Shown: piece after piece, positions 1 through 64,000 of the stretch
Position numbering within the stretch: position 1 is the stretch's first letter
Layout: the number at the start of each line of letters is the position of its first letter
NCBI RefSeq assembly: GCF_055900595.2
Contig: NZ_CM148325.1
Reading direction: 5' to 3' (one strand)
Length of the DNA stretch: 64,000 bases
Made by a program: the position numbers and the translations under genes
Notes under the pieces: model-generated
Seen by the model: the letters and a program-made list of their open reading frames with translations, nothing else
Databases searched by the model: none
What the model was told of the DNA's origin: nothing

Positions 1-958
1 TGAAACCACGCCGGAGCTGGATGCGCTGCATAAAACCGATCCGAATCTGACCGTGTTTAATAACGTGGTGACGTCTCGTCCGTACACCATTGAAATCCTG
101 CAACAGGCGCTGACTTTTGCCAATGAAAAGAACCCGGATCTGTATCTGACGCAGCCGTCGCTGATGAACATGATGAAACAGGCGGGTTATAAAACCTTCT
201 GGATCACCAACCAGCAGACGATGACCGCCCGCAATACCATGCTGACGGTATTTTCGCGCCAGACCGACAAGCAGTACTACATGAACCAGCAACGTACGCA
301 GAGTGCGCGTGAATACGACACCAACGTGCTGAAGCCGTTCCAGGAAGTACTGAATGACCCTGCGCCGAAGAAACTGATCATCGTTCATCTGCTGGGTACG
401 CATATCAAATACAAATACCGCTACCCGGAAAATCAGGGCAAGTTTGATGGCAATACCGATCATGTTCCGCCGGGACTAAGCGCAGAAGAGCTGGAGTCAT
501 ATAACGATTATGATAACGCTAACCTGTATAACGATCATGTGGTTGCCAGCCTGATTAAAGACTTTAAAGCAGCAGACCCGAACGGTTTCCTGGTTTACTT
601 CTCTGACCACGGTGAAGAGGTTTACGACACGCCACCGCACAAAACTCAGGGGCGTAATGAAGACAATCCGACGCGCCACATGTACACCATTCCGTTCCTG
701 CTGTGGACGTCAGAAAAATGGCAAGCGACTCATCCGCGTGATTTCTCGCAGGATGTTGATCGTAAATACAGCCTGGCGGAACTGATCCACACCTGGTCAG
801 ATTTGGCGGGCTTATCTTACGACGGTTACGATCCAACCCGTTCAGTGGTGAATCCGCAGTTCAAAGAAACTACCCGCTGGATTGGTAACCCGTATAAGAA
901 AAACGCACTGATCGATTACGACACTCTGCCGTATGGCGATCAGGTGGGTAATCAGTAA
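1..958 (+). CDS. eptC: Phosphoethanolamine transferase EptC (YijP), C-terminal part; 5' end lies outside the window
   Basis: ORF 53..958 continues in frame to the window edge; sulfatase-like C-terminal domain; sits next to yijO as in K-12. Confidence 0.85.
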   Translation, partial: ETTPELDALHKTDPNLTVFNNVVTSRPYTIEILQQALTFANEKNPDLYLTQPSLMNMMKQAGYKTFWITNQQTMTARNTMLTVFSRQTDKQYYMNQQRTQSAREYDTNVLKPFQEVLNDPAPKKLIIVHLLGTHIKYKYRYPENQGKFDGNTDHVPPGLSAEELESYNDYDNANLYNDHVVASLIKDFKAADPNGFLVYFSDHGEEVYDTPPHKTQGRNEDNPTRHMYTIPFLLWTSEKWQATHPRDFSQDVDRKYSLAELIHTWSDLAGLSYDGYDPTRSVVNPQFKETTRWIGNPYKKNALIDYDTLPYGDQVGNQ

Positions 959-978
959 TTATCAGCCAAGTGCTATTT

Positions 979-1045
979 GCCGGATGCGACGCTTGACGCG
1001 TCTTATCCGGCCTACAGATCGCGGCGGTAGGCCAGATAAAGCGAC
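979..1045. repeat. REP/BIME palindromic element in the eptC-yijO intergenic region
   Basis: gccggatgcgacgcttgacgcgtcttatccggcctac matches the enterobacterial REP consensus. Confidence 0.7.
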
Positions 1046-1155
1046 TGAAACTGCCGCAATGTTTACATCGCACTCCCATCAGGCCACACTTTTCAGGTGG
1101 CCTTTTTTCATAATGCCAGTTACTGTTTTCCCGTCTATGTACCTAAGGGAATAAC

Positions 1156-2007
1156 ATGTATCACGACGTCAGCTATCTGCTCTCCCGCCTGATCAACGGC
1201 CCGCTGTCCCTGCGCCAGATTTACTTTGCCAGCAGCAACGGCCCGGTGCCCGATCTTGCGTATCAGGTCGATTTTCCACGGCTGGAAATTGTGCTGGAAG
1301 GTGAGTTTGTTGATACCGGCGCTGGAGCAACGTTAGTTCCCGGCGATGTGCTGTACGTTCCCGCTGGTGGCTGGAATTTTCCACAATGGCAAGCCCCCGC
1401 CACTACCTTTAGCGTGCTGTTTGGCAAACAGCAACTCGGCTTCAGCGTCGTGCAATGGGATGGCAAACAATATCAAAATCTGGCGAAGCAACACGTCGCC
1501 CGACGCGGCCCGCGCATTGGTTCTTTTCTGCTACAAACGCTCAATGAAATGCAAATGCAGTCGCAGGAGCAGCAAACGGCCAGACTTATCGTCGCTAGCC
1601 TGCTTAGCCACTGCCGCGATTTGCTCGGCAGCCAAATCCAGACCGCCTCACGTAGCCAGGCACTATTTGAAGCTATTCGCGATTATATCGACGAACACTA
1701 TGCCACCGCGCTTACCCGCGAATCTGTCGCACAGGCGTTCTATATTTCGCCAAATTACCTCTCGCACCTGTTTCAAAAAACGGGGGCCATTGGTTTTAAC
1801 GAATACCTGAATCACACGCGACTGGAACACGCTAAGACGTTATTGAAAGGCTATGACCTGAAGGTAAAAGAAGTGGCGCACGCCTGCGGCTTTGTTGACA
1901 GCAACTACTTCTGCCGTCTGTTTCGTAAAAACACCGAACGCTCGCCGTCGGAATATCGTCGGCAGTACCACAGCCAACTGACAGAAAAACCGACTACTCC
2001 AGAATAA
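1156..2007 (+). CDS. yijO: AraC-family transcriptional regulator YijO
   Basis: 283-aa ORF with C-terminal AraC-type HTH (…YISPNYLSHLFQK…); synteny. Confidence 0.85.
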   Translation: MYHDVSYLLSRLINGPLSLRQIYFASSNGPVPDLAYQVDFPRLEIVLEGEFVDTGAGATLVPGDVLYVPAGGWNFPQWQAPATTFSVLFGKQQLGFSVVQWDGKQYQNLAKQHVARRGPRIGSFLLQTLNEMQMQSQEQQTARLIVASLLSHCRDLLGSQIQTASRSQALFEAIRDYIDEHYATALTRESVAQAFYISPNYLSHLFQKTGAIGFNEYLNHTRLEHAKTLLKGYDLKVKEVAHACGFVDSNYFCRLFRKNTERSPSEYRRQYHSQLTEKPTTPE

Positions 2008-2335
2008 GGTGGGTTTGCTGCGGCGCAGAAAGCACTTTGCGCACCGCGCTCATTACCCGCTGCGGCTCACGCAGGAATGCGTAGATGCTGCATTGCACAT
2101 AGCGGCAATGTTCAAATCGCTCGGCACCGGCAAGCTCGATATCCGTAATTAACAGCGCAACATCCGCCCGACGGATATCCTCGTCCGCTAAACGATTCTC
2201 CGTCCCCAGCGCGCCCTGAGTTTCAATGCTGACGCCCCACTTCTCTATCTGGCACAACTTTTCCAGCCGTTCCGCCGCCATATAAGTATGCGCCACGCCA
2301 CTGACACAGGCGGTTACTGCCACCAGGTATGCCAT
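1994..2335 (-). CDS. frwD: PTS fructose-like IIB component FrwD
   Basis: MAYLVAVTACVSGVAHTYMAAE… PTS IIB fold with active-site Cys; start trimmed to the internal Met to match the ~113-aa protein. Confidence 0.8.
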   Translation of the reverse strand: MAYLVAVTACVSGVAHTYMAAERLEKLCQIEKWGVSIETQGALGTENRLADEDIRRADVALLITDIELAGAERFEHCRYVQCSIYAFLREPQRVMSAVRKVLSAPQQTHLILE

Positions 2336-2336
2336 T

Positions 2337-3215
2337 TTAACCTCCCACGGTAACCTGAAATCCGGCCCGTTCTGCCATTTCGCGCATCGTTGCCACATCG
2401 GCTGACGACGGCGCTGGCACCTCTTTCATCGACCATGTTTTCCCCAGCAGACGGTATTTTGGTTCGCCGTACTGGTGAAACGGTAACAGATGGATCTGCC
2501 TGATATTCAGCGGGATCAGCACGTCCAGCGCCTGCTGCATATTCTCCCGGCTGAGTGTGAAACCAGGGATCAGCGGTAAACGCGGGGTCACGTTGACACC
2601 CTCACTCACCAGCAAACGCAAGTTCTCCAGCACGCGTGGCAGGTTCATCTTCACCACATCCCGCGCCTGAGTCACGTCCATAATTTTTAAATCGAACAAC
2701 ACTTCATCGCACAATTTCGCCAGCGGTAACAACTTGCTGGCTGGCGCGTCTCCGGCAGTTTCGATGGCGCATGACACACCCCATAGCCGCAGTCGCTGTA
2801 AAAAACGGGTCGCAAACTCCGCCTGCATTAACACTTCGCCGCCAGAAAGCGTGACGCCACCGCCGGACGCGCGAAAGAAAATGTCATCTTTCATCACTTC
2901 CCGCTCCAGCGCGTCAAGGCTGATATCGCGACCAATCCGTTCAAACGCGCCGGAGGGGCATTCATCCGCATCACGCAAACATTTTGCGCAGTGCAGGCAT
3001 TTCGCCTCTCTGCGCACCGTCTGGATTTTGCCGGAGATCGACTCCGGATTAGCACACCACGGGCAAAGATGCGGGCAGCCTTTAAAAAAGACCACCGTGC
3101 GGATGCCCTCACCGTCATTCAGTGAATAACGCTGAATGTTGAAAATGCGCGCCACGTCATCGCGGCGCGTTTCTACAACGTTACAGCTGATGTGCTGTCC
3201 GGCGGATGATGTCAT
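2337..3215 (-). CDS. pflC: Pyruvate formate-lyase 2 activating enzyme (radical SAM)
   Basis: CPHLCPWC radical-SAM cysteine motif; 292 aa from MTSSAGQ…; lies next to pflD. Confidence 0.85.
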   Translation of the reverse strand: MTSSAGQHISCNVVETRRDDVARIFNIQRYSLNDGEGIRTVVFFKGCPHLCPWCANPESISGKIQTVRREAKCLHCAKCLRDADECPSGAFERIGRDISLDALEREVMKDDIFFRASGGGVTLSGGEVLMQAEFATRFLQRLRLWGVSCAIETAGDAPASKLLPLAKLCDEVLFDLKIMDVTQARDVVKMNLPRVLENLRLLVSEGVNVTPRLPLIPGFTLSRENMQQALDVLIPLNIRQIHLLPFHQYGEPKYRLLGKTWSMKEVPAPSSADVATMREMAERAGFQVTVGG

Positions 3216-5478
3216 CCTGGATCTCCTTCGACAGTTCGACAAAGAAGGCGCTGTATCCGGCTACGCGCACCACCAGCCCGGCATAATCTTGTGGGCGCTG
3301 TTGCGCTTCCCGCAACGTGTCGGCGTTCACCACGTTAAACTGAATGTGTTGTAATTTAAGCTGGGTAAATGCCCGTAAGAAGTCGGCTAGTTTGCGTAAT
3401 CCCGCTTCACCTTCCAGGGTCGCCGGAGTGAATTTCACGTTCAGCAATGTACCGTTAGAAAGCAGCGTGTTATCGAGCTTGCTGACTGATTTCAGTACCG
3501 CCGTTGGTCCTTGTGCATCCTGGCCCAGCATGGGAGACAAACCACCGTCTGCCAGTTGTTCCCCGGCAAAACGGCCGTCTGGCGTCGCACCAACCACCGC
3601 TCCCAACGGGACATGAGCAGAAACGGTATACGATCCTGGCGTGAAGTAGCCACCGCGCGGGTTCTGGTATTTTTCCACTTCTTTGCAGTAATGACGCAGG
3701 AGTTCAGCGCTAATGTTATCCACCTCGTCGATATCGTTACCGTATTTCTCAAAGCGGTTAATTAAGCGAGCGCGGACTTTTTCGCCTTCTGGCGTTGCGA
3801 AGTTGGCTTTTAATACCGACAGCAATTCGTCAAAACTTAAACGCTGTTGCTCAAAAACCATCCCTTTCAACGCATGGAGAGAATCGCTCAGGTTGGCGAT
3901 ACCGATCCCCTGTACGCCGGAGAAGTTATAACGCGCGCCGCCATCGGTAATATCGCGGCCTTTTTCCAGACAATCGCTGATAAACGATGAGAGCAGCGGT
4001 ACAGGAGCCCAGTCACGATGGCCGATATCACAAATATTGCTGCCTTCAACCATCAGGGTGATGTAGTGGCTGATCTTGACGCGGATCTGTTCCAGCAAAC
4101 CTTCATAACTCAGCGCAGCATTACCTTCATTTTCATGCAGGCAGATTTCCATCACTTTCAGCAGGTTAAACATCGCGATGTCATGCAGACCGTAGGTTCT
4201 GCCGGGAATAGATAATTCCACGCACCCCACTACGGAATAGTCGCGCGCATCTTCCAGCGAAACGCCACGGTTGAGGAACGCTGGCACCACCACTTCATCG
4301 TTGAAGATTTGCGGAATACCCGTGCCGAGGCGGATGGTTTCTGCGGTTTTCATCAGGAACGGCGTGTCGATCAAGGCGTTAGTGCGCACGCCGAGGTTCG
4401 GTTGCGGCAATTGCACGCTTTGATAAGCGTCAAGGCAAAGGAACGAAAGCACGTTCACCGCGCTACGTCCGTTCTCGGTTAAACCGCCGAGCAGTGCGGT
4501 ATAGCCGGTCGGGAAACCTGCGAAATAACGCGCACTGCGGGTGGAGCGTAAAAGCACGATGTCATTGCATTTCACCCATAAAGATTCGAGCAGTTCTTTC
4601 AGGAACGCCGGATCTTCGCCCTGGGTTAATGATGCCTGATAGAATGGCAACATATACTGGTCGAAGCGCCCTAAAGACAGCGAGCTGGCGTTGGATTCGT
4701 ATTGCAGAATGATGTTCATGTACCAGAACAACTGGCACGCCTGCCAGAATGTCTGTGGCTTATGTTCGGCGTTATGGCGGGAGATCTCCGCCATAGTCAG
4801 CAGTTCTTCGCGACGCTGGGCATCAGTGCAGTTTGCCGCCATCGTTTCCGCCAGTTCGGCGTAACGCAAAATGTGTTTCTGCGAGGCTTCGAGCAATAAC
4901 AGCGCAGCCTGATAAAAGTGATTCTCCGGCTGTTGCTGGCAATGTTGCTGCATCTGCGCCACCAGCTCACCCAGCCCGTGATTCAGCAGGCGCGGGTAAT
5001 CAATAATGATGTGCCCCTGGCCTTTATCTGTCTGGTTGATACTGAAAATCTGCGTGCTGGTCGCGGCTTTTACTTCATCCGTCATCTGCCCGTTAATAAA
5101 ATCTTTCATCGAGCGTTTTTCCCAGTATGGGAACAGCTCTTCGCGGTAGATACGTTTATCTTCTTCACTAATGGCGAAGCGGTCCTGCGGTCGCGTCGGA
5201 AATTGATCCAGCTCTTTCAGCAGCCAGTAAGGGTCCATTTCCGGCGACATAATCCCGGCGCGCGGTTTTACGGTACGGTTACCAGCAATCAGTTCTTCAT
5301 CACGAATCGAAATTTCAACATGTTCAAGGATATACGCTGTTGCTTTCGCCCGGCGCAATATCACTGGTTCGCCTTCGGTTTGCCGATGGCTGGCGGTATA
5401 AAGCAGCGCCCGCTCCAGCGAGATTTCACGGGTATTAGCAAACAGTGCAGTTTTAAGGCGAGAGATACGATTCGTCAT
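3181..5478 (-). CDS. pflD: Formate acetyltransferase 2 (glycyl radical enzyme, PFL-like)
   Basis: 765-aa ORF with the C-terminal glycyl-radical motif (…VRVAGYSAFF…). Confidence 0.9.
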   Translation of the reverse strand: MTNRISRLKTALFANTREISLERALLYTASHRQTEGEPVILRRAKATAYILEHVEISIRDEELIAGNRTVKPRAGIMSPEMDPYWLLKELDQFPTRPQDRFAISEEDKRIYREELFPYWEKRSMKDFINGQMTDEVKAATSTQIFSINQTDKGQGHIIIDYPRLLNHGLGELVAQMQQHCQQQPENHFYQAALLLLEASQKHILRYAELAETMAANCTDAQRREELLTMAEISRHNAEHKPQTFWQACQLFWYMNIILQYESNASSLSLGRFDQYMLPFYQASLTQGEDPAFLKELLESLWVKCNDIVLLRSTRSARYFAGFPTGYTALLGGLTENGRSAVNVLSFLCLDAYQSVQLPQPNLGVRTNALIDTPFLMKTAETIRLGTGIPQIFNDEVVVPAFLNRGVSLEDARDYSVVGCVELSIPGRTYGLHDIAMFNLLKVMEICLHENEGNAALSYEGLLEQIRVKISHYITLMVEGSNICDIGHRDWAPVPLLSSFISDCLEKGRDITDGGARYNFSGVQGIGIANLSDSLHALKGMVFEQQRLSFDELLSVLKANFATPEGEKVRARLINRFEKYGNDIDEVDNISAELLRHYCKEVEKYQNPRGGYFTPGSYTVSAHVPLGAVVGATPDGRFAGEQLADGGLSPMLGQDAQGPTAVLKSVSKLDNTLLSNGTLLNVKFTPATLEGEAGLRKLADFLRAFTQLKLQHIQFNVVNADTLREAQQRPQDYAGLVVRVAGYSAFFVELSKEIQDDIIRRTAHQL

Positions 5479-5528
5479 GAGGAACTCCTGTGGGAAAGCG
5501 AACCCGCCCTTACGGGCGGGATAAGAAC

Positions 5529-5849
5529 TTAAGCGGTTTGCGCCAGGTGAGCTTCAATTTTGCTCATAATGGCATCAGCACGTTTTACCGCGTCGCTGAT
5601 GTTGACGCGCACAATGGTCTTGCCAGCAAAACGCTCTTCAAACTTGATGCCGATATCTTTGGTCAGAATCACCATATCGGCGCTCGCCACGTCTTCCGCA
5701 GTCAGTTCATTTTCCAGACCAATCGAGCCCTGGGTTTCTACTTTCACTTCCCAGCCTTTCGCTTTCGCGGCACTTTCCAGCGCCTCTGCCGCCATATAAG
5801 TATGGGCAACACCAGATGGACACGCGGTTACTGCAATAATTTTCGTCAT
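5529..5849 (-). CDS. frwB: PTS fructose-like IIB component FrwB
   Basis: MTKIIAVTACPSGVAHTYMAAE…, paralog of FrwD. Confidence 0.85.
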   Translation of the reverse strand: MTKIIAVTACPSGVAHTYMAAEALESAAKAKGWEVKVETQGSIGLENELTAEDVASADMVILTKDIGIKFEERFAGKTIVRVNISDAVKRADAIMSKIEAHLAQTA

Positions 5850-5863
5850 GGCTCGTTCCTCAA

Positions 5864-6943
5864 TTAATTAATTTCAAAATCCAAATCCAGGTCGTCTTCT
5901 TTTTCATCAGTCGAAGACCCATTTTTACGCGCCAGACTTTTCAGCACGTTCACGCAGACTGCCGTCACCACTGCTCCGACAGCCACTGCGGCGATATAAC
6001 CCAGCTTGCCTTCAACCACCGGCAGCACAATCAGACCACCCCAGCCTGCATAGCACTGCGCACCGACCAGCGCCGCAGTTACTGCACCACAAACTGAACC
6101 GACCATGATGGAAGGAATGACACGCAGCGGATCGGCAGCGGCGAAAGGAATCGCCCCTTCAGTAACACCAACGCACCCCATCACCAGCGCCGCTTTGCCG
6201 GTTTCGCGCTCTTCTGCAGAGAAATTTTTACGACCAATCAGCGTCGCCAGCCCCATGCCCAACGGTGGAACACAAATCCCAACAGCGGCAATAGCCACCA
6301 CGGTATAAACACCCTGAGCAACGCAAATCAGCATGAAGGCATAGGCCACTTTGTTAACCGGACCACCCATATCGAACGCCAGCATCAGCCCCATGATCAC
6401 CGCCAGCATAACAATGCTGCCCTGCTGCATCCCCTGTAGCCACTGAGTCAGGCTGTTGGTCAACGCACCCACCGGCTCGCCCAGTCCCCACATCATGACA
6501 CCAGCGGTAATCAGTGTGCCGACGATCGGAATGATGAAGATTGGCATCACCGAGCGCAGAACTTTATGCACCGGAATTTTCTTCAGATAATGCACCACGA
6601 TGCCGCCGATAATCCCTGCGATCAGCGCACCAAAGAAGCCCGCGCCAAAGCTGTTACCAACCCAGGCACCGATGGCGCACGGAGCCAGCGCAGAACGTTC
6701 TGCAATGGAATAACCGATGTACGCTGCGAGGAAAGGCACCATCAGCGTCAACCCCGCAACGCCGATATCAAACAGTTTTTTTAGATTCGGATCGGCTACG
6801 GCATCCGGCACTGCGCCTTTGCCATACAAAATGACGGAAACCTCCAGCAAAATACCGCCCGATACCACGAAGGGAATCATATGTGAAACGCCCGTCATTA
6901 AATGCTGACGGGTATTTTTCAGGATCTGCACCAACTCATTCAT
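5864..6943 (-). CDS. frwC: PTS fructose-like IIC permease FrwC
   Basis: Polytopic membrane ORF; start placed at MNELVQILK…. Confidence 0.85.
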   Translation of the reverse strand: MNELVQILKNTRQHLMTGVSHMIPFVVSGGILLEVSVILYGKGAVPDAVADPNLKKLFDIGVAGLTLMVPFLAAYIGYSIAERSALAPCAIGAWVGNSFGAGFFGALIAGIIGGIVVHYLKKIPVHKVLRSVMPIFIIPIVGTLITAGVMMWGLGEPVGALTNSLTQWLQGMQQGSIVMLAVIMGLMLAFDMGGPVNKVAYAFMLICVAQGVYTVVAIAAVGICVPPLGMGLATLIGRKNFSAEERETGKAALVMGCVGVTEGAIPFAAADPLRVIPSIMVGSVCGAVTAALVGAQCYAGWGGLIVLPVVEGKLGYIAAVAVGAVVTAVCVNVLKSLARKNGSSTDEKEDDLDLDFEIN

Positions 6944-7251
6944 AAGCTGCTCCCGGGCTTGCAAAAGCCCATGTCCATATTTTTGATGGAGGAAACAATA
7001 GGCAATCGCAGGCGGAGCAAACAGTGGATAAAAAGGCCATTTACTGGACTTTTGTAATATCAGTACAAAAATGCGATCCGCCTCATAACTTGCGATACCC
7101 CGGAAGCATGCCGCAGAACGGCGTCTTGTGAGACGCGTCGCAAATTGACGGTTACATTACATTTGTCCAGCTTTTGGCAGATTTGTCACATGGCAGGCCG
7201 TTGCCGTGCGCTCTTATCCTGTAAACAGAGAACCGTACCGGGAGAAAGGCA

Positions 7252-9753
7252 ATGGCCCTGATTGTGGAATTTATTTGTGAGCTACCTAACGGCGTACATG
7301 CCCGTCCGGCAAGCCACGTTGAAACGCTGTGTAATACTTTTTCATCACAAATTGAGTGGCATAACCTGCGCACTGACCGCAAGGGCAACGCCAAAAGCGC
7401 CCTTGCGCTGATTGGCACCGATACGCTGGTGGGCGATAGCTGCCAGTTACTGATTTCCGGGGCCGATGAACAGGAAGCGCATCAGCGTTTAAGCCAATGG
7501 CTGCGCGATGAATTTCCCCACTGCGACGCGCCGCTGGCGGAAATAAAATCTGACGAACTGGAGCCGCTGCCGGTATCATTAACCAACCTGAATCCGCGTA
7601 TTATCCGCGCCCGCACCGTATGCAGTGGTAGCGCAGGCGGCATTCTGACGCCAATCTCTTCTTTAGATCTCAACGCGCTGGGTAACCTCCCCGCAACCAA
7701 CGGCGTTGACGCCGAGCAATCCGCGCTGGAAAACGGCCTGACACTGGTACTGAAAAATATTGAGTTTCGTCTGCTGGATAGCGACGGTGCTACCAGCGCG
7801 ATTCTGGAAGCGCACCGATCCCTGGCTGGCGATACTTCCCTGCGCGAACATTTACTGGCAGGCGTCAGCGCCGGATTAAGCTGCGCCGAAGCAATTGTCG
7901 CCAGTGCGAATCACTTTTGCGAAGAGTTCGCCCGTTCCAGCAGCAGCTACCTGCAAGAACGCGCGCTGGATGTGCGCGATGTCTGCTTCCAGTTACTCCA
8001 GCAAATCTACGGCGAGAAACGCTTTCCGGCACCGGGCAAGCTAACGCAGCCCGCCATTTGTATGGCGGATGAACTGACCCCTAGCCAGTTCCTCGAACTG
8101 GATAAAAATCACCTCAAAGGATTGTTGCTCAAAAGCGGCGGCACCACCTCACACACGGTGATCCTTGCCCGTTCGTTCAACATTCCGACGCTGGTTGGTG
8201 TGGATATTGATGCCCTTACTCCGTGGCAGCATCAAACGATTTATATCGACGGCAACGCTGGGGCGATTGTGGTTGAGCCAGGAGAAGCCGTAGCCCGTTA
8301 TTATCAGCAAGAAGCCCGCGTACAGAACGCCCTTCGTGAGCAACAGCGTGTCTGGCTGACCCAACAAGCCCGTACCGCTGACGGTATCCGCATTGAAATT
8401 GCCGCTAACATCGCTCACTCCGTCGAAGCGCAGGCCGCATTCGGCAATGGTGCGGAAGGCGTTGGTTTGTTCCGCACTGAAATGCTCTATATGGATCGCA
8501 CCAGTGCACCGGGCGAAAGCGAGCTGTACAACATTTTTTGTCAGGCGCTGGAGTCCGCCAACGGACGCAGCATTATTGTGCGCACTATGGATATTGGCGG
8601 TGACAAACCCGTTGATTATCTGAATATTCCCGCAGAGGCAAACCCGTTCCTCGGTTATCGCGCCGTACGTATTTATGAAGAGTACGCCTCGTTGTTTACC
8701 ACGCAGCTACGATCGATCCTGCGCGCCTCCGCTCATGGCAGCCTGAAAATCATGATCCCGATGATCTCTTCAATGGAAGAGATCTTATGGGTGAAAGAAA
8801 AACTGGCAGAAGCTAAACAGCAGCTGCGTAACGAACACATTCCGTTTGATGAGAAAATCCAGCTCGGTATCATGCTTGAAGTGCCGTCAGTAATGTTCAT
8901 CATCGATCAATGCTGTGAAGAGATTGATTTCTTTAGTATTGGTAGTAATGACCTGACGCAATATCTGCTGGCAGTGGATCGCGATAACGCTAAGGTAACT
9001 CGTCACTACAACAGCCTGAATCCGGCATTCTTACGAGCGCTTGATTACGCCGTGCAGGCAGTGCATCGCCAGGGCAAATGGATTGGTCTGTGCGGTGAAC
9101 TGGGGGCGAAAGGTTCCGTGCTGCCGTTGCTGGTCGGTTTAGGGCTGGATGAGTTGAGCATGAGTGCACCGTCAATTCCGGCGGCGAAAGCGCGAATGGC
9201 GCAACTTGATAGCCGCGAATGCCGCCAGTTGCTCAACCAAGCAATGGCCTGCCGTACTTCGCTGGAAGTGGAACACCTGCTGGCGCAATTCCGCATGACG
9301 CAACAGGATGCACCGCTGGTCACCGCCGAGTGCATCACGCTGGAAAGCGACTGGCGCAGCAAAGAAGAAGTGCTCAAAGGCATGACCGATAACCTGCTGC
9401 TGGCGGGCCGCTGCCGCTATCCGCGTAAACTGGAAGCCGACTTGTGGGCACGCGAGGCCGTTTTCTCTACCGGTCTGGGCTTTAGTTTTGCCATTCCCCA
9501 CAGCAAATCAGAACACATTGAGCAATCCACCATCAGTGTAGCGCGTCTGCAAGCGCCGGTGCGCTGGGGCGATGATGAAGCACAATTCATCATTATGTTA
9601 ACCCTGAACAAACACGCTGCGGGCGATCAGCATATGCGCATTTTCTCGCGCCTCGCTCGCCGCATCATGCACGAAGAATTCCGTAACGCGCTGGTTAACG
9701 CCGCCTCTGCCGACGCTATCGCCAGCCTGCTGCAACATGAACTGGAACTGTAA
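7252..9753 (+). CDS. ptsA: Multiphosphoryl transfer protein PtsA/FrwA (HPr-like, enzyme I-like and IIA-like domains)
   Basis: 833-aa ORF with PEP-utilizing enzyme motifs (…[13 protein letters not shown]…). Confidence 0.9.
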
Positions 9754-9764
9754 AAGGAAACATC

Positions 9765-10427
9765 ATGGAACTGTATCTGGACACCGCTAACGTCGCAGAA
9801 GTCGAACGTCTGGCACGCATATTCCCGATTGCCGGGGTGACAACTAACCCGAGCATTATCGCGGCCAGCAAGGAGTCCATCTGGGAAGTGCTGCCGCGTT
9901 TGCAAAAAGCGATTGGTGATGAGGGTATTTTGTTTGCTCAGACCATGAGTCGTGACGCACAGGGTATGGTGGAAGAAGCGAAGCGCCTGCGCGACGCCAT
10001 TCCGGGCATTGTGGTGAAAATCCCGGTAACTTCCGAAGGTCTTGCCGCCATTAAAATGCTGAAAAAAGAGGGTATTACTACACTTGGCACCGCTGTATAT
10101 AGCGCCGCACAAGGGTTATTAGCCGCGCTGGCAGGGGCAAAATATGTTGCTCCGTATGTTAACCGCGTCGACGCCCAGGGCGGTGACGGCATTCGTACGG
10201 TTCAGGAGCTGCAAGCGCTGTTGGAAATGCACGCGCCAGAAAGCATGGTGCTGGCTGCCAGCTTTAAAACACCGCGTCAGGCGCTGGATTGTTTGCTGGC
10301 AGGATGTGAGTCCATCACCCTACCCTTAGATGTAGCGCAACAAATGCTCAACACTCCTGCGGTAGAGTCGGCTATAGAGAAGTTTGAGCACGACTGGAAT
10401 GCCGCATTTGGCACTACTCATCTCTAA
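9765..10427 (+). CDS. fsaB: Fructose-6-phosphate aldolase 2 (transaldolase-like)
   Basis: [13 protein letters not shown]… 220 aa. Confidence 0.9.
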
Positions 10428-10437
10428 AGGAGCAATT

Positions 10438-11541
10438 ATGGACCGCATTATTCAATCACCGGGTAAATACATCCAGGGCGCAGATGTCATTAATCGTCTG
10501 GGCGAGTACCTGAAGCCGCTGGCAGAACGCTGGTTAGTGGTGGGTGACAAATTTGTTTTAGGTTTTGCTCAATCCACTGTCGAGAAAAGCTTTAAAGATG
10601 CTGGACTGGTAGTAGAAATTGCGCCGTTTGGCGGTGAATGTTCGCAAAATGAGATCGACCGTCTGCGTGGCATCGCGGAGACTGCGCAGTGTGGCGCAAT
10701 TCTCGGTATCGGTGGCGGAAAAACCCTCGATACTGCCAAAGCGCTGGCACATTTCATGGGTGTTCCGGTAGCGATCGCACCGACTATTGCCTCTACCGAC
10801 GCGCCGTGCAGCGCGCTGTCTGTTATCTACACCGATGATGGTGAGTTTGACCGCTATTTGCTGTTGCCAAATAACCCGAATATGGTCATTGTCGACACCA
10901 AAATCGTCGCGGGCGCACCTGCACGTCTGTTAGCGGCGGGTATCGGCGATGCGCTGGCGACCTGGTTTGAAGCGCGTGCTTGCTCTCGTAGCGGTGCGAC
11001 CACAATGGCGGGCGGTAAGTGTACTCAGGCAGCGCTGGCGCTGGCTGAACTGTGCTACAACACGCTGCTGGAAGAAGGCGAAAAAGCGATGCTTGCCGCC
11101 GAACAGCATGTAGTAACTCCAGCACTGGAACGCGTGATTGAAGCGAACACCTATTTGAGCGGCGTTGGCTTTGAAAGCGGTGGGCTGGCTGCGGCGCACG
11201 CGGTGCATAACGGCCTGACTGCAATCCCTGATGCCCATCACTATTATCATGGTGAAAAAGTGGCATTCGGTACGCTGACGCAGCTGGTTCTGGAAAATGC
11301 GCCGGTGGAAGAAATCGAAACCGTAGCTGCACTTAGCCATGCGGTAGGTTTGCCAATAACCCTCGCTCAACTGGATATTAAAGAAGATGTCCCGGCGAAA
11401 ATGCGGATTGTGGCAGAAGCGGCATGTGCAGAAGGTGAAACCATCCACAACATGCCTGGCGGCGCGACGCCAGATCAGGTTTACGCCGCACTGCTGGTAG
11501 CCGACCAGTACGGTCAGCGTTTCCTGCAAGAGTGGGAATAA
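10438..11541 (+). CDS. gldA: Glycerol dehydrogenase
   Basis: [17 protein letters not shown]… 367 aa, iron-containing alcohol dehydrogenase family; the ORF track begins upstream at an alternative start. Confidence 0.9.
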
Positions 11542-11584
11542 TCTATGCCAAACTCCCGGCTTGTCCGGGAGTTTGAACGCAAAA

Positions 11585-11690
11585 TTGCCTGATGCGCTAC
11601 ACTTATCAGGCCTACGAAATATATGCAATGCATTGAATTTACGTGTTTTTTATGTCTGACAAGGCGTTCACGCCGCATCCGGCACTCTGT
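11585..11690. repeat. REP/BIME cluster in the gldA-yijF intergenic region
   Basis: gcctgatgcgctacacttatcaggcctac and ggcgttcacgccgcatccggca REP-type palindromes. Confidence 0.7.
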
Positions 11691-11812
11691 GCCATTAATC
11701 TGATACTCCCACGTTGTTCGGGAGTTTTTATCCGCTTCTGGACATTTTCTCCACAGAACAATCGTTAGCCCGGAAGGTCGAATCTGTGAATATTTTTTCA
11801 CGGACGAAACAG

Positions 11813-12430
11813 ATGAAAGCTTCACTGGCGTTGTTCAGTCTTCTGACGGTATTTACCAGTTACTCCTTAAAATCTCCCGCTGTTCCACCAACCGTGGTAC
11901 AAATCCAGGCCAACACCAATCTTGCCATCGCAGACGGTGCCAGACAGCAAATTGGCAGCACGCTATTTTACGATCCGGCGTATGTGCAGCTTACTTATCC
12001 TGGCGGTGATGTCCCGCAAGAGCGCGGCGTATGTTCCGATGTGGTGATCCGTGCCCTGCGCAGCCAGAAGGTCGATTTGCAGAAACTGGTTCACGAAGAT
12101 ATGGCGAAGAATTTTGCCGATTATCCGCAAAAGTGGAAGTTAAAACGCCCGGACAGCAACATCGATCACCGTCGGGTGCCTAATCTGGAAACCTGGTTTA
12201 CCCGCCACGATAAAACGCGCCCCACCAGCAAAAACGCCAGTGACTACCAAGCGGGCGATATTGTCTCCTGGCGATTAGATAATGGGCTGGCACATATTGG
12301 GGTGGTTTCAGATGGCTTCGCCCGCGACGGTACGCCGCTGGTGATACATAACATTGGCGCAGGCGCGCAGGAAGAAGACGTGCTGTTTAGTTGGCAGATG
12401 GTGGGGCACTATCGGTATTTTGCTAAATAA
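11813..12430 (+). CDS. yijF: DUF1287 family protein YijF (signal peptide)
   Basis: MKASLALFSLLTVFTSYS… ; start taken at the internal Met of ORF 11714..12430. Confidence 0.75.
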   Translation: MKASLALFSLLTVFTSYSLKSPAVPPTVVQIQANTNLAIADGARQQIGSTLFYDPAYVQLTYPGGDVPQERGVCSDVVIRALRSQKVDLQKLVHEDMAKNFADYPQKWKLKRPDSNIDHRRVPNLETWFTRHDKTRPTSKNASDYQAGDIVSWRLDNGLAHIGVVSDGFARDGTPLVIHNIGAGAQEEDVLFSWQMVGHYRYFAK

Positions 12431-12456
12431 GCGCTCGCCCCACATGAAGAAAAAAT

Positions 12457-13362
12457 TCAGATCCTTTTTACACTGACGGCTTCTTTTTTCTTACGGCTCA
12501 CCAGCGCCAGTGCCAGCACAATCAGCACAATACCGCTACCTTCAACGGCCCCCGGATTTTCACCGAGCAGCCACCAGGAAAAGAGTACGCCACAAACGGG
12601 AACAGCCAGTGTACTTAAGCTGGCAATACTGGCGGGCAAGTTTTTCAGCACAAACAACCATAAACTCCAGGCCAGCGCCGTCGCCAGAATCGCACTGTAG
12701 GCCAGCGCCCAGAATACGGTGGGCTGCCAGTCAATTTCACGTTGCGGCACCAGTAAAGCGACCGCACTCATCACCAGCGCCGCATACAACATCTGCCAGG
12801 ATGTTAACGACAATAAATCCACGCGCGGATGACGGGCGTAAAGGCGTTTAGCGACAATGGCACTCGCCCCCCAACTGACACCAGAGAGGATCGCCAGCAT
12901 GGCGCTTTTCATCGAAGAGAAATTGAGTTGCCACGGCTGCAACACCAAAAATAAGCCGAAAGCGGCAATGAGAATCGCGAAATATTGCCCGCGTCGCAGG
13001 CGTTCACCGAGAAACAACGCGGCGAAAATCACCACCCAGAATGGCATGGTATAGCTCAGGATTGCCACCTTCCCTGCTCCGCCGCTCACCAGCGCCCACT
13101 GCGCCAGGCCAACCATCCCGCAGGTTTGTAACAGGGCAATGGCTAAGGTGTATTTAAAGGGCGTCGGGCGCATGCCGCGACCGCGTAATAAAAGGACGAT
13201 GAATAAAACGAGAGCGCCGAAAATGCAGCGTAAAGCGGTAAAGTCGAAGGCACCGATGTAGCTGGTGACTTGCTTCATGAAAATCCAGCTATAACTCCAG
13301 ATAAGTGTGAGCACAACCAGGCCACTGATTGCCAGTGGGTTGCTCTTTCCTGCGGCAGACAT
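12457..13362 (-). CDS. yijE: EamA/DMT-family transporter YijE
   Basis: Polytopic membrane ORF; synteny between yijF and katG. Confidence 0.8.
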
Positions 13363-13455
13363 GAGAGATCCAGTGTGTAGTTTTCCTGTGGACACTATAC
13401 GCCGGTAAAGAAACTTCAGCGACTGCCTGAAAGACAGTCGCTGAAAAAGGTCAGA

Positions 13456-15690
<2,235 letters not shown>

Positions 15691-15964
15691 TTATAATTGA
15701 ATTAATCCACGGATGCGATAGTTGAGATCTTACATATTGTTGGTTAAAGAGATGTAGATCAAATTGATCGTAATTAAGCTTTTTTGATTATGTCCGAATT
15801 CGGACAAATGCTTTATAAAAAAGGGTTTTAGCTTCCTATTCTTCAAGGAAGGAGGGCGAAAACAAAGCTGACAACCTTATTTTTCCGCCCTCATTTCGAG
15901 GCAGCATTTTGTGCTCTGTTTAAAATTTGTGATCACAGTGTGATTTTCACAAAAGCCACACTAT

Positions 15965-16858
<894 letters not shown>

Positions 16859-16904
16859 TTACCTCATCAATCGCTTGTAGTTATATGTTGTGTTGTGCAC
16901 ATCT

Positions 16905-16940
16905 ATCCGTTTAGACGTCCAGATGTAAAGATGAAGGAAA
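16905..16940 (-). promoter_or_regulatory. metF promoter with tandem MetJ operator repeats (met boxes)
   Basis: agacgtcc agatgtaa agatgaag tandem 8-bp repeats matching the AGACGTCT met-box consensus, 50-80 bp upstream of metF. Confidence 0.6.
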
Positions 16941-17150
16941 AGCTGAAGGGCGTCAACCGAAAAATGACCAATGATGGTGAGGAAAAATCAGGGAAGATGA
17001 AAAAAACTCATCTTAATTAGAGGTAATAAAGAGATTTCTTTATAGCGCAATCAACCTCACTCGTTTTGACTGATATACAGGCAACACAACGGCACCTGTT
17101 CTCATTCGAAAAACAACGCCCTGCCACCAGATGGTGATGCTAAAGCATCT

Positions 17151-17181
17151 GATTCGGCCTGCGCTCTCGTGTAGGCCGAAT
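17151..17181. terminator. Stem-loop downstream of island nucleotidase paralog 1; possible terminator near the left island boundary
   Basis: attcggcct…aggccgaat inverted repeat. Confidence 0.3.
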
Positions 17182-17237
17182 ACAGAATCTGCGAAATCAA
17201 CTGGTAACAAACAGTAGAGTCAACTCAGTGCGTACTT

Positions 17238-18797
17238 TTATTTAATATCTTTCACGCGCATACCGTTGATCTGTTCATCCGTGATGGTGTTACCCGCTTT
17301 AAAGTAATCAACCACCGCGTGATAAACGTAATAACCGCCCGTCGTATTGCGCGCTTTACCCTCGGTAAACGCGGTAAAACCATCTCCACCATCAGCAAGG
17401 AAACTCTGAGTAGCAATGTGGTAAACCGTCGCATCTTCAATCGGTTTGCCATTCAGCGTCAGCGAGATAACCCGCTGACCAACCGGCTTGCTGCTGTCGT
17501 ACTTCATTTCCAGGCCTTTCGATACCTGTAAAACGCCATTACTTAAACTTGCGCCGTGTTCCATCAAACCGCGTAATTGTTTACCCGTGAGTTCCATCGT
17601 CACCAGTTCGTTGGGGAACGGGAAGGTACTGATGACGCCACCCATCGTAATTGCACCCGCCGGGATCTCATTGCGAATCCCACCAGAGTTGGTTAACGCC
17701 AACTGGGTATTTTTACCCGCCGCTACCAGTAAAGCGTCCGCCGCCAGGTTCCCCAGGGATGCCGATTCACCATAGGCACGTTTTAATTCAACTGGCGATT
17801 GCGCCACCGTTTGCTGCACGACTTCATCCAGCTTTTTATTCCAACTATCAATCACCTGTTTTGTTTGCGCATCGGGCTTCCACTCGTCGGCGTAAAGGGT
17901 TTTAAGCTCGAAGTTTTTCACCGTAAAAGTGTGCGGTTTCTCTTTGTAGTCGAGAACCAGTTTACCCACATCAATCCCACCGCTGTCAGTGGAGAGGATG
18001 AGCGTATTGCCGACTTTAATCGGTTCCGGCGTACCCACATGTGCATGCCCGGTGATCAAAATATCCAGCCCTTTCACCTGACTTGCCGTCTGAATATCTT
18101 TATCCAGTGCGCGGCGCACATCTGTGCCCCCCATACTGGACTGGCGGGCCGGAACACCTTCGTGAATCAGCGCAACGGTCAAATCAACCTTGCCTTTGAG
18201 TTCATCGATATAACGTTGTAGCCATTTAATTTCATCACGCGCCTCAATACCCACTCGCGTTGCCGCAGATACCGTATCATTAAAGGCAAATACACCGTGC
18301 AAACCTATAACACCAATTTTCACGCCGTCTTTTTCAATAATGGTATATGGCTTATCCCAGAATGATTTACTGCTGTTCTGATAAAAAACATTACCCTGCA
18401 CAATCGGGAATTGTGCCTGACTCAACTGTAATAACGTATTGTCCCAGCCGTGATCAAATTCATGATTACCTATAGTGGCCGCATCGAACGGCATGGTATT
18501 CATAATATCGATAATCGCCTTGCCTTTAGTCAGGCTGCTGATATACGGCCCGGTAAAATAGTCACCCGCATCAAAAAACCAGGTCGCTTTGTTTTTAGCT
18601 TTTTCTTGTTTAACAAGCGTAGTGATATTTGCCCAGCCGCCAATATCCCGTTTACCCTCAGCAATCCACGGCACTTTATAGGGCTCTACATGTGCGTGGA
18701 GGTCATTGGTATAAATAATGGTGACATCTTTGGCGCAGGCCCAAAACGGCAGTGTTAATGCGATACCCGCAGCAAGCATTTTAATTTTCATAAACAA
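17238..18797 (-). CDS. Island paralog 1: secreted 5'-nucleotidase/UDP-sugar hydrolase-like metallophosphoesterase (UshA family)
   Basis: N-terminal signal peptide; metallophosphatase motifs DLHAH, DAGDYF, GNHEFD, HEG, GHAH; C-terminal 5'-nucleotidase-like domain; no K-12 counterpart at this locus. Confidence 0.8.
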
Positions 18798-18850
18798 TCC
18801 CTTCCAGTGAGATAAAGGATTGCTACATTACGTTCTGAAAGGCTTTTTTA

Positions 18851-18866
18851 TGTGAGAATACTCACA
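18851..18866. promoter_or_regulatory. Perfect CRP-binding palindrome in the divergent intergenic region between island paralog 1 and the Zn-ribbon gene
   Basis: tgtga-gaatac-tcaca equals the TGTGA-N6-TCACA CRP consensus, with an A/T-rich flank. Confidence 0.55.
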
Positions 18867-18923
18867 TCCAGAGGCAATAACTGTAGGACAAAATCGACGA
18901 CCTTATGAAATCGTTGGTGATAT

Positions 18924-20051
18924 ATGTCAAATCTGTTTGCGATTAATGTCTGTAAAACGTTCGGTTGTCGAAATTTGGGATTGGCCTCATCGGAAGATTA
19001 CAGTTGGCCAGACTATAAACTGGGTTTTCCGGCACTGCACTGCCAGGCATGCGGAAGTTACCCCCCTTTGTTTGATGAACAACAATTTCGTGACTGGTTG
19101 TCAGTTCACATGACTGCGTGTGCCATAGAAACAGGGCATTTTTGTCCATCATGCTATTGTAAAGAAAAGATTTTTTATGGCCACAACCCGCATGGAACAC
19201 AACGCGTTCAATGCCGTTCATGCAAAAAAGTCTGGACTCCGAAACAGCAGCCAGCAAGAGAAATTACGTATCCCCAGTCCATTGAAACCGTTCAACTGTT
19301 CATGCCCTTTCAAGGAGCCAGCGCACTACAAAAGCTCTATGTTTTAGTCAGTCTTGACGCCACTCGTGGCAACATCCTTCATCTCTCCACGAATTATACG
19401 CAACATCAGACAGGAGACAGTCTGCGGTACAGTTACAGAGGCAATACAGAACCAACTGAGCACCATAGCGATATTGTGCAGAGGGTAGATATGCGTGAAG
19501 CGCAATTCTTGCGCCGGAGCCAGTTCGATGAAATTCAGTATGGCAGTGCTGTGCTCAAGCGCAATGGCAAGGGAGCCATACTACGCCCGGTTATCACGGC
19601 TCACGGGCATTTCAGAATACTGAAAATCCGCTTTCCACATGTCAAAACGCATATCATTTCACACGAATGTTTTCTGAGAGGCGCAATTATTACAGCCTGG
19701 GCAGATCAGTTCCGCCAACAACAAGGCGAACTTTGGTTCGTAGAAGAAGAAATCAGCGACCGTAACGCTGATATTCCCTGGCATTTTCAGGGAACGACAT
19801 ACCATGGTTGGTGGCAAAATCAGTGGCAACGCTGGGGGCAGGGGAATAACAGCAAGATGGTCTGCCTGCTCACAGGAGTCTCCTTAGAAAGGGGCGCAAA
19901 TGTTTCTCTGGCAACCAGTCGTTGCTTTATCACATGGCTGACAGACCAACACGACTTTACCCAAAGCGCGTTATTATCCGCAGGTCGCGTAACGAAAATG
20001 CTGACCTCACTGGCGTTAAAATACAATGAATCGCTCACTCCATCTTGTTAG
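18924..20051 (+). CDS. Cys-rich Zn-ribbon protein resembling an IS1595/ISXO2-family transposase; catalytic integrity uncertain
   Basis: FCPSCYC…(12 aa)…RVQCRSCKKVW follows the CPxCG…RYxCKxCxKxF transposase Zn-ribbon pattern; a downstream stretch (THIISHECF…FVEEEISDRN) loosely resembles the end of a DDE domain. Confidence 0.55.
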   Translation: MSNLFAINVCKTFGCRNLGLASSEDYSWPDYKLGFPALHCQACGSYPPLFDEQQFRDWLSVHMTACAIETGHFCPSCYCKEKIFYGHNPHGTQRVQCRSCKKVWTPKQQPAREITYPQSIETVQLFMPFQGASALQKLYVLVSLDATRGNILHLSTNYTQHQTGDSLRYSYRGNTEPTEHHSDIVQRVDMREAQFLRRSQFDEIQYGSAVLKRNGKGAILRPVITAHGHFRILKIRFPHVKTHIISHECFLRGAIITAWADQFRQQQGELWFVEEEISDRNADIPWHFQGTTYHGWWQNQWQRWGQGNNSKMVCLLTGVSLERGANVSLATSRCFITWLTDQHDFTQSALLSAGRVTKMLTSLALKYNESLTPSC

Positions 20052-20169
20052 TCAATACACTCGACAAACGACCATAAATTAATGGGATCACTATTTCTCA
20101 TTTAATTAAATATATGAATGTATGACTGAAAAATATAATCACAGTCAATGTTTAATTAATAACATTATT

Positions 20170-20185
20170 TGTTACTAAGATCACA
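20170..20185. promoter_or_regulatory. CRP-like site (one mismatch) in the AT-rich promoter region upstream of island paralog 2
   Basis: tgtta-ctaaga-tcaca, about 95 bp upstream of the ATG at 20281. Confidence 0.3.
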
Positions 20186-20280
20186 TAATACTTTCCTGAC
20201 CTATGCTTACATAAAAATAAGACACGGAGTTCCTTTTATTTAAATAATTCAACCAATGTAACAACCCCTATCAAGGAGGG

Positions 20281-21834
20281 ATGATGAGAACTGTATTTAC
20301 GACTTTATCAGTCATATTCAGCGTGATGTTTTCTCACAGTATACTAGCTCAGGACGTTACTATTTATTATACGAATGATATTCACGCACATGTCAATCCG
20401 GCAAAAATTCCCGCTGTTGATAAGAACAGACTTGTAGGTGGTATGGCTAATATTGCAGGCATCGTTAATGAAGCGAAGAAAAAAAACAAAGATGTCTTTT
20501 TCTTTGATGCAGGCGACTATTTTACCGGTCCGTATATCAGTACCCTGACCAAAGGTGAAGCTATTATTGATATCATGAACACCATGCCCTTTGATGCGGT
20601 GTCCGTTGGTAATCACGAGTTCGATCACGGCGTGCCCAATATGGTATCTCAGTTATCAAAAGCAAAATTCCCCATTCTGCTGGGAAATATTTACTACACC
20701 GATACAAATAAACCAGTTTGGGATCATCCGTGGACTATTATCGAAAAAGATGGTTTAAAGATTGGTGTGATTGGATTGCATGGTGCATTCGCTTTCTATG
20801 ATACAGTCGCGGCAAAAGCACGTGAAGGCGTAGAAGCCAGAGACGAAATTAAATATTTAAATAAAGCACTTGCAGAATTAAAAGGTAAAGTCGACATTAC
20901 CGTTTTGCTAATTCACGAAGGTGTTCCGGCGCGTCAATCAAGCTTTGGTAGTAAAGATGTGGAGCGGCTACTACAGGCAGATATTGAGACAGCTAAAAAA
21001 GTGAATGGTGTTGATGTCTTAATTACCGGTCACGCACATGTCGGAACACCGCAACCAATAAAAGTTAATAACACATTAATTGTATCTACCGATGCATACG
21101 GCACCGACATCGGAAAACTTGTGCTTGATTACAATCCGAAAACGAAGAAAATTGATAGTTATAATGGTGAGTTAATCACCATCTTCGCAGATCAATTTAA
21201 ACCTGACACCATCGTTCAAAATACTATCGATAAATGGAGTGCAAAGCTTAACAAAATAACACAGGAAGTTGTCGGCCATTCTCCCGTAGTTTTAACACGT
21301 GAGTATGGCAGTTCTTCTTCTACCGGTAACCTTATTCTTGATGCAATGATGGAAAAAACACCAGATGCCATTGCCGGATTTCAAAATAGCGGTGGGATGC
21401 GAGCTGATTTTCCTAAAGGTGATATCACGCTGGGAGATGTTATTAGCACATTCCCCTTTAATAATGACCTCATCGAGATGGATTTGACGGGCCGCGATCT
21501 CAAATCGTTGATGACGCATGCAACCAATCTAACTAACGGTGTGTTACAGGTTTCAAAAAGCGTTGCGGTTGTCTATGACAGCAAAAAACCACTGAACCAA
21601 CGGTTAATCTCTTTCACCATTAACGGCAAACCCGTGGAAGATAATCAAACATATCGTATTGTCACGCACTCCTTTTGTGCCAGTGGTGGTGACGGTTTTG
21701 AAGCATTTTTGAATGGAAAAAATGTGAAGACGATACCGGGAACAACCTCGGCGGAATCTATCATCGATTATTTCAAAAATCATAAACCTGTCACCCCAGA
21801 CTTAACTAAACGAGTAATGGACGTCGCCAAATAA
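20281..21834 (+). CDS. Island paralog 2: secreted UshA-family 5'-nucleotidase-like metallophosphoesterase
   Basis: Signal peptide; DIHAH, DAGDYF, GNHEFD, GHAH motifs; AT-rich codon usage. Confidence 0.8.
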   Translation: MMRTVFTTLSVIFSVMFSHSILAQDVTIYYTNDIHAHVNPAKIPAVDKNRLVGGMANIAGIVNEAKKKNKDVFFFDAGDYFTGPYISTLTKGEAIIDIMNTMPFDAVSVGNHEFDHGVPNMVSQLSKAKFPILLGNIYYTDTNKPVWDHPWTIIEKDGLKIGVIGLHGAFAFYDTVAAKAREGVEARDEIKYLNKALAELKGKVDITVLLIHEGVPARQSSFGSKDVERLLQADIETAKKVNGVDVLITGHAHVGTPQPIKVNNTLIVSTDAYGTDIGKLVLDYNPKTKKIDSYNGELITIFADQFKPDTIVQNTIDKWSAKLNKITQEVVGHSPVVLTREYGSSSSTGNLILDAMMEKTPDAIAGFQNSGGMRADFPKGDITLGDVISTFPFNNDLIEMDLTGRDLKSLMTHATNLTNGVLQVSKSVAVVYDSKKPLNQRLISFTINGKPVEDNQTYRIVTHSFCASGGDGFEAFLNGKNVKTIPGTTSAESIIDYFKNHKPVTPDLTKRVMDVAK

Positions 21835-21868
21835 AATATCATTTATCAGTCTATTTATTTAACAAGGA

Positions 21869-23494
21869 ATGCGAATGAAAACAGTGCAGCGTACTTTACT
21901 TGCCGCAACATTGCTGACTATTTTTTCGGTCTCAGCCATGGCGCAGGATGTCACGATTATTTATACCAATGATCTTCACGCTCATGTGGATTCTTATAAA
22001 GTGCCGTATATCGCAGACGGAAAACGCGACATTGGCGGCTTTGCCAATATATCTACTTTAGTAAAACAAGAGAAAGCGAAAAATAAAGCCACCTTTTATT
22101 TTGATGCTGGAGACTATTTCACCGGCCCTTATATCAGCAGTCTGACAAAGGGCGAAGCAATAATTGACATTATGAATACCATGCCTTTTGACGCAGTATC
22201 AATCGGTAATCATGAGTTTGACCATGGCTGGGATAATGCCCTGCGACAATTAAGCAAAGCGAATTTTCCTGTTTTATTGGGCAATGTTTATCATAAAGAG
22301 AGTGAGAAACCCTTCTGGAACAAGCCCTACACCATCCTGGAAAAAGATGGCATCAAGATTGGTATTATTGGGCTACACGGCGTATTTGCATTTAATGATA
22401 CGGTCTCGGAGCTCTCTCTCCAGGGACTCGATAATGACAATAATAACCGCTTTGATAAATCTTCCGAGACCCTTAAGAATCAGGGGATTGAAGCACGTGA
22501 TGAAGTGAAGTATTTGCAGCATTATATCGACGAGTTACGTGATAAGGTTGACCTCACTGTGGCGCTGGTTCATGAAGGCGTTCCGGCGCGTCAGTCCAGC
22601 ATTGGCAATACAGATGTTAGACGCGCTCTTGATAAAGATATTCAAACCGCTAGCAAGGTGAAAGGATTGGATATTCTGATTACCGGGCATGCCCACGTCG
22701 GAACGCCAGAGCCAATCAAAGTCGGCAACACCTTAATCCTTTCAACTGATAGTGGCGGTATCGATATTGGTAAATTAGTCCTTGATGTCAACCCTACAGC
22801 TCGTACCCATAAAATGAAGAGCTTTGAGCTGAAAACAGTTTATGCCGATGAATGGATACCCGATCCAACGACACAAAAAGTTATCAATGGCTGGAATAAA
22901 AAACTGGCGGATATTGTACGCCAACCAGTGGGTGAATCATCGATTGCATTAACTCGCGCCTATGGTGAGTCATCGCAACTAGGCAACCTGTTTACCGATG
23001 CAATGCTTGTCGCTGCTCCGACTGCACAGATTGCATTGATAAACTCCGGCAGCTTACGTGCGGATATAAATGCAGGCACGATTACCTTTGGCGACATTAC
23101 CAGTACATTCCCCTTCAAGAATGAACTTACTGAAATGGATCTCAGCGGTAAGGATCTGCGTAACCTACTGGAACACGGGGCATCGCTTACCAATGGCATC
23201 CTGCAAATGTCAAAAGGCGCAGAAATGCGCTATACCCCGCAGAAACCAGTAGGTCAGCGCATAGTATCTTTTAAAATTAATGGTGAAGAGATCGTTGATA
23301 CGAATATTTACCATGTTGCAACAACGACTTTCCTTGCACTGGGGGGCGATGGTTTTCTGGCATTCAAAGAAGGGAAAAATGTTCAGGTCCGCGCCGGAAA
23401 TAACATGTCCGATGTCGTGATCGATTATTTGAAGAAAGGCCACAAGATTACGCCTGCACAGGTAAATGAAATGCGGGTGGACGTTAGCAAATAA
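21869..23494 (+). CDS. Island paralog 3: secreted UshA-family 5'-nucleotidase-like metallophosphoesterase with a ~24-aa Asn/Asp-rich insertion
   Basis: Signal peptide; same motif set; closest by eye to paralog 1 but with an extra ELSLQGLDNDNNNRFDKSSETLKN segment. Confidence 0.8.
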   Translation: MRMKTVQRTLLAATLLTIFSVSAMAQDVTIIYTNDLHAHVDSYKVPYIADGKRDIGGFANISTLVKQEKAKNKATFYFDAGDYFTGPYISSLTKGEAIIDIMNTMPFDAVSIGNHEFDHGWDNALRQLSKANFPVLLGNVYHKESEKPFWNKPYTILEKDGIKIGIIGLHGVFAFNDTVSELSLQGLDNDNNNRFDKSSETLKNQGIEARDEVKYLQHYIDELRDKVDLTVALVHEGVPARQSSIGNTDVRRALDKDIQTASKVKGLDILITGHAHVGTPEPIKVGNTLILSTDSGGIDIGKLVLDVNPTARTHKMKSFELKTVYADEWIPDPTTQKVINGWNKKLADIVRQPVGESSIALTRAYGESSQLGNLFTDAMLVAAPTAQIALINSGSLRADINAGTITFGDITSTFPFKNELTEMDLSGKDLRNLLEHGASLTNGILQMSKGAEMRYTPQKPVGQRIVSFKINGEEIVDTNIYHVATTTFLALGGDGFLAFKEGKNVQVRAGNNMSDVVIDYLKKGHKITPAQVNEMRVDVSK

Positions 23495-23506
23495 TAAAAA
23501 AATTAT

Positions 23507-23541
23507 AATGCCATTCATTCACTGAATGGCATTATTTTTCT
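23507..23541 (+). terminator. Rho-independent terminator or attenuator between paralog 3 and the Tsx-like gene
   Basis: aatgccattcattcactgaatggcatt hairpin followed by atttttc. Confidence 0.55.
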
Positions 23542-23572
23542 CTAAATCAACAATAAATAATGAGATATATTT

Positions 23573-24433
23573 ATGTGTATAAAAAAGCACGGGATAGCTT
23601 TATCGATTCTATTAATACCTTGCATTGGAAACGCTCAGGAAATTAAAAGTGAGGAAGGCTGGTTACATCAAAGCTTGAATGTCATTGGTCGCACAGACTC
23701 TCGCTTTGGCCCAAGGCTGACTAACGACCTCTACCCTGAATATACTGTAGCAGGAAGAAAAGACTGGTTTGATTTTTATGGTTATGTTGATCTACCAAAA
23801 TTCTTTGGCGTCGGCAGTCACTATGATGTTGGGATCTGGGATGAGGGCTCACCACTATTTACGGAAATAGAACCTCGGTTTTCCATTGACAAATTGACCG
23901 GATTAAATCTTGCGTTCGGCCCTTTTAAAGAATGGTTCATTGCAAACAACTATGTCTATGATATGGGTGACAACCAGTCATCCCGGCAAAGTACATGGTA
24001 TATGGGGCTTGGTACAGATATCGACACGGGTCTACCAATTAAGCTTTCTGCCAATATATACGCCAAGTATCAGTGGCAAAACTATGGTGCCGCTAATGAA
24101 AATGAATGGGACGGATATCGATTCAAAATAAAATATAGCATTCCTCTTACCCATTTATTCGGAGGGCGATTGGTATACAATAGTTTTACTAACTTTGATT
24201 TTGGCTCCGATCTTGCGGACAAATCACACAATAATAAACGAACCAGTAATGCTATTGCTTCAAGCCATATCCTTTCCCTGCTATATGAACACTGGAAATT
24301 TGCATTTACACTACGTTATTTTCACAACGGTGGACAATGGAATGCTGGGGAGAAAGTTAACTTCGGAGATGGTCCATTTGAATTAAAAAACACAGGATGG
24401 GGAACCTATACTACTATTGGTTATCAATTTTAA
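23573..24433 (+). CDS. Tsx-like outer-membrane nucleoside-specific channel (Tsx/OmpK family paralog)
   Basis: Signal peptide; long collinear similarity to E. coli Tsx (…KDWFDFYGY…[17 protein letters not shown]…[16 protein letters not shown]…[26 protein letters not shown]…); C-terminal aromatic residue. Confidence 0.8.
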
Positions 24434-37952: not shown

Positions 37953-37980
37953 AAAAGGGGAATTAAATTCCCCTTTTTTA
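37953..37980 (+). terminator. rraA intrinsic terminator; left edge of the rraA-zapB islet
   Basis: aaggggaattaaattcccctt hairpin followed by ttttta. Confidence 0.7.
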
Positions 37981-38194
37981 TATGCAAAATATTCATAAAG
38001 ACTATCGTTTGTTTTTATTTAATTCATTTTAAATATCAATAGTTCACATCTGACAATATAAATTAATTATCGATAAATCATTTCATAAAAATATGCAGCA
38101 TTAAAAATTAATGCTATATGGTAAATTAACTATTCTGGGAATAGGGATATGAATCATCGTTAGTAGCGAACGTATTATATAATAAGGGATTGAT

Positions 38195-38911
38195 ATGAGA
38201 TACGTTATCTTATTAATACTATGGATAATAACTACTTTTCTTAGTCATCTTCAGCACAGCAACCTACTGTCTGGAGATCCTGGCATGGTTGGCGAGTATA
38301 TCGGTTCAGTATTTCTGGGGCCGTTGTTACTTCCCGTGCTTGTGTCAGGTATTCTGTGCGCATTTATTAAAAAAAAACGTAACTTCGCCAGTTTTACTCG
38401 CGGGTGCTGTTGGGTATTGGGAATCCTGCTTTTATCCAAAGTCGGCAATACGTTTCGTATGTTTACCCCGTGGCAATATACCTTTGAGAATGCTGCGATA
38501 ACAGTGACTATCCCGAACCGACACTGGAATACGGTTTCCATTAGTACTAATAAAACCATTGATATAAGAAGTGAGGATAATAGCGTCTTCATTTCTGCTT
38601 TCCGCCTGCCCGCAGGACGTAGCGCCGATGACCCGCTGGAAGCGTTAAAGAAGAAGCAGCGAGACAATCTCAAGGATCAATACAATGAGGAAGCCTTCCA
38701 GTTTCATGATTGTAATGCCAAACATTTCACCTGTAAGTATCAGGATGTGTTGATAAATTTTGATGGTCAGCAGAAAAGAACCATCAGTGTTTATCTTGAA
38801 GACACCCCCAGGGCTGTGGGGATCATTGCATTAATGGCGCCAGATACGGCAGATAAATATCGCCAACAGGCGATGGAGATTATGCTTTCCGCTAAAAATG
38901 CAGTGAAGTAA
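38195..38911 (+). CDS. Hypothetical membrane protein (three predicted TM helices plus ~150-aa soluble C-terminal domain); strain-specific insertion
   Basis: 238-aa ORF in a strongly AT-rich segment flanked by the rraA and zapB terminators; hydrophobic stretches at about residues 3-16, 33-56 and 70-82; no recognisable motif. Confidence 0.55.
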   Translation: MRYVILLILWIITTFLSHLQHSNLLSGDPGMVGEYIGSVFLGPLLLPVLVSGILCAFIKKKRNFASFTRGCCWVLGILLLSKVGNTFRMFTPWQYTFENAAITVTIPNRHWNTVSISTNKTIDIRSEDNSVFISAFRLPAGRSADDPLEALKKKQRDNLKDQYNEEAFQFHDCNAKHFTCKYQDVLINFDGQQKRTISVYLEDTPRAVGIIALMAPDTADKYRQQAMEIMLSAKNAVK

Positions 38912-38937
38912 AAAATAAGGCGCCTTGCGGCGCCTCT
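38911..38937 (-). terminator. zapB intrinsic terminator; right edge of the rraA-zapB islet
   Basis: aggcgccttgcggcgcct hairpin with a T-run on the minus strand (aaaaat on plus). Confidence 0.6.
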
Positions 38938-38949
38938 GCGTGGAAGAGA

Positions 38950-41997
<3,048 letters not shown>

Positions 41998-42032
41998 TAT
42001 CAGGCATCTGAACCAATTGCCTGATACTGATC

Positions 42033-42125
42033 GCCTGATGCGACGCTTACGCGTCTTATCAGGCCTACGAGCCGATGCCATTTTGTGTAGGCCGTATAAG
42101 GCGTTCACGCCGCATCCGGCATGTC
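42033..42125. repeat. REP/BIME cluster in the glpK-glpX intergenic region
   Basis: Multiple gcctgatgcgacgct…tatcaggcctac and ggcgttcacgccgcatccggca palindromic units. Confidence 0.75.
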
Positions 42126-42227
42126 GTAGACTCTGAAATCGTGCGGGGGCAACCCCCGCACACATCAATAATCCTGCCCTTCCCCTGTGCTACACTTCGC
42201 GCCATTCCTTACTGCTTAGAGTTTGCT

Positions 42228-43238
42228 ATGAGACGAGAACTTGCCATCGAATTTTCCCGCGTCACCGAATCTGCGGCGCTGGCTGGCTACAAATGGTTAG
42301 GACGCGGCGATAAAAACACCGCGGACGGCGCAGCGGTTAACGCCATGCGCATTATGCTCAACCAGGTCAACATTGACGGTACCATCGTCATTGGTGAAGG
42401 TGAAATCGACGAAGCGCCGATGCTCTACATTGGTGAAAAAGTCGGTACCGGTCGCGGCGATGCGGTAGATATTGCTGTTGATCCGATTGAAGGCACGCGC
42501 ATGACAGCGATGGGCCAGGCTAACGCGCTGGCGGTGCTGGCAGTAGGCGATAAAGGCTGCTTCCTCAACGCGCCAGATATGTATATGGAGAAGCTGATCG
42601 TCGGACCGGGAGCCAAAGGCACCATTGACCTGAACCTGCCGCTGGCGGATAACCTGCGCAATGTTGCGGCGGCGCTCGGCAAACCGTTGAGCGAACTGAC
42701 GGTAACGATTCTGGCAAAACCGCGCCACGATGCCGTTATCGCAGAAATGCAGCAACTCGGCGTGCGCGTATTTGCTATTCCGGATGGCGATGTGGCAGCC
42801 TCAATTCTCACCTGTATGCCAGACAGCGAAGTTGACGTGCTGTACGGTATTGGTGGCGCGCCGGAAGGCGTGGTTTCTGCGGCGGTGATCCGCGCATTAG
42901 ATGGCGACATGAATGGTCGTCTGCTGGCACGTCATGACGTCAAAGGCGACAACGAAGAAAATCGCCGCATTGGCGAGCAGGAGCTGGCGCGCTGCAAAGC
43001 GATGGGCATCGAAGCGGGTAAAGTGTTGCGTCTGGGCGATATGGCGCGCAGCGACAACGTCATCTTTTCTGCCACTGGCATCACCAAAGGTGATCTGCTG
43101 GAAGGTATTAGCCGCAAAGGCAATATCGCCACCACCGAAACACTGCTGATCCGCGGTAAATCACGCACCATTCGTCGCATTCAATCCATCCACTATCTGG
43201 ATCGTAAAGACCCGGAAATGCAGGTGCACATTCTCTGA
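42228..43238 (+). CDS. glpX: Fructose-1,6-bisphosphatase class II
   Basis: MRRELAIEFSRVTESAALAGYKWLGRGDKN… 336 aa. Confidence 0.9.
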   Translation: MRRELAIEFSRVTESAALAGYKWLGRGDKNTADGAAVNAMRIMLNQVNIDGTIVIGEGEIDEAPMLYIGEKVGTGRGDAVDIAVDPIEGTRMTAMGQANALAVLAVGDKGCFLNAPDMYMEKLIVGPGAKGTIDLNLPLADNLRNVAAALGKPLSELTVTILAKPRHDAVIAEMQQLGVRVFAIPDGDVAASILTCMPDSEVDVLYGIGGAPEGVVSAAVIRALDGDMNGRLLARHDVKGDNEENRRIGEQELARCKAMGIEAGKVLRLGDMARSDNVIFSATGITKGDLLEGISRKGNIATTETLLIRGKSRTIRRIQSIHYLDRKDPEMQVHIL

Positions 43239-43257
43239 GTGATTTGATCGATTGAGC

Positions 43258-43290
43258 CTTCCAGTCCTTCGGGACTGGAATTTTTTTGTT
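43258..43290 (+). terminator. glpX intrinsic terminator
   Basis: ccagtccttcgggactgg hairpin followed by aattttttt. Confidence 0.7.
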
Positions 43291-43334
43291 CGGAGAACGA
43301 AGATAAGGCAAGTCAATCAAAACAGGAGAAAAAC

Positions 43335-44081
43335 ATGGCTGATTGGGTAACAGGCAAAGTCACTAAAGTGCAGAACTGGACCGACGCCCTGTTTAGTCTC
43401 ACCGTTCACGCTCCCGTGCTTCCATTTACTGCCGGGCAATTCACCAAACTAGGCCTTGAAATTGACGGCGAACGCGTCCAGCGTGCCTATTCCTACGTTA
43501 ACTCTCCTGATAATCCCGATCTGGAGTTTTACCTGGTGACCGTCCCCGATGGCAAATTAAGCCCACGACTGGCGGCACTGAAACCGGGCGATGAAGTGCA
43601 GGTGGTTAGCGAAGCAGCTGGCTTCTTTGTGCTGGATGAAGTACCAGATTGCGAAACGCTATGGATGCTGGCAACCGGTACAGCGATTGGCCCTTATTTA
43701 TCAATTCTGCAACTGGGCAAAGATTTAGATCGCTTCAAAAATCTGGTTCTGGTTCACGCCGCACGTTATGCTGCCGACTTAAGTTATCTGCCACTGATGC
43801 AAGAACTGGAAAAACGCTACGAAGGGAAACTGCGCATTCAGAAGGTGGTCAGTCGGGAAACGGCGGCGGGTTCGCTCACCGGGCGAATACCGGCGTTAAT
43901 TGAAAGTGGTGAACTGGAAAGTGCGGTGGGCTTGCCGATGGATAAAGAAACCAGCCATGTGATGCTGTGCGGCAATCCACAGATGGTTCGCGATACGCAA
44001 CAGTTGCTAAAAGAAACCCGGCAGATGACGAAACATTTACGTCGTCGACCGGGCCATATGACAGCGGAGCATTACTGGTAA
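43335..44081 (+). CDS. fpr: Ferredoxin/flavodoxin-NADP+ reductase
   Basis: MADWVTGKVTKVQNWTDALFSLTVHAPVLPFTAGQFTKLGLEI… 248 aa. Confidence 0.9.
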   Translation: MADWVTGKVTKVQNWTDALFSLTVHAPVLPFTAGQFTKLGLEIDGERVQRAYSYVNSPDNPDLEFYLVTVPDGKLSPRLAALKPGDEVQVVSEAAGFFVLDEVPDCETLWMLATGTAIGPYLSILQLGKDLDRFKNLVLVHAARYAADLSYLPLMQELEKRYEGKLRIQKVVSRETAAGSLTGRIPALIESGELESAVGLPMDKETSHVMLCGNPQMVRDTQQLLKETRQMTKHLRRRPGHMTAEHYW

Positions 44082-44085
44082 GCGG

Positions 44086-44514
44086 TTACTTATCGATAAA
44101 CGGCACGATGAGCAGATCCGCTTTCAACTTATTGATCATCCCGCGGTATGCTGGCATCAAACGGTTGATAAATGAGTGGTGATGACCACAGACAAGGAGG
44201 TCGCACTGCTCTTGTTGCATAATATCCAGCAGTGTTTCCGGCATTTCCCCACGTTCAATACGCAGTTTTGTCTTCGGCCATTGAATATTTTTCGTCAGTT
44301 TATACAGCTTGTTATCCGACTTATTCTTCAACAATTGAAGAATATCCTCTGTTGCAGGGAAGTAGATACCCGGATACAACTCGCTTAAGCCATCATCAAT
44401 ATGAATTAACGTCAGGTGAGCGTCATTATGTCTGGCGAGCTCCAGGGCTTTATTCACCAGTAAGGCATCTTCTTCATTCCCGGAAATTGCCACGCCAATG
44501 TGTTTATAAGCCAT
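44086..44514 (-). CDS. uspD: Universal stress protein D
   Basis: [42 protein letters not shown]… 142 aa. Confidence 0.85.
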
Positions 44515-44540
44515 GTTTAACTCCTTCTAAAGCAACTCCA

Positions 44541-44840
44541 TCAAGCTAACGAACGCAGTGATAACTCAAAAATAATCATCTCGGCCTGGCATGAGAAGGT
44601 GAAGGCCGCATCAAGCTCAACTTGCCCCTCCAGATCCTTAATCTTATAGGCCACGCTGGCCCCTTCATCCGCAGAGGATGCAGCGGCGGCAAGCTCTTTC
44701 AGTTTAGTCATAAAGGACTCTGCTTCTTCGCGGGTGGCAAAAAAGCGCGAAAACTTACTGGTACAGTTGTCGTTATCAATCACCGTACCGATATCAATCG
44801 CACATCCTTTAGTACTGCATTTATCTACGACATCTTTCAT
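44541..44840 (-). CDS. yiiS: DUF406/UPF0381 family protein YiiS
   Basis: 99-aa ORF; synteny next to uspD. Confidence 0.8.
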
Positions 44841-45052
44841 AGGGCACCTCTGTATATTCGCCTCTCTGTCGATTACGACTTAAGAATAATGCGCCGTTAA
44901 GGGAAGAACAAACAAGTAATGATCTTATGGATTACCATTTTTTTTGATATTGCTTAAGGTGAAGAGATCAGAAGGATTTTCCGGGCATTGTCATTTTCAA
45001 CGTGGAAATAACAAACCCGGAAAAAAAATAGCAGTAAGAGATATATTAAAGG

Positions 45053-45493
45053 TTAATTACTTGATTTATTGTCGGCTTTATACTTCACATCCTGAGTGTC
45101 TTTACCATATTTATTTTCGCCTTGTGTGCCAACAAACGCACCAAGATCGATAAGCATCATCACCAGAATCAACGTCGGGACAAAACGCCCCACCGCCCAT
45201 TGCCAGACACCAGGTAAAATCGCCCAGTTACCCGCCAGCAGCATCCACGCCACAATCATCAGAAATGCCCATGCGCCGGAACGCCCGCGATCATGCAAGC
45301 GCTTAACGGTTACTGCCGCTGTTGGCCAAAGCAAGCACACAAGGCAAAACGCCGCGGTCTGAATATCGAGTAAATTTTTACCCGCCAGTGAGAAAAGCAC
45401 CAGCATGCCTGCGAACCACAGGCCTATCCAAATCCAGAAATCACGGCGTCCAATACGCCCTTTAAATGAAAATAACCATTGCTGTATGGTCAT
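45053..45493 (-). CDS. yiiR: DUF805 inner membrane protein YiiR
   Basis: 146-aa ORF with TM helices; synteny. Confidence 0.8.
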   Translation of the reverse strand: MTIQQWLFSFKGRIGRRDFWIWIGLWFAGMLVLFSLAGKNLLDIQTAAFCLVCLLWPTAAVTVKRLHDRGRSGAWAFLMIVAWMLLAGNWAILPGVWQWAVGRFVPTLILVMMLIDLGAFVGTQGENKYGKDTQDVKYKADNKSSN

Positions 45494-45593
45494 GTAAGTT
45501 CCTTGATGGTTGTCTTTTCCGGGATTCTACCCTTTTGACAAGGGCGACAGATATCGTTTTAATCGGAGCCAGTCATAACAAAAGGTACTGTCA

Positions 45594-46193
45594 ATGAAGC
45601 CAGGGTGTACGCTGTTTTTTCTCTTATGTTCTGCATTAACCGTTACAACAGCGGCGCATGCACAAACACCAGGTACGGCAACGACCGCGCCTTATCTGCT
45701 GGCTGGAGCCCCTACTTTCGATCTCTCCATCAGCCAGTTTCGAGAAGACTTTAACAGCCAGAACCCCAGCCTGCCACTGAACGAATTTCGTGCCATCGAC
45801 AGCAGTCCCGACAAAGCCAATCTCACTCGTGCTGCAAGTAAAATTAATGAGAACTTGTATGCTTCTACAGCGCTGGAGCGCGGTACCTTAAAAATCAAAA
45901 GCATTCAAATGACCTGGCTACCTATCCAGGGGCCAGAGCAAAAAGCCGCGAAAGCGAAAGCTCAGGAATACATGGCAGCGGTGATCCGCACACTCACCCC
46001 ATTAATGACCAAAACACAAAGCCAGAAAAAACTGCAGTCGCTACTAACGGCGGGGAAAAACAAACGTTATTACACCGAGACCGAAGGTGCACTGCGCTAT
46101 GTTGTCGCGGACAACGGCGAAAAGGGACTGACCTTCGCTGTTGAACCGATTAAGCTGGCGCTATCTGAATCGCTTGAAGGGTTGAATAAATGA
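45594..46193 (+). CDS. yiiQ: DUF1454 periplasmic protein YiiQ
   Basis: 199-aa ORF with signal peptide; synteny upstream of tpiA. Confidence 0.8.
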   Translation: MKPGCTLFFLLCSALTVTTAAHAQTPGTATTAPYLLAGAPTFDLSISQFREDFNSQNPSLPLNEFRAIDSSPDKANLTRAASKINENLYASTALERGTLKIKSIQMTWLPIQGPEQKAAKAKAQEYMAAVIRTLTPLMTKTQSQKKLQSLLTAGKNKRYYTETEGALRYVVADNGEKGLTFAVEPIKLALSESLEGLNK

Positions 46194-46300
46194 CAAAAAG
46201 CAAAGCCTTTCCGCGGATGAATCTCTATACTGTTTCACAGACCTGCTGCCCTGCGGGGCGGCCATCTTCCTTTATTCGCTTATAAGCGTGGAGAATTAAA

Positions 46301-47068
46301 ATGCGACATCCTTTAGTGATGGGTAACTGGAAACTGAACGGCAGCCGCCACATGGTTCATGAGCTGGTTTCTAACCTGCGTAAAGAGCTGGCAGGCGTTG
46401 CTGGCTGTGCGGTTGCAATCGCACCACCGGAAATGTACATCGATATGGCGAAGCGTGAAGCTGAAGGCAGCCACATCATGCTGGGTGCGCAGAACGTGGA
46501 TCTGAACCTGTCCGGCGCATTCACCGGTGAAACCTCTGCTGCTATGCTGAAAGACATCGGCGCACAGTACATCATCATCGGTCACTCTGAACGTCGTACT
46601 TATCACAAAGAGTCTGACGAACTGATCGCGAAAAAATTCGCGGTGCTGAAAGAGCAGGGTCTGACTCCGGTTCTGTGCATCGGTGAAACCGAAGCTGAAA
46701 ACGAAGCGGGCAAAACTGAAGAAGTTTGCGCACGTCAGATTGACGCAGTGCTAAAAACTCAGGGTGCTGCAGCATTCGAAGGTGCGGTAATCGCTTACGA
46801 ACCAGTATGGGCAATCGGTACTGGCAAATCGGCAACTCCGGCGCAGGCACAGGCTGTTCACAAATTCATCCGTGACCACATCGCTAAAGTTGACGCTAAC
46901 ATCGCTGAACAAGTGATCATCCAGTACGGCGGCTCTGTAAACGCGTCTAACGCTGCAGAACTGTTTGCTCAGCCAGACATCGACGGCGCGCTGGTTGGCG
47001 GTGCTTCTCTGAAAGCTGACGCTTTCGCAGTGATCGTTAAAGCTGCAGAAGCGGCTAAACAGGCTTAA
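46301..47068 (+). CDS. tpiA: Triosephosphate isomerase
   Basis: [32 protein letters not shown]… 255 aa. Confidence 0.95.
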
Positions 47069-47077
47069 GTCTGACAG

Positions 47078-47105
47078 GTGCCGGATTTCATATCCGGCAC
47101 TTACT
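47078..47105 (+). terminator. tpiA intrinsic terminator
   Basis: gtgccggatttcatatccggcac hairpin followed by a T-rich tract. Confidence 0.65.
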
Positions 47106-47122
47106 TTCCTTAACTCCTCGCC

Positions 47123-47878
47123 TTAACGCAAAATCTCACACTGATGATCCTGGATTTCCTCGGCTGAAGCACGGTTCAGCGTCAGTAGATTTCGTTGTGT
47201 CGCCAGCAACACAAACGAATTATCACTCTGCCGCACCATCGCCAGCCCGTAGCTTCCCATATGTTCCCGCGCCTCAGGCACTTCTTCTGCAAGCATCATA
47301 AATGGGCTGCGTTGTACCAGTTCGCTTTCCGTTACCCGACGCGCCAGGTATTCATGCCCGTGCAAACCACCTGGCAGTGGCAACCAGCGGCTGCTGATGT
47401 TCGCCAGATTGTTATCCAGCTGTTCGCGCACATCAGGACGAATACAAGAGATATGAATATGAAAATGGTTTTGCGTACGCCCGGTGCGAGAGTTGATCGC
47501 CAAAGAAACCGCGCGATCGGGAACCGGCTGGCCGTATTTTTTGCTCATAAAATCACGCGCCTGCCAGGCCAACCAAAAGAAGTTCGGCGTTGAAGGATCG
47601 GTCAACAAAGGACTTTCAGTACCGTTAATACGATACGTTGGCATCAACAGATATTGCAGTGGGCCATTAAGATCTTTTAAAACCACGTATCCGGCATTAG
47701 GTTTGACTTCCGCACATGGCGAAGGATTTTGATTTTGCTGCTGATTGGGCAAACATTCCTCAAGGACAATCTTACGTAATGTATCCGACTCTTCACCGGT
47801 TAATTTCCAGTAACCAATACCGGCAGCCACAACGGCGATAACTATCATCACCAAAAAAAGAAGACCCGCTTTTTTCAT
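47123..47878 (-). CDS. cdh: CDP-diacylglycerol pyrophosphatase
   Basis: [26 protein letters not shown]… 251 aa; the ORF track start at 48070 is an upstream extension. Confidence 0.85.
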
Positions 47879-47984
47879 CTTTTTTTCCCTGTACCTCAAA
47901 GAGATGCAAGGGTAACGCAAAATCGTGACAAATAAAAAACCCGGTCGCGAGAAACCACCGGGTTTGATAATTATCCTGGGGAAA

Positions 47985-48974
47985 TCAGCGTTTGCTGATC
48001 TGATCGAACGTACCGCCGTTAGCAAAATGCTCTTTTTGCGCTTTCGTCCAGCCGCCGAACTCTTCATCAATGGTGAATAACTTCAATTTTGGAAACGCAT
48101 TTTCGTACTTTTTCGCTACCTCAGCGTCGCGCGGACGGTAGTAGTTTTTCGCGGCAATTTCCTGACCTTCTGGCGAGTAGAGATATTTCAGGTAGGCTTC
48201 CGCCACCTCTTTAGTACCTTTTTTCTCAACCACTTTATCGACCACCGACACGGTTGGCTCTGCGAGAATAGACTCACTCGGCGTGACGATTTCGAATTTA
48301 TCTTTCCCCAGTTCATTCGCTGCCAGTAGAGCTTCGTTTTCCCAGGCGATCAGCACATCGCCAATCCCACGCTCGACAAAAGTGTTAGTGGAGCCGCGCG
48401 CACCAGAATCCAGAACTTCGACGTTTTTATACAGTGCCCGAACAAAATCCTGCGCTTTTGCCTGATCGTTGTTGTTGTGGTGCAGCGCGTAGCCCCAGGC
48501 AGCCAGGTAGTTCCAGCGCGCGCCACCAGAGCTTTTCGGATTAGGCGTGATCACCGAAACACCCGGTTTAATCAGATCGTTCCAGTCATGGATCTGCTTC
48601 GGATTGCCCTTACGTACCAGGAAAACAATAGTGGAAGTGTACGGTGCGGAGTTATCCGGCAGACGTTTGATCCACTCTTTATCAATCCGCCCGCGTTCCG
48701 CAATTGCGTCCACGTCATAGGCCAGAGCCAGAGTGACAACATCAGCTTCAATACCATTGATTACCGACGTCGCTTGTTTGCCTGAACCACCGTGTGACTG
48801 ACGAATCACCACGTTATCGCCAGTTTGCTGTTTCCAGTGGGCGCTGAATGCCTTGTTGTACTGTTCGTACAATTCGCGCGTTGGATCATATGAAACGTTA
48901 AGAAGCTGAATATCCTTTGCCATAACGCTGGTTGCCGCCAGCAAAAATGTTAACCCTACGCCCCACTTGTTCAT
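47985..48974 (-). CDS. sbp: Periplasmic sulfate-binding protein
   Basis: [36 protein letters not shown]… 329 aa. Confidence 0.9.
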
Positions 48975-49139
48975 CGCCCGACTCTCTTATGTTGTGTTGT
49001 GATGAGCAAAGCGTGCCAGAAGGTTAACCAAACATTAAAGAATAAAAAAAGATTGGCTATAACTTGCGGGTATATGTTGGGGGATTAAAAAGGCGGAAGA
49101 AATCCGCCTCATATTGCTGACAAAGTGCGCTTTGTCCAT

Positions 49140-49250
49140 GCCATATGCGGCGCGAACGCCTTATACGGCCTACAAAAGTTTGCAAATTCAATAAATTGCA
49201 GAATTCATGTAGGCCTGGTAAGCGAAGCGCATCAGGCATTTTGCTTCTGT
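49140..49250. repeat. REP/BIME cluster in the sbp-pfkA intergenic region
   Basis: atgcggcgcgaacgccttatacggcctac … gtaggcctggtaagcgaagcgcatcaggca palindromic units. Confidence 0.7.
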
Positions 49251-49292
49251 CATCGGTTTCAGGCTAAAGGAATCTGCCTTTTTCCGAAATCA

Positions 49293-50255
49293 TTAATACA
49301 GTTTTTTCGCGCAGTCCAGCCAGTCGCCTTTGAACGGACGCTTCATGTTTTCGATAGCGTCGATGATGTCGTGGTGAACCAGCTGTTCGTTCTGGATACC
49401 TACACAACGACCGCCGTAACCTGCCAGCAGCAGTTCAATGGCGTAAGCACCCATACGGGAAGCCAGAATACGGTCGTAAGGCACCGGAGAACCACCGCGC
49501 TGAATGTGGCCCAACACAGTTGCACGGGTTTCACGACCGGTTTCTTTCTCGATGAAATGCGCCAGTTCGTCAACATCACACATATGTTCGGTAATCGCCA
49601 CGATCGCGTGTTTTTTACCTTTCGCGATACCCGCTTTGATTTCGTTTACCAGGTCTTCACGGCTGAATTCAACTTCCGGAACTACAACGAATTCACAGCC
49701 ACCGGCAATGGCCGCAGCCAGGGTCAGATCGCCACAATAACGACCCATCACTTCCACCACGGAAATACGCTGGTGAGAAGAAGAGGTGTCACGCAGACGG
49801 TCGATCGCTTCTACAACGGTGCTCAGCGCAGTGAAGAAACCGATAGTGTAGTCAGTGCCTTTGATGTCGTTGTCGATAGTGCCCGGCAGGCCGATGCACG
49901 GGAAGCCCATTTCGGTCAGACGCATTGCACCCATGTAGGAACCGTCACCACCGATAACCACCAGCGCGTCGATACCACGTTTTTTCAGGTTTTCGATAGC
50001 CACGGCGCGGATGTTCTCGTCGCGGAATTCCGGGAAACGCGCAGAACCGAGGAACGTACCGCCACGGTTGATCATGTCAGACACGCTGTAACGGTCTAGC
50101 TGTACCATACGGTCTTCATACAGACCCAGATAGCCGTCATAAATACCCATTACTTCCAGACCTTCTGTCAGCGCAGAACGAACAACCCCGCGAATTGCGG
50201 CGTTCATGCCTGGCGCATCACCGCCGCTTGTCAACACACCGATTTTCTTAATCAT
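49293..50255 (-). CDS. pfkA: 6-phosphofructokinase I
   Basis: [32 protein letters not shown]… 320 aa; the ORF track extends 32 codons upstream. Confidence 0.95.
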
Positions 50256-50435
50256 GACTACCTCTGAACTTTGGAATGCAAAATGAAATCTGTTGCCGGA
50301 AGTCTTCTTGCACATCGAAGTGATCCAACGAATGTGCAAATAGTATAACAATCACTTCCTGCTGAATTGATTCAGGTCAGGCCAAATGGCGGTATTTTAT
50401 ACACAAAATGCGGGTCTGGCTCTCTTTTATACTGA

Positions 50436-51338
50436 TTATGAAAGCATAGACCGTTTACCCTCCCTGGGTACGACGGAACAGGGATCCTGATGGATAATCA
50501 CATCCGATCCCGGAAAACGCCGTAAAATAGCCTGCTCTACCTGATCCGCCACCATATGTGCCTGAACCAAAGGCAGAGAGTCTTCCATTTCCAAATGAAT
50601 CTGAATAAAGCGGGTCGGCCCTGACTGCCGCGTGCGAAGATCGTGAGCGCCGCTAACACCCGGCCAGGAAGTCACGATATCAATAATTTCTTGCCGTTCC
50701 TCATCAGGTAATGCGCGATCCAGTAATGACTGTACCGCCTCATATCCCATGCGTAACGCGCTATATAAAATATAGATGCCGATTCCCAATGCAAACAGAG
50801 CATCGGCGCGATGCCAGCCGTACCAGGACAACCCCAGCGCCAGCAGAATTGCGCCGTTCATCATAACATCAGACTGGTAATGTAGCATATCAGCCCGCAC
50901 CGCCTGGCTTTGCGTCCGGCGCACCACCCACCGCTGAAACGAGACAAGGATAATCGTACAAATTAGCGCCACAATTGTCACGATAACCCCGACGCCTGGA
51001 TCTGTCATCGGTGTTGGAGATACCAGATGTTGAATACCCGTCAAAAACAGGAATAGTGCCGAACCGGAGATAAACATACTTTGCGCCAGCGCCGCGAGGG
51101 ACTCAGCTTTACCGTGACCAAACGAGTGATTATCGTCGGCAGGTTGCAGGGAATATCGCACCACCAGTAAATTCGTCAACGACGCGCCGATATCCACCAG
51201 CGAATCCACCAGCGCGGCGAGAATACTCACCGACCCGGTATACCACCATGCAAAAATTTTAATCAGCAATAGCAGCGAAGCCATCGCCGTTGCAGCAATC
51301 GCCGCCCGACTGACCAGCCGTCCATAAGATTGATTCAT
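50436..51338 (-). CDS. fieF: Cation diffusion facilitator FieF (YiiP), Fe/Zn efflux
   Basis: [47 protein letters not shown]… 300 aa. Confidence 0.9.
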
Positions 51339-51420
51339 AAATACTCCCGCTATCAACTGACGGTAGTATAACGGAAGCAAATCATCTGCAATGCATTAAG
51401 CAGTAGGCAAATTGAGGATA

Positions 51421-51480
51421 AAAAAAACCCCCACATCATGTGGGGGAAGACAGGGATGGTGTCTATGGCAAGGAAAACAG
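51421..51480 (-). ncRNA. cpxQ: Candidate CpxQ sRNA (3'-UTR-derived fragment of cpxP mRNA) including the cpxP terminator
   Basis: Position immediately downstream of the cpxP stop, ending in the cccccacatcatgtggggg hairpin plus U-run; assignment rests on K-12 knowledge, exact 5' end not determinable here. Confidence 0.45.
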
Positions 51481-51486
51481 GGTTTA

Positions 51487-51987
51487 CTACTGGGAACGTG
51501 AGTTGCTACTACTCAATAGCTTCAACGATGAACTTTTTTGCCATTGCGTCACGTCGCGCAACTGCTCCATTCGTTGTTGATGTTTCTCGTTTAAAACCGC
51601 TTGCTGCTCCGGCGTTAACAGGCGATACATTTGATTGCGGACTTTTGCCATCTCAACCTGACGAGCAATTTGCTCATTCGCCATTTTTTCTGCCTGTGCG
51701 CGCACAGCGTTTTCATCAAATTTTTCTGCGGTGACAAGGCGATGCATTGTCTCCAGTTCGCTAACATTAACAGGCGGCTGTTCGTGCCGGGCCTGTTGCA
51801 TAAGATCTCGCATCTGCTGACGCTGATGTTCGGTTAAACTTATGCCGTCGAACATATGGCTCTGCGTACTGCGCTGCGTAAGTTCTTCACCCGGATGCCA
51901 GTTATCGCCTGAACCGACTTCAGCAGCGTGGCTTAATGAACTGACTGCCAGCGTTGAGGCCATGACGGCAGCGGTAACTATGCGCAT
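51487..51987 (-). CDS. cpxP: Periplasmic stress adaptor protein CpxP
   Basis: [48 protein letters not shown]… with LTXXQ motifs; 166 aa. Confidence 0.9.
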
Positions 51988-52066
51988 CATTTGCTCCCAA
52001 AATCTTTCTGTCGCGATTCAACGATAGAGAGTTTACGATTCAGGCTGCAAACATGCGTCAGGGGGT

Positions 52067-52081
52067 GTAAAACAACGTAAA
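52067..52081. promoter_or_regulatory. CpxR-P binding box in the divergent cpxP/cpxRA promoter region
   Basis: gtaaa-acaac-gtaaa equals the GTAAA-N5-GTAAA CpxR consensus. Confidence 0.7.
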
Positions 52082-52136
52082 GTCATGGATTAGCGACGTC
52101 TGATGACGTAATTTCTGCCTCGGAGGTATTTAAACA

Positions 52137-52835
52137 ATGAATAAAATCCTGTTAGTTGATGATGACCGAGAGCTGACTTCCCTGTTAAAGGAGCTGCTCG
52201 AGATGGAAGGCTTCAACGTGATTGTTGCCCACGATGGGGAGCAGGCGCTTGATCTTCTGGACGACAGCATTGATTTACTTTTGCTTGATGTCATGATGCC
52301 GAAGAAAAATGGTATCGACACATTAAAAGCACTTCGCCAGACACACCAGACGCCTGTCATTATGTTGACGGCGCGTGGCAGTGAACTTGATCGCGTTCTC
52401 GGCCTTGAGCTGGGCGCAGATGACTATCTCCCGAAACCGTTTAATGATCGTGAGCTGGTGGCACGTATTCGCGCGATCCTGCGCCGTTCGCACTGGAGCG
52501 AGCAACAGCAAAACAACGACAACGGTTCACCGACACTGGAAGTTGATGCCTTAGTGCTGAATCCAGGCCGTCAGGAAGCCAGCTTCGACGGGCAAACGCT
52601 GGAGTTAACCGGCACTGAGTTTACCCTGCTCTATTTGCTGGCACAGCATCTGGGTCAGGTGGTTTCCCGTGAGCATTTAAGCCAGGAAGTGCTGGGCAAA
52701 CGCCTGACGCCTTTCGACCGCGCTATCGATATGCACATTTCCAACCTGCGTCGTAAACTGCCGGATCGTAAAGATGGTCACCCGTGGTTTAAAACCTTGC
52801 GTGGTCGCGGCTATCTGATGGTTTCTGCTTCATGA
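52137..52835 (+). CDS. cpxR: Envelope stress response regulator CpxR (OmpR family)
   Basis: MNKILLVDDDRELTSLLKELLEMEGFNVIVAHDGEQAL… 232 aa. Confidence 0.95.
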   Translation: MNKILLVDDDRELTSLLKELLEMEGFNVIVAHDGEQALDLLDDSIDLLLLDVMMPKKNGIDTLKALRQTHQTPVIMLTARGSELDRVLGLELGADDYLPKPFNDRELVARIRAILRRSHWSEQQQNNDNGSPTLEVDALVLNPGRQEASFDGQTLELTGTEFTLLYLLAQHLGQVVSREHLSQEVLGKRLTPFDRAIDMHISNLRRKLPDRKDGHPWFKTLRGRGYLMVSAS

Positions 52836-54205
52836 TAGGCAGCTTAACCGCGCGCATCTTCGCCATCTTCTGGCTGACGCTGGCGCTGGTGTTGATGTTG
52901 GTTTTGATGTTACCCAAGCTCGATTCACGCCAGATGACCGAGCTTCTGGATAGCGAACAGCGTCAGGGGCTGATGATTGAGCAGCATGTCGAAGCGGAAC
53001 TGGCGAACGATCCGCCCAACGATTTAATGTGGTGGCGGCGTCTGTTCCGGGCGATTGATAAGTGGGCACCGCCAGGACAGCGTTTGTTATTGGTGACCAC
53101 CGAGGGCCGCGTGATCGGCGCTGAACGCAGCGAAATGCAGATCATTCGTAACTTTATTGGTCAGGCCGATAACGCCGATCATCCGCAAAAGAAAAAGTAT
53201 GGCCGCGTGGAACTGGTCGGTCCGTTCTCCGTGCGTGATGGCGAAGATAATTACCAACTGTATCTGATTCGTCCGGCCAGCAGTTCTCAATCCGATTTCA
53301 TTAACTTACTGTTTGACCGCCCGCTATTACTGCTGATTGTCACCATGCTGGTCAGTACGCCGCTGCTGTTGTGGTTGGCCTGGAGTCTGGCAAAACCGGC
53401 GCGTAAGCTGAAAAACGCGGCCGATGAAGTTGCCCAGGGAAACTTACGCCAGCACCCGGAACTTGAAGCGGGGCCACAGGAATTCCTTGCCGCTGGTGCC
53501 AGTTTTAACCAGATGGTCACCGCGCTGGAGCGCATGATGACCTCTCAGCAGCGTCTGCTTTCTGATATCTCTCACGAGCTGCGCACCCCGCTGACGCGTC
53601 TGCAACTGGGTACGGCGTTATTGCGCCGTCGTAGTGGTGAAAGCAAGGAACTGGAGCGTATTGAAACCGAAGCCCAGCGTCTGGACAGCATGATCAACGA
53701 CCTGTTGGTGATGTCACGTAATCAGCAGAAAAACGCGCTGGTGAGCGAGACATTGAAAGCCAACCAGTTGTGGAGCGAAGTGCTGGATAACGCGGCGTTC
53801 GAAGCCGAGCAGATGGGCAAGTCGTTTACAGTTAACTTCCCGCCGGGGCCGTGGCCGCTGTACGGCAACCCAAACGCCCTGGAAAGCGCGCTGGAAAACA
53901 TTGTTCGTAATGCTCTGCGTTATTCCCATACGAAGATCGAAGTAGGCTTCGCGGTAGACAAAGACGGTATCACCATTACGGTGGATGATGATGGTCCTGG
54001 CGTTAGCCCGGAAGATCGCGAGCAGATTTTCCGTCCGTTCTATCGCACCGATGAAGCGCGCGATCGTGAATCTGGCGGTACGGGCTTAGGGCTGGCGATT
54101 GTCGAAACAGCTATCCAGCAGCACCGTGGTTGGGTGAAGGCAGAAGACAGCCCGCTGGGCGGTTTGCGGCTGGTGATTTGGCTGCCGCTGTATAAGCGGA
54201 GTTAA
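52832..54205 (+). CDS. cpxA: Envelope stress sensor histidine kinase CpxA
   Basis: MIGSLTARIFAIFWLTLALVLMLVLMLP… H-box SHELRTPLTRL; 457 aa; start overlaps the cpxR stop. Confidence 0.95.
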   Translation: MIGSLTARIFAIFWLTLALVLMLVLMLPKLDSRQMTELLDSEQRQGLMIEQHVEAELANDPPNDLMWWRRLFRAIDKWAPPGQRLLLVTTEGRVIGAERSEMQIIRNFIGQADNADHPQKKKYGRVELVGPFSVRDGEDNYQLYLIRPASSSQSDFINLLFDRPLLLLIVTMLVSTPLLLWLAWSLAKPARKLKNAADEVAQGNLRQHPELEAGPQEFLAAGASFNQMVTALERMMTSQQRLLSDISHELRTPLTRLQLGTALLRRRSGESKELERIETEAQRLDSMINDLLVMSRNQQKNALVSETLKANQLWSEVLDNAAFEAEQMGKSFTVNFPPGPWPLYGNPNALESALENIVRNALRYSHTKIEVGFAVDKDGITITVDDDGPGVSPEDREQIFRPFYRTDEARDRESGGTGLGLAIVETAIQQHRGWVKAEDSPLGGLRLVIWLPLYKRS

Positions 54206-54212
54206 ACTCCGC

Positions 54213-54305
<93 letters not shown>

Positions 54306-54310
54306 GGGGG

Positions 54311-54985
54311 TTATTTTCCCCACAACCGCCGTGAAAAATCTTCAATCTTGCCGCTAAGTCGGCGCTTCTGCATCGTTCGCGTCCAGCTTTTCGATAGTCC
54401 GGCTGCGGAAAGCAAACGGTGATACTGCTCATCATCAAACGGCATATGCCATGCGATAGCAGCAGCCTCCTGCACGGTCACATCACTGACACGAGAAACC
54501 AACTCCAGCGGCGCATCAGCAGATACCAACCCTGGCGCAATCACGCTATACAACCACCCCACTTTACCCGTGTTTTGCATCAACTGCGCTATATCGCTGA
54601 TATCAAAATGGTAATTGAGTTTATAGCAAGGGGAGCGTGGCTGGCTGACCTGAATAAATGCCTCTCCCCAGCGGAAAATATCGCCAATATAAACATTACT
54701 TTCCGTCAGACCGTCGGTTGAGAGATTTTCGCCAAACGCAGGCGCAACAAACAACTCCGCCTGTTCCGGAAATTCCCGCGCCCAGTAGAGATAGTGCTCA
54801 CGAGGATAATGACACAGCGCTCTGTCTGGCCCGCCGTGAACCTTCTTCTCCACCTGCTCGTCACCTTCCAGCCCCAGCTCCGTCAGCATCAACTCACCAT
54901 CAACCTGGATTTTGGCAATTGCGCTGGGTTTGCCTTCGGGATAAGCCTGAATCTTGCCCGTGTATACATCAACCGGATATCGCAT
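54311..54985 (-). CDS. yiiM: MOSC-domain protein YiiM
   Basis: MRYPVDVYTGKIQAYPEGKPSAIAK… 224 aa; start trimmed relative to the ORF track. Confidence 0.8.
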   Translation of the reverse strand: MRYPVDVYTGKIQAYPEGKPSAIAKIQVDGELMLTELGLEGDEQVEKKVHGGPDRALCHYPREHYLYWAREFPEQAELFVAPAFGENLSTDGLTESNVYIGDIFRWGEAFIQVSQPRSPCYKLNYHFDISDIAQLMQNTGKVGWLYSVIAPGLVSADAPLELVSRVSDVTVQEAAAIAWHMPFDDEQYHRLLSAAGLSKSWTRTMQKRRLSGKIEDFSRRLWGK

Positions 54986-55133
54986 CTGTTCCCTCTCCAC
55001 GAGAAATTTCCCCATTAGACCATATTTATTTTATGTCAGGCGTGCTGTTTTCGCGGTATGTATCCAGGCAGGAGCTCAATCGCAAACCGGACGAACGTTA
55101 GTTCATCCGGCTGTGGGGATTAAGGAAGCAGGT

Positions 55134-56117
55134 TTATTTTACCGTGCCTAAAATTTCGATTTTCGCCACTCTGGCTTTGACTTTACGTGACCAGATAGAG
55201 GTAAGAATTGGCACCAGAATCGAAGTCACAATGACCGCCGTCGCGACCAGCGAAGTTGCTGCCGGAGCCATCGGTTTAAACGCAGGCACCATTTCAGCAA
55301 TCAGCACAGGTGTCGCTACCGCGGCCCCTGCGGAACTGGAAGCGGCAATTCCGGCAGTACCATCGCCACCGCCAATCAATTTATCGGCGATAATCAACGG
55401 AATACCGGTCACGATAATTACTGCCACACCCAACAGGATCCCCAGCAAACCTGTCTGGGCAATTACAGTCAAATCAATGGTATTGCCCAGCGCGAAGGCA
55501 AAGAATGGAATCAGCGTCTGCACCGCTTTGCTGAAAAATTCTCGTAATTCAGGGTCAAGGTTCCCAAGGGCAAAGCCCACCAGGAACGGTAATACTGCGC
55601 CGACGAAAACATGCGGTTCAAACGAGGCAATCCCGGCAGTGCCCAGAATAATCATCGTCATGAGCGGCCCGGACTCCAATGACATCAACACAAATGCCCC
55701 AGCTTCTTCTTTCGTACCGTACTGCTGCATGATGGAAGCGTAAAGTCCGCCGTTGGTCATATCCATCGCCGCCACCAGCGCCAGCGTTGAAAGTCCGGCA
55801 AAGAATCCAACTTCAACACCATGTTCCGGAATAATGCGCGAGGCAATTGCCGCAACCACCCACGCGACGGCAATTTTTGTTACCACCAGCGTACCGGATT
55901 TACGCAATACCGTTCCCGTCGCGCTTAATTTTATTGACGCCCCCATGCAAAAAAACCACACCGCCAGAATGGGCACCGTACCGGTAATCATCCCGTTGGT
56001 GAATGATCCAAAATATTTCCCCGCCCCCGGCGAGAAGGTGTGGCACAGTGCGCCAAGGAATAGCGGGACGAGCATCATCCCCCCCGGGATTTTTTCAATC
56101 GAGCGTTTTATCTGCAT
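55134..56117 (-). CDS. kdgT: 2-keto-3-deoxygluconate permease
   Basis: [42 protein letters not shown]… 327 aa. Confidence 0.9.
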
Positions 56118-56376
56118 TTCCATCACCTGTCGGCATATTTTTAAGGGCTGATGCGTAATTCCTCAACGGAGCATCAGTGTTGATGAAAACGAAGATAGAC
56201 ATTCATTTAATCAATAAAAGTGATCAAAACCACATCAATTGAAACACCGTTTTATTTTTATCGGATCATTGTTTTTATTTTGAAATTGATCACAAAAAAA
56301 CCACCGCCGTTGGCGATGGTTCATTTTTTAAGCTGATATGCGGCGTAAACGCCTCATTGCAGCAGGCGGCAAATGA

Positions 56377-56997
56377 TTATTTTTTCGCCGCGAAACGTGC
56401 CGCTGCTTCGTCCCAGTTCACCACGTTCCAGAACTCTTTGATGTAGTCAGGACGGCGGTTCTGGAATTTCAGGTAGTAAGCATGTTCCCACACATCCAGG
56501 CCCAGAATCGGGAAGCCGGAAGCGCCAGAAATAGCTTCACCCATCAGCGGGGAGTCCTGGTTAGCAGTAGAAACCACCGCCAGTTTATCGCCTTTCAGCA
56601 CCAGCCATGCCCAGCCGGAACCAAAGCGGGAAGCTGCCGCTTTCTCAAATTCTGCTTTGAAGTTATCAACGGAGCCGAAGTCACGTTCGATAGCCGCTTT
56701 CAGGTCACCCTGTAAGGTGGTGCCTTTTTTCAGACCTTTCCAGAACAGGCTGTGGTTAGCGTGACCGCCAGCGTTGTTGCGCAGTACGGTTTTCTTGTCT
56801 GCTGGCAGCTGGTCCAGTTTGGCGATCAGCTCTTCAACCGGCAGGTTGGCAAATTCTGGCAGGCTTTCCAGCGCCGCGTTGGCGTTGTTGACGTAGGTCT
56901 GATGGTGTTTGGTGTGGTGGATTTCCATGGTCTGCTTATCGAAGTGCGGTTCCAGGGCATCGTAAGCATACGGCAGGGATGGCAGGGTATAGCTCAT
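56377..56997 (-). CDS. sodA: Manganese superoxide dismutase
   Basis: [40 protein letters not shown]… 206 aa. Confidence 0.95.
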
Positions 56998-57070
56998 ATT
57001 CATCTCCAGTATTGTCGGGCGGCCGATTGTTAATGCCGCGTAAGCAGTTGGTTCATTATAGTTAATTAAA

Positions 57071-57092
57071 TGATATTGAAAATGATTATCAA
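57071..57092. promoter_or_regulatory. Fur-box-like sequence in the sodA promoter region
   Basis: tgatattgaaaatgattatcaa resembles the GATAATGATAATCATTATC Fur consensus, about 75-95 bp upstream of sodA. Confidence 0.4.
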
Positions 57093-57281
57093 TGCCGTAC
57101 TTTTCGTAAGGGTATGGTTTTGCAGGAAAATGCCCGAGATGTGAAGCAAATCACCCACTTAATGCCGTGATTGCCAGTAAATCGACAACGGCGGCAACAG
57201 GCGAAAGGTTAATCGACAGCACGATTTTTACACTCATCTCGTCGGAGATGTGACGCGGCGAAAAATGATGAGGATAAGAAG

Positions 57282-58316
57282 ATGAGTAACGCGATTACGA
57301 TGGGGATATTTTGGCATTTGATCGGCGCGGCCAGTGCAGCCTGTTTTTACGCGCCGTTCAAAAAAGTAAAGAAATGGTCATGGGAAACCATGTGGTCAGT
57401 CGGTGGGATTGTTTCGTGGATTATTCTGCCGTGGGCCATCAGCGCCCTGTTACTACCGAATTTCTGGGCGTATTACAGCTCGTTTAGTCTCTCTACGCTG
57501 CTGCCTGTTTTTCTGTTCGGCGCTATGTGGGGGATCGGTAATATCAACTACGGCCTGACCATGCGTTATCTCGGCATGTCGATGGGAATTGGCATCGCCA
57601 TTGGCATTACGTTGATTGTCGGTACGCTGATGACGCCAATTATCAACGGCAATTTCGATGTTCTGATTAATACCGAAGGCGGACGCATGACGTTGCTCGG
57701 CGTTCTGGTGGCGCTGATTGGCGTAGGGATTGTAACTCGCGCCGGGCAGTTGAAAGAGCGCAAGATGGGCATAAAAGCCGAAGAGTTCAACCTGAAAAAA
57801 GGGCTGGTGCTGGCGGTGATGTGCGGCATTTTCTCTGCCGGGATGTCCTTTGCGATGAGCGCCGCAAAACCGATGCATGAAGCAGCTGCCGCACTGGGCG
57901 TCGATCCACTGTATGTCGCTCTGCCAAGCTATGTTGTCATCATGGGAGGCGGCGCGATCATCAACCTCGGTTTCTGCTTCATTCGTCTGGCAAAAGTGAA
58001 GGATTTGTCGCTAAAAGCCGACTTTTCACTGGCAAAACCGCTGATCATTCACAACGTGTTACTCTCGGCACTGGGCGGTTTGATGTGGTATCTGCAATTC
58101 TTTTTCTATGCCTGGGGCCACGCCCGCATTCCGGCGCAGTATGACTACATCAGCTGGATGCTGCATATGAGCTTCTATGTATTGTGCGGCGGTATCGTCG
58201 GGCTGGTGCTGAAAGAGTGGAACAATGCAGGTCGCCGTCCGGTAACGGTGTTGAGCCTCGGTTGTGTGGTGATTATTGTCGCCGCCAACATCGTCGGCAT
58301 GGGCATGGCGAATTAA
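57282..58316 (+). CDS. rhaT: L-rhamnose-proton symporter
   Basis: [51 protein letters not shown]… 344 aa. Confidence 0.9.
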
Positions 58317-59161
58317 TCTTTCTGCGAATTGAGATGACGCCACTGGCTGGGCGTCATCCCGGTTTCCCGGGTAAACACCACCGAAAAATAGTTACTATCT
58401 TCAAAGCCACATTCGGTTGAAATATCACTGATTAACAGGCGGCTATGCTGGAGAAGATATTGCGCATGACACACTCTGACCTGCCGCAGATATTGATTGA
58501 TGGTCATTCCAGTCTGCTGGCGAAATTGCTGACGCAAAACGCGCTCACTGCACGATGCCTCATCACAAAATTCATCCAGCGCAAAGGGACTTTTCAGGCT
58601 GGCCGCCAGCCGGGTAATCAGCTTATCCAGCAACGTTTCGCTGGATGTTGGCGGCAACGAATCACTGGTGTAACGATGGCGATTCAGCAACATCACCAAC
58701 TGCCCGAACAGCAACTCTGCCATTTCGTTAGCAAACGGCACATGCTGACTACTTTCATGCTCAAGCTGACCGATAACCTGCCGCGCCTGTGCCATCCCCA
58801 TGCTACCTAAGCGCCAGTGTGGTTGCCCTGCGCTGGCGCTAAATCCCGGAATCGCCCCCTGCCAGTCAAGATTCAGCGTCAGCCGCTCCGGGCAATAAAT
58901 AATATTCTGCAAAACCAGATCGTTAACGGAAGCGTAGGAGTGTTTATCGTCAGCATGAATGTAAAAGAGATCGCCACGGGTAATGCGATAAGGGCGATCG
59001 TTGAGTACATGCAGACCATTACCGCGCCAGACAATTACCAGCTCACAAAAATCATGTGTATGTTCAGCAAAGACATCTTGCGGATAACGGTCAGCCACAG
59101 CGACTGCCTGCTGGTCGCTGGCAAAAAAATCATCTTTGAGAAGTTTTAACTGATGCGCCAC
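58313..59161 (-). CDS. rhaR: AraC-family rhamnose regulator RhaR (start uncertain; ORF extends to 59326)
   Basis: C-terminal AraC HTH; start placed at the GTG giving [13 protein letters not shown]… (282 aa); a 312-aa form starting at 59251 is also possible. Confidence 0.8.
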
Positions 59162-59234
59162 CGTGGCTACCTCGGCCAGAGAACGAAGTTGATTATTCGC
59201 AATATGGCGTACAAATACGTTGAGAAGATTCGCG

Positions 59235-60071
59235 TTATTGCAGAAAGCCATCCCGTCCCTGGCGAATATCACGCGGTGACCAGTTAAACTCTCGGCGAAA
59301 AAGCGTCGAAAAGTGGTTACTGTCACTAAATCCGCAGCGATAGGCGATGTCTGTAACGCTGGCCTCGCTGTGGCGTAGCAGATGTCGGGCTTTCATCAGT
59401 CGCAGGCGGTTCAGGTAACGCTGAGGCGTCAGTCCCGTTTTCTGCTTAAGCTGCCGATGTAGCGTACGCAGCGAAAGAGAAAATTGATCCGCCACGGCAT
59501 CCCAATTTACCTCATCGGCAAAATGGTCCTCCAGCCAGGCCAGAAGCAAGTTGAGACGTGATGCGCTGTTTTCCAGGTTCTCCTGCAAACTGCTTTTACG
59601 CAGCAAGAGCAGTAATTGCATAAACAAGATCTCGCGACTGGCGGTCGAGGGTAAATCATTTTCCCCTTCCTGCTGTTCCATCTGTGCAACCAGCTGTCGC
59701 ACCTGCTGCAACACGCTGTGGTTAACGCGCCAGTGAGACGGATACTGCCCATCCTGCTCTTGTGGCAGCAACTGATTCAGCCCGGCGAGAAACTGAAATC
59801 GATCCGGCGAGCGATACAGCACATTGGTCAGACACAGATTATCGGTATGTTCATACAGATGCCGATCATGATCGCGTACGAAACAGACAGTCCCACCGGT
59901 GATGGTATAGGGCTGCCCATTAAACACATGAATACCCGTGCCATGTTCGACAATCACAATTTCATGAAAATCATGATGATGTTCAGGAAAATCCGCCTGC
60001 GGGAGCCGGGGTTCTATCGCCACGGACGCGTTACCAGACGGAAAAAAATCCACACTATGTAATACGGTCAT
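59235..60071 (-). CDS. rhaS: AraC-family rhamnose regulator RhaS
   Basis: [44 protein letters not shown]… 278 aa. Confidence 0.9.
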
Positions 60072-60234
60072 ACAGGCCTCCTGATGTCGTCAACACGGCG
60101 AAATAGTAATCACGAGGTCAGGTTCTTACCTTAAATTTTCGACGAAAAACCACGTAAAAAACGTCGATTTTTCAAGATACAGCGTGAATTTTCAGGAAAT
60201 GCGGTAAGCATCACATCACCACAATTCAGCAAAT

Positions 60235-60250
60235 TGTGAACATCATCACG
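60235..60250. promoter_or_regulatory. CRP site in the rhaSR/rhaBAD divergent control region
   Basis: tgtga-acatca-tcacg near-consensus CRP palindrome upstream of rhaB. Confidence 0.55.
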
Positions 60251-60300
60251 TTCATCTTTCCCTGGTTGCCAATGGCCCATTTTCCTGTCAGTAACGAGAA
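60251..60300 (+). promoter_or_regulatory. Probable RhaS-binding region of the rhaBAD promoter
   Basis: Position between the CRP site and the rhaB -35 region; known architecture of PrhaBAD; half-sites not delimited by eye. Confidence 0.35.
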
Positions 60301-60325
60301 GGTCGCGAATTCAGGCGCTTTTTAG

Positions 60326-63084
<2,759 letters not shown>

Positions 63085-63085
63085 A

Positions 63086-63125
63086 CACTGCCGGATGCGG
63101 CGCGAGCGCCTTATCCGGCCTACGG
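63086..63125. repeat. REP element between rhaA and rhaD
   Basis: ctgccggatgcggcgcgagcgccttatccggcctac. Confidence 0.75.
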
Positions 63126-63166
63126 GTCGTGCATCCGACAACACCGAATTTACAGGAACACAGAAC

Positions 63167-63991
63167 ATGCAAAACATTACCCAGTCCTGGTTTGTCCAGG
63201 GAATGATCAAAGCCACCACCGACGCCTGGCTGAAAGGCTGGGACGAGCGCAATGGTGGTAACCTGACGCTGCGCCTGGATGACGCCGATATCGCACCGTA
63301 TCACGACAACTTTCATGCACAACCGCGCTATATCCCGCTCAGCCAGCCCATGCCTTTACTGGCAAATACACCGTTTATTGTCACCGGCTCCGGCAAATTC
63401 TTTCGTAACGTCCAGCTTGATCCTGCGGCTAACTTAGGCGTCGTAAAAGTCGACAGCGACGGCGCGGGCTACCACATTCTCTGGGGGCTAACTCACGAAG
63501 CCGTTCCAACCTCTGAACTTCCGGCTCACTTCCTTTCCCACTGCGAGCGCATTAAAGCCACCAACGGTAAAGATCGGGTGATCATGCACTGCCACGCCAC
63601 CAACCTGATCGCCCTTACCTACGTACTGGAAAACGACACCGCGCTCTTCACTCGCCAGCTTTGGGAAGGCAGCACCGAGTGTCTGGTAGTGTTCCCGGAT
63701 GGCGTCGGCATTTTGCCGTGGATGGTGCCCGGCACGGACGAAATCGGCCAGGCGACCGCACAGGAAATGCAAAAACATTCGCTGGTGTTGTGGCCCTTCC
63801 ACGGCGTCTTCGGCAGCGGTCCGACACTGGATGAAACATTCGGTTTAATCGACACCGCAGAAAAATCAGCACAAGTATTAGTGAAGGTTTATTCGATGGG
63901 CGGCATGAAACAGACCATCAGTCGTGAAGAGCTGATAGCACTCGGCCAGCGTTTCGGCGTTACACCACTTGCCAGTGCGCTGGCGCTGTAA
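63167..63991 (+). CDS. rhaD: Rhamnulose-1-phosphate aldolase
   Basis: [39 protein letters not shown]… 274 aa; the ORF track begins upstream inside the REP. Confidence 0.9.
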
Positions 63992-64000
63992 GGAGCAAAT

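Follow-up and report, generated by a model that had tools for sequence, protein, structure and literature searches.

The gene set considered here is best described in Escherichia coli K-12, in which locus b3945-b3953 encodes frwCB-pflDC-frwD and, divergently, ptsA-fsaB-gldA; the function of the locus stayed obscure for decades before 2024. Section 5.1 of the review PMC12441222 states that the E. coli glycyl-radical enzyme (GRE) PflD turns 1,5-anhydromannitol-6-phosphate into 1-deoxyfructose-6-phosphate, citing Ma et al. (J Am Chem Soc 146:26187, 2024, doi 10.1021/jacs.4c07718), and that YbiW converts 1,5-anhydroglucitol-6-phosphate to the same compound. In that review both anhydro-hexitols are first phosphorylated by "a PTS", with no mention of Frw by name, both pathways support anaerobic growth, and the anhydro-hexitols to which E. 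coli is thereby connected are dietary, host-derived and of clinical interest. The anhydromannitol radical pathway is oxygen-sensitive.

According to the same account, the 1,5-anhydroglucitol-6-phosphate branch (YbiW/YbiY, or PflF/PflE, with FsaA) uses the same type of GRE ring opening and yields the same product. YbiW also resembles PflD in fold and motifs and in having a dedicated activase, but it is a paralogue (structures 8yjn/8id7 score 483 bits, versus 1721 bits for PflD), uses the C2 epimer of the PflD substrate, and is encoded elsewhere in the genome, outside the window (the whole 64,000-nucleotide stretch of contig NZ_CM148325.1, assembly GCF_055900595.2, analyzed here). The B12-independent glycerol dehydratase of Clostridium butyricum (1r8w) and the other GRE dehydratases/eliminases compared (propanediol dehydratase, hydroxyproline dehydratase and choline TMA-lyase) share with PflD the Gly loop, the GCxE motif and the type of activase. 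The PflD substrate, however, is a phosphorylated cyclic ether (an anhydro-hexitol-6-phosphate) that undergoes ring opening, not small-diol dehydration, and PflD scores far below the equivalog cut-offs of those glycyl-radical dehydratase/eliminase families. PflB/PflA have the glycyl-radical domain and the radical-SAM activation logic in common with PflD/PflC, but PflB has a Cys-Cys pair that PflD lacks, and only about 200 C-terminal residues align.

The region is the ordinary, intact E. coli frw-pflDC/ptsA-fsaB-gldA locus, already known. On the minus strand are frwD (1994-2335, 113 aa), for a second fructose-family PTS IIB protein; pflC (2337-3215, 292 aa), for the radical-SAM activating enzyme of PflD; pflD (3181-5478, 765 aa), for the glycyl-radical enzyme; frwB (5529-5849, 106 aa), for a fructose-family PTS IIB protein; and frwC (5864-6943, 359 aa), for a fructose-family PTS IIC membrane permease. 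The plus strand carries ptsA (7252-9753, 833 aa), for a fused HPr-EI-IIA(Fru) multiphosphoryl transfer protein; fsaB (9765-10427, 220 aa), for fructose-6-phosphate aldolase 2; and gldA (10438-11541, 367 aa), for an NAD-dependent glycerol/1,2-propanediol dehydrogenase. Gene order, strands and coordinates (1994-11541) were as given in a first-pass annotation of this DNA, which had also called all the genes full-length: all eight have the K-12 length, an ATG start and a stop codon, with no internal stops, and the comparison with K-12 orthologues that it had proposed revealed no frameshift in the eight genes. The locus is collinear with K-12 b3945-b3954 and has the same order, strands, lengths, overlaps (35 nt between the start of pflC and the end of pflD), catalytic residues and control region. 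Every protein of the locus matched an NCBIfam equivalog over its whole length with a score higher than the curated cut-off, and these profile matches indicate orthology rather than chance.

We regard the region, with a probability of about 0.87, as the E. coli locus through which 1,5-anhydro-D-mannitol is catabolized anaerobically, the 1,5-anhydromannitol branch of the radical-mediated glycolysis of Ma et al. (2024). The enzyme assignment is based on one secondary source, the review PMC12441222, and on PDB titles. In favor of this reading, PMC6643234 describes ptsA-fsaB-gldA as a single operon induced under anaerobiosis. The first-pass annotation had the substrate as unassigned, a statement that is out of date because the PflD pathway was shown in 2024, as that review reports. 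Of the unknown anaerobic sugar or sugar-alcohol pathway that it envisaged, the anaerobic character and the sugar-alcohol-like compound stand, but the substrate is now assigned.

PflD falls in the GRE superfamily (Pfam PFL-like, 703.7 bits; Gly_radical, 108.2 bits). The glycyl-radical loop noted at first pass is present, with G741 in RVAG741Y, as are C419 and E421 (GCVE), which had not been named; all three residues were invariant, C419 and E421 in 16 orthologues. No inactivating substitution was found in the glycyl-radical Gly or the radical-SAM Cys residues. The locus in the window shows only allelic differences from that of K-12; in PflD 755/765 residues are identical, all 10 differences are at positions that also vary in enterobacterial orthologues, and S314R is the sole lineage-private change, absent from the rest of the sampled orthologues. 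PflD aligned over its full length (1-765) with PDB 8yjo, a crystal structure titled "Probable dehydratase PflD" (1721 bits, 98.7% identical), and scored above the cut-offs of NF007437 (1719 bits versus 1109) and of TIGR01774 for PFL2/glycerol-dehydratase GREs (1344.7 bits versus 678.2, residues 1-765). Its best non-orthologous structural relatives were glycerol dehydratase 1r8w, aligned over the full length (E = 4e-193), and diol dehydratase 5i2a.

The name formate C-acetyltransferase persists for the protein in RefSeq, NCBIfam and UniRef, the introduction of PMC6643234 refers to older literature that tied PtsA to anaerobic fructose catabolism, and the PTS proteins of the locus are of the fructose family; PflD might on these grounds be an authentic second formate-lyase acting on pyruvate (or a 2-ketoacid), and the Frw PTS an anaerobic fructose transporter. 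That interpretation is largely refuted and retains very little probability. PflD failed the pyruvate formate-lyase equivalog TIGR01255 (120.9 bits versus a cut-off of 994.2, at the C-terminus only), it contains no CC dipeptide and has GC419VE421 instead, and the PFL structure 1h16 matches just its glycyl-radical C-terminal 200 residues (E = 4e-33). The PDB depositors moreover call it a dehydratase, and PMC12441222 gives 1,5-anhydromannitol-6-phosphate as substrate. On motif and profile evidence PflD is classed as a dehydratase/eliminase-type GRE, for which the name formate acetyltransferase should be dropped, and by orthology the enzyme of the window is the predicted 1,5-anhydromannitol-6-phosphate ring-opening dehydratase/lyase. 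The earlier description "PFL-like" holds for the fold; it misleads as to function because PflD is of the dehydratase/eliminase type, with a Cys-x-Glu signature and a score below the PFL family cut-off. The value of the present analysis is mainly corrective, since public annotation still names PflD formate C-acetyltransferase and, as a result, sequence-only readers and pipelines keep flagging the locus as an orphan.

The remaining proteins likewise carried their family signatures. PflC has the radical-SAM CxxxCxxC reported at first pass (C47-x3-C51-x2-C54) and a second Cys motif (C73x2C76x2C79x6C86), and it scored as a GRE-activating radical-SAM protein (NF007483, 622.3 bits versus 326; TIGR02494, 260.7 bits versus 174.35). 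The active-site Cys of the IIB proteins was also correctly called: C10 is present in FrwB (NF007783, 210.4 bits versus 135) and in FrwD (VTACVSGVAHT; NF007747, 224.6 bits versus a cut-off of 153, full length), the two being 44% identical. FrwC matched NF007787 over its full length (715 bits versus 426). The Pfam domain order of PtsA is PTS-HPr, PEP-utilisers_N, PEP-utilizers, PEP-utilizers_C and PTS_EIIA_2; the EI domain exceeded the cut-off of TIGR01417, the IIA and HPr domains those of Pfam PTS_EIIA_2 and PTS-HPr, and H16 (HPr), H301 (EI) and H750 (IIA), which had gone unnamed, are present. The locus thus has the features of a fructose-family PTS (IIB Cys, IIC permease, and His in the HPr, EI and IIA domains), and PtsA supplies the Frw IIB/IIC proteins with phosphoryl groups from PEP. 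FsaB scored as an FSA/TalC protein (TIGR00875, 351.5 bits versus 245.95) and has the Schiff-base K85. GldA (NF047954, 752.8 bits versus 700) has D171, H254 and H271, which we take, from GldA homologues, to be the Asp/His/His metal ligands of family III ADH.

In the pathway that we propose, PtsA (the HPr, Enzyme I and IIA fusion) would take phosphate from PEP and hand it to a IIB protein (FrwB, possibly FrwD) at Cys10, and FrwC would import the anhydro-hexitol, which would emerge as the 6-phosphate. PflC would place a radical on Gly741 of PflD; the radical would move to Cys419, with Glu421 as base, and radical C-O cleavage would open the ring to give 1-deoxyfructose-6-phosphate. FsaB would then split this compound into glyceraldehyde-3-phosphate, which would pass to glycolysis, and hydroxyacetone, and GldA with NADH would convert hydroxyacetone to 1,2-propanediol, balancing redox. 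In the published pathway FsaA/B and GldA reportedly act after PflD, FsaB being said to cleave 1-deoxyfructose-6-phosphate to glyceraldehyde-3-phosphate and hydroxyacetone and GldA to reduce hydroxyacetone to 1,2-propanediol. We infer from co-location that Frw is the PTS for anhydromannitol, and a split of work between FrwB and FrwD is presumed.

Leclercia, Intestinirhabdus and Edwardsiella tarda all retain the unit AraC-IIB-activase-GRE-IIB-IIC | HPr/EI/IIA-Fsa(-GldA), E. tarda amid different flanking genes and with gldA not adjacent; Kosakonia sp. H02 keeps yijO-fsaB-gldA and has lost the GRE and the PTS. Given this loss and the non-adjacent gldA of E. tarda, FsaB and GldA probably serve beyond the pathway too, for example in dihydroxyacetone or glycerol metabolism. 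The same two genera could be taken to mean that the divergent operons are neighbors by history and not parts of one pathway, frwCB-pflDC-frwD being a separate unit. The genes ptsA-fsaB-gldA would then serve dihydroxyacetone, glycerol or methylglyoxal-derived hydroxyacetone metabolism, and overexpressed FsaB and GldA do contribute to dihydroxyacetone use (PMC6643234). This explanation appears unlikely. The locus encodes no EI/HPr/IIA donor other than PtsA, whose gene lies in the fsaB-gldA operon, so that the Frw IIB/IIC proteins cannot do without that operon; in Edwardsiella the divergent layout persists amid unrelated flanks; and the control region shared by the operons has the same motif, mirrored, before each of them. 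The position of FsaA/B and GldA downstream of PflD, reported for the published pathway, also speaks for a single pathway.

Relative to K-12, nucleotide identity was 94.7-96.5% per gene, with 0-11 amino-acid differences in each protein and 35 in the eight together. Per-gene dN/dS was 0.007-0.058: 0.058 for frwD, 0.036 for ptsA, 0.017 for fsaB and 0.007 for gldA, which has 1 amino-acid difference. FrwB is exactly the K-12 protein, frwB having 13 synonymous changes, and FrwC has 4 conservative substitutions. The first-pass view that intactness fits selection was borne out by strong purifying selection, the pooled dN/dS over 9.1 kb being 0.028 (dS 0.187, dN 0.0053). At least 80% of the locus was found in one place in 5393/5426 complete E. 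coli genomes (>99%). Because of this prevalence and the pooled dN/dS, intactness is the rule among E. coli, and it does not distinguish this window. The anhydromannitol pathway is under strong constraint even in the E. coli lineage of the window, which is about 4.5% diverged from most E. coli and the main phylogroups.

Between frwC and ptsA the operons diverge from a 308-bp control region (6944-7251), in which 301/308 bases are as in K-12, compared with a dS of about 0.19 in the flanking genes; Escherichia, Leclercia, Edwardsiella and Intestinirhabdus share long blocks of it without any change. Scanning this region gave no consensus sigma-70 promoter, a result that, with the historical label "cryptic", would suit a silent locus whose genes recently became useless and look conserved because they decay slowly. 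Weak promoters are, however, expected where operons depend on an activator, and the control region is conserved beyond synonymous sites. The excess of dS over dN, the lack of any frameshift or stop in so diverged a lineage and the presence in >99% of complete genomes all speak against silence, which has next to no probability and is already refuted by the selection signal.

The 15-bp motif CTGGAYNNNTGTAAT occurs twice in the control region, both times as an exact match. Copy A (7044-7058, plus strand), 101-115 bp upstream of the frwC start, lies in a column block invariant in 5/5 aligned genomes and is a candidate operator. Copy B (7156-7170, minus strand, inverted) lies 82-96 bp upstream of the ptsA start, within a block of some 40 bp with hardly any variation in 5/5 aligned genomes, and is oriented to ptsA as copy A is to frwC. 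A CRP-like candidate site, TGTGAGACGCGTCGCA (7127-7142), has 1 mismatch to TGTGA-N6-TCACA, and its halves TGTGA and TC.CA are conserved across genera.

We know of no description of how the anhydromannitol pathway is regulated. The gene yijO (1156-2007, plus strand) is convergent with frwD, sharing 14 bp at the 3' ends, and encodes an AraC-family transcription factor with the C-terminal double helix-turn-helix of AraC/XylS proteins (Pfam HTH_18, 77.1 bits; HTH_AraC, 67.4 bits). It shows 3 amino-acid differences from K-12 (dN/dS 0.058). The N-terminal domain of YijO is divergent. YijO is listed as a transcription factor of unknown function in PMC9308461, and PMC12288877 lists frwD-yijO as a convergent excludon, treating YijO as uncharacterized. 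The gene adjoins the module in Edwardsiella, Leclercia and Intestinirhabdus, and fsaB-gldA in Kosakonia; YijO is a candidate regulator of the module. A fuller and rather doubtful proposal is that YijO senses anhydromannitol or its 6-phosphate and activates both operons through the two copies of CTGGAYNNNTGTAAT, together with CRP at 7127-7142. FrwD may serve not in transport but in sensing phosphorylation state to modulate induction, and the overlap of frwD with yijO may add an antisense (excludon) layer.

A terminator scan found, in the frwB-pflD spacer, a G+C-rich hairpin with a GNRA loop and 7 G-C pairs (5503-5520, minus strand; MFE -18.2 kcal/mol, z = -2.74), which may stabilize mRNA or act as a partial terminator. 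One C-G pair of this hairpin is T·G in K-12, and its GTAA loop is GCAA there. At this position Leclercia retains a 7-bp stem, and the sequence of Edwardsiella and Intestinirhabdus is different, longer and REP-like.

The window is E. coli chromosome. Of the 5426 complete genomes of this species, 5425 contain a match to segment 1500-12500, and seven match at 100%. Gene order was the same in the RefSeq annotation of the identical strain and in K-12 MG1655: eptC, yijO, frwD, pflC, pflD, frwB and frwC, with ptsA, fsaB and gldA on the divergent side, followed by yijF, yijE and katG. The span 1994-11541 assigned to the cluster in the first-pass annotation is exact, its two ends being the stop codons of frwD and gldA. 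There is a 35-nt overlap between pflD and pflC and a 1-nt gap between pflC and frwD, and the gaps within ptsA, fsaB and gldA are of 10-11 nt; this tight packing fits two operons diverging from the 308-bp control region between frwC and ptsA. The ptsA-fsaB-gldA genes were described as a single, anaerobically induced operon (PMC6643234). The coding regions of yijO (1156-2007, plus strand) and frwD are convergent and overlap by 14 bp at their 3' ends (1994-2007), and the pair was classed as a convergent excludon in an RNA-seq analysis of K-12 (PMC12288877).

The eight genes were compared with their K-12 counterparts. All are as long as in K-12, begin with ATG, are preceded by a Shine-Dalgarno-like sequence and contain no internal stop, and the products differ from those of K-12 by 0-11 amino acids per protein. 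Each protein matched an NCBIfam equivalog end to end, above the curated cut-off. Every catalytic residue looked for was present across the eight proteins: C47-x3-C51-x2-C54 in the activase PflC; G741 (in RVAGY) and C419 and E421 (in GCVE) in PflD; C10 in the VTAC(P/V)SGVAHT motif of FrwB and FrwD; H16, H301 and H750 in the HPr, EI and IIA domains of PtsA; K85 in FsaB; and D171, H254 and H271 in GldA. The cluster had been called intact with its catalytic motifs kept, and lengths, reading frames and checked residues all bear this out; the glycyl-radical glycine and the radical-SAM cysteines were searched for inactivating changes, and none was present. The second IIB protein, FrwD, shares 44% identity with FrwB and retains the active-site cysteine. 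The 10 positions at which PflD differs from its K-12 counterpart are all variable in the alignment of enterobacterial orthologues; K-12 has the minority state at several, and S314R is the sole change private to the lineage of the window.

PflD was assigned to an enzyme type by profile and structure alignment. Pyruvate formate-lyase (PFL) has a Cys-Cys pair, whereas PflD does not, and PflD scored 120.9 bits on the PFL equivalog against a cut-off of 994.2. PFL structures align with the C-terminal ~200 residues of PflD only (E = 4e-33), whereas glycerol dehydratase aligns over the full length (E = 4e-193); on the PFL2/glycerol-dehydratase family model PflD scored 1344.7 bits, the cut-off being 678.2. 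By these alignments PflD is classed as a glycyl-radical enzyme of the dehydratase/eliminase type. The earlier description of a PFL-like enzyme thus holds for the fold and fails for the function, the Cys-Cys pair being absent and the PFL equivalog not reached. PflD is still named "formate C-acetyltransferase" in RefSeq, NCBIfam (NF007437) and UniRef, as are its orthologues; the PDB depositors use dehydratase. Beyond the radical-SAM motif, PflC (gene 2337-3215) has a single extra cysteine motif, C73x2C76x2C79x6C86 (residues 73-86), and the general activase model TIGR02494 aligns from residue 83 onward only. Two ferredoxin-like cysteine motifs are common in dehydratase-type activases. The PflC sequence suggests a shortened auxiliary-cluster insert.

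In the first-pass annotation the substrate was held to be unassigned in E. coli, which is out of date, since 1,5-anhydromannitol-6-phosphate (1,5-AM6P) has been assigned to PflD in a review. A section of that review, reporting Ma et al. (2024), describes anaerobic pathways for 1,5-anhydroglucitol and 1,5-anhydromannitol, both of which start with phosphorylation by a PTS to the 6-phosphate; YbiW then cleaves 1,5-AG6P and PflD cleaves 1,5-AM6P, with 1-deoxyfructose-6-phosphate as the common product, and the reaction is strictly anaerobic because it requires the glycyl radical (PMC12441222). In the PDB, entry 8yjo is "Probable dehydratase PflD", with which PflD of the window aligned over all 765 residues at 98.7% identity; YbiW is represented by 8yjn and 8id7. 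Ma et al. are said to have found that FsaA or FsaB splits 1-deoxyfructose-6-phosphate into glyceraldehyde-3-phosphate and hydroxyacetone, and that GldA reportedly reduces the hydroxyacetone to 1,2-propanediol. With these steps, every enzyme gene of the locus would be accounted for.

Substitution rates were calculated for the eight genes pooled against K-12 and gave dS = 0.187, dN = 0.0053 and dN/dS = 0.028, with values per gene from 0.00 (frwB) to 0.058 (frwD). Intactness had been taken as a sign of selection for an unknown anaerobic sugar or sugar-alcohol pathway: maintenance by selection is upheld by the pooled dN/dS; the anaerobic setting and the sugar-alcohol-like compound stand too, and only the word "unknown" has to be dropped, the substrate having been published in 2024. 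At least 80% of the locus forms a single stretch in 5393 of the 5426 complete genomes, so that intactness is the normal E. coli state and no peculiarity of the window. This is a system already described, present here in its usual form, and the interest attached to it was overtaken by the 2024 work.

Over 1500-12500, identity to nearly all other E. coli among the 5426 complete genomes was 95.1-95.9%, and the region of the frw locus was at least 99% identical in only eight genomes (from human stool in Mali, a dog and other sources). Such low identity to K-12 could be read as recombinant import of the locus; this was excluded because the entire 64 kb is 95.2-98.2% identical to K-12. The low identity reflects a divergent lineage, not an imported locus, and the values would fit an E. 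coli lineage that is deep-branching or belongs to a cryptic clade.

Orthologues of PflD with 89-92% identity were found in Salmonella, Citrobacter, Leclercia, Enterobacter, Lelliottia and Edwardsiella. Neighbourhoods were compared in four genera, with one genome each. The whole module is kept in Leclercia adecarboxylata and Intestinirhabdus alba. Edwardsiella tarda keeps a yijO-like gene, IIB, activase, glycyl-radical enzyme, IIB and IIC, with divergent PtsA and Fsa, between unrelated flanks (uvrC/pgsA and ato) and with gldA not adjacent. Kosakonia sp. H02 has yijO-fsaB-gldA only (10001-12841 of its sequence), with the yijO orthologue directly upstream of fsaB-gldA and the entire frwD-pflC-pflD-frwB-frwC-ptsA block, hence glycyl-radical enzyme and PTS, absent. 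This comparison indicates that the module acts as a mobile unit. In Kosakonia the regulator gene appears to have outlasted the loss of the glycyl-radical enzyme and PTS genes, staying with those for the aldolase and the dehydrogenase; persistence of FsaB and GldA without the radical enzyme fits additional roles for both.

In each of the four genera compared, yijO adjoins the module. YijO, a candidate regulator of the locus, is treated in the literature as an uncharacterised AraC-type factor whose N-terminal domain is unusually divergent (PMC9308461). The control region (6944-7251) is identical to K-12 at 301 of 308 positions, with synonymous sites nearby ~19% diverged, and includes extended blocks without any change across Escherichia, Leclercia, Edwardsiella and Intestinirhabdus. 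Within these blocks lie two exact inverted copies of a 15-bp motif, CTGGAYNNNTGTAAT, at 7044-7058 (plus strand) and 7156-7170 (minus strand), each ~80-115 bp upstream of the gene it faces away from. One other near-match, with 1 mismatch, was found in the 64-kb window, a count that is not independent, the pattern having been derived from the two copies. We hypothesize that the pair are candidate operators for the regulator of the module. A putative CRP-like site, TGTGAGACGCGTCGCA, with 1 mismatch to the consensus and both half-sites conserved across genera, is located at 7127-7142; weaker matches are at 7072-7087 and 7175-7190. A scan of 1000-12600 placed no consensus sigma-70 promoter in the control region (hits overall were no commoner than in shuffles), as would be expected for activator-dependent promoters. 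A sigma-54 promoter was considered for TTGGCAGATTTGTCACA in the control region and rejected on inspection, as the GG-N10-GC spacing is unmet. Consensus sites for FNR, ArcA and Cra were absent from 6944-7251 within 2-3 mismatches, and terminator hits over 1000-12600 were no more frequent than in shuffles.

The spacer of frwB and pflD contains a stable hairpin at 5503-5520 (minus strand), with 7 G-C pairs, a GNRA loop and a folding energy of -18.2 kcal/mol (z = -2.74). In K-12 a T·G replaces a C-G in the stem with pairing retained, and Leclercia has a 7-bp stem; Edwardsiella and Intestinirhabdus have a different, longer, REP-like sequence at this position.

Elsewhere in the window, a 7.6-kb insertion relative to K-12 (17006-24650) separates metF from metL. 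Its genes encode three paralogous metallophosphatase/5'-nucleotidases (17238-18791, minus; 20284-21834 and 21875-23494, plus) and a Tsx-type nucleoside channel (23573-24433, plus), and an ORF of 375 aa (18924-20051, plus) has no Pfam match; the insertion resembles an islet for nucleotide/nucleoside scavenging. Relative to K-12 there is also about 1 kb of additional DNA between rraA and zapB (37935-38954), with a 208-aa hypothetical ORF that likewise lacks a Pfam match (38285-38911, plus). Strain E200086 matches the window at every position of 1500-12500 and differs further downstream, including an indel near 43771. The annotation of that strain lists rhaT as a pseudogene carrying an internal stop; the copy in the window (57282-58316, plus; 344 aa) is intact, with no internal stop. 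Four Rfam matches above the gathering score, all expected in this part of the E. coli chromosome, were the L31 ribosomal-protein leader (29787-29839, minus), the ClpQY (hslVU) promoter element (34439-34496, plus), ES036/CssrF (49175-49216, plus) and naRNA4/CssrE (54220-54297, plus).

Follow-up and report, generated by a model that had tools for sequence, protein, structure and literature searches.

A previously described metL–metF accessory locus of Escherichia coli with three anciently diverged nucleotidase genes, a Tsx-like pore gene, and a transposase-like partner gene

Gene content and genomic setting

The 64,000-nucleotide stretch of DNA analyzed here (hereafter, the window; NCBI RefSeq assembly GCF_055900595.2, contig NZ_CM148325.1) carries three UshA-like genes, P1, P2, and P3, between positions 17,238 and 23,494. 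This arrangement raises two questions: how did three related nucleotidase genes come to lie side by side, and what might they do together? The layout of the window is that of E. coli katG-metF-[7.6 kb]-metL, and K-12 has only ~190 bp of intergenic DNA where the accessory segment sits. The features of the segment are as follows:

17006..24649, no strand assigned: accessory segment from the metF upstream region to the metL stop codon, delimited by alignment to K-12
17238..18791 (ORF 17238-18797; RefSeq start 18791), minus strand: P1, 519 aa, predicted periplasmic two-domain 5′-nucleotidase-family enzyme of the c4898/PDB 3IVD type
18851..18866, no strand assigned: exact match to the CRP consensus core TGTGA-N6-TCACA, halfway between the start codons of the divergently oriented P1 and ORF375
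18924..20051, plus strand: ORF375, conserved partner of P1, 375 aa, predicted cytoplasmic, carrying two Cys4 zinc ribbons and a core predicted to be RNase H-like
20170..20185, no strand assigned: CRP-like site TGTTACTAAGATCACA upstream of P2, one mismatch, weak candidate
20284..21834 (ORF 20281-21834), plus strand: P2, 517 aa, the paralog with the greatest divergence and the highest AT content of the three nucleotidases, with Pfam Metallophos and 5_nucleotid_C domains
21875..23494 (ORF 21869-23494), plus strand: P3, 541 aa, nucleotidase paralog with Pfam domains, sister to the P1 lineage
23505..23535, plus strand: candidate terminator or attenuator in the gap separating P3 from the tsx-like gene, consisting of a 13-bp stem-loop with a T run after it
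23573..24433, plus strand: paralog of the Tsx-family outer-membrane nucleoside channel (NCBIfam PRK15106)

The initial annotation had described three intact paralogs in an inverted/tandem arrangement, and the open reading frames lie exactly where it had placed them, with P1 inverted and P2 and P3 in tandem 34 bp apart. ORF375, which it did not mention, is located between P1 and P2 and is the least expected component of the locus. The remark that P2 and the tsx-like gene are more AT-rich than P1 was borne out by GC contents of 40.7% and 40.1%, respectively, versus 47.8%; P3 has a GC content of 44.4%, and the flanking genes range from 52 to 58%. No terminal repeats were found flanking ORF375 or the segment.

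The locus is real but was described previously. It has been published as "GR 31 metL..metF" of the ExPEC strain BEN2908 in a purely in silico study (PMC12928451), the portion of which available to us reports the same three UshA-domain ORFs and the Tsx-like ORF, for which its authors propose a coordinated nucleoside processing and transport system. In that portion, the 375-aa gene is not among the listed ORFs, and nothing is said of the CRP site, of how old the duplications are, or of P1 as the ancestral resident. New relative to the published GR 31 are the apparently ancestral P1-ORF375 pair, the apparent addition of P2-P3-tsx-like, the candidate CRP site, and the putative ORF375 family.

A search of 5426 complete E. 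coli genomes recovered the full segment in 658 (~12%), and ~1186 E. coli genomes match the P1-ORF375 part only. A third state, represented by K-12, has neither part, and other genomes reach <37% query coverage at most. Carriers of P2-P3-tsx-like include UTI89, CFT073, and SMS-3-5. IS1 insertions or truncations occur at the locus in a few genomes. The order metL-ORF375-P1-metF is found in many genera, with syntenic P1 orthologs in Citrobacter, Kosakonia, Phytobacter, Pseudocitrobacter, Salmonella, and Klebsiella-type records. At ~18765–18800, identity to the short form drops from 91–96% to 69–79%, which indicates that ORF375 and the DNA downstream differ in history from P1. Related clusters with several such nucleotidases and a Tsx paralog are found in Citrobacter, Enterobacter, and E. 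albertii; an atypical Escherichia genome carries such a cluster between kdsA and chaA. Judging from these sequence comparisons, P1 and the divergently oriented ORF375 are evidently the ancestral pair at metL-metF across Enterobacteriaceae, lost from K-12, and P2-P3-tsx-like is evidently a later add-on downstream of ORF375. The suggestion of separate acquisition, made earlier from base composition, agrees with these distinct histories.

Family placement, conserved residues, and age of the nucleotidases

Computed protein identities (68.4% for P1-P3, 55.6% for P1-P2, and 56.1% for P2-P3) matched the by-eye estimate that P1 and P3 are two-thirds to three-quarters identical and that P2 is more divergent. 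The domain order PF00149 (Metallophos) followed by PF02872 (5_nucleotid_C) was detected directly in P2 and P3 and, for P1, through the precomputed Pfam assignment of its ortholog; P1 itself matches PDB 3IVD across its full mature length (residues 21–519). Scores to 3IVD were 1105, 635, and 766 bits for P1, P2, and P3, and the Enterobacterales clade holding all three received 99% bootstrap support. The three proteins form their own subfamily, of the 3IVD type, whose solved member, PDB 3IVD/3IVE, is the P1 protein; P2 and P3 are its paralogs without solved structures, and P3 differs by an extra Asn/Asp-rich loop of ~20 residues in the N-terminal domain, a clade-specific insertion in the paralog alignment. 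The 3IVD/3IVE protein ("Nucleotidase"), which we take to be E. coli CFT073 c4898, is presumably represented by entries from structural genomics in which uridine and cytidine are bound, and we found no biochemical paper on it in the literature.

Equivalog membership was assessed by comparing whole-protein scores with curated NCBIfam cut-offs. The UshA model (NF007109, cut-off 600) gave 150.6, 165, and 156.3 bits for P1, P2, and P3, whose identity to K-12 UshA is 25–27%; the UshA equivalog was rejected. Scores of 81–102 for CpdB (cut-off 486), 122–132 for NadN (436), and 148–154 for SoxB (550) led to rejection of these equivalogs, as did scores far under the cut-off for YfkN. The designation "UshA-like" thus holds at the superfamily level but not in the sense of UshA proper. 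With all three paralogs short of every curated equivalog cut-off, 5′-NMPs may not be their true substrates. After 3IVD, the best solved relatives are the Thermus thermophilus 5′-nucleotidase (PDB 2Z1A, 161 bits) and the eukaryotic ecto-5′-nucleotidase CD73 (~108–117 bits); both domains aligned, but these are distant homologs whose hosts and cellular settings differ from those of P1, P2, and P3.

The paralogs share with UshA a two-domain organization, a dimetal site, a His-Asp dyad, a Phe clamp, a ribose-binding Asp, and predicted periplasmic export. All three contain the DxH, GD, GNHE, and GHAH motifs. The metal ligands and catalytic dyad (UshA D41, H43, D84, N116, H117, D120, H217, and H252) are invariant, so that the claim of retained metallophosphatase motifs stood up to alignment with UshA, in which no loss of metal ligands was seen. 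In the C-terminal domain, the set that binds nucleoside 5′-phosphate (UshA R410, F429, N431, F498, and D504) is identical as well. The paralogs differ from UshA in being ~30 residues shorter, in having His at the position of Gln254, and in having no aligned Arg at R375 or R379, although two positions from the R379 column there is a conserved Arg (LKRAYG/LTREYG/LTRAYG). By inspection, each protein begins with a Sec/SPase I-like signal peptide (ACA-KD, ILA-QD, and AMA-QD, cleaved at the hyphen), as had been proposed. P1 is evidently not a lipoprotein, because the Cys preceding its cleavage site is Ser in Citrobacter.

Synonymous sites between the paralogs are saturated (pS 0.79–0.82), and nucleotide similarity between the copies is only 70–76% over a few hundred bases, which excludes both recent duplication and an assembly artefact. 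For each paralog, orthologs in other genera are closer relatives than the neighboring copies, with bootstrap values of 99–100% for these groupings (99% for the P2 clade and 100% for the P3 orthogroup). The duplications are therefore old, as initially suspected, rather than the product of recent amplification. Between the window and UTI89, dN/dS was 0.035 for P1, 0.094 for P2, 0.082 for P3, and 0.108 for the tsx-like gene; given these values, P1, P2, P3, and the tsx-like gene are all under purifying selection within E. coli. The retained catalytic and substrate residues, together with the low dN/dS, support the earlier view that none of the three genes is broken and that all probably yield active, exported enzymes.

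ORF375 and candidate regulatory elements

ORF375 resembles IS1-family transposases in its InsA-like zinc ribbon and in a predicted RNase H-like catalytic-core fold like that of DDE transposases and integrases. Unlike them, it is single-copy, occupies the same syntenic position across genera, and lacks terminal inverted repeats; hallmarks of a mobile element were thus not found. It scored 19.6 bits against the IS1 model (NCBIfam NF033558, cut-off 100), through the zinc ribbon only. No DDE triad is conserved: among 20 close and mid-distance homologs, no Asp is invariant and Glu248 is the sole invariant acidic residue, and among 20 distant homologs, no acidic residue is invariant. Assignment to the IS1-family transposases was rejected on these grounds. 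By its sequence features, ORF375 is nonetheless evidently transposase-derived and belongs to an unnamed IS1-like family, distant members of which contain a ~45-residue segment missing from the ORF375 of the window.

In eight of eight distant contexts, members of this family adjoin genes for nucleoside or nucleotide catabolism. Tentatively, ORF375 may represent a transposase-derived family that, in Enterobacterales, Vibrionaceae, and related Gammaproteobacteria, is dedicated to such catabolism. Should this be so, its most likely role would be that of a DNA-binding regulator acting with CRP to control P1 and perhaps P2-P3-tsx-like; a role as a nucleic-acid-processing partner would be less likely. 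ORF375 would then exemplify, in bacteria, a domesticated transposase that has become part of a metabolic regulon.

The site at 18851–18866 is the only zero-mismatch CRP site within the 64-kb window, in which matches with up to two mismatches are not enriched (29 found versus 27.8 expected). As read from the sequence, its center is 67.5 bp from the P1 start codon and 65.5 bp from that of ORF375, which makes it a candidate CRP-dependent promoter element by sequence match. Its half-sites are conserved and its spacer is variable across genera, the distant Atlantibacter module included. Expression of the locus is probably cAMP-CRP dependent through this site, common to the divergent P1 and ORF375 promoters. 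P2-P3 is preceded by its own AT-rich intergenic region of 229 bp. There, TGTTACTAAGATCACA is kept in UTI89 and SMS-3-5, but the whole intergenic region is also 96% conserved. The stem-loop downstream of P3 has a predicted free energy of −18.7 kcal/mol (z −5.2 versus shuffles).

The tsx-like product scored 491.8 bits against PRK15106 (cut-off 311), which places it in the family, and is 65% identical to K-12 Tsx. A Tsx-family pore and a consensus CRP site before nucleoside-related genes recall K-12 Tsx and the CRP/CytR-controlled nucleoside catabolism genes. The predicted locus pore differs in being a second copy, and inspection of the intergenic sequence revealed no recognizable CytR operator or tandem CRP arrangement.

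Possible roles of the locus

The locus thus combines three anciently diverged, intact genes for predicted secreted nucleotidases with one for a predicted nucleoside pore. We consider it fairly probable that the role of this chromosomal accessory locus is to scavenge nucleotides from outside the cell and that it was built in two layers of different age. The scheme that we infer, from 5′-nucleotidase activity and periplasmic location to CRP control, physiological role, and any division of labor, would run as follows. P1 and the divergent ORF375 would form the first layer, an old Enterobacteriaceae pair between metL and metF that K-12-type E. coli lost, and P2-P3-tsx-like would be the second, added later downstream of ORF375. 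Sec signal peptides would direct P1, P2, and P3 to the periplasm, where each would most likely strip the 5′-phosphate from nucleotides. The Tsx paralog would increase outer-membrane permeability to nucleosides, ordinary inner-membrane transporters would import the products, and cAMP-CRP would drive expression through the conserved consensus site between P1 and ORF375. The logic of the linkage is loose, because a periplasmic nucleotidase needs no outer-membrane nucleoside pore. In the literature, including by locus tag, we found no enzymatic, expression, or phenotype reports for P1, P2, or P3.

The three enzymes might instead be specialized on different, partly non-canonical substrates and serve host interaction in extraintestinal E. 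coli rather than nutrition. Candidate substrates include pyrimidine versus purine nucleotides, NDP/NTP, UDP-sugars, NAD, dinucleoside polyphosphates, cyclic dinucleotides, and sulfonucleotides, and host interaction could take the form of adenosine production or destruction of signaling nucleotides. The relatives CpdB, AdsA, and CD73 have such roles. Three divergent copies have persisted side by side for very long under purifying selection, P3 has its clade-specific insertion, and sulfatase and radical-SAM maturase genes sit beside the P2- and P3-like genes of other genera. The locus is also common to the model ExPEC strains compared in the available portion of PMC12928451. Nevertheless, we regard specialization, which the initial annotation had suggested, as unlikely: the five residues of the nucleoside 5′-phosphate set are identical in all three enzymes, only 30 positions are fixed differently among the three clades (three of them within three residues of a key residue), the CRP site and the nucleoside pore point to catabolism, and P1 also occurs in many non-pathogenic Enterobacteriaceae.

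The near-identical active-site sets would also suit redundant isozymes kept for differing expression conditions or levels rather than differing substrates. Such a division would be consistent with the apparently separate transcription units (P1 divergent from ORF375, P2-P3 behind the 229-bp region, and a hairpin before the tsx-like gene) and with the presence of P1 alone in many E. coli strains. P2 and P3, however, being 34 bp apart and probably co-transcribed, could not be separated by regulation, and redundant copies seldom persist to saturated dS with dN/dS <0.1; redundancy is accordingly improbable. Finally, there is next to no chance of a recent duplication, an assembly artefact, or a decaying pseudogene copy, for which we found no support beyond the few genomes with IS1 insertions or truncations and which is refuted by the divergence of the copies, by their intact ORFs and catalytic residues and low dN/dS, and by the occurrence of an identical 7.75-kb segment in independent complete genomes and of the exact protein sequences on 289–371 contigs.

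Gene content of the metL-metF interval and relationships of its nucleotidases

In the window, a piece of E. coli chromosome, katG and metF are followed by a 7.6-kb accessory segment and metL. The segment carries three nucleotidase paralogs (P1, P2 and P3), a Tsx-family gene 3' of P3 (tsx-like) and ORF375, a gene that is divergent from P1 and was absent from the initial annotation of this DNA. The three paralogs were found exactly at the coordinates and in the inverted/tandem arrangement described there, and all genes of the locus are annotated in RefSeq.

Features of the accessory segment, in window coordinates
17238-18797, minus strand: P1, ORF
18924-20051, plus strand: ORF375, 375-codon ORF between P1 and P2
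20281-21834, plus strand: P2, ORF
21869-23494, plus strand: P3, ORF
23573-24433, plus strand: tsx-like, Tsx-family gene after P3

In a 2026 genome paper on strain BEN2908, the region appears as "GR 31, metL..metF", complete in all strains compared, including UTI89/RS218 and LF82/NRG857c, and comprising three UshA-domain ORFs and a Tsx-like ORF; its authors suggest a coordinated nucleoside processing/transport system and present no experiments (PMC12928451). Literature searches by c4894-c4898, 3IVD/3IVE and STM4102-4105 returned nothing relevant, no biochemical or genetic study of P1-P3 was found in the literature, and a survey of ushA-like genes does not cover these paralogs. The locus is real, old and predicted to be functional. 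Its genes already have annotations, part of it has a solved structure, and the literature describes it. What is unreported until now is the ancestral P1-ORF375 pair, the conserved putative CRP site, and the putatively transposase-derived family tied to nucleoside catabolism.

Homology to K-12 stops near 17005 on the metF side and restarts at the metL stop codon, so that ~190 bp of K-12 intergenic DNA is replaced by roughly 17006-24649. The GC content of P1 (47.8%), P2 (40.7%), P3 (44.4%) and tsx-like (40.1%) compares with 52-58% in the flanking genes, and the earlier observation that P2 and tsx-like are more AT-rich than P1 holds. The view that the whole segment arose as a mobile element is unsupported, as no terminal inverted repeats were found around it. 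Plasmid carriage is likewise unsupported, since the best "plasmid" matches are metB-metL...metF-katG pieces, i.e., chromosomal DNA filed as plasmid. Two plasmid-filed records with such chromosomal core DNA, NZ_CP019203.1 (H67) and NZ_CP039131.1 (H73), are probably mis-assigned or mis-assembled; the 'Pseudomonas sp. A2' record among them has a gene set of enterobacterial type. Rfam searches over 16800-24750 with E up to 1 detected no RNA family, and PADLOC assigned none of the five proteins to a defence system.

Computed protein identities are 68.4% for P1-P3, 55.6% for P1-P2 and 56.1% for P2-P3, in agreement with the by-eye estimate of two-thirds to three-quarters for P1 and P3 and a more divergent P2. 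Pfam Metallophos and 5_nucleotid_C domains are present in P2 and P3. Alignment with K-12 UshA revealed that all metal ligands and the His-Asp dyad are invariant in the three paralogs, with no metal ligand lost, confirming that the catalytic motifs are intact. In the C-domain, the residues responsible for phosphate holding, base stacking and ribose binding (UshA R410, F429, N431, F498, and D504) are also invariant, and Gln254 of UshA is replaced by His, which yields the classical GHxH motif. By inspection, each of the three proteins begins with a typical Sec signal peptide and a cleavage site of Ala-X-Ala type, in line with the cleavable-looking signal peptides noted previously. P1 is not a lipoprotein, because the Cys preceding its cleavage site is Ser in Citrobacter orthologs (by inspection).

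The paralogs are only 25-27% identical to UshA, and none reaches the curated cut-offs of UshA, CpdB, NadN, SoxB, or YfkN. Judged from these comparisons, the label "UshA-like" is correct at the superfamily level only. P1 matches PDB 3IVD/3IVE (deposited as "Nucleotidase") across its full mature length with 1105 bits, while P2 and P3 score 635 and 766 bits, respectively; among solved structures, the Thermus 5'-nucleotidase 2Z1A and CD73 come next. 3IVD/3IVE are structural-genomics depositions of c4898 from CFT073, with uridine and cytidine as bound ligands. P1-P3 form a well-defined trio of uncharacterised enzymes, one with a crystal structure, ready for biochemistry. The tsx-like product scores 491.8 bits against a Tsx family cut-off of 311 and is 65% identical to K-12 Tsx. 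RefSeq treats the tsx-like gene of strain SMS-3-5 (locus L001, 9672-10532) as an incomplete pseudogene, yet the locus contains an ORF of 286 codons; its best local BLAST segment and the window protein are 100% identical.

The initial annotation also proposed substrate specialisation. A comparison of the three orthogroups gives 153 positions that are conserved and the same in all of them and only 30 with fixed differences, of which 23 belong to the N-domain. Three of the 30 are no more than three residues away from a key residue (108 near N111, 373 near R375, and 465 next to F466), and P3 carries an Asn/Asp-rich insertion of ~20 residues. These data are compatible with subtle specialisation, regulatory partitioning, or both. 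The factual statements of the initial annotation were all correct, and its interpretation is supported in part. Should the substrates of the three enzymes differ, so would the ways in which strains use or destroy extracellular nucleotides in gut, urine, or tissue.

Age, selection and history of the locus

Synonymous differences among the paralogs reach a proportion of 0.79-0.82, past the point of saturation. P1-P3 have a dN of 0.24 and pairs with P2 one of 0.38-0.39, and nucleotide identity is only 70-76%, across a few hundred bases. A scan of one genome per species detected relatives in Enterobacteriaceae, Rahnella, Vibrio, Cetobacterium, Bacteroidota, Acidobacteriota, SAR86, and Paenibacillus. 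Neighbour joining of 53 sequences, with 200 bootstraps, placed the Enterobacterales sequences in a single clade (99%) in which the P1 and P3 lineages are joined (100%). The P1 orthogroup (100%) includes Escherichia, Citrobacter, Kosakonia, Phytobacter, Enterobacter, Pluralibacter, Rahnella, and others, the P3 orthogroup (100%) contains Citrobacter, Enterobacter, and E. albertii genes, and P2 falls within a third clade (99%). Since the orthogroups extend across genera, the duplications are older than the splits of these genera, and the earlier view of old duplication rather than recent amplification is upheld by saturation, orthogroup span and nucleotide identity alike. Between the window and UTI89, dN/dS is 0.035 for P1, 0.094 for P2, 0.082 for P3, and 0.108 for tsx-like; all four genes are kept by purifying selection within E. 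coli. The saturated synonymous sites, limited nucleotide identity and low dN/dS exclude recent duplication, an assembly artefact, and pseudogenes.

The full segment is present in 658 of 5426 complete E. coli genomes (~12%). A short form with the P1-ORF375 part alone, at roughly 87% nucleotide identity, occurs in ~1186 further genomes (~22%), and K-12 and similar genomes have neither part, so the locus tells E. coli lineages apart by whether they carry all three enzymes, the P1-ORF375 part, or neither. In the short form, the ORF375 homolog terminates within the 3' end of metL. The order metL, ORF375-like, P1-like, metF is found in Citrobacter youngae, C. werkmanii, C. braakii, and C. portucalensis, and the short arrangement recurs in Kosakonia, Phytobacter, Pseudocitrobacter, Superficieibacter, and E. 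whittamii, in Salmonella Infantis and Klebsiella-type records, and, decayed, in Kluyvera. The same arrangement in so many taxa indicates that P1 plus ORF375 is the ancestral state of the locus, a state that K-12 has lost.

The window and the short form are 91-96% identical across metF and P1. Identity steps down at about 18765-18800 in the P1/ORF375 intergenic region to 69-79% across ORF375, and ends near 19865; dS is 0.31 for P1 and 1.7 for ORF375. This identity step and dS gap indicate that ORF375 and P2-P3-tsx-like differ from P1 in history. The step marks an old recombination boundary. The window ORF375 allele is 85% identical to that of Pseudocitrobacter cyperus versus 73% to the E. coli short-form allele.

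Related clusters in another order, with a divergent ORF375 followed by a P1-like gene, one or two P2-like genes, a Tsx-like gene and a P3-like gene, are present elsewhere in a Citrobacter, Enterobacter asburiae, and E. albertii. An atypical Escherichia genome (L009) has such a cluster between kdsA and chaA; this kdsA-chaA cluster was found in no complete E. coli genome, where it cross-matched only the metL-metF paralogs. The L009 Tsx paralog (10704-11582) and the window tsx-like product are each 65% identical to K-12 Tsx and 58% identical to each other, which suggests separate recruitment or fast divergence of the Tsx paralogs in the two cluster types. A rare fourth state occurs in E. coli 2018-05-2CC (L005), where the metF-metL interval carries an inserted PTS EIIC gene and MalI-like regulator, P1 is reduced to its C-terminal 135 aa, and ORF375 is also a remnant. 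In other genera, a radical-SAM/SPASM gene, anaerobic sulfatase maturase-like, follows the P3-like gene, and a P2-like gene of Salmonella arizonae and Citrobacter has a sulfatase, the maturase of that sulfatase, and a distant homolog of ORF375 nearby (loci for the two observations: L009 13252-14343; L010 13158-14246; L050 3453-7508). A link of these neighbours to sulfated substrates is possible.

The ORF375 family and nucleoside catabolism

Pfam detected no significant domain in ORF375. Its eight invariant cysteines constitute two zinc ribbons, the second of which resembles the IS1 InsA ribbon. Unlike an active insertion sequence, the family has no conserved DDE triad, and ORF375 lacks flanking inverted repeats, is single-copy and syntenic, and is under purifying selection (dN/dS 0.11-0.24). 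The most plausible reading of the family is a domesticated transposase.

A profile search of 1.84 billion representatives yielded 453 ORF375 relatives. Ten distant ones were examined, of which eight lay on informative contigs and two on contigs too short to judge. In all eight informative contexts (among loci L089-L099), the relative directly adjoins nucleoside or nucleotide catabolism genes: it lies just downstream of a Metallophos/5_nucleotid_C gene in three and just downstream of a PNP/UDP phosphorylase gene in two, and in the other three its neighbours are gene clusters for a nucleoside transporter, a phosphorylase and a phosphopentomutase or adenosine deaminase. Where a nucleotidase gene is the neighbour, its product is 32-35% identical to P1-P3, above the figure for UshA. 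These nucleotidases (L089 722-2272; L091 3366-4940; L095 3301-4866) have NDIES versus NDLHAH in P1-P3, and their first DxH motif is DxE.

This association with nucleoside catabolism is the most novel result of our analysis. ORF375 could be a regulator, a role that we favour over that of a nucleic-acid-processing partner. It would represent a new regulator or accessory family that is syntenic, selected and transposase-like, and that sits beside nucleoside catabolism genes in distant bacteria.

Putative regulatory elements

An exact TGTGA-N6-TCACA sequence at 18851-18866, the sole exact copy in the 64-kb window (chance expectation, by arithmetic, about 0.06 per 64 kb), lies within the 126-bp P1/ORF375 gap at 67.5 and 65.5 bp from the two start codons. 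All genera examined keep both half-sites in the orthologous gap, with a variable six-base spacer; half-site conservation reaches a distant Atlantibacter module whose ORF375 homolog is only ~40% identical. A functional CRP site would be expected to show such a pattern. A TAATGT hexamer, read by eye, lies 20 bp past the site toward P1, a position that would match a class II arrangement. Upstream of P2, a one-mismatch CRP-like sequence (20170-20185) is a weak candidate site for that gene. P2 and P3, spaced by 34 bp, are probably co-transcribed, and a stable hairpin with a T run lies between P3 and tsx-like. Inspection of two intergenic regions by eye found no convincing Pho box, CytR, or DeoR operator. 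Two further conserved blocks are CTTTCAG...CTGAAAG in the P1 leader (18798-18835) and the inverted repeat CAACGA-N10-TCGTTG just 5' of the ORF375 start (18885-18915). When the latter is considered as an RNA hairpin, the window and C. youngae variants favour opposite strands.

Follow-up and report, generated by a model that had tools for sequence, protein, structure and literature searches.

Organization and distribution of the nt1-hyp locus

The window, by which we mean the whole 64-kb stretch of DNA that was analysed, derives from E. coli, and in the 4.7 kb that were compared (17200-21900) it does not differ from strain E200086. It contains a five-gene insert between the core genes metF (15965-16855, minus strand) and metL (24650-27082, minus strand). 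The insert consists of nt1 (17238-18791, minus strand) and four genes on the plus strand, namely hyp (18924-20051), which encodes a hypothetical protein of 375 amino acids, nt2 (20284-21834), nt3 (21875-23494) and a paralog of tsx (23573-24433). An earlier note on this DNA, made from the sequence alone, had taken the flanking genes to be nucleotidase genes accompanied by a Tsx paralog, and this assignment is borne out by the family models. The three nt products are 5'-nucleotidases that gave full-length matches to models of the UshA/CpdB/NadN type (E 1e-44 to 1e-58) and that contain both the metallophosphatase domain and the 5'-nucleotidase C-terminal domain. All three stayed far below the equivalog cut-offs of the curated models. 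For nt1, a metallophosphatase of the UshA/CpdB family, the scores against the NCBIfam cut-offs were 150 against 600 bits for UshA and 102 against 486 bits for CpdB. As judged by these models, nt1 represents a distinct, unnamed subfamily of the metallophosphatase/5'-nucleotidases. Its N-terminus resembles a signal peptide when judged by eye, with a putative cleavage site before KD, and the product is probably periplasmic. The co-directional genes nt2, nt3 and the tsx paralog (20284-24433) probably form one operon, and a matrix scan of the 40- and 78-bp gaps within this cluster revealed no strong CRP match.

The locus is carried by 1841-1844 of 5426 complete E. coli genomes (about 34%), including those of E. 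coli Nissle 1917, NC101 and strain 042. The five-gene form was found in 658 of the locus-positive E. coli genomes, while most others, such as strain 042, have a two-gene form with only nt1 and hyp. In this two-gene form, hyp and the convergent metL gene overlap by 37 nt at their 3' ends (strain 042; L003, 7869-7905; L006 and L007, 3369-3405). Within E. coli, the hyp alleles differ by up to 28% at the protein level, and the nt1 proteins are 97-98% identical. The region has been listed as GR31 (metL..metF) in ExPEC in a genome paper of 2026, in which a role in nucleoside processing was guessed only (PMC12928451). The literature on the locus, its proteins and the Klebsiella CRP regulon yielded no transcription start sites and no ChIP, SELEX, EMSA or crp-mutant expression data for it, and the K-12 datasets cannot contain the locus.

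The divergent nt1-hyp pair also occupies the metF-metL interval in Citrobacter, Klebsiella, Pseudocitrobacter, Superficieibacter, Kluyvera, S. arizonae and other Escherichia species, and it has other locations in Enterobacter, Silvania, Pluralibacter and some genomes of Escherichia and Citrobacter. Since several genera have the pair at the same place, the apparent 'island' probably reflects retention versus loss and is not specific for E. coli. Some Escherichia and Citrobacter genomes have two nt1-hyp copies (L018 and L012, both from strain SCPM-O-B-8794; L033 and L011; L037 and L025). One of these modules is then located at metF-metL, and the other one elsewhere, with nt1, nt2, tsx and nt3 co-directional behind a single CRP box.

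A perfect CRP-type palindrome between nt1 and hyp

The 132-bp gap between nt1 and hyp contains the palindrome TGTGAGAATACTCACA (18851-18866), which matches the CRP core TGTGA-N6-TCACA at 10 of the 10 core positions. The corresponding predicted CRP site of 22 bp extends from 18848 to 18869, with a dyad centre at 18858.5 that is 67 bp away from the nt1 ATG and 65.5 bp away from the hyp ATG. An exact site between divergent genes is what the earlier note had reported, and a search of both strands showed it to be the only exact match in the 64-kb window. Dinucleotide shuffles gave a chance expectation of 0.04 exact cores per window, and at least one match was present in 4 of 100 shuffles. Sites with at most one core mismatch were less rare, six being seen in the window where 1.8 were expected. 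The core stands in the context ...ggctttttta TGTGA GAATAC TCACA tccagagg..., and in the window allele the arms reach 7 bp (ATGTGAG-N4-CTCACAT). The A/T-rich flank that had been ascribed to the site is present on the left (TTTTTTA) but not on the right, where the sequence is TCCAGAGG.

For scoring, we used an approximate, symmetrised CRP matrix built from 17 classic sites, the scores of which are indicative only. On this matrix the palindrome reached 12.1 bits, which is within the range of the training sites (7.7-17.9 bits) and corresponds to rank 8 among about 64,000 positions. The GAATAC spacer is far from the CRP consensus spacer, and this explains why the site ranks only eighth. The best match in the window was TATTTTGAAATTGATCACAAAA (56276-56297, 18.1 bits) upstream of kdgT, and the fourth-best one was TTTTGTGCTCTGTTTAAAATTT (15907-15928, 14.7 bits) between metF and katG. 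Further top matches were located upstream of glpF, which has a CRP site, upstream of cytR, and in the rhaS-rhaB, sodA-rhaT and ptsA-frwC intergenic regions. The latter three regions and the region upstream of cytR are all included in lists of CRP targets (PMC3105977). Several of the top matches thus fall in regions reported to bind CRP, which indicates that the approximate matrix behaves sensibly. In the identical strain E200086, rhaT (57283-58317) is annotated as a pseudogene with an internal stop.

Conservation of the box across genera

A scan with the hyp protein, using one genome per species, resulted in 30 loci, and the set used for comparison comprised 36 orthologous or paralogous loci. 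L004 (NZ_CP168949.1, 5046705-5059911) was left out, being a patchwork of truncated, unrelated gene fragments that include a partial hyp; this region from a 'complete' E. coli genome is most likely an assembly artefact. L047 was too short and was left out of the context comparison.

The box was present in all 36 loci, namely in perfect form in 28, with one mismatch in seven and with two mismatches in one. It is conserved in at least nine enterobacterial genera, the carriers being Escherichia, Citrobacter, Pseudocitrobacter, Pluralibacter, Silvania, Enterobacter, Klebsiella, Superficieibacter, Kluyvera and S. arizonae. In nearly all of the 36 loci, 58-59 nt separate its start from the nt1 ATG. 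By contrast with the half-sites, the central hexamer varies widely (GAATAC, GAGTAA, GAGCAT, GAAAAC, GTCTGC, CGTCTG and others). These differences were quantified per column in a subset of 21 sequences of alignment A2, where the ten half-site columns had 1.83 bits per column with 96% identity, five central spacer columns (18857-18861) had 0.28-0.62 bits, and the remaining intergenic region had 1.27 bits per column. Half-sites that are kept around a spacer that is free to change represent the pattern expected of a dimeric CRP-type site. In Enterobacter one half-site reads TGCGA, and the other half-site shows no compensating change, which fits a protein-binding site rather than a hairpin.

Across genera, the nt1 proteins are 87-98% identical and the hyp proteins 57-80%. 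Conservation drops sharply to the right of TCACA, and within the intergenic region the hyp-side flank at this position shows the lowest conservation. Other positions are conserved beyond what CRP needs, namely the TTA before the core, the G at 18856 and the block TTCTGAAAG at 18833-18841. This suggests that another factor may share the region. The TTCTGAAAG block, which is located between the CRP box and the -10 hexamer described below, has near-maximal information and is almost invariant across genera. In class II promoters, no particular sequence is normally required between the CRP site and the -10 element. When the block was compared by eye with the consensus operators of DeoR, Cra, PurR and CytR, none of these fitted well.

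Promoter geometry on the two sides of the box

On the nt1 strand the region reads TGTGAGTATTCTCACA-TAAAAAAGCCTTTCAGAACG-TAATGT-AGCAATCCTTTATCTCACTGGAAGGGATTGTTT-ATG. The hexamer TAATGT (18825-18830, minus strand) is separated from the CRP core by 20 bp, and it is a candidate -10 element of nt1, being a weak hexamer that was assigned from conservation alone. Indeed, a TAAnnT hexamer was present exactly 20 bp from the core on the nt1 side in 34 of the 36 loci (TAATGT, TAAAGT, TAACGT, TAACTT or TAAAAT), while the two loci without it at this offset are accounted for by 1-nt indels or represent the most distant paralog. The position of the -35 element is occupied in nearly all loci by ACATAA, which overlaps the CRP site and matches TTGACA at only one of six positions, and a generic sigma-70 scan detected no sigma-70 promoter in the nt1-hyp gap. 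From the usual gap of 7 nt after a -10 element, the transcription start of nt1 is predicted at 18817-18819 (minus strand). If TAATGT serves as the -10 hexamer, the CRP dyad would be centred at about -40.5 or -41.5. The fixed offset of TAAnnT together with the absence of a -35 element is the mark of a promoter that depends on an activator, and the layout is that of class II CRP-dependent promoters.

On the hyp side, the hexamer CAAAAT (18889-18894, plus strand), a conserved block in alignment A2, is a candidate -10 element at 22 bp from the core, which would place CRP at about -42.5. Class II activation towards hyp via this hexamer is speculative. The adjoining sequence upstream of the hyp ATG contains a conserved inverted repeat, ATCGACGA-N10-TCGTTGGT (18893-18918, plus strand; arms 18893-18900 and 18911-18918), which most genera have in the form ATCAACGA-N10-TCGTTGGT. 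The Shine-Dalgarno-like GGTGAT of hyp and the right arm of the repeat overlap. Pairing between the arms is possible in 96.9% of cells; the changes are one-sided A-to-G changes compatible with G-U pairing, and only one change is compensatory. The repeat folds weakly (z = -1.3). It could be an RNA hairpin that masks the ribosome-binding site or a DNA operator.

These features raise the question of which gene the box would serve. CRP might bind and act mainly on hyp, or serve as a repressor or roadblock, instead of activating nt1 from a class II position. Such a role would agree with the dyad being nearly equidistant from the two start codons, with the conserved CAAAAT 22 bp away on the hyp side, and with L039, where a box lies about 70 bp from a hyp homolog and far from the nupC-like gene. 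However, the invariant feature is the offset of the box to nt1 and its TAAnnT hexamer, whereas the hyp-side sequence directly after the box is poorly conserved. In addition, the hyp-proximal part of the gap and the 5' end of hyp are missing from S. arizonae, but the box and the nt1-side hexamer are retained there, so the deletion hits the hyp side only. In L044 the box is near a deoB-like operon and not near the hyp homolog. Furthermore, in loci of the Enterobacter type, nt1, nt2, tsx and nt3 follow one another closely in the same direction, and the nt1 box is the sole CRP-like box. The S. arizonae and Enterobacter arrangements tie the box mainly to nt1, and the conserved geometry favours nt1 over hyp as the main target. 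We therefore regard a main action on hyp, or a repressor role, as unlikely.

Taken together, CRP control of the nt1 locus is well supported by the sequence of the box, its position and its deep conservation. The reading that we favour, with a probability of roughly 70%, is that the palindrome is the cAMP-CRP activator site of a class II promoter for nt1.

A second CRP-like site upstream of nt2

The earlier note had pointed to a second near-consensus site upstream of nt2, and this site is indeed located at 20170-20185, where the core TGTTACTAAGATCACA has one mismatch. The 22-bp site (20167-20188) lies 106 bp upstream of the nt2 ATG. With 16.0 bits on the approximate matrix it holds rank 2 in the window. 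When its intergenic region, which has a G+C content of 28%, was shuffled 2000 times, this score was equalled once. The site is invariant in the three available E. coli alleles. However, these alleles are 96% identical over the whole intergenic region, and the invariance therefore carries no information. The hyp-to-nt2 arrangement was present in no other species among the loci compared.

The best sigma-70-like promoter nearby is AAGACA-18-AATAAT, with a -10 element that ends at 20248. This would place CRP at about -77.5, on the wrong helical face. Inspection by eye identified no good -10 element at a class I or class II distance from the site, the hexamer TACATA lacking the final T. As a CRP site, the second site is plausible but unproven.

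The CytR question

CytR-type nucleoside promoters are activated by CRP, repressed by CytR that bridges CRP dimers, and induced by cytidine, and the earlier note had proposed that the genes of the insert may be wired into this joint regulon. By function, the nucleotidases and the Tsx paralog would fit the CytR regulon, and the predicted position of CRP at about -40.5 is the one found at deoP2. There are also octamers that resemble CytR half-sites. GCTACATT (18822-18829), which overlaps the -10 hexamer, differs at one or two positions from the half-site GTTRCATT, while AATTCAAC (20246) and AATGTAAC (20255), near the start of nt2, each have one mismatch to AATGCAAC. The latter two are direct octamers (20246-20262) placed 9 bp apart, about 25-40 bp upstream of the nt2 ATG and about 77 bp from the second CRP-like site. 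They are identical in the Nissle allele, and the background of one-mismatch CytR octamers is 0.83 per kb.

In the known CytR cassette, two CRP sites lie 10-40 bp from each other and enclose the CytR half-sites (PMC3454398). This arrangement was found neither in the nt1-hyp gap nor in the intergenic region of the second site, which has one CRP match only. In the nt1-hyp gap there is a single conserved CRP site, since the second match (18913-18934, 11.6 bits) extends over the hyp start codon, is about 49 bp from the first when measured from core to core, and is confined to some Escherichia alleles. TGCAA or TTGCA half-sites occur in neither intergenic region of the insert. A scan for these half-sites and for the octamers GTTGCATT and AATGCAAC returned only octamers with one or two mismatches and thus no convincing operator in either intergenic region, but it also missed the cytR promoter, which was included as a control, and therefore had low power. 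For this reason, we relied on the rule of two CRP sites instead. A comparative CytR screen does not contain the locus, although that screen started from E. coli genes, probably of a strain without the insert (PMC3454398).

The presence of cytR in the window had been put forward as a link to the regulon. The gene is present (32337-33362), but it belongs to the core genome, at a distance of about 13 kb, and is not part of the insert. Because metF and metL are close to cytR on every E. coli chromosome, its presence in the window is a coincidence of the map. CytR co-regulation of the locus is thus not supported, and we consider a CytR-type promoter improbable. Of the proposed wiring into a CRP/CytR regulon, the CRP part is strongly supported by the exact core, the 36 loci, the fixed -10 spacing and the lack of a -35 element. 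The CytR part is not supported, with only one conserved CRP site and no TGCAA or TTGCA.

The hyp protein and its family

The hyp protein combines two Cys4 zinc ribbons of the InsA type with an RNase H-like core as found in integrases and transposases. No transposase family scored above threshold for hyp, the IS1 model reaching 19.6 against 100 bits. As hyp is a single-copy, syntenic gene, its product is probably a domesticated protein derived from a transposase. A profile search with the hyp family among 1.84 billion representatives identified only 173 relatives. The distant full-length relatives (E 1e-125 to 1e-35) adjoin, often divergently, genes for nucleoside scavenging. These neighbours are 5'-nucleotidases (L043, L045 and L048), a nupC-type transporter with a nucleoside phosphorylase (PNP; L039 and L040), a deoB-like, PNP and nupG-like operon (L044), or clusters of Tsx, sulfatase and radical SAM genes (L041, L048 and L049). 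CRP-like boxes were detected in 7 of 10 control regions of such distant loci (shuffle p ≤ 0.02), and one of these boxes is perfect (TGTGATCATACTCACA, 69 bp from the deoB-like start in L044). Their recurrence supports CRP control of this whole class of genes. It also raises the possibility that proteins of the hyp family act specifically on such loci, as regulators or partners.

The palindrome itself might be the operator of another regulator, such as the zinc-ribbon protein hyp acting on its own gene and on nt1, and only resemble a CRP box. InsA of IS1 is a DNA-binding repressor, and hyp is a conserved divergent neighbour with zinc ribbons of the InsA type; moreover, conservation extends slightly beyond the CRP core (TTA and G18856), and similar boxes are found near relatives of hyp. 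Against this, the half-sites and their 6-bp spacing are exactly those of CRP, and a central spacer that varies is usual for CRP sites. The box is also still present where hyp identity has fallen to 38-60% and beyond, it is kept in S. arizonae despite the truncated hyp, and in L041 it lies upstream of the Tsx gene at 3.5 kb from the hyp homolog. It is thus quite unlikely that the palindrome is an operator for hyp or a similar factor.

The view that the palindrome arose by chance or forms an RNA hairpin, without a role for a transcription factor, is hardly credible, because, although the window allele folds at -14.4 kcal/mol (z = -4.05), only 0.04 matches are expected per window and the box is conserved across many genera, while a hairpin or terminator was rejected on the grounds that the 7-bp arms and the outer stem are specific to the window allele (the others keep the 5-bp half-sites and the 6-nt gap), that the TGCGA of Enterobacter is uncompensated, that a T-run after the palindrome is absent on both strands, and that Rfam gave no match.

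A different role for hyp would be compatible with CRP control. The CRP box could be one half of a module with two inputs, in which the domesticated, IS1/IS1595-like hyp protein is the dedicated regulator or obligatory partner of the scavenging genes and takes the role that CytR has elsewhere. We put this forward tentatively, from the gene neighbourhoods of the distant hyp relatives and their CRP-like boxes, as an idea that is rather doubtful at present. The inverted repeat at 18893-18918 could then be the operator of hyp itself.

A model for class II activation of nt1 and its significance

In the class II reading, a cAMP-CRP dimer would bind the palindrome, with the dyad at 18858.5 overlapping the place of the missing -35 element of nt1, and CRP would stand in for the -35 contact. 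The -10 element TAATGT (18830-18825, minus strand), 20 bp past the core, would then direct a start near 18818, with CRP at about -40.5. At low glucose and high cAMP, CRP would bring RNA polymerase to the promoter, leading to expression of nt1. The product, probably a periplasmic 5'-nucleotidase, may convert external nucleotides to nucleosides that could enter the cell via channels of the Tsx type. The same CRP dimer may also aid the divergent hyp promoter (CAAAAT, 18889-18894; CRP at about -42.5).

Class II promoters such as galP1, with CRP at -41.5, and deoP2, with CRP-1 at -40.5, are well-known examples of this arrangement. Like other class II CRP promoters, the predicted nt1 promoter combines a single 22-bp CRP site over the -35 region with the absence of a -35 hexamer and with a -10 element 20-21 bp after the 16-bp core. 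It differs from them in that its start and its CRP dependence are predictions and in that the gene is an uncharacterised nucleotidase of the accessory genome. With the CRP/CytR regulon (deoCABD, udp, cdd, tsx, nupC, nupG and cytR; PMC3454398), the locus shares the theme of nucleoside and nucleotide scavenging, the Tsx paralog and the CRP position of about -40.5, but it lacks both a conserved tandem CRP site and the TGCAA/TTGCA half-sites. Among listed CRP targets are also nupC, nupG and cpdB, the latter encoding a periplasmic 2',3'-cyclic phosphodiesterase/3'-nucleotidase (PMC3105977). CpdB belongs to the same metallophosphatase/5'-nucleotidase superfamily as nt1 and is under CRP control, as predicted for nt1; however, nt1 is far below the CpdB cut-off and falls in its own unnamed subfamily.

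A single CRP site can serve divergent promoters, and 11 cases of a site common to two such promoters have been described, for example rhaT-sodA and araBAD-araC, as well as a model study by El-Robh and Busby (cited in PMC3105977). The nt1-hyp gap resembles these cases in having one central CRP box within 132 bp and candidate -10 elements at a class II distance on both sides. Activation in both directions would be an extrapolation from this layout, however, and the conservation of the geometry favours nt1. As for hyp, it differs from the IS1 InsA/IS1595-type and domesticated transposases in being a single-copy gene, syntenic across genera and below the thresholds of the transposase families.

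If the proposed reading is correct, a conserved and uncharacterised periplasmic nucleotidase would join the CRP regulon, in some E. coli lineages as part of a module of three nucleotidases and a Tsx protein. The nt1 genes would then be expressed under carbon limitation, when cAMP is high, which would fit the scavenging of extracellular nucleotides and breakdown products of DNA in the gut or the urinary tract. This would concern about one third of the complete E. coli genomes as well as Klebsiella, Citrobacter and Enterobacter. The regulatory logic is that of the textbook, and the finding therefore refines annotation and leaves concepts unchanged. The less expected lead is the hyp family, whose probably transposase-derived members appear to track loci for nucleoside utilisation.

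Follow-up and report, generated by a model that had tools for sequence, protein, structure and literature searches.

Genes and features of the locus

We identified an intact, ATG-started open reading frame (ORF) of 375 aa between metF and metL in an E. coli genome. The window, meaning the whole stretch of DNA analysed here, covers 64,000 nt of contig NZ_CM148325.1. The ORF and the features within and around it are as follows.

17238..18797, minus strand: 5'-nucleotidase paralog 1, with a signal peptide; divergent from the ORF and its constant partner
18851..18866, no strand: perfect CRP core palindrome TGTGAgaatacTCACA between the divergent genes (intergenic region of 126 bp), at a distance of about 60-70 bp from either start codon
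18924..20051, plus strand: the ORF (from the ORF list; stop codon included in the coordinates), encoding a cytoplasmic protein of an uncharacterised, IS1-derived family
18945..19055, plus strand: N-terminal 4-Cys module, residues 8-44 (NxCK-x3-C ... CxxCG), family-specific; C10, C15, C40 and C43 conserved at 92-94% (n=53)
19143..19223, plus strand: second 4-Cys module, residues 74-100, at family level an InsA/IS1-type transposase zinc ribbon; sub-threshold NCBIfam and Pfam matches of the E. coli protein at residues 74-115
19224..19277, plus strand: short linker, residues 101-118; most relatives have a three-helix helix-turn-helix (HTH) of about 45-55 residues at the same place
19278..19697, plus strand: RNase H-like core, residues 119-258, in the order b1-b2-b3-a1-b4-a2-b5-a3, without a DDE triad
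19728..20036, plus strand: C-terminal extension, residues 269-371, family-specific; a four-stranded sheet with a GWWxxxW motif, then a helical bundle, with a conserved YN at the end
20170..20217, no strand: two CRP-like boxes upstream of paralog 2, at 20170-20185 (TGTTACTAAGATCACA) and 20202-20217
20281-21834 and 21869-23494, plus strand: 5'-nucleotidase paralogs 2 and 3, present in the long locus variant only and absent from the short variant
23573..24433, plus strand: Tsx-like nucleoside channel gene, 286 aa, intact in the window; long variant only

A preliminary description, drawn from the DNA letters without database searches, had placed the ORF divergently from paralog 1 across a CRP site, and this arrangement was confirmed. 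TGTGAgaatacTCACA is the sole zero-mismatch match to the CRP core within the 64-kb window, and the core in the divergent region is conserved in the short and long E. coli variants and in Citrobacter. Paralog 1 is predicted to be periplasmic because it carries a signal peptide. The Tsx-like channel gene has been described within the region named GR 31 metL..metF (PMC12928451), in a report that treats the enzymes and the channel of the island and skips the ORF.

The product of the ORF has the RefSeq accession WP_000067197.1 and is labelled "hypothetical protein", and the ORF has ordinary CDS status in every E. coli record sampled as well as in Citrobacter and Klebsiella. Searches of the protein with Pfam, NCBIfam, PHROGs and PADLOC gave nothing beyond sub-threshold zinc-ribbon matches and no defence-system match, and its family matched only unannotated members of the same family in AFDB50. 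A literature search on the family, its accession numbers and IS1 domestication returned nothing specific.

Distribution, selection and mobility

The ORF was found in 1841 of 5426 complete E. coli genomes (34%), exactly once in each and never more often, and its co-occurrence with the divergent 5'-nucleotidase, which is present in 1843 genomes, is near-perfect. Strains that carry the locus include CE10, UTI89 and BEN2908. In Citrobacter and K. pneumoniae, too, this pair is flanked by metF and metL, and the metF/metL position of the ORF was constant in all contexts examined. The identical position in Citrobacter and Klebsiella implies that the gene was present ancestrally and lost later; it belongs to the vertically inherited chromosomal genes of the Enterobacteriaceae and has been lost from K-12-like E. 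coli. The G+C content of the locus is below that of its flanks. In all five loci that were translated the ORF was intact, and comparison with other alleles gave dN/dS values of 0.11-0.24, with dS of up to about 1.6, indicating purifying selection. Relatives at about 20-30% identity occur across two orders, Enterobacterales and Vibrionales, with their motifs conserved. They fall into roughly 120 representative clusters.

The preliminary description had also reported that no terminal inverted repeats could be found. One imperfect inverted pair of 16 nt is nevertheless found around the ORF, at 18845-18860 and 20202-20217, with a 14/16 match that is above chance (0 of 300 mononucleotide shuffles). 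The pair is a CRP-box/A-run promoter element common to two oppositely oriented 5'-nucleotidase paralogs, and no flanking direct repeat or target duplication was found at it. Moreover, the short locus variant, in which the ORF is directly followed by metL, does not have the right copy. We therefore rejected the pair, the only inverted one found around the ORF, as IS ends.

Two suggestions, that the gene is a degenerate IS or that it was the vehicle of the island, are both contradicted by the single copy in the 1841 genomes, the co-occurrence with the nucleotidase, the metF/metL synteny and the purifying selection. The idea that an active IS brought in or rearranged the nucleotidase/Tsx island would be in keeping with a locus that is restricted to about a third of E. 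coli genomes and lower in G+C than its surroundings, but this account is almost certainly wrong: the ORF never exceeds one copy and sits at metF/metL in every context examined, the synteny implies ancestral presence followed by loss, the protein lacks the DDE triad, and there are no terminal repeats with a target duplication. Neutral decay of an immobile IS of the IS1 or IS1595 family inside the island is very improbable. The sub-threshold matches to transposase zinc ribbons, the label "IS1 family transposase" that some database records give to relatives and the inverted pair around the ORF could be cited in its favor; however, the intact frame and ordinary CDS annotation, the low dN/dS, the conservation of the family over two orders and the promoter nature of the inverted pair all argue against it. 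The ORF is thus not an insertion sequence; it descends from an IS1-type transposase and is now fixed, single-copy and under selection.

Zinc modules and relationship to IS1

The Cys motifs of the preliminary description were found at the places where it had put them, with C40/C43 in HCQACGS, C74/C77 in FCPSCYC and C97/C100 in RVQCRSCKKVW. A further pair that it had not listed, C10/C15, completes the first 4-Cys module together with C40/C43. Among the 53 family members, all Cys of both modules are 79-100% conserved. No transposase model matched the N-terminal module. The Cys pattern as a whole had been likened to that of IS1595-family transposases. At the level of the family, the second module is indeed a transposase zinc ribbon of the IS1/IS1595 type, but all matches of the E. 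coli protein itself are sub-threshold (Pfam Zn_ribbon_InsA, i-E 0.14; NCBIfam IS1_IS1595_Zn, 15.3 bits against a cut-off of 28). Zn_ribbon_InsA (PF03811) matched 7 of the 53 members at E<=1e-3, and the relatives P0158 and P0140 passed the cut-off of NF050000. When the family profile was aligned to IS1 InsAB' with hhalign, the probability was 96.6% (E 5.8e-10) over the InsA part, and a 94.4% alignment extended to IS1 residue 133.

The assignment to an IS1595/ISXO2-like family did not survive the HMM search, which gave no significant IS1595 match. Zn_ribbon_IS1595 (PF12760) did not match the E. coli protein and reached E<=1e-3 in none of the 53 members and E<=0.1 in four. DDE_Tnp_IS1595 (PF12762) was not among the Pfam matches listed for the query (E up to 10) or for any of the 52 relatives (E up to 0.1). 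Because neither model gave a significant match, the IS1595/ISXO2-like label fails and we rejected this identity. The reported resemblance of the C-terminal stretch to the ISXO2/IS1595 DDE domain found no support either, since no DDE Pfam family at all occurs among those listed matches. What the protein has in common with IS1595 (ISXO2-like) transposases is the general CxxC...CxxC type of N-terminal ribbon, for which NCBIfam has a joint IS1/IS1595 domain model (NF050000). IS1 is the nearest transposase family, and matches to IS1 models were consistently better than those to IS1595 models. Relatives P0140 and P0164 matched positions 1-130/140 of the NCBIfam IS1 model with E values of about 4e-7 to 8e-7; with the whole-protein IS1 model NF033558 the query scored 19.6 bits and the best relative tested 30.3, against a cut-off of 100.

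Like IS1 InsA/InsAB', the family has a homologous zinc ribbon, followed in most members by an HTH, and an RNase H-like core placed after the DNA-binding part. In contrast to IS1, which consists of insA and insB with a programmed -1 frameshift, the ORF is one uninterrupted frame. It also differs from IS1 by an additional 4-Cys module at the N-terminus and an extension of about 110 residues at the C-terminus, by non-acidic residues at the first two DDE positions, by the absence of an HTH from the E. coli clade, and in being single-copy, syntenic and under purifying selection. The terminal repeats of about 23 bp and the duplication of 8-11 bp that characterize IS1 (K-12 IS1A was fetched as the comparison) are absent.

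The deletion of the HTH from the E. coli/Klebsiella/Citrobacter clade is seen as a gap in the alignment and in the structural model of the E. coli protein, in which residues 98-118 contain no helix. In a model of the V. mimicus homolog, helices at 108-123, 128-135 and 139-161 occupy the HTH position, and distant members of the family also keep an HTH after the zinc ribbon. IS1 InsA requires its HTH for DNA binding. Sequence-specific DNA binding by the E. coli protein is less certain because its clade is without the HTH.

RNase H-like core and C-terminal extension

The core region superposes on known RNase H-like members and has the transposase/integrase fold, its fold relatives being ISCth4 (6xg8), TnsB, HIV/PFV integrase, Mos1 and Tn5 at sequence identities of 6-14%. 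Catalytic positions were mapped by the order of secondary-structure elements and by sequence alignment to IS1, not by superposition of coordinates. According to this mapping, the first two DDE positions have been replaced and a conserved acidic triad is absent: the b1 position is T/S (T122, 77%), the position after b4 is R221-P222, and neither has a conserved acidic residue. E248 is the only column with 100% D/E in the family alignment. With other residues at the first two catalytic acidic positions, the protein is predicted to be incapable of DDE-type cutting and joining of DNA. The polar residues R198, H229, H247, E248 and R252, which surround the former active site, are invariant or near-invariant.

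Unlike DDE transposase and retroviral integrase cores, which carry the acidic triad, the family has an additional sheet and helical bundle behind the core, as read from the secondary structure. W296, W297, W301 and N368 in this extension are 87-98% conserved in the family alignment. The extension had no Pfam or PDB sequence match, and a PDB search with the family profile gave only compositional matches to C2H2 zinc fingers and no relative of the C-terminal domain.

Relatives and their gene neighbors

In the Enterobacterales and Vibrionales, the genes next to relatives nearly always serve the hydrolysis of extracellular nucleotides or the uptake and catabolism of nucleosides. Relatives at about 25-30% identity in Vibrio, Photobacterium and Proteus adjoin 5'-nucleotidase, nupC, PNP/UDP, deo or add genes. 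A 5'-nucleotidase is immediately beside the relative in V. taketomensis, Proteus and V. mimicus, and in 16 of 18 Vibrionaceae loci in a genome scan that was run on the alignment of the Vibrionaceae subgroup and is therefore a census of that one clade. The neighbors of one relative are tal-add-deoCAB, a cut PNP/UDP-family gene and a Bmp ABC transporter, and others have nupC with PNP/UDP, or PNP. Two of the sampled relatives adjoin sulfatase/radical-SAM maturase genes instead of nucleoside genes; the Atlantibacter relative sits after such a pair and P0164 is convergent with one. In the Vibrionaceae the relative immediately follows the nucleotidase in the same orientation, an order that fits a co-transcribed regulator and an accessory factor equally. 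Upstream of the Vibrionaceae nucleotidases, a k-mer and CRP scan found CRP-like boxes together with a AAAGCAAACG-type word at about half of the loci, and no operator assignable to the ORF-family protein.

These contexts bear on a non-regulatory function, in which the domesticated protein would use a remodeled RNase H-like pocket to bind nucleic acids or nucleotides or to act on them as an enzyme, or would serve in the cytoplasm as an accessory or maturation factor of the adjacent exported hydrolases. The conserved residues near the former active site, the lost HTH of the E. coli clade, the same-strand order in the Vibrionaceae and the sulfatase/maturase neighbors are consistent with such a role. 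However, the partners span periplasmic nucleotidases, the inner-membrane NupC and cytoplasmic deo, add and PNP enzymes, and so broad a range disfavors a factor dedicated to a single enzyme. In addition, no part of the protein is more conserved than its zinc ribbon, whose homolog InsA binds DNA, and a divergent layout with a common promoter region is typical of regulator-target pairs. We therefore regard a non-regulatory role as rather unlikely.

A putative regulator of nucleotide scavenging

The preliminary description had offered a domesticated transposase acting as a regulator as one of its readings. There is good support for domestication, since the protein is homologous to IS1 InsA, has an RNase H-like fold and no longer carries the DDE triad; the regulatory part we infer from the gene neighborhood. 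The ORF is immobile, selected and constantly associated with one set of putative target genes, as is characteristic of this class. Because such genes lie beside nucleotide- and nucleoside-scavenging genes in many enteric and Vibrio species, the protein is most likely their regulator. Our main reading, to which we give a probability of roughly 55%, is that the product of the ORF, an IS1-like protein that is domesticated and catalytically dead, acts as a regulator of the adjacent nucleotide-scavenging genes, probably together with CRP.

From its transposase ancestor the protein has kept the InsA-type zinc ribbon and the RNase H-like core; it has gained the N-terminal 4-Cys module and the C-terminal sheet/helix extension, and has lost the HTH in the enterobacterial clade. 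In the mechanism that we consider most likely, the zinc modules would bind DNA at the shared CRP-dependent promoter region, as InsA does at the ends of IS1. InsA alone is a repressor that binds these ends, and therefore provides a precedent for the regulatory use of an InsA-type module. The bound protein would control the 5'-nucleotidase gene next to it and, where the locus is of the long type, the nucleotidase/Tsx genes as well, perhaps sensing a nucleoside or nucleotide in the remodeled active-site pocket (T122, R221-P222, H229, H247-E248 and R252). DNA binding, the ligand and the interplay with CRP are thus putative features of the protein. The conserved polar residues R198, H229, H247, E248 and R252, which would also suit an enzyme, and the two sampled subfamilies beside sulfatase/radical-SAM maturase genes count against a regulator.

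More tentatively, an IS1-type DDE transposase may have been domesticated in an ancestor of the Enterobacterales and Vibrionales, giving rise to a family of nucleoside- or nucleotide-responsive transcription factors in which the dead active site serves as a ligand sensor and whose paralogs were recruited to 5'-nucleotidase, nupC, deo/add, PNP and Tsx operons alongside CRP. The CytR/CRP nucleoside regulon (tsx, deo, udp, cdd, nupC/G) offers a parallel, as a Tsx-like channel, nupC, deo and PNP/UDP-family phosphorylases lie beside members of the ORF family and CRP boxes are found at the promoters of these loci; the ORF protein is, however, unrelated to the LacI-family CytR. To our knowledge, well-documented domestication of DDE transposases is rare in bacteria, and we know of no described case in which one became a metabolic regulator. 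In concept, the TnpB-derived TldR is similar, being a nuclease-dead transposon protein that is chromosomally fixed beside the genes it controls (PMC10705468). In contrast to TldR, which descends from the RuvC-type, RNA-guided TnpB, the ORF protein has an IS1 DDE transposase as its ancestor, its regulatory role is putative, and an Rfam scan of 16800-24700 gave no match, so no guide RNA was found.

The family is a clean and experimentally tractable case of domestication in E. coli, Klebsiella and Vibrio, and the ORF is a proposed missing regulator for a nucleotide-scavenging locus carried by one third of E. coli genomes, among which extraintestinal pathogens are numerous. A regulator of this kind could explain why related nucleotidases seem to be silent in the laboratory; V. 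cholerae VCA0545, which appears silent under such conditions (PMC4714964), is a putative link only. The published deletion primers for V. cholerae VCA0545/VCA0546 had no match in the Vibrio-subgroup loci L007, L014 and L016. Relatives are recorded in databases as "IS1 family transposase", "lactate dehydrogenase" or "cytoplasmic protein", a widespread mis-annotation that the family assignment corrects.

The reading frame and its setting

The window is Escherichia coli chromosome, and several complete genomes match the region at 99.5-100% identity. Between metF and metL we found an uninterrupted open reading frame (ORF) of 375 aa, the protein of which (RefSeq WP_000067197.1) is labelled "hypothetical protein". 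The features discussed here are:

17152-17181: 9-bp inverted repeat rich in G+C (ATTCGGCCT ... AGGCCGAAT), located between metF and the paralog 1 3' end and resembling a terminator or REP-like element
17238-18797, minus strand: 5'-nucleotidase paralog 1, divergent, on one side of the ORF
18845-18860 and 20202-20217: inverted pair flanking the ORF
18851-18866: TGTGAgaatacTCACA, inside the 126-bp divergent intergenic region
18895-18916: short inverted repeat CGACGA-N10-TCGTTG, immediately before the ORF ATG
18924-20051, plus strand: the ORF
Other side of the ORF: nucleotidase paralogs 2 and 3 and a Tsx-like channel gene

In CE10 (L001, 24874-25719) the annotation gives this Tsx-like gene as a truncated pseudogene; the copies in the window and in SF-166 are intact, at 286 aa. 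A published description of this island, named "GR 31 metL..metF" in APEC BEN2908 and further ExPEC/AIEC strains, discusses the three nucleotidases and Tsx and leaves the 1.5-kb interval with the ORF unlisted (PMC12928451). We found no literature on the ORF protein family, and database names for its members are inconsistent, including "cytoplasmic protein", "IS1 family transposase", "InsA N-terminal zinc ribbon domain-containing protein" and "lactate dehydrogenase".

A family derived from IS1

The Cys motifs quoted in the preliminary description are present in the protein, as is a Cys pair that it overlooked (C10/C15). There are two four-Cys modules, C10/C15/C40/C43 and C74/C77/C97/C100, and each of these residues is kept in 79-100% of the family (the ORF protein and 52 relatives, 53 aligned sequences). 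The ORF had been assigned to an IS1595/ISXO2-like transposase, a label that is unsupported because Pfam and NCBIfam matches were non-significant or absent. The ORF protein had no significant match in Pfam (best Zn_ribbon_InsA, i-E 0.14, residues 74-101) and scored 19.6 bits against the NCBIfam IS1 equivalog (cut-off 100; residues 74-115 only) and 15.3 bits against IS1_IS1595_Zn (cut-off 28). Searched singly against Pfam at E<=1e-3, seven of the 53 family members matched Zn_ribbon_InsA (best 1.4e-7) and none matched Zn_ribbon_IS1595; no DDE family was among the matches listed. A transposase zinc ribbon of the IS1/IS1595 kind is therefore recognizable at family level, although the ORF protein alone falls below the cut-offs. 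Overall, the earlier observation was partly confirmed and its interpretation partly supported.

An exhaustive phmmer search recovered relatives in only 122 representative clusters, many of them 400-520 aa long and 20-35% identical; where a source is named, it belongs to Enterobacterales or Vibrionales (Klebsiella, Atlantibacter, Proteus, Vibrio, Photobacterium and Enterovibrio). The family is unnamed and its C-terminal two-thirds have no Pfam model. Against IS1 InsAB', reconstructed from K-12 IS1A, the family profile matched with 96.6% probability (E 5.8e-10) across the InsA zinc ribbon and helix-turn-helix (HTH), and the non-enterobacterial sub-alignment extended to IS1 residue 133, into the catalytic domain (94.4%). 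In addition, distant members matched the NCBIfam IS1 model over positions 1-130/140 (E ~4e-7 to 8e-7), and two exceeded the IS1_IS1595_Zn cut-off. Matches to the RNase H-like fold of the core were led by ISCth4 transposase (8.5), the integrase chain of the TnsABCD transpososome (8.2), retroviral integrases (up to 7.9), Mos1 (7.4) and Tn5 (7.2), with PIWI, EndoV and UvrC of the same superfamily ranking next. The V. mimicus homolog model (pLDDT 91.4) has the same core as the E. coli model and three extra helices (108-161) between ribbon and core, which are the InsA-like HTH; these helices are deleted in the E. coli/Klebsiella/Citrobacter clade. The family derives from an IS1-type DDE transposase, an evolutionary reading that is solid and corrects the annotation of its members.

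Invariant residues among the 53 sequences are C97, C100, R198 and H229 (E. coli numbering), and position 248 is the sole D/E column reaching 90%, at 100%. The DDE positions were mapped by secondary-structure order and hand alignment to IS1:

First D, strand b1: T122/Q124 (family consensus T..S)
Second D, after b4: R221-P222-V223 (P222 94% conserved)
E, start of the helix after b5: E248, kept

By this inferred mapping of the sequences, the catalytic triad is gone. Since T122, P222, H229, H247, E248 and R252, around the former active site, are among the most conserved residues, the site suggests a re-used pocket rather than decay.

Vibrio sinensis has two members, of 509 and 485 aa, from separate subfamilies, and Salmonella and E. 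coli have a second, ~22% identical "cytoplasmic protein" paralog (both from AFDB50); the family has therefore diversified within genomes.

A resident locus

Of 5426 complete E. coli genomes, 1841 carry the ORF, each in exactly one copy, and 1843 carry the divergent nucleotidase, so the two have been gained and lost together. In each of the three contexts examined, the locus is flanked by metF and metL. The long form comprises nucleotidase, ORF, two nucleotidases and Tsx; the short form has nucleotidase and ORF only, the 3' end of the ORF overlapping the metL end. Citrobacter has the short form at the matching position, as does K. pneumoniae, with the exact protein in 3946 assembly-collection blocks. 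The most parsimonious history has the locus present in the enterobacterial ancestor and lost from K-12-like E. coli, rather than inserted. Pairwise dN/dS between ORF alleles is 0.11-0.24, with dS up to ~1.6.

The preliminary description reported no convincing terminal inverted repeats. There are indeed no IS ends, but an imperfect pair is present, matching at 14 of 16 positions and exceeding chance (reached by 0 of 300 shuffles). Aligning the sequence upstream of paralog 1 with that upstream of paralog 2, each in the orientation of its gene, showed the pair to be one CRP-box/A-run promoter element placed before both nucleotidases; no direct repeat flanks it, and the short variant cannot contain its right copy, so the pair was rejected as IS ends. 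Single copy, co-occurrence, synteny, selection and an inverted pair lacking a direct repeat together rule out a mobile element, and we put the probability that the protein is domesticated, not an IS, at roughly 90%.

Two of the 1841 locus copies are on records labelled plasmids. In one K. pneumoniae locus (L041, GCA_034084815.1), no gene is called at 4759-5727, where other K. pneumoniae have the 5'-nucleotidase; the interval contains an IS (DDE_Tnp_1) and the zinc-ribbon ORF is intact. Here the partner gene may have been knocked out naturally.

Promoter region, neighbouring genes and function

The site at 18851-18866 is the sole zero-mismatch match to the CRP core pattern within the 64 kb window, and CRP boxes are kept at this promoter in E. 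coli and Citrobacter. Most Vibrionaceae nucleotidase genes also have CRP-like boxes ~75-97 bp upstream of the 5'-nucleotidase start (loci L016-L033: 15 of 17 species, TGTGA-N6-TCA[AC]A, <=2 mismatches); a AAAGCAAACG-related word recurs in about half of the species. Upstream of paralog 2, at 20170-20217, two CRP-like boxes ~30-35 bp apart resemble the tandem CRP sites of CytR-controlled promoters; cytR is ~10 kb distant in the same chromosome region. The repeat at 18895-18916 is a perfect CAACGA/TCGTTG within a conserved block in other E. coli and Citrobacter, and could be an operator or 5'-UTR hairpin.

Ten relatives from different subfamilies have these neighbourhoods:

V. taketomensis P0140 and Proteus P0146: divergent 5'-nucleotidase
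P0161 (V. mimicus) and P0170: 5'-nucleotidase directly upstream
P0148: divergent tal-add-deoC-deoA-deoB and a cut PNP/UDP-family gene, with a Bmp nucleoside ABC transporter close by
P0143: divergent nupC and PNP/UDP
Photobacterium P0225: PNP upstream
V. brasiliensis P0237: nupC-add upstream
Atlantibacter P0158: follows Tsx, sulfatase and radical-SAM maturase
P0164: convergent radical-SAM maturase and sulfatase

Nucleotide or nucleoside scavenging genes are thus present in eight of ten contexts, plus the enterobacterial locus. Among 18 loci from a Vibrionaceae genome scan, 16 have a nucleotidase homolog directly upstream on the same strand and one further locus has it split in two pieces. The ORF protein is a domesticated transposon protein tied to nucleotide scavenging.

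IS1 InsA binds IS1 ends and represses transcription. By analogy, the zinc modules would contact DNA within the shared, CRP-dependent promoter region, and the bound protein would regulate the scavenging genes beside it; the signal may be a nucleoside or nucleotide, bound in the altered RNase H-like pocket. At somewhat better than even odds, the protein is such a regulator. The main rival, that the protein is an enzyme or accessory factor and not a regulator, is supported by the lost HTH of the E. coli clade, the enzyme-like conservation pattern and the sulfatase/maturase contexts; however, the partners span exported enzymes (the nucleotidases have signal peptides), transporter or channel homologs and deo/add/PNP-type catabolic enzymes, a range that argues against a factor dedicated to one enzyme and favours a regulator. 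We consider the rival rather unlikely, and the function of the protein is a testable hypothesis.

The sulfatase/anaerobic sulfatase-maturase-linked subfamily (L012 2519-7263; L036 3807-7792), from Atlantibacter and metagenomic contigs, has proteins of ~400-420 aa and no nucleoside-enzyme link; L012 also has a Tsx-like channel. In V. cholerae, the UshA-like VCA0545 is without verifiable phosphatase activity (PMC4714964) and ChIP places a CRP peak between VCA0544 and VCA0545 (PMC6050953); the tie of both observations to the ORF family is putative.

Allelic divergence

E. coli carries three deeply diverged ORF alleles, at >=99% (97 genomes), ~91% (561) and ~76% (1175) identity (window 18924-20051 compared with L002 9001-10131 and L003 7001-8125). 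The adjoining nucleotidase differs across alleles by only ~7-8% of nucleotides (97% aa identity), and the jump in divergence begins inside the ORF, from ~19100 onward, a pattern in the alignments that points to ancient lineages of alleles or to recombination with other species. When the window allele is compared with the 91% allele, identity still dips to 71-85% at 19100-19300 (residues ~60-125), a stretch that takes in the helix following the first zinc module, the second ribbon and the linker of the lost HTH.

Follow-up and report, generated by a model that had tools for sequence, protein, structure and literature searches.

A conserved 43-bp block in the AT-rich spacer of an accessory Escherichia coli nucleotide-scavenging locus suggests a CRP-type promoter

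Introduction

What does a spacer of some 230 bp do when it is far richer in A and T than the DNA around it, and how did it come to lie between a gene of transposase-like appearance and a set of genes for nucleotide scavenging? The question is raised by a 64,000-nt stretch of Escherichia coli chromosome, here called the window, in which about 7.6 kb of extra DNA lies between metF and metL. An earlier note on this DNA had read the spacer as a horizontally acquired promoter of the H-NS-silenced type and as an internal boundary between differently composed parts of one island.

The nucleoside genes and operons deo, tsx, nupG, cdd and udp are activated by CRP and repressed by DeoR and CytR. Promoters under joint CytR and CRP control combine CRP sites in tandem, spaced by about 52 bp, with CytR octamers (GTTGCATT) that lie between the sites or alongside. 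The control of nucleoside-catabolism genes by DeoR, and the 16-bp operators that it recognizes, have been described (PMC5326754).

The region itself appears in ExPEC and APEC strains as 'GR31, metL..metF', in a paper whose passages on GR31 propose a coordinated nucleoside-processing system (PMC12928451). GR31 has the location and gene set described here, with three UshA-like nucleotidases and a Tsx homolog; in those passages, however, it consists of four open reading frames, the transposase-like gene (hyp) not among them, and neither hyp, the intergenic regions, regulatory sites nor the short and long forms of the locus are discussed there.

Results

Gene content and forms of the metF-metL locus

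The genes and sites of the locus are given in Table 1. All three 5'-nucleotidase paralogs have signal-peptide-like N-termini, and nt3 is 54% identical to nt2 and 65-66% identical to nt1. Three forms of the locus occur in E. coli: an empty form, seen in K-12, which has neither nt1 and hyp nor nt2-nt3-tsx; a short form with nt1 and hyp alone; and a long form, to which the nt2-nt3-tsx cassette is added. The long form is carried by 658 of 5426 complete E. coli genomes (12%) in several allele classes, with spacer identity down to 89%, and the AT-rich spacer is single-copy and confined to these 658 genomes. The short form is also a large class; the 80-90% identity band of the locus search comprises 1174 E. 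coli genomes, assigned to this form on the grounds that, among the matches listed, the query was covered only over its first 38-39%.

Table 1. Positions of genes and candidate regulatory features in the window.
Feature	Position	Strand	Basis or remark
katG	13456-15675	minus	
metF	15965-16855	minus	
nt1, 5'-nucleotidase paralog 1, divergent from hyp	17238-18791	minus	
CRP-type palindrome TGTGAGAATACTCACA in the divergent nt1/hyp spacer	18851-18866	.	only perfect TGTGA-N6-TCACA in the window
hyp, 375 aa, two N-terminal Cys4 modules and a predicted DDE-transposase/integrase-like core	18924-20051	plus	
AT-rich spacer between hyp and nt2	20052-20283	plus	GC 0.284; without annotated feature in RefSeq genomes
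Conserved 43-bp candidate cis-regulatory block	20147-20189	plus	alignment conservation
Dyad A, AATGTT-N8-AACATT (core TGTTT-N6-TAACA), centred at 20156.5	20147-20166	.	
CRP-type site TGTTACTAAGATCACA, centred at 20177.5	20170-20185	.	9 of 10 core positions
Candidate -10, TTACAT at 20207-20212, preceded by TG at 20204-20205 in E. coli	20202-20212	plus	inferred from conserved spacing
Shine-Dalgarno AAGGAGG for nt2 (in AAGGAGGG, 20273-20280)	20273-20279	plus	read from sequence
nt2, periplasmic metallophosphatase/5'-nucleotidase (paralog 2)	20284-21834	plus	Pfam Metallophos and 5_nucleotid_C; RefSeq start
nt3, third 5'-nucleotidase paralog	21869-23494	plus	Pfam
Hairpin with 13-bp stem and T-runs on both sides, between nt3 and tsx	23505-23535	.	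terminator scan
tsx, Tsx-like nucleoside-specific outer-membrane channel	23573-24433	plus	Pfam Channel_Tsx, 4.9e-70; NCBIfam PRK15106
metL	24650-27082	minus	

Several details of the junctions were recorded. The short-form hyp gene and metL overlap by 37 bp at the hyp 3' end and the metL stop, such that the last 12 hyp codons are the antisense strand of the metL 3' end in a convergent arrangement (6662-6698 of loci L002 and L003), and an identical 37-bp overlap is present in Pseudocitrobacter (L006, 9098-9134). Homology between the short and long forms stops at a common TACAA beside the metL stop. At the left junction (17006) similarity to K-12 ends 150 bp past metF, and K-12 replaces the whole locus with about 200 bp of unrelated REP-like sequence (L005, 2151-2348); by eye, a REP-like stretch is also visible in the window near 17130-17180. 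A second type of cluster is found at another chromosomal site, where hyp is divergent from an operon of four to five genes, nt1-(nt2')-nt2-tsx-nt3 (E. coli SCPM-O-B-8794, L011; E. albertii, L013; also L012, L015 and L016), and in some E. coli it is present in addition to the metF-metL pair.

Composition of the spacer and the cassette

The interval from the first base past the hyp stop codon to the last base before the first ATG of nt2 (20052-20280) is indeed as AT-rich as the earlier note had stated: its GC content is 0.284, where the window as a whole has 0.512. A value this low or lower is reached by just 0.42% of 229-bp windows, and the 64 kb has three such troughs, of which this is one. 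AT pairs make up 71.6% of the spacer and about 58% of the cassette, compared with 49% of the window. TpA steps are enriched three-fold in the spacer (12.2 vs 4.3 per 100 nt). The A/T tracts that had been reported there amount to only three runs of at least 4 nt (13 per kb, compared with 10 per kb window-wide), which are unphased and represent no enrichment.

The composition of the genes on either side is not uniform. A GC profile and GC3 by gene bear out the claim that paralog 1 and the transposase-like gene are less AT-rich than paralog 2 and the Tsx-like gene: GC/GC3 values are 0.478/0.508 for nt1, 0.474/0.471 for hyp, 0.407/0.375 for nt2, 0.444/0.441 for nt3 and 0.401/0.359 for tsx, while the flanking core genes have GC3 of 0.58-0.64. 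Taken together, nt1 and hyp have 47.6% GC, against 42.1% for nt2-nt3-tsx (chi-square p = 8e-6). The spacer heads 4.4 kb of approximately 42% GC DNA in a 51% GC genome.

Two further troughs were seen. Between nt3 and tsx (23495-23572) GC falls to 0.205, and a TATAAT lies in the left arm of the bidirectional terminator-like hairpin; the motif TAATGCCATT of this trough recurs just downstream of tsx (24460-24480), so that the two copies bracket the gene. The most AT-rich trough of the window, with a minimum GC of 0.227, is at 37842-38302 between short open reading frames.

Two modules of different history

The nt1/hyp pair also occupies the metF-metL interval of Citrobacter freundii, Pseudocitrobacter and Phytobacter, and it occurs alone, lacking the cassette, in many E. 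coli, Citrobacter, Pseudocitrobacter and Phytobacter. The presence of the pair at the same site in several genera, in Pseudocitrobacter with the same 37-bp overlap, argues that this is an old enterobacterial arrangement. On this comparative evidence the pair at metF-metL is ancestral in the Enterobacteriaceae, and K-12 is a form without it. nt1 is 97% identical between the E. coli forms and 90% identical to its counterparts in Citrobacter and Enterobacter. The two genes of the pair appear to have changed at unequal rates, as the nt1 proteins of the short and long forms are 97% identical and the hyp proteins only 73% (17238-20051 compared with L002, L004 and L006); the hyp genes of two long-form alleles also differ in a divergent patch at approximately 19056-19256.

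The long arrangement, with hyp, an AT-rich spacer and nt2 (and tsx in one of the two loci), is also present at metF-metL of Citrobacter farmeri-like genomes. The same-position nt2 orthologs there are 89-92% identical to the window copy and tsx is 85% identical; the compositional step is sharper, with hyp at 53% GC, the spacer at 30-33% and nt2 at 38-40%. One Citrobacter locus (L033) has nt2-tsx without nt3.

A sliding comparison of the window hyp with that of Pseudocitrobacter gives 86-95% identity up to about 19856 and around 55% beyond it; at that point the gene becomes more similar to the Citrobacter long form. This switch within the gene implies that the low-GC cassette was acquired in this E. 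coli lineage through recombination, one breakpoint being in hyp. The alignments place that breakpoint near 19856, inside the 3' end of hyp and around 190 bp upstream of the AT-rich block, and the end of hyp from there on is, by the same comparison, of Citrobacter-like ancestry. The internal boundary that had been proposed at the AT-rich block is therefore real as a compositional step, which falls at the hyp stop codon, but there are two boundaries, some 190 bp apart. The description of the whole locus as a horizontally acquired island needs to be divided. It suits nt2-nt3-tsx, which is present in only part of the genomes, has GC3 of 0.36-0.44 against 0.58-0.64 for the core genes and has its nearest relatives in Citrobacter; it does not suit the ancestral nt1/hyp pair, and the locus is not one foreign block.

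A conserved block within the spacer

The spacer alignment comprised six sequences from only two genera, four of them E. coli alleles and the other two Citrobacter orthologs. The spacer is 232 bp long in E. coli and 308 and 376 bp in the Citrobacter loci. Conservation is concentrated in a single block of 43 bp, in which 36 of 43 columns are invariant, compared with 50 of 155 elsewhere in the spacer (Fisher p = 1.6e-9), and in which E. coli and Citrobacter are 88-91% identical, against 41-50% in the flanks. The block keeps its distance to nt2, with 93.5-106.5 nt between the centre of the CRP-type site and the ATG, while its distance to the hyp stop varies widely; this indicates that it belongs to nt2.

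The block contains two palindromic elements. The upstream element, dyad A, is conserved in Citrobacter, and its full AATGTT-N8-AACATT form has its sole perfect match in the window here. The second element, whose centre is 21 bp from that of dyad A, corresponds to the CRP-like half-site pair of the earlier note, which matches the core TGTGA-N6-TCACA at nine of ten positions. The window has only six sites with no more than one mismatch, TGTTACTAAGATCACA among them, and a site this good has a chance of 0.6-1.2% of occurring in random sequence of the same composition. It is unchanged among the E. coli alleles and has one change in Citrobacter, where the nine of ten are retained; the form across alleles and orthologs is TGT(T/A)ACTAAGATCACA, with TGTAAC at the start of the Citrobacter sites. 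The left half-site lacks the critical second G, being TGTTA or TGTAA and not TGTGA.

Downstream of the CRP-type site, a gap-free 21 nt leads in every aligned sequence to a hexamer of the form TTnnAT (TTACAT, TTTAAT or TTAAAT), and all of the indels, deletions of 1 and 13 nt and an insertion of 9 nt, lie beyond it. As candidate -10 elements these hexamers are weak, matching at three to five of six positions; an alternative of the form TAnnnT lies 5 nt upstream and is represented in the window by TATGCT (20202-20207), which overlaps the candidate. From this spacing we infer a transcription start at approximately 20214-20219. A generic sigma-70 scan did not find the island richer in matches than shuffled sequence, and its single match in the spacer (20219-20248) lies elsewhere and is not conserved.

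The good Shine-Dalgarno sequence that had been noted before the ATG is present, and has AAGGAAG or CAGGAGG as its counterpart in Citrobacter, but the conserved start that RefSeq uses is the second ATG, at 20284, rather than the first. Since this second ATG is the one used by RefSeq and conserved in Citrobacter, the true spacer is 20052-20283. Upstream of the block, an inverted repeat at 20124-20146 is kept among the E. coli alleles by paired changes, GACTG...CAGTC in the window allele and GACCGTG...CATGGTC in 536-type alleles, and is absent in Citrobacter.

The nt1/hyp promoter and related spacers

The divergent spacer between nt1 and hyp has a CRP-type site of its own. The palindrome TGTGAGAATACTCACA has a chance expectation of 2e-4 and lies 20 nt upstream of a TAATGT on the nt1 strand, which again gives the geometry of a class II promoter. 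Among 16 orthologous spacers (Escherichia, Citrobacter, Enterobacter, Phytobacter and others), 14 have it with no more than one mismatch, even as the central six bases vary. CRP-type palindromes are also present in the divergent spacers of distant hyp-family loci, beside nupC-, nupG-, deoB- and deoD-like genes.

Across genera, the 126-bp nt1/hyp spacer (18798-18923) has diverged less than the coding sequence of hyp. Close to the hyp start it has an inverted repeat, CAACGA-N10-TCGTTG, and it also contains the block CCTTTCAGAACGTAATGTAGC. In some species CytR-like TGCAA motifs lie beside its CRP site on the hyp-proximal side.

Local alignment scores of the AT-rich spacer against the canonical hyp/nt1 promoter stay within the null (z <= 2.2), and inspection of the spacers upstream of nt2 orthologs in the nt1-nt2-tsx-nt3 operons revealed no homology to it. 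A metagenome scan with a conserved 19-mer returned only copies identical to E. coli and unrelated chance matches, and no new diversity.

The transposase-fold neighbour

hyp has no Pfam match. An AlphaFold model, built with distant homologs in its alignment, indicates that it has a DDE-transposase/integrase-like fold. The family comprises 143 representatives at 50% identity; among 54 members an InsA-type zinc ribbon is found in 14, and acidic residues are present at D145 (40), D202 (46) and E248 (all 54), which may correspond to the canonical D-D-E triad. The earlier description of hyp as a transposase-like gene thus fits the predicted fold, but the gene behaves as a fixed, single-copy, syntenic host gene and not as an insertion sequence: it occupies one to two places per genome, its metF-metL synteny is fixed across genera, and no terminal repeats were found flanking it. 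In comparison with IS1 InsA and IS1595-type transposases, hyp shares the InsA-like zinc ribbon and the predicted RNase-H-like DDE core, but differs in being single-copy, syntenic, without terminal repeats, with its acidic triad only partly conserved, and paired with scavenging genes.

In every locus examined (L006-L009, L011-L033, L042-L045) the hyp-family gene is divergent beside genes for nucleoside or nucleotide scavenging. These are 5'-nucleotidases with Tsx, or NupC/NupG-like transporters with PNP and deoB-like genes; relatives of hyp at 26-27% identity lie beside deoB/PNP/nupG-like and nupC/PNP genes. A keyword search of the literature, aimed at zinc-ribbon proteins that regulate nucleoside genes, found no paper on the family, and a search by accession number gave no matches. 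That hyp is a transposase-derived regulator is, from this genomic context, a reasonable hypothesis.

Discussion

The alignments and the composition data suggest that the AT-rich stretch most likely serves an accessory nucleotide-scavenging operon of E. coli as an ordinary promoter and control region. More specifically, we think it probable, judging from site spacing and conservation, that the spacer is the promoter and operator of nt2-nt3(-tsx) and that this is a class II promoter dependent on cAMP-CRP. The position of the CRP-type site near -41.5, together with a weak -10 at a fixed 21 nt, suggests this class. Further points in its favour are the perfect palindrome of the nt1/hyp spacer, the CRP-type palindromes at distant hyp-family loci, the scavenging functions of the genes, the strong ribosome-binding site, and a terminator scan that predicted none between hyp and nt2. 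The low-GC cassette, which lies downstream of the older nt1/hyp pair, would serve the periplasmic dephosphorylation of nucleotides and the uptake of the resulting nucleosides. Taking TTACAT as the -10 puts the centre of the CRP-type site at about -41.5 and that of dyad A at about -62.5. Dependence on CRP would switch the operon on when preferred carbon sources are exhausted, as for the classical nucleoside-catabolism genes. Dyad A, two helical turns upstream, may be the operator of a further regulator or a docking site for the alpha subunit of RNA polymerase. The AT-richness would then follow from the low-GC origin of the cassette and the normal composition of promoters.

The hairpin after nt3 suggests that tsx may be transcribed partly on its own. 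Some of the expression of nt2 could come from read-through out of hyp. Palindromes of the TGTGA type could in principle be bound by another protein.

Class II CRP promoters have a site near -41.5 and a weak or absent -35; the spacer shares TGTNA-N6-TCACA placed 21 nt upstream of a weak -10, and beyond its CRP-type site, at the upstream place expected for the alpha C-terminal domain, it is likewise AT-rich. The arrangement is repeated at the nt1 promoter, there with a perfect site. The spacer departs from the class in its left half-site, which is without the key G, and its start is predicted from sequence. With the K-12 nucleoside promoters (deoP1/P2, tsx P1/P2, nupG, cdd and udp, under CRP, CytR and DeoR) it has in common the downstream function, including a Tsx paralog, and the presence of a CRP-type site with an adjoining dyad, whose outer bases resemble the DeoR core TGTTA-N6-TAACA. 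By eye there is no obvious similarity between the spacer and the promoter region of K-12 tsx. The CytR/CRP architecture was not found in the spacer, where there is only one CRP-type site and TGCAA is absent.

The strongest competing explanation is that the AT-rich block is mainly a region of H-NS nucleation and silencing, a xenogeneic promoter kept off, in which the CRP-like site is incidental. The base composition and TpA enrichment described above speak for it, as do its place at the head of a low-GC segment and the patchy distribution of the cassette. The sequence at 20071-20080 also matches the high-affinity H-NS motif, TCGATAAATT, at eight of ten positions. In high AT, TpA enrichment, low GC and patchy distribution the spacer and cassette resemble acquired promoters silenced by H-NS; unlike these, the left module is not foreign, and the conserved block suggests sequence-specific factors. 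AT content alone leaves unexplained why the 43-bp block is conserved at 88-91% when its equally AT-rich flanks are not, and A-tracts are neither enriched nor phased. Silencing as the main role of the block therefore seems to us a serious option, though one with rather less than an even chance. The earlier claim is better divided: binding of H-NS to a spacer of this composition is likely and silencing is plausible, and should H-NS bind, CRP may also serve to counteract it. Composition, conservation, site quality, spacing, synteny and modularity are shown directly by the sequences; the transcription start, dependence on CRP, occupancy by H-NS and any named factor at dyad A are predictions.

A second explanation, which we regard as possible but less probable again, is that the block is the operator of a dedicated regulator, either hyp or DeoR, acting instead of or besides CRP and coupling the cassette to a nucleoside or deoxyribose-phosphate signal. 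Dyad A is conserved as strongly as the CRP-type site, and the two, 21 bp apart, are the only matches to TGTTA-N6-TAACA with at most one mismatch in the 64 kb. The divergent position of hyp-family genes beside scavenging genes in all loci examined, and the InsA-type zinc ribbons of the family, a DNA-binding module, are consistent with hyp in this role. As for DeoR, its palindrome TGTTAGAA-T(A/T)CTAACA is matched in the outer core at nine of ten positions at the two adjacent sites, but the full 16-bp operators (PMC5326754) are matched at only 11 of 16 (dyad A) and 10 of 16; on this sequence match DeoR would be a weak candidate for the factor at dyad A. Also against a dedicated regulator, no second copy of dyad A occurs in the nt1/hyp spacer or anywhere else in the window, and the spacer is without TGCAA octamers of the CytR type.

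It is very improbable that the spacer is an RNA element controlling nt2 (a riboswitch, attenuator leader, small RNA or leader peptide): a 5' UTR of about 65 nt is predicted and short open reading frames can be drawn, but there was no Rfam match at E <= 1 over 16800-24700, the minimum-free-energy fold of the spacer is no better than that of shuffles (z = -0.55), and the region past the candidate -10 is poorly conserved and holds the indels. A leader peptide was rejected, as the short frames are not conserved and the 18-codon frame at 20122 has no start codon in Citrobacter. We give as little credence to a scar or end of a mobile element (an IS end, MITE or attachment site) left by insertion of the cassette; a module junction does adjoin a gene with a transposase fold, but a mobile-element origin was rejected on finding one copy of the spacer per E. 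coli genome, at this locus only, none on plasmids, and no terminal inverted or direct repeats flanking hyp or the cassette. The homology breakpoint inside hyp fits homologous recombination better than transposition.

The gene hyp is more curious than the spacer, and its family merits a separate look. A wider proposal is that it belongs to an undescribed family of domesticated, zinc-ribbon regulators with a DDE-transposase fold that control nucleoside and nucleotide scavenging operons in gamma-proteobacteria, with AATGTT-N8-AACATT as one operator; we consider this unlikely as it stands, but worth stating.

The 43-bp block offers a precise target for mutagenesis or footprinting of the control of the nucleotidase/Tsx cassette, although the spacer itself would be a routine accessory-gene promoter. 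The carriers of the cassette, 12% of complete E. coli genomes, include uropathogen 536 and the extraintestinal strains of the comparative study that describes GR31 (PMC12928451). The picture of the locus is corrected from a single island to an ancestral gene pair with a low-GC add-on. If the wider proposal for hyp is true, the AT-rich block would be the joint control point of a transposase-derived regulator and CRP over an acquired cassette, and the locus would add one more example of host recruitment of a transposase fold, here for regulating nucleoside metabolism.

Follow-up and report, generated by a model that had tools for sequence, protein, structure and literature searches.

The 64,000-nucleotide stretch of DNA analysed here (the window) is a piece of an Escherichia coli chromosome with the gene order katG, metF, island, metL, metB, metJ, yiiX, rpmE and priA. 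The island between metF and metL spans positions 17238-24433 and comprises five genes, among them three paralogous nucleotidase genes:

17238-18797, minus strand: paralog 1 (par1), 'bifunctional metallophosphatase/5'-nucleotidase' with a short loop of 17 aa; orthologue of c4898 (PDB 3IVD/3IVE)
18924-20051, plus strand: uncharacterised Cys-rich protein of 375 aa (hyp375) with four CxxC motifs
20281-21834, plus strand: paralog 2 (par2), short loop, directly upstream of par3
21869-23494, plus strand: paralog 3 (par3), periplasmic 5'-nucleotidase of the UshA/CD73 family, 541 aa (539 aa from the RefSeq start at 21875)
23573-24433, plus strand: Tsx-family nucleoside channel gene adjoining par3 (Pfam Channel_Tsx 4.9e-70; NCBIfam PRK15106)

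Approximately 12% of the complete genomes of E. coli carry the island, UTI89, 83972 and APEC strains among them, and the par3 gene of the window is 100% identical to the copy in E. coli strain Z0117EC0005. In each of the seven genomes inspected (the window and six others), par3 has a Tsx-like gene as its neighbour despite a differing gene order. This order is par2-par3-tsx in the window (20281-24433) and par1-par2-tsx-par3 in Citrobacter, Enterobacter and other Escherichia (L002-L007), whose Tsx-like protein is only about 58% identical to that of the window; two of these loci, L006 and L007, carry par2 in two tandem copies. In the gap from the par3 stop (23494) to the start of the Tsx-like gene (23573), a hairpin with a 13-bp stem and T-runs on both strands (23505-23535) looks like a bidirectional terminator, so that the Tsx-like gene may be transcribed apart from par2-par3.

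For hyp375, neither a Pfam family nor a PDB relative was found, and its sole match was a weak one to an InsA/IS1-type zinc ribbon at residues 74-115. Homologues are also located just upstream of the par1 homologue in L004, L005 and L008-L033, and a divergent pair of hyp375 and a par1-type nucleotidase occupies the metL-metF interval of Klebsiella, Citrobacter, Kosakonia, Phytobacter, Enterobacter and others. It could function as a dedicated regulator or represent a domesticated fragment of a transposase.

Par3 is annotated in RefSeq as 'bifunctional metallophosphatase/5'-nucleotidase', and both of its Pfam domains, the N-terminal, calcineurin-like PF00149 Metallophos (5.6e-11) and the C-terminal PF02872 5_nucleotid_C (5.8e-37), exceed the gathering score. 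Two regions of the protein outside the insertion described below are relevant here:

21869-21943, plus strand: predicted Sec signal peptide, residues 1-25, with the cleavage site inferred from sequence between ...SVSAMA and QD; AlphaFold2 helix at residues 2-22
22943-23371, plus strand: C-terminal substrate-binding domain (Pfam 5_nucleotid_C), residues 359-501, containing I391, S395, T411, K417, T486, L491 and K500

The signal peptide sequence contains no lipobox Cys. A Foldseek search with the par3 model returned 3IVD, 2Z1A, CD73 and UshA, each with a probability of 1.0. The ligands of the dimetal site and the Asp-His dyad (D35, H37, D82, N114, H115, D118, H235, H274 and H276) are invariant in the par3 clade, in the motifs DxH, GD, GNHE..D, H and GHxH, which align with those of CD73 and 3IVD. 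Equally invariant are the substrate-binding R363 and R397 and the nucleobase-clamp residues F416 and F496 of the C-terminal domain, which are aligned to CD73 R354, R395, F417 and F500. No NCBIfam equivalog was reached, and the score of 156.3 bits against the cutoff of 600 for the UshA equivalog NF007109 indicates that par3 is not UshA. The protein belongs instead to the enterobacterial c4898/3IVD-type subfamily, with which it shares 67% identity (to 3IVD), the GLHG..FAF.DT motif and the genomic setting, namely a place beside hyp375 or in the metL-metF island. The reading best supported by these sequence features is that par3 is a still catalytic, probably sub-functionalised periplasmic 5'-nucleotidase. 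Biochemical data for par1, par2 or par3 were not found in the literature searched.

The feature that sets par3 apart lies within its Pfam Metallophos match (residues 29-277) and can be delimited as follows:

22376-22486, plus strand: par3 loop, residues 170-206, from the strand KIGIIGL to IEARDE; topological equivalent of CD73 loop 177-190
22409-22468, plus strand: 20-aa insertion ELSLQGLDNDNNNRFDKSSE, E181-E200, bounded by clean alignment gaps against par1, par2 and homologues
22421-22462, plus strand: conserved core of the insertion, Q185-S198, QGLDNDxNNRFDKS, from the orthologue codon comparison

The preliminary description of this DNA had noted an Asn/Asp-rich insertion of about 24 residues in the metallophosphatase domain of par3, unique among the three paralogs of the window. 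The sequence and the three-paralog alignment bear this out, as they do the presence of extra residues between FAFNDTVS and GIEARDE, but the net gain amounts to exactly 20 aa, whose coordinates fall inside the range 22380-22500 given previously. Between these two blocks, par3 has 25 residues (ELSLQGLDNDNNNRFDKSSETLKNQ), whereas par1 (AATRV) and par2 (AKARE) have five each and not the five to eight given previously. An identical clean gap of 20 residues separates par3 from the solved structure 3IVD. Measured from the GxxGL strand to IEARDE, the loop comprises 17 aa in every other homologue examined (more than 100) and 37 aa in 17 of 17 proteins of the par3 clade, so the insertion is no chance effect of the alignment.

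Of 5426 complete E. coli genomes, 658 carry the par3 gene, full length every time, and a 71-nt segment that includes the insertion is present in one copy in each of these 658 carriers, only inside the par3 gene. This segment was not detected elsewhere on any chromosome or plasmid of the 5426 genomes, and thus no DNA source was found. In a protein database search, every protein at least 81% identical to par3 carried the insertion; these proteins originate from E. coli, E. albertii, Escherichia sp., Citrobacter spp., Enterobacter asburiae and Enterobacter chuandaensis, and the consensus of their loops is SELSIQGLDNDxNNRFDKSAAALKNQ. A loop of exactly 17 residues is found in the next-closest clade (Cronobacter and Atlantibacter, 70-76% identity), in the par1 and par2 clades and in remoter relatives. 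In neighbour-joining trees built with the insertion columns left out, the insertion-bearing proteins formed one clade in 100 of 100 bootstrap replicates, nested in short-loop clades. Monophyly and nesting reveal a single gain in a loop of otherwise invariant length, without repeated loss, and the trees indicate that the insertion was acquired once, after the par3 lineage had split from its short-loop sister clade. Rather than being variably present among orthologues, a pattern that the preliminary description had considered, the insertion is thus found in all of them, in E. coli as well as in Citrobacter, E. albertii and Enterobacter, and is maintained by purifying selection (see below).

Two par3-related sequences are of interest in their own right. 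The E. coli protein P0015 (537 aa, 75% overall identity to par3) is a natural chimera with a par3-like N-terminal half that includes the insertion and a par1-like C-terminal half, and therefore indicates recombination between paralogs. In E. albertii NBRC 107761 (L007, approximately 5434-5547), the par3 orthologue loses its frame near the 3' end, diverges at about residue 494 and terminates with MKCELTPV, so that it is either a pseudogene created by a frameshift or reflects an error in the draft assembly; elsewhere in E. albertii the gene is intact (P0008).

The insertion is bracketed in the window by a perfect 9-bp inverted repeat, GGTCTCGGA/TCCGAGACC, at 22402-22410 and 22463-22471. Such an arrangement would be compatible with a scar left by mobile or repetitive DNA, or with an assembly or engineering artefact. 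The repeat contains BsaI sites, and a SacI site lies beside it. Orthologues from Citrobacter, Enterobacter, E. albertii and other Escherichia, however, lack it, and it was therefore judged coincidental and, being confined to this lineage, rejected as a signature of transposition, template switching or engineering. Two longer imperfect inverted repeats are neither nested nor collinear and resemble AT-rich chance matches. MITE- or REP-like elements are characterised by multiple genomic copies and conserved terminal repeats, whereas this segment occurs once per genome and its repeat is not conserved. Given furthermore that the insertion preserves the reading frame, that it is subject to purifying selection and that its 71-nt segment is confined to par3 in all 658 carriers, we exclude an origin of this kind and assign it practically no probability.

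To assess selection, par3 of the window was compared codon by codon with five orthologues from genome contigs (loci L002-L007). For the insertion, a pS of 0.52 and a pN of 0.036 were obtained, resulting in a pN/pS of 0.069 in comparison to 0.073 for the rest of the gene; the pN is close to the gene median of 0.029 derived from sliding windows of 20 codons. The core Q185-S198 exhibits an even lower pN of 0.017 at a pS of 0.47, while values of 0.10-0.14 are reached in variable surface stretches of the enzyme (residues 307-326 and 447-486). Purifying selection on the insertion is thus as strong as on the remainder of the enzyme. Among the codon-compared orthologues, position 191 is the only core residue to vary, while third codon positions are free to change; a few additional core differences occur in P0006, P0009, P0011 and P0014, which are more divergent. 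An invariant core peptide with variable synonymous sites points to a constraint on the peptide and not on the DNA or RNA, and the freedom of the synonymous sites renders an RNA or regulatory role of the inserted DNA unlikely. Scans for promoters and terminators in and around the insertion yielded fewer promoter-like sites than shuffled sequence.

An AlphaFold2 model of par3 based on an alignment of 84 homologues reached a pLDDT of 85 and a pTM of 0.85 and superimposes well on known structures, with TM scores of 0.88/0.95 to 3IVD (Foldseek) and of 0.76 to closed versus 0.53 to open CD73. The pLDDT drops below 50 for residues 180-204 and to 34-37 within the insertion, and a model built solely from the 13 insertion-bearing orthologues had a mean pLDDT of 43.5 and was uninformative. 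Low confidence in this model does not simply equate to an unconstrained region, because the PARQSSxG loop that follows the HEG metal motif (residues 239-246, approximately 22583-22606) is strongly conserved and also has a pLDDT below 50. Due to the low values at the insertion, its location rests on homology. The KIGIIGL strand and the IEARDE segment align unambiguously to CD73, to snake-venom 5'-nucleotidase and to Thermus 5'-nucleotidase. In a profile alignment to human CD73, which was checked for its numbering against Asn117 and is approximate at residue level in this variable loop (24% identity), S180 of par3 corresponds to Leu184 and the residues following the insertion to Ser185 and Asn186. 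In closed CD73, the carbonyl of Leu184 is located 3.9 A from the adenine N6 and has been proposed to discriminate AMP from GMP and IMP (PMC8677862). Pro182-Leu184 and Asn186 of CD73 line the inter-domain cleft and contact inhibitors (PMC8657903, PMC13077603). Homology thus lends plausibility to the earlier placement of the insertion beside the active-site cap, and the profile alignment assigns the segment to the equivalent of the nucleobase-contacting loop of CD73 rather than to a distal linker. Just upstream of the insertion, no variation was observed at H170, A174, F175, D177 and T178 across 84 homologues of the c4898 subfamily down to 55% identity, a degree of conservation that is uncommon in surface loops and in keeping with a functional role. 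The insertion peptide alone had neither a Pfam nor a PDB match at E values up to 10, and a 51-aa query around it matched only seven short fragments in a large protein database.

Outside the insertion, the par3 clade shows 18 alignment columns with a fixed residue that is essentially absent from the other 71 homologues. Seven of these fall into three short stretches with substrate motifs of the C-terminal domain, where 1.5 would be expected; the binomial p value of approximately 4e-4 is suggestive only, because the regions were picked after the list of columns had been seen. The affected stretches are that of the phosphate-binding Arg, with a G-to-S replacement in NSG[G to S]LR397 together with I391, that of the first clamp Phe, FPF416 followed by a P-to-K replacement and preceded by T411, and that of the second clamp, where T486, a change from D, P or T to L in FLA[D/P/T to L]GGDGF496 and K500 are characteristic of the par3 clade. 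Moreover, Asn204 is fixed in the par3 clade in place of the Arg conserved in short-loop proteins (AxxR).

On the basis of these sequence data, we hypothesize that the insertion constitutes a flexible specificity or gating flap of the par3 5'-nucleotidase that alters substrate selection or domain closure, a reading to which we assign about an even chance of being correct. The insertion expands one surface loop of the N-terminal domain in a secreted dimetal 5'-nucleotidase and has been retained by purifying selection. Upon closure of the enzyme, the expanded loop, whose counterpart in CD73 touches the nucleobase, would swing against the C-terminal substrate-binding domain and could act as a flap bordering the inter-domain cleft. 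In combination with the substitutions beside the nucleobase clamp and the phosphate-binding Arg, this flap may alter the fit of the nucleotide or the closing of the domains, so that the nucleoside pocket would be remodelled on both domain faces. Contact of the insertion with the substrate or the C-terminal domain, and any effect on specificity, are inferred, while its extent, single origin, fixation and constraint, the retained catalytic residues and the correspondence of the loop to CD73 177-190 emerge from the data themselves. The substrate range of par3 would then differ from that of par1 and par2 by sub- or neo-functionalisation, and such a remodelled pocket would explain the retention of a third paralog.

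An alternative explanation, which we consider rather unlikely, is that of a structural passenger that packs on the surface of the N-terminal domain, for instance as a small hairpin via L182, I/L184, L187 and F195, and is kept for folding without an effect on catalysis or specificity. The invariance of L182, L187 and F195 and the restriction of position 184 to I or L fit such packing, the AlphaFold2 model shows no sign of a cleft contact, and the pN of the whole insertion is similar to the gene median and not exceptionally low. Packing of hydrophobic residues does not account for the polar, D/N-rich core, which is nearly invariant as well at a pS of about 0.5, and the changes in the pocket of the C-terminal domain co-occur with the insertion. 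In addition, the insertion site maps to a loop that is functionally used in CD73 (PMC8677862), in better agreement with the flap than with a passenger.

Other possibilities arise from the composition and the genomic context of the segment, in line with the earlier suggestion that the acidic, Asn-rich loop might add a metal- or partner-binding site. The D-N-D-x-N-N-R-F-D stretch could be a non-canonical loop for calcium or another divalent cation (DxDxDG- or EF-hand-like) that is ordered by the metal and regulates or stabilises the enzyme. Enzymes of the UshA/CD73 family respond to divalent cations, the stretch provides oxygen donors at EF-hand positions 1, 3, 5 and 9 with position 4 being variable, the relaxed pattern D.[DN].[DNS][GN] fits seven of eight distinct orthologue loops, and a low pLDDT would suit a ligand-dependent fold. 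The canonical motif tests nevertheless failed: none of the eight distinct loops matches the 13-residue EF-hand pattern PS00018, with mismatches at positions 8 (F where an aliphatic residue is expected), 12 (S/A) and 13 (E/A), of which position 12, the acidic bidentate ligand in the pattern, is Ser or Ala; the strict DxDxDG is absent from all orthologues; P0014 has Ser at position 9 and His at position 6; and similarity of the insertion peptide to Pfam or PDB entries is lacking. A metal site is thus distinctly unlikely. Even less probable in our view is that the segment docks a protein whose gene lies in the vicinity, such as the Tsx-like channel or another paralog, and would hold the nucleotidase at the nucleoside channel of the outer membrane. 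The constant proximity of par3 and the Tsx-like gene in seven of seven genomes of differing gene order is consistent with this idea, and a segment that is conserved yet predicted to be unstructured is reminiscent of many short linear motifs. However, par2 co-occurs with Tsx likewise and lacks the insertion, identity between the Tsx-like partners of different genera amounts to only about 58% in comparison to the nearly invariant core of the insertion, and the periplasmic turns of Tsx are short. A more ambitious and similarly improbable variant combines these ideas with the flap, which would then be a gate ordered by a ligand or partner (non-canonical cation binding or Tsx docking) that closes over the cleft and grants par3 a substrate class beyond that of the short-loop paralogs, e.g. 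dinucleotides, cyclic nucleotides or NAD-type compounds. If so, the island with three nucleotidases and a Tsx-like channel would represent a specialised system of ExPEC-type E. coli for scavenging extracellular nucleotides or degrading signals.

The enzyme family, its fold and the hinge mechanism were already known, and the clade-specific and constrained expansion of the loop that corresponds to the nucleobase-contacting one of CD73 is a modest variation on them that appears to be new; no paper describing the par3 insertion was found in the literature searched, including the passages on the 'GR 31' region discussed below. A fixed and constrained loop expansion offers a concrete, mutable handle on the question of why three paralogs are kept, and makes it possible to test, for the CD73/UshA family, how the length of this loop governs specificity or the closing of the domains. 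CD73 inhibitors exploit the loop that is equivalent to the expanded one of par3. Should the insertion turn out to change nothing, it would be a tolerated ornament on an ordinary enzyme.

The island itself corresponds to 'GR 31' of APEC strain BEN2908, for which a Tsx-like ORF and three ORFs with UshA domains of 1620, 1551 and 1554 bp have been reported and termed a possible nucleoside processing and uptake system (PMC12928451). In the passages describing 'GR 31', this assignment is based on domain hits only, and neither the insertion nor experiments are mentioned (PMC12928451). E. coli UshA, a UDP-sugar hydrolase/5'-nucleotidase (1USH) with a hinge-bending domain rotation, resembles par3 as a periplasmic dimetal nucleotidase with the same Pfam domains, but is only about 21% identical, belongs to a different subfamily and is encoded at a locus elsewhere. 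Human CD73 (e.g. 4H2I and 6XUQ) shares the superfamily and the domain architecture, but differs by an identity of about 24%, by being a GPI-anchored eukaryotic dimer and by a loop of 14 aa without a D/N-rich segment. Closer to par3 is c4898 of E. coli CFT073, a putative 5'-nucleotidase whose structures with uridine (3IVD) and cytidine (3IVE) are apparently unpublished, as a search for 3IVD, 3IVE and c4898 yielded no relevant paper. In common with par3, c4898 has the two-domain fold at a full-length identity of about 67%, the metal, dyad, Arg and Phe-clamp residues and the gene neighbourhood; in contrast to par3, it has a loop of 17 aa and other residues at pocket positions 391, 395, 411, 417, 486 and 491. 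The 20-aa insertion and the substitutions in the pocket are all that distinguishes par3 from the c4898 subfamily.

Follow-up and report, generated by a model that had tools for sequence, protein, structure and literature searches.

A second, accessory Tsx-family outer-membrane channel linked to periplasmic nucleotidases in Escherichia coli

Introduction

Tsx of Escherichia coli is a textbook substrate-specific pore. T6-type phages and colicin K use it as their receptor, the antibiotic albicidin enters through it, and some contact-dependent inhibition toxins target it. In UshA, CpdB and NadN systems, including NAD scavenging by Haemophilus NadN, substrates are dephosphorylated in the periplasm before uptake across the inner membrane. 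In K-12, nucleotides already reach UshA through general porins, and to our knowledge the known systems of this kind use general porins and have no dedicated Tsx-type pore in the same locus.

Here, we describe tsx2 (23573-24433, + strand), an accessory Tsx-family outer-membrane channel gene in a 64,000-nucleotide stretch of DNA (NCBI RefSeq assembly GCF_055900595.2, contig NZ_CM148325.1; hereafter, the window), where it closes a low-GC block of five genes between metF and metL on the E. coli chromosome. Its product resembles K-12 Tsx (structures 1TLY, 1TLW and 1TLZ) in family, with 65% identity, in the 12-stranded fold, in export signals and in transport-critical residues. It differs from K-12 Tsx, which is encoded at yajI-tsx-yajD and not in a metF-metL island, in having an L5 loop five residues shorter, the changes N254P and N252D, further changes on strands b1, b2 and b11, a less acidic charge, and a branching position outside the canonical Enterobacterales group. 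Taking these features together with the genes around it, we think it reasonably probable that Tsx2 is a functional pore for nucleosides or their derivatives in a nucleotide-scavenging module, likely under CRP control, and that it is probably no T6 receptor.

Results and Discussion

An initial annotation of the window, made from its sequence, had proposed a Tsx-family reading frame at these exact coordinates, about two-thirds identical to and collinear with core Tsx, and both points are borne out. The frame begins with ATG and encodes 286 aa (RefSeq WP_000334959.1; CFT073 orthologue c4894/C_RS23130), and BLASTP against K-12 Tsx finds 169 identical residues of 262 (65%) with two gaps. The product matches its family model along the full length and above the curated threshold (NCBIfam NF011686 'Tsx', 491.8 bits against a cutoff of 311; protein residues 2-286 on model positions 6-289 of 289), Pfam Channel_Tsx (PF03502) covers residues 30-286 with E=5.6e-70, and the crystallised E. 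coli Tsx matches with E=1.4e-114. No open reading frame of at least 60 aa lies on the opposite strand across tsx2. The RefSeq label of the frame is already Tsx, and is correct: Tsx2 is a genuine, intact second Tsx of E. coli whose family membership is secure.

By inspection, the N-terminus is that of a Sec substrate, with a predicted signal peptide of residues 1-21 (23573-23635, + strand) comprising a basic n-region (MCIKKH), a hydrophobic core of mean Kyte-Doolittle value 2.85, and a cleavage site between G-N-A and QE. The alignment places the C-terminal ...IGYQF, an aromatic beta-signal, opposite ...GYNF of core Tsx. Assignment as a lipoprotein was considered and rejected: LIPC is no lipobox, and none is conserved in Tsx2 because Cys17 is Phe in Citrobacter enshiensis. 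Tsx2 would thus be Sec-exported and BAM-assembled into the outer membrane as a 12-stranded channel, and by all sequence criteria available it is functional.

An AlphaFold2 model built from a 34-sequence alignment (pLDDT 82.8, pTM 0.79) has 12 strands, and among PDB entries Foldseek superposes this predicted beta-barrel best on 1TLW_A (E=6e-35, TM(target) 0.92, rmsd 2.0 A), the next entries reaching TM of at most 0.6. Nucleoside transport by E. coli Tsx is abolished by F27L, G28R/E, S217R, G239D and G240D (PMC6499177, quoting Fsihi 1993, Ye & van den Berg 2004). In the alignment all five of these transport-critical positions are kept in Tsx2 (F27, G28, S217, G239 and G240 correspond to F45, G46, S231, G253 and G254), and the residues predicted to face the lumen on strands b3-b8 are near-identical among core Tsx, Tsx2 and the Enterobacter paralogue. 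Conservation of lumen-facing and lipid-facing residues, assigned by strand parity, showed no overall difference (70% vs 67%), so the claim of a conserved pore is confined to b3-b8. Since this pore core is conserved, nucleosides are predicted to pass through Tsx2.

The pore may nonetheless differ in specificity, given that conserved b1, b2 and b11 residues (S22R, E40T, H228K, W13L, Y103F) and the net charge have changed. Of the positions that 85-99% of 103 other Tsx proteins conserve, those altered in Tsx2 concentrate on these three strands. Six of the signature changes (L37P, E40T/R, W177F/L, H228K/S/N, V232T and A233L) are common to all module-linked Tsx2 proteins, and W13L, S22R, T25S, Y103F and others are limited to the E. 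coli and C. enshiensis pair. By strand parity rather than coordinates, S22R, E40T and H228K face the lumen, and the mature protein carries a net charge of -6 (pI 5.6) against -12 (pI 4.9) for core Tsx. These differences hint at altered pore chemistry.

They can also be read more boldly. A simple nucleoside channel does not fully explain the coupling to periplasmic nucleotidases, because the nucleotide substrates must themselves cross the outer membrane first; were Tsx2 a nucleotide-permeable variant whose altered lining passes anionic NMPs or phosphorylated nucleosides to the three nucleotidases, the locus would encode a complete uptake pathway and the linkage would be accounted for. The substitutions of E40 by T (R in Enterobacter), H228 by K and S22 by R, together with the reduced acidity, fit such a pore. 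Set against it are the unchanged central strands and transport-critical residues, the reliance of the lumen and lipid assignment on parity, and the service that general porins already give UshA in K-12, and we regard a nucleotide-permeable Tsx2 as unlikely. A nucleoside-type substrate remains the reading that we prefer.

The surface of the protein has changed more than its barrel. The expectation of conserved strands and divergent loops held when the alignment was mapped on the modelled elements: identity to core Tsx is 103/150 (69%) in predicted strands and 19/26 (73%) in periplasmic turns, against 46/85 (54%) in extracellular loops. Loop L4 is identical in the two proteins, and most of the change falls in L2, L3, L5 and L6. 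The phage-receptor area of E. coli Tsx comprises residues 198-207 and the positions of N249K and N254K/Y (PMC6499177). In Tsx2, the modelled and aligned L5 (residues 211-226; 24203-24250, + strand) has a five-residue deletion within core mature 198-207, turning DSGNAINGIK into DKSHN-----NK, and L6 (residues 252-274; 24326-24394, + strand) keeps N249 and has D for N252 and P for N254; G239 and G240 at the base of L6 are kept. The segment 198-207 is therefore not intact and Asn254 is replaced, with Asn249 retained. With L5 and L6, the T6 receptor area of core Tsx, so remodelled, recognition by T6-type phages is probably lost, and Tsx2, which probably lacks the surface patch for T6, is probably not a T6 receptor. 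As to the receptor variant for phages or colicins that the initial annotation had raised as a possibility, the sequence speaks against recognition by T6.

Such loops raise the question of whether the value of Tsx2 lies at the cell surface, as a decoy or alternative receptor for phages, colicin K or CDI toxins, or as a phage-insensitive backup pore that permits loss of core tsx. Besides the concentration of divergence in L2, L3, L5 and L6 and the altered T6 determinants, this explanation draws on a comparison between genera, in which Tsx2 diverges much faster than the nucleotidase nt1 (59% vs 90% identity). Within E. coli, however, the loops are invariant, unlike in a phage arms race, as mature Tsx2 of the two allele groups differs only at residues 26, 27, 29 and 194. 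Carrier genomes also retain core tsx, so Tsx2 has not replaced the phage-sensitive copy, and the conserved synteny with enzymes points to a metabolic role. We judge a primarily surface-based function to be quite improbable, and return to Tsx2 as a metabolic pore.

The distribution of the locus was surveyed in 5426 complete E. coli genomes. The full island is found in 658 of them (12%), including CFT073 and SMS-3-5, always as a single chromosomal copy; the query 23400-24650 was covered to at least 80% in 658 of 660 matching genomes. Core tsx is present in 5423 of the 5426 genomes, and the carriers sampled each show two matching places, so that tsx2 stands, as first proposed, beside core tsx and not in its stead. 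One genome has three places that match the tsx2 query. A single match falls on a plasmid-labelled record; a plasmid-borne tsx2 was rejected. The nucleotidase gene nt1 is present in 1843/5426 genomes (34%). About 1185 genomes carry only nt1 and the neighbouring 375-aa gene, and the remaining genomes, including K-12 derivatives and O157:H7, have neither state. As these 1185 genomes keep the two genes without nt2, nt3 and tsx2, tsx2 is dispensable for nt1 function. In them the 375-aa gene extends with its 3' end into the end of metL, an arrangement that points either to an ancient loss of nt2-nt3-tsx2 or to a distinct allele lineage. This reduced state has about 87% nucleotide identity to window positions 17238-20051 (E. 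coli EcPF7, locus L088, 3838-6654), a divergence greater than usual within the species.

The proposed island location is supported by this absence from most E. coli genomes and by base composition, the GC content being 34-46% in the island and 54-61% in metL (37-39% in tsx2 and 21% in its upstream spacer). The gene order is nt1 (-), a gene for a Cys-rich 375-aa protein (+), nt2 (+), nt3 (+) and tsx2 (+). Genes nt1 (17238-18791, - strand; 517 aa; CFT073 orthologue c4898), nt2 (20281-21834, + strand; 517 aa; signal peptide cut between ILA and QD) and nt3 (21869-23494, + strand; 541 aa; cut between AMA and QD) encode periplasmic UshA-like metallophosphatases/5'-nucleotidases that are 54-66% identical pairwise. 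Like the UshA, CpdB and NadN enzymes, they have calcineurin-type metallophosphatase and 5'-nucleotidase C-terminal domains and signal peptides; they differ from those systems in falling far under every NCBIfam equivalog cutoff (UshA, CpdB, NadN, SoxB; for UshA, 150-165 bits vs 600). The protein of PDB entries 3IVD and 3IVE is c4898, the CFT073 orthologue of nt1. Both presumably stem from structural genomics, under the name 'c4898' and with uridine and cytidine bound, and our literature search found no associated paper.

The remaining gene (18924-20051, + strand) encodes the Cys-rich 375-aa 'cytoplasmic protein', which is in every module found and has weak similarity to IS1/InsA-type Zn-ribbons and no Pfam domain. 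It contains several CxxC motifs and belongs to a 'cytoplasmic protein' family restricted to Enterobacteriaceae. In E. coli, C. enshiensis and E. hormaechei, its gene and nt1 diverge across a conserved CRP-like site, and in C. freundii a gene of the 375-aa type diverges from the first nucleotidase gene. The protein may be a regulator of the module. Searches of the island for known RNA elements gave no Rfam match at E<=0.1.

Tsx2 is not a recent duplicate; sequence comparisons place it in an old accessory lineage apart from the housekeeping tsx. In a neighbor-joining (NJ) tree the canonical Tsx proteins of Enterobacterales, which share 72-89% identity with K-12 Tsx, form one group; Tsx2 shows about 66% identity to each of its members. 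By its different locus and its position outside the canonical Enterobacterales clade, tsx2 is no orthologue of core tsx. Its closest relative outside E. coli, with 85% identity, is in C. enshiensis (joint clade, 100% support), every other Tsx being at most 68% identical. Tsx2 clusters further with the second Tsx of E. hormaechei and C. freundii (P0077 and P0087) and with protein P0004, which has no nucleotidase neighbours (79% bootstrap). Among GTDB species representatives there was no Tsx2 orthologue above 68% identity, and 80 Tsx loci of these representatives showed no homologue of the island nucleotidases in flanks of up to 10 kb.

The module was found elsewhere through the loci of individual accessory Tsx proteins. 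C. enshiensis has the identical five-gene layout, also between metF and metL; there, a gene for a 327-aa multi-pass membrane protein without a Pfam match lies between tsx2 and metL (locus L083, 11292-12275). The E. hormaechei module is at another locus and is 67% (375-aa protein), 90% (nt1), 72% (nt2) and 59% (Tsx2) identical to the island. In C. freundii the module occupies another chromosomal site, and tsx2 is flanked by nucleotidase genes, with a gap of 21 nt. Genes for a third nucleotidase, a radical-SAM protein and an HTH_46 protein are downstream of this tsx2 (CP018810, locus L089, 7904-11860). The second Tsx proteins of E. hormaechei and C. freundii share with Tsx2 the module layout and the signature substitutions, but are only 59-65% identical to it, have longer L5 and L6 of unrelated sequence, and follow two nucleotidase genes as opposed to three in the E. 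coli island.

Selection on the gene was estimated from dN/dS. The ratio is 0.117 in the comparison with CFT073 and 0.049 in that with C. enshiensis, at dS of about 1.5-1.6. By these estimates tsx2 is under strong purifying selection, and its interpretation as a pseudogene was rejected. That tsx2 recurs next to periplasmic nucleotidase genes in four species favours a function in scavenging nucleotides or nucleosides, and speaks against a purely surface-receptor role.

Expression was considered from the intergenic sequences. The initial annotation had noted a hairpin and T-run before tsx2 and proposed that the gene is transcribed separately from the nucleotidase genes or attenuated. The structure is real: between nt3 and tsx2 lies a 13-bp perfect hairpin with T5 and an upstream A-run (23505-23540, + strand), terminator-like on both strands, with its stem at 23505-23535, a 5-nt loop and a following TTTTT (-16.7 kcal/mol; z = -6.5 vs shuffles). 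It is strong in C. enshiensis as well, where compensatory changes preserve it. The proposed separate or attenuated transcription would fit the window allele but be allele-specific, as in the commoner CFT073-type allele (locus L084, 8100-8140) two mismatches lie within the stem, the T-run is interrupted and the hairpin is weak (-5.3 kcal/mol, z = -1.7). For hairpin state within E. coli, the window-type allele is the minority and the CFT073-type the majority. Because the hairpin is polymorphic, the two lineages may express tsx2 differently relative to the nucleotidases. The gap of about 31 nt between hairpin and ATG holds no recognisable tsx2 promoter, so that tsx2 is most simply a distal operon gene with allele-dependent attenuation. 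A promoter candidate in the 3' end of nt3 (23466-23495) was rejected, the final T of its -10 hexamer being lost in CFT073.

Two sites point to CRP. A perfect CRP-consensus palindrome, TGTGAGAATACTCACA (18851-18866), lies in the divergent intergenic region between nt1 and the 375-aa gene, and a CRP-like site with one mismatch to the consensus, TGTTACTAAGATCACA (20170-20185), lies in a 28%-GC region upstream of nt2-nt3-tsx2. The first is the sole perfect TGTGA-N6-TCACA in the 64-kb window, and the second is one of five sites with one mismatch. As genome-wide counts of CRP-type matches are at chance level, the argument is one of position and conservation: in the window, CFT073, C. enshiensis and E. 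hormaechei the half-sites are kept and the spacers vary. From these candidate sites, the island is probably under CRP control. There is no CRP-like site directly upstream of tsx2 itself, and inspection by eye found no convincing CytR operator near the CRP-like sites. In the searchable literature on a second tsx or c4893-c4898 we found no functional study, and the sole relevant mention is that of c4894 in a TosR RNA-seq table. On tosR overexpression in CFT073, c4894 is up by log2 3.3 and is among the 25 most induced genes (PMC5956150). The supplements examined for that study do not list the genes neighbouring c4894.

These observations bear on whether tsx2 could be a mere passenger of an old island, silent unless its silencing is lifted artificially, functionally redundant and adding nothing to core Tsx. 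The AT-rich DNA (37-39% GC in the gene, 21% in the spacer), the tosR overexpression as the only expression evidence found, the strong terminator-like hairpin directly upstream in the window allele, and the deletion of nt2-nt3-tsx2 in about 1185 genomes are all compatible with such a passenger. A silent gene is hard to reconcile, however, with strong purifying selection (dN/dS 0.05) that has persisted while synonymous divergence rose to about 1.5, with a module kept in four species at different loci, and with conserved CRP-type sites, and we hold this explanation to be very unlikely.

We therefore keep to a working, scavenging-linked pore, for which we infer the following scheme of substrate, regulation and phage phenotype. 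The module (the Zn-ribbon protein, Tsx2 and either two or three periplasmic 5'-nucleotidases), which is horizontally distributed and has tsx2 as its last gene, would serve the scavenging of extracellular nucleotides and nucleosides. Its expression would probably depend on CRP, being turned on under carbon limitation, and would respond to the regulator TosR. The Tsx2 pore would let a nucleoside-type substrate into the periplasm, where the periplasmic enzymes would strip phosphate, and inner-membrane nucleoside transporters would then import the product. The stronger form of this scheme, in which Tsx2 is the dedicated entry port of a mobile, CRP-controlled module of Enterobacteriaceae, admits through its less acidic pore phosphorylated nucleosides from which canonical Tsx is closed, and is invisible to T6-type phages and colicin K owing to its remodelled loops, has in our estimate a low probability. 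Were it true, CFT073-like lineages would have an uptake route for nucleosides or nucleotides independent of the phage-sensitive core Tsx.

Tsx2 is an ordinary member of a known family, and its module context is moderately interesting. If it acts as an ordinary Tsx, it would be just one more paralogue, redundant and with a correct annotation already in place. A second, divergent Tsx linked to nucleotidases is nevertheless carried by about one-eighth of complete E. coli genomes, including that of the uropathogen CFT073. Should Tsx2 prove a working pore whose surface loops differ, uptake of nucleosides or nucleotides could survive loss of core tsx under phage or colicin pressure, receptor-based prediction of phage host range could be complicated by Tsx2, and the gene could point to a so far uncharacterised locus for nutrient scavenging in extraintestinal pathogenic lineages.

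What the first reader, a model, noticed from the sequence alone, without database searches (positions are those of the whole stretch)
37981..38911. AT-rich about 0.9 kb islet between the rraA and zapB terminators encoding an unknown 3-TM membrane protein
In K-12, to my recollection, rraA and zapB are separated by well under 100 bp. Here about 1 kb lies between them, bounded on the left by the rraA terminator hairpin (37953-37980) and on the right by the zapB terminator (38911-38937). The insert is strongly AT-rich, has about 215 bp of promoter-like sequence and a single 238-aa ORF with three N-terminal hydrophobic helices and a soluble C-terminal domain (…CNAKHFTCKYQDVLINFDGQQKRTISVYLEDTPRAVGIIALM…) carrying no motif I recognise. 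Small single-gene, AT-rich, membrane-protein insertions at conserved intergenic sites are typical of accessory functions such as phage exclusion or immunity proteins, but the function is unknown.
Basis: partly seen in the sequence, partly recalled or inferred. Interest (0 to 1): 0.7.

Follow-up and report, generated by a model that had tools for sequence, protein, structure and literature searches.

The report
Ancient rraA-linked membrane protein, lost in K-12
The extra 1 kb between rraA and zapB carries a real but uncharacterised inner-membrane protein with a PsbP/DUF1795-like domain predicted to face the periplasm; it is an old, non-mobile gene that sits right after rraA across Enterobacteriaceae and that K-12 and about 87% of E. 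coli genomes lack, most likely through deletion.

Summary
rraA (37451-37936) and zapB (38950-39195, minus strand) are 1013 bp apart here, against 84 bp in K-12. The gap holds a 23% GC leader and one 238-aa ORF (38195-38911).

The "inserted islet" reading is not supported. Relatives lie directly downstream of rraA in E. albertii, E. whittamii, Atlantibacter, Kluyvera, Enterobacter and unnamed enterobacteria, even where the far flank differs. No repeats, tRNA, integrase, phage copies or true plasmid copies were found. The K-12 state looks like a stop-codon-to-stop-codon deletion.

There are no Pfam, NCBIfam, PADLOC or PHROG hits, and no literature. Function is unknown. The most likely role is a membrane-tethered periplasmic binding module. 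An immunity-like role is possible but has no toxin partner. Moderately interesting, not categorically new.

The parts
37451..37936 (+). rraA (context). A family member follows this gene directly in every related enterobacterial locus recovered.
37953..37977 (+). rraA intrinsic terminator: a perfect palindrome AAAAGGGGAATT-A-AATTCCCCTTTT. It is conserved after rraA in Escherichia spp., Kluyvera, Enterobacter and others, but absent from K-12.
37981..38194 (+). AT-rich (23% GC) non-coding leader of the gene. It is conserved (91% mean column identity) in E. albertii, E. whittamii, Escherichia sp. E1V33 and a divergent E. coli. In the common two-gene haplotype the paralogue 'gene A' occupies this position instead. 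It is a presumed promoter or regulatory region; H-NS binding is an inference only.
38184..38189 (+). Shine-Dalgarno AAGGGA, 5 nt before the ATG. It lies in the block TAATAA-GGATTGATATGAGA that is identical in all Escherichia haplotypes apart from one base inside the AAGGGA motif in the O157 sequence.
38195..38911 (+). [not shown]
38198..38464 (+). Three-helix transmembrane bundle (residues 2-26, 29-57, 64-90). The KKKR...SFTRG loop (residues 59-70) is predicted to be cytoplasmic by the positive-inside rule.
38465..38908 (+). C-terminal domain (residues 91-238) with the PsbP/Mog1/DUF1795 fold, predicted to be periplasmic. It contains the family-wide VPxxxW motif (P107, W111).
38711..38734 (+). 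Codons of Cys173 and Cys180 (C-x6-C). Cys180 is invariant and Cys173 nearly invariant across the family. In the model they are cross-strand neighbours of one beta-hairpin, so a periplasmic disulfide is inferred.
38917..38936 (-). GC-rich hairpin (GGCGCC-TTGC-GGCGCC) with its T-run on the zapB strand; terminator of zapB and 3' end of the gene. Together with the following CTGCGT it resembles the single K-12 rraA/zapB hairpin.
38950..39195 (-). zapB (context).

Best explanation
The segment is not an inserted islet. It is the surviving copy of an old, chromosomal, non-mobile gene that lies directly downstream of rraA throughout Enterobacteriaceae. K-12 and about 87% of E. coli genomes lack it, most likely through deletion.

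The product is a small inner-membrane protein. It has a three-helix membrane bundle (N-terminus in, C-terminus out). This bundle tethers a roughly 150-residue PsbP/Mog1/DUF1795-type alpha/beta domain to the periplasmic face of the membrane. A cross-strand disulfide (Cys173-Cys180) probably stabilises that domain.

This fold has no catalytic signature. In its characterised relatives it acts as a docking or binding module. I therefore propose that the protein binds a periplasmic or inner-membrane partner at the outer face of the cytoplasmic membrane, as a dispensable, fast-evolving envelope accessory factor. It is expressed from its own AT-rich, probably silenced, promoter region.

Shown: gene reality, family, synteny, fold, population frequency, and absence of mobility or defence signatures. 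Inferred: topology, disulfide, binding function, regulation, and the direction of the event (deletion in K-12).
For: Reality of the gene:
- dN/dS is 0.10-0.28 across seven Escherichia alleles. Both the TM part and the C-terminal part are below 0.4, with dS comparable to rraA.
- Full-length homologues of 227-241 aa share the same architecture.

Fold:
- The AF2 model has pLDDT 86 and pTM 0.75.
- Foldseek finds many membrane-anchored 'DUF1795/PsbP C-terminal domain' proteins.
- UniRef names the E. albertii orthologue a DUF1795 domain protein.

Topology:
- Five K/R residues lie in loop 58-70 and none in loop 18-34.
- The Cys pair is invariant or nearly invariant.

Ancestral, non-mobile locus:
- A family member follows rraA in L015-L019, L020/21, L026, L030, L032/33, L035 and L008. 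This holds even where the other flank is pfkA or an esterase-MFS-AraC cluster.
- The rraA terminator is conserved in those genera, and K-12 lacks it.
- There are no flanking direct repeats or tRNA.
- There are no phage hits, and the single 'plasmid' hit is a 4.9-Mb record.

Frequency: 679 of 5426 genomes carry it and 4717 of 5426 have the empty junction.
Against: - No binding partner is identified, and the PsbP-like fold is functionally promiscuous (chaperones, immunity proteins, lipoproteins, photosystem subunits). 'Binding module' is therefore generic.
- No sequence-profile membership exists in DUF1795 or PsbP.
- Truncated or IS-disrupted alleles exist (P0012, P0016, P0017, L004), so the gene is dispensable.
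- The direction of the event (deletion versus repeated gain by homologous recombination) was not tested on a phylogeny.
Confidence: 0.55

Rival explanations
1. Orphan immunity-like protein. The periplasmic PsbP-like domain, held at the membrane by the 3-TM bundle, would neutralise a periplasm- or membrane-acting interbacterial toxin (T6SS Tle/Tse-type, CDI or bacteriocin) delivered by competitors. The tandem A/B paralogues would broaden specificity.
For: - The common haplotype and L035 carry tandem paralogues at 31% identity.
- Divergence is fast relative to the neighbours: 19-44% identity against about 90% for rraA.
- The gene shows presence/absence polymorphism and is AT-rich.
Against: - No effector, Rhs, CdiA, VgrG/PAAR or T6SS gene is adjacent in any of the roughly 15 loci examined.
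- The gene is vertically inherited at one housekeeping site, not in an immunity island.
- dN/dS of 0.1-0.3 shows no pervasive diversifying selection.
- The gene has three TM helices rather than the signal peptide or lipobox I recall (from memory; not checked here) for the PsbP-fold T6SS immunity proteins.
Confidence: 0.2
2. Phage exclusion or defence protein. The protein would be an inner-membrane protein that blocks phage genome entry, or that senses infection at the envelope.
For: It has the small-membrane-protein, AT-rich, variable-presence profile. A few prophage lipoproteins in BFVD share the domain fold weakly. From my own knowledge, not tested here: DcrB, a fold relative, is needed for infection by phage C1.
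Against: - PADLOC gives 0 hits and PHROGs nothing significant.
- tblastn against 50,697 phage records finds nothing.
- BFVD matches have TM-scores below 0.5 and large rmsd.
- The gene is not in a prophage or a defence island; its neighbours are menA, rraA, zapB and glpF.
Confidence: 0.08
3. Recently acquired horizontal islet inserted into an originally K-12-like junction.
For: GC content is low relative to the flanks. The segment is absent from 87% of E. coli genomes. The window haplotype is mosaic, which shows that recombination acts here.
Against: - Syntenic homologues follow rraA in at least five genera, with divergence that broadly rises with taxonomic distance and dS similar to rraA.
- The AT-rich leader is itself conserved in E. 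albertii and E. whittamii.
- There are no target-site duplications, integrase, tRNA, or phage or plasmid copies.
- The K-12 junction lacks the pan-enterobacterial rraA terminator and keeps only a hairpin like the zapB-side one.
Confidence: 0.1
4. Spurious ORF or decaying pseudogene in AT-rich DNA.
For: RefSeq calls it 'hypothetical protein' with a different start. Truncated alleles occur in some strains. It was not found in one O157 proteome data set.
Against: The gene is under purifying selection. Length and architecture are conserved down to 18% identity. The structure prediction is confident. Most sequences in the public clusters are intact: 855 members in the main 238-aa cluster, against 74 and 68 in the two largest truncated clusters.
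Confidence: 0.03

Closest known systems
DcrB (inner-membrane lipoprotein, DUF1795; PDB 6e8a)
   Different: DcrB is deposited as a lipoprotein (PDB name), so it is presumably lipid-anchored. This protein has three TM helices and no Cys in its N-terminal helix (residues 1-26) where a lipobox would lie. Sequence identity is about 12%, and no Pfam DUF1795 hit is obtained. As far as I recall, DcrB is core in E. coli; this gene is in 12.5% of genomes.
T6SS periplasmic immunity proteins with a PsbP-like fold (Tsi3 4luq, TplEi/Tli5 5h7y, Tli4 7wdk)
   Different: Those proteins are encoded next to their effectors, within or near T6SS clusters. Here no effector is present in any locus, and the anchor is a conserved 3-TM bundle.
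Eag chaperones (EagT6/PA0094 1tu1, SciW 6xrb; DUF1795)
   Different: Eag proteins are soluble cytoplasmic chaperones for the TM helices of T6SS effectors. This protein is membrane-embedded, its domain is predicted to lie outside the cytoplasm, and no effector is nearby.
PsbP / PNSL1 / CyanoP extrinsic subunits, and mycobacterial LpqN
   Different: They belong to unrelated organisms and complexes. They are soluble or lipoproteins rather than polytopic. There is no sequence similarity.
[not shown]
   Different: The window lacks the upstream paralogue and has a conserved 214-bp AT-rich leader instead. This form is in 18 of 5426 genomes.

Membership tests
PsbP/Mog1/DUF1795 fold superfamily | Alpha/beta domain with an antiparallel sheet flanked by helices, superposable on PsbP, Mog1 and DcrB | tested here: met
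   [not shown]
PsbP/Mog1/DUF1795 fold superfamily | Significant match to the Pfam sequence models (DUF1795, or PsbP PF01789) | tested here: not met
   No Pfam hit at E <= 0.001 for the protein or for any of 23 family members. One member reaches PsbP at 3.4e-3. NCBIfam gives nothing.
PsbP/Mog1/DUF1795 fold superfamily | Extracytoplasmic location of the domain (applies to the DcrB, PsbP, LpqN and Tsi3 branch) | tested here: inconclusive
   This is a prediction only, based on positive-inside charge distribution, a three-TM count and a conserved Cys pair. There is no experimental topology.
T6SS/polymorphic-toxin immunity protein | Encoded adjacent to a cognate effector or toxin gene, or in an orphan immunity array with toxin remnants | tested here: not met
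   Neighbours are rraA, zapB, glpF, pfkA, an NlpA-like lipoprotein or an esterase-MFS-AraC cluster. There are no T6SS, Rhs or CdiA genes. One short metagenomic contig has a DUF4225 gene upstream; this was not followed up.
T6SS/polymorphic-toxin immunity protein | Neutralises a specific toxin | not testable with these tools
   Requires competition or binding assays.
Anti-phage defence or superinfection-exclusion systems | Match to a known defence-protein model | tested here: not met
   PADLOC gives 0 families. The best PHROGs hit has E 0.15.
Anti-phage defence or superinfection-exclusion systems | Located in a prophage, mobile element or defence island | tested here: not met
   There is no match in 50,697 phage records. 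The only hit in the plasmid collection is a 4.9-Mb record, i.e. a chromosome. The surrounding genes are housekeeping.
DcrB-type inner-membrane lipoprotein | Lipobox and N-terminal Cys lipid anchor | tested here: not met
   The N-terminus is MRYVILLILWIITTFLSHLQHS, with no Cys, and three TM helices are predicted instead.
Horizontally acquired genomic islet | Hallmarks of insertion: target-site duplication or flanking repeats, integrase or transposase, a tRNA site, copies elsewhere | tested here: not met
   Only short chance-level repeats are found. There is no tRNA. Each genome has a single chromosomal site. The position is syntenic across genera.

The most novel reading that the evidence does not exclude
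The rraA-linked family could be a vertically inherited, fast-evolving envelope guard. In this reading the 3-TM bundle places a PsbP-like decoy or neutraliser at the periplasmic face of the inner membrane, where it intercepts membrane-targeting toxins or phage entry proteins. The A and B paralogues would act as a heteromer or as alternative specificities. This would be a chromosomal, toxin-less immunity or defence gene kept at one housekeeping site for the whole history of Enterobacteriaceae and repeatedly lost. A still more speculative variant is that the strict linkage to rraA, together with the conserved cytoplasmic KK..SF.RG loop, reflects a functional coupling to RraA or to membrane-bound RNase E.
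Probability: 0.2. Interest if true: 0.55.

Novelty: new member of a known kind. Interest (0 to 1): 0.3.

Why it matters
It turns a supposed 'islet' into a clear case of gene loss. K-12, the reference strain, lacks an old enterobacterial envelope gene that O157:H7, Shigella, E. albertii, Enterobacter and Kluyvera still carry.

The family is tiny: 32 representatives among 1.84 billion cluster representatives. It is invisible to Pfam, NCBIfam, PADLOC and PHROGs. RefSeq annotates it with a start codon that removes the first transmembrane helix.

It adds a polytopic, disulfide-bearing variant to the PsbP/DUF1795 proteins of the Gram-negative envelope. It also offers a simple pair of natural alleles (present or absent, one or two genes) for testing what such membrane-tethered PsbP-like modules do. 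The practical consequences are modest unless a defence or immunity role is shown.

Tried and rejected
- Sequence-family searches all came back empty: Pfam on the protein and on 23 relatives, NCBIfam, PADLOC, PHROGs and a PDB sequence profile.
- Rfam on the region gave only a sub-threshold sraA-like hit over the rraA terminator (24 bits against a gathering score of 56). I rejected it.
- The word-indexed protein search found only Escherichia and Shigella orthologues, whether run with the single protein or with the 23-sequence profile. The distant members came only from the full HMMER scan.
With A2 it recovered only Escherichia loci, so other genera had to be reached through exact-protein look-ups.
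- I tested whether the AT-rich leader is a decayed remnant of paralogue A. The local alignment score was 16, against 13.2 +/- 1.6 for shuffles, which is not significant. Similarity to the leader in locus L032 is weak but above shuffles (19 against 12.3 +/- 1.8).
- The promoter consensus scan was not above shuffles.
- The BFVD fold search gave only poor matches.
- The menA distances were mis-registered for several loci, so I ignored them.

Full report
**1.

- rraA ends at 37936. A perfect palindrome with a T-run (37953-37977) follows it.
- Next comes 214 bp of 23% GC DNA (37981-38194).
- The ORF runs from 38195 to 38911 (238 aa, ATG), preceded by an AAGGGA Shine-Dalgarno sequence.
- A GC-rich hairpin lies at 38917-38936, and zapB is on the minus strand at 38950-39195.
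- In K-12 MG1655 the zapB-rraA gap is 84 bp.
- A K-12-type junction is found in 4717 of 5426 complete E. coli genomes. The extra DNA is found in 679.
- The consensus promoter scan is not enriched over shuffles. 'Promoter-like' therefore rests on composition and conservation only.

**2. There are two haplotypes, and the window has the rare one**

- Most islet-bearing genomes, including O157:H7, carry about 1.5 kb with two tandem genes. The upstream one ('gene A', 224-236 aa) starts 59 nt after rraA. The downstream one ('gene B') is the window's ORF.
- A and B are paralogues at 31% identity with the same architecture.
- In the window, gene A is replaced by the AT-rich leader. Only 18 of 5426 genomes share this form.
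- The leader is not junk. It is conserved (91% mean column identity) in E. albertii, E. whittamii, Escherichia sp. E1V33 and a divergent E. coli, all of which also have the single-gene layout.
- The window haplotype is mosaic:
  - Its gene B and zapB are almost identical to those of a two-gene strain (gene B dS 0.006).
  - Its rraA differs from that strain at 11 of 486 positions, whereas K-12, O157 and that strain differ from one another at only 2.

**3. The ORF is a real gene**

- Pairwise dN/dS among seven Escherichia alleles is 0.10-0.28. The membrane part gives 0.05-0.29 and the C-terminal part 0.11-0.39. rraA gives at most 0.06. dS values are of the same order as those of rraA.
- A profile search of 1.84 billion cluster representatives returned only 32 hits. 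All full-length hits are 227-241 aa with three N-terminal hydrophobic helices and a C-terminal domain.
- P107, W111 and C180 are invariant, and C173 is nearly so.
- RefSeq starts the gene at Met31 (208 aa). Every full-length homologue, and the RefSeq annotation of paralogue A in strain 20 (236 aa), begins with a matching MR(Y/F)(V/I)IL helix. The 238-aa reading is therefore the right one.

**4. Structure**

- AlphaFold2 on the 23-sequence alignment gives pLDDT 86 and pTM 0.75. It predicts helices 2-26, 29-57 and 64-90, followed by a beta5-alpha-beta4-alpha domain.
- Foldseek against AFDB50 first finds family members (Shigella boydii, Klebsiella oxytoca, E. coli UMN026). It then finds many membrane-anchored 'DUF1795/PsbP C-terminal domain' proteins in other phyla.
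- Sequence profiles do not see this relationship.
- Topology is inferred, not shown:
  - The 58-70 loop holds five K/R residues, and the 18-34 loop holds none. This points to N-terminus in and C-terminus out.
  - In the model, C173 and C180 sit opposite each other on the two strands of a hairpin (E171-175, E178-189). That fits a periplasmic disulfide.

**5. The gene is ancestral, not inserted**

Every enterobacterial relative for which context could be retrieved lies directly 3' of rraA on the same strand:

| Organism or locus | Locus id |
|---|---|
| E. whittamii, Escherichia spp., E. albertii, a divergent E. coli | L015-L019 |
| Atlantibacter, 39% identity, with an NlpA-like lipoprotein gene intercalated | L021 |
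| Kluyvera, 32% identity; downstream flank is esterase-MFS-AraC | L026 |
| Enterobacter, about 19% identity | L030 |
| A lineage where the downstream flank is pfkA-fieF-cpxP | L032/L033 |
| A genome with an A-like plus B-like tandem pair | L035 |
| A short contig with an rraA remnant | L008 |

- The GGGG(A)ATT...CCCC terminator after rraA is shared by these genera.
- K-12 lacks that terminator. It keeps a single hairpin, GGCACC-GCAA-GGTGCC followed by CTGCGT. This resembles the window's zapB-side hairpin, GGCGCC-TTGC-GGCGCC followed by CTGCGT. The two states differ from stop codon to stop codon.
- There are no flanking repeats beyond chance, no tRNA and no phage copy. The only 'plasmid' hit is a 4.9-Mb record.
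- The simplest history is an old rraA-linked gene, duplicated early, with loss of one or both copies in many lineages. That includes the ancestor(s) of most E. coli.
- Erosion is still going on. Examples are an IS5-family insertion in strain TCM3e1, a transposase fusion in Shigella dysenteriae, and truncated alleles including some O157 strains.

**6. What it probably does**

- Nothing identifies a catalytic site. The fold's characterised members are docking or binding modules.
- My best reading is a dispensable inner-membrane protein that presents a disulfide-stabilised PsbP-like binding domain at the periplasmic face. The 3-TM bundle and cytoplasmic loop (K59, K60, R62, S66, F67, R69 and G70 are invariant between paralogues) are as conserved as the domain, so they are probably more than an anchor.
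- An immunity-like role is the main rival. It is supported by the shared fold with Tsi3, TplEi and Tli4, by the tandem paralogues and by fast divergence. It is weakened by the lack of any adjacent toxin, by vertical inheritance at a housekeeping site and by overall purifying selection.
- Phage exclusion has no positive support.
- No publication or proteome table mentions the genes.

**7. Verdict**

The evolutionary framing needs reversing: this is a loss in K-12, not a gain here. The defence or immunity idea remains an untested minority hypothesis. The protein is a new, unclassified member of a known fold class with a polytopic anchor. Interest is moderate to low (0.3).

Noticed in passing
window 38285 (Met31) versus 38195 (Met1); L001 2846-3472: RefSeq/PGAP annotates the gene as 208 aa from an internal ATG, which deletes the first transmembrane helix. 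Homologues in other genera and the RefSeq annotation of paralogue A in strain 20 (236 aa) support the 238-aa start.
   Followed up: yes
window 37451-38200 versus 38195-39195: The haplotype is mosaic. The window's rraA differs at 11-13 of 486 positions from the K-12, O157 and strain 20 alleles, which differ from one another at only 2. Its gene B and zapB are nearly identical to those of strain 20 (gene B dS 0.006). A recombination breakpoint must lie between rraA and gene B.
   Followed up: partly
window 38369-38377: The window allele has an A9 homopolymer inside the KKKR loop codons; other alleles read AAAAAAACA/ACG. It is a potential slipped-strand frameshift hotspot. The gene is intact here.
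   Followed up: no
L004 2049-3875 (E. coli TCM3e1); P0017 (Shigella dysenteriae); P0012 and P0016: Gene B is independently disrupted in some strains. Cases include an IS5-like ISKpn26 insertion, a transposase fusion, and truncated 133-164 aa alleles, including some in O157:H7 genomes.
   Followed up: partly
window 17238-24433: A second segment lies between metL and metF. It holds five ORFs annotated in a near-identical genome as a Tsx-like nucleoside channel, three bifunctional metallophosphatase/5'-nucleotidases and a hypothetical protein. As far as I recall, metL and metF are adjacent in K-12, so this looks like another non-K-12 islet.
   Followed up: no
window about 44762-48762: Against the otherwise near-identical genome NZ_CP098223.1 (0-3 mismatches per 2 kb), this stretch is out of register, which implies a pair of compensating indels. 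That genome's cdh is annotated as frameshifted, whereas the window has a long intact ORF at 47123-48070 (-).
   Followed up: partly
L008 977-1423: In one short metagenomic contig, the distant family member (22% identity) follows an rraA remnant and a DUF4225-domain gene. Whether DUF4225 has any toxin connection was not examined.
   Followed up: no
L021 4796-5614 (Atlantibacter); L026 1429-4572 (Kluyvera): The rraA-zapB interval is a variable spot in other genera too. Atlantibacter has an NlpA/MetQ-like lipoprotein gene between rraA and the family member. Kluyvera has an esterase-MFS-AraC cluster downstream of it.
   Followed up: no
window 38938-38966: A second imperfect palindrome (GCGTGGAAGAGATT-A-AACCTCTTCCATGC) spans the zapB stop codon, next to the main terminator hairpin.
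   Followed up: no
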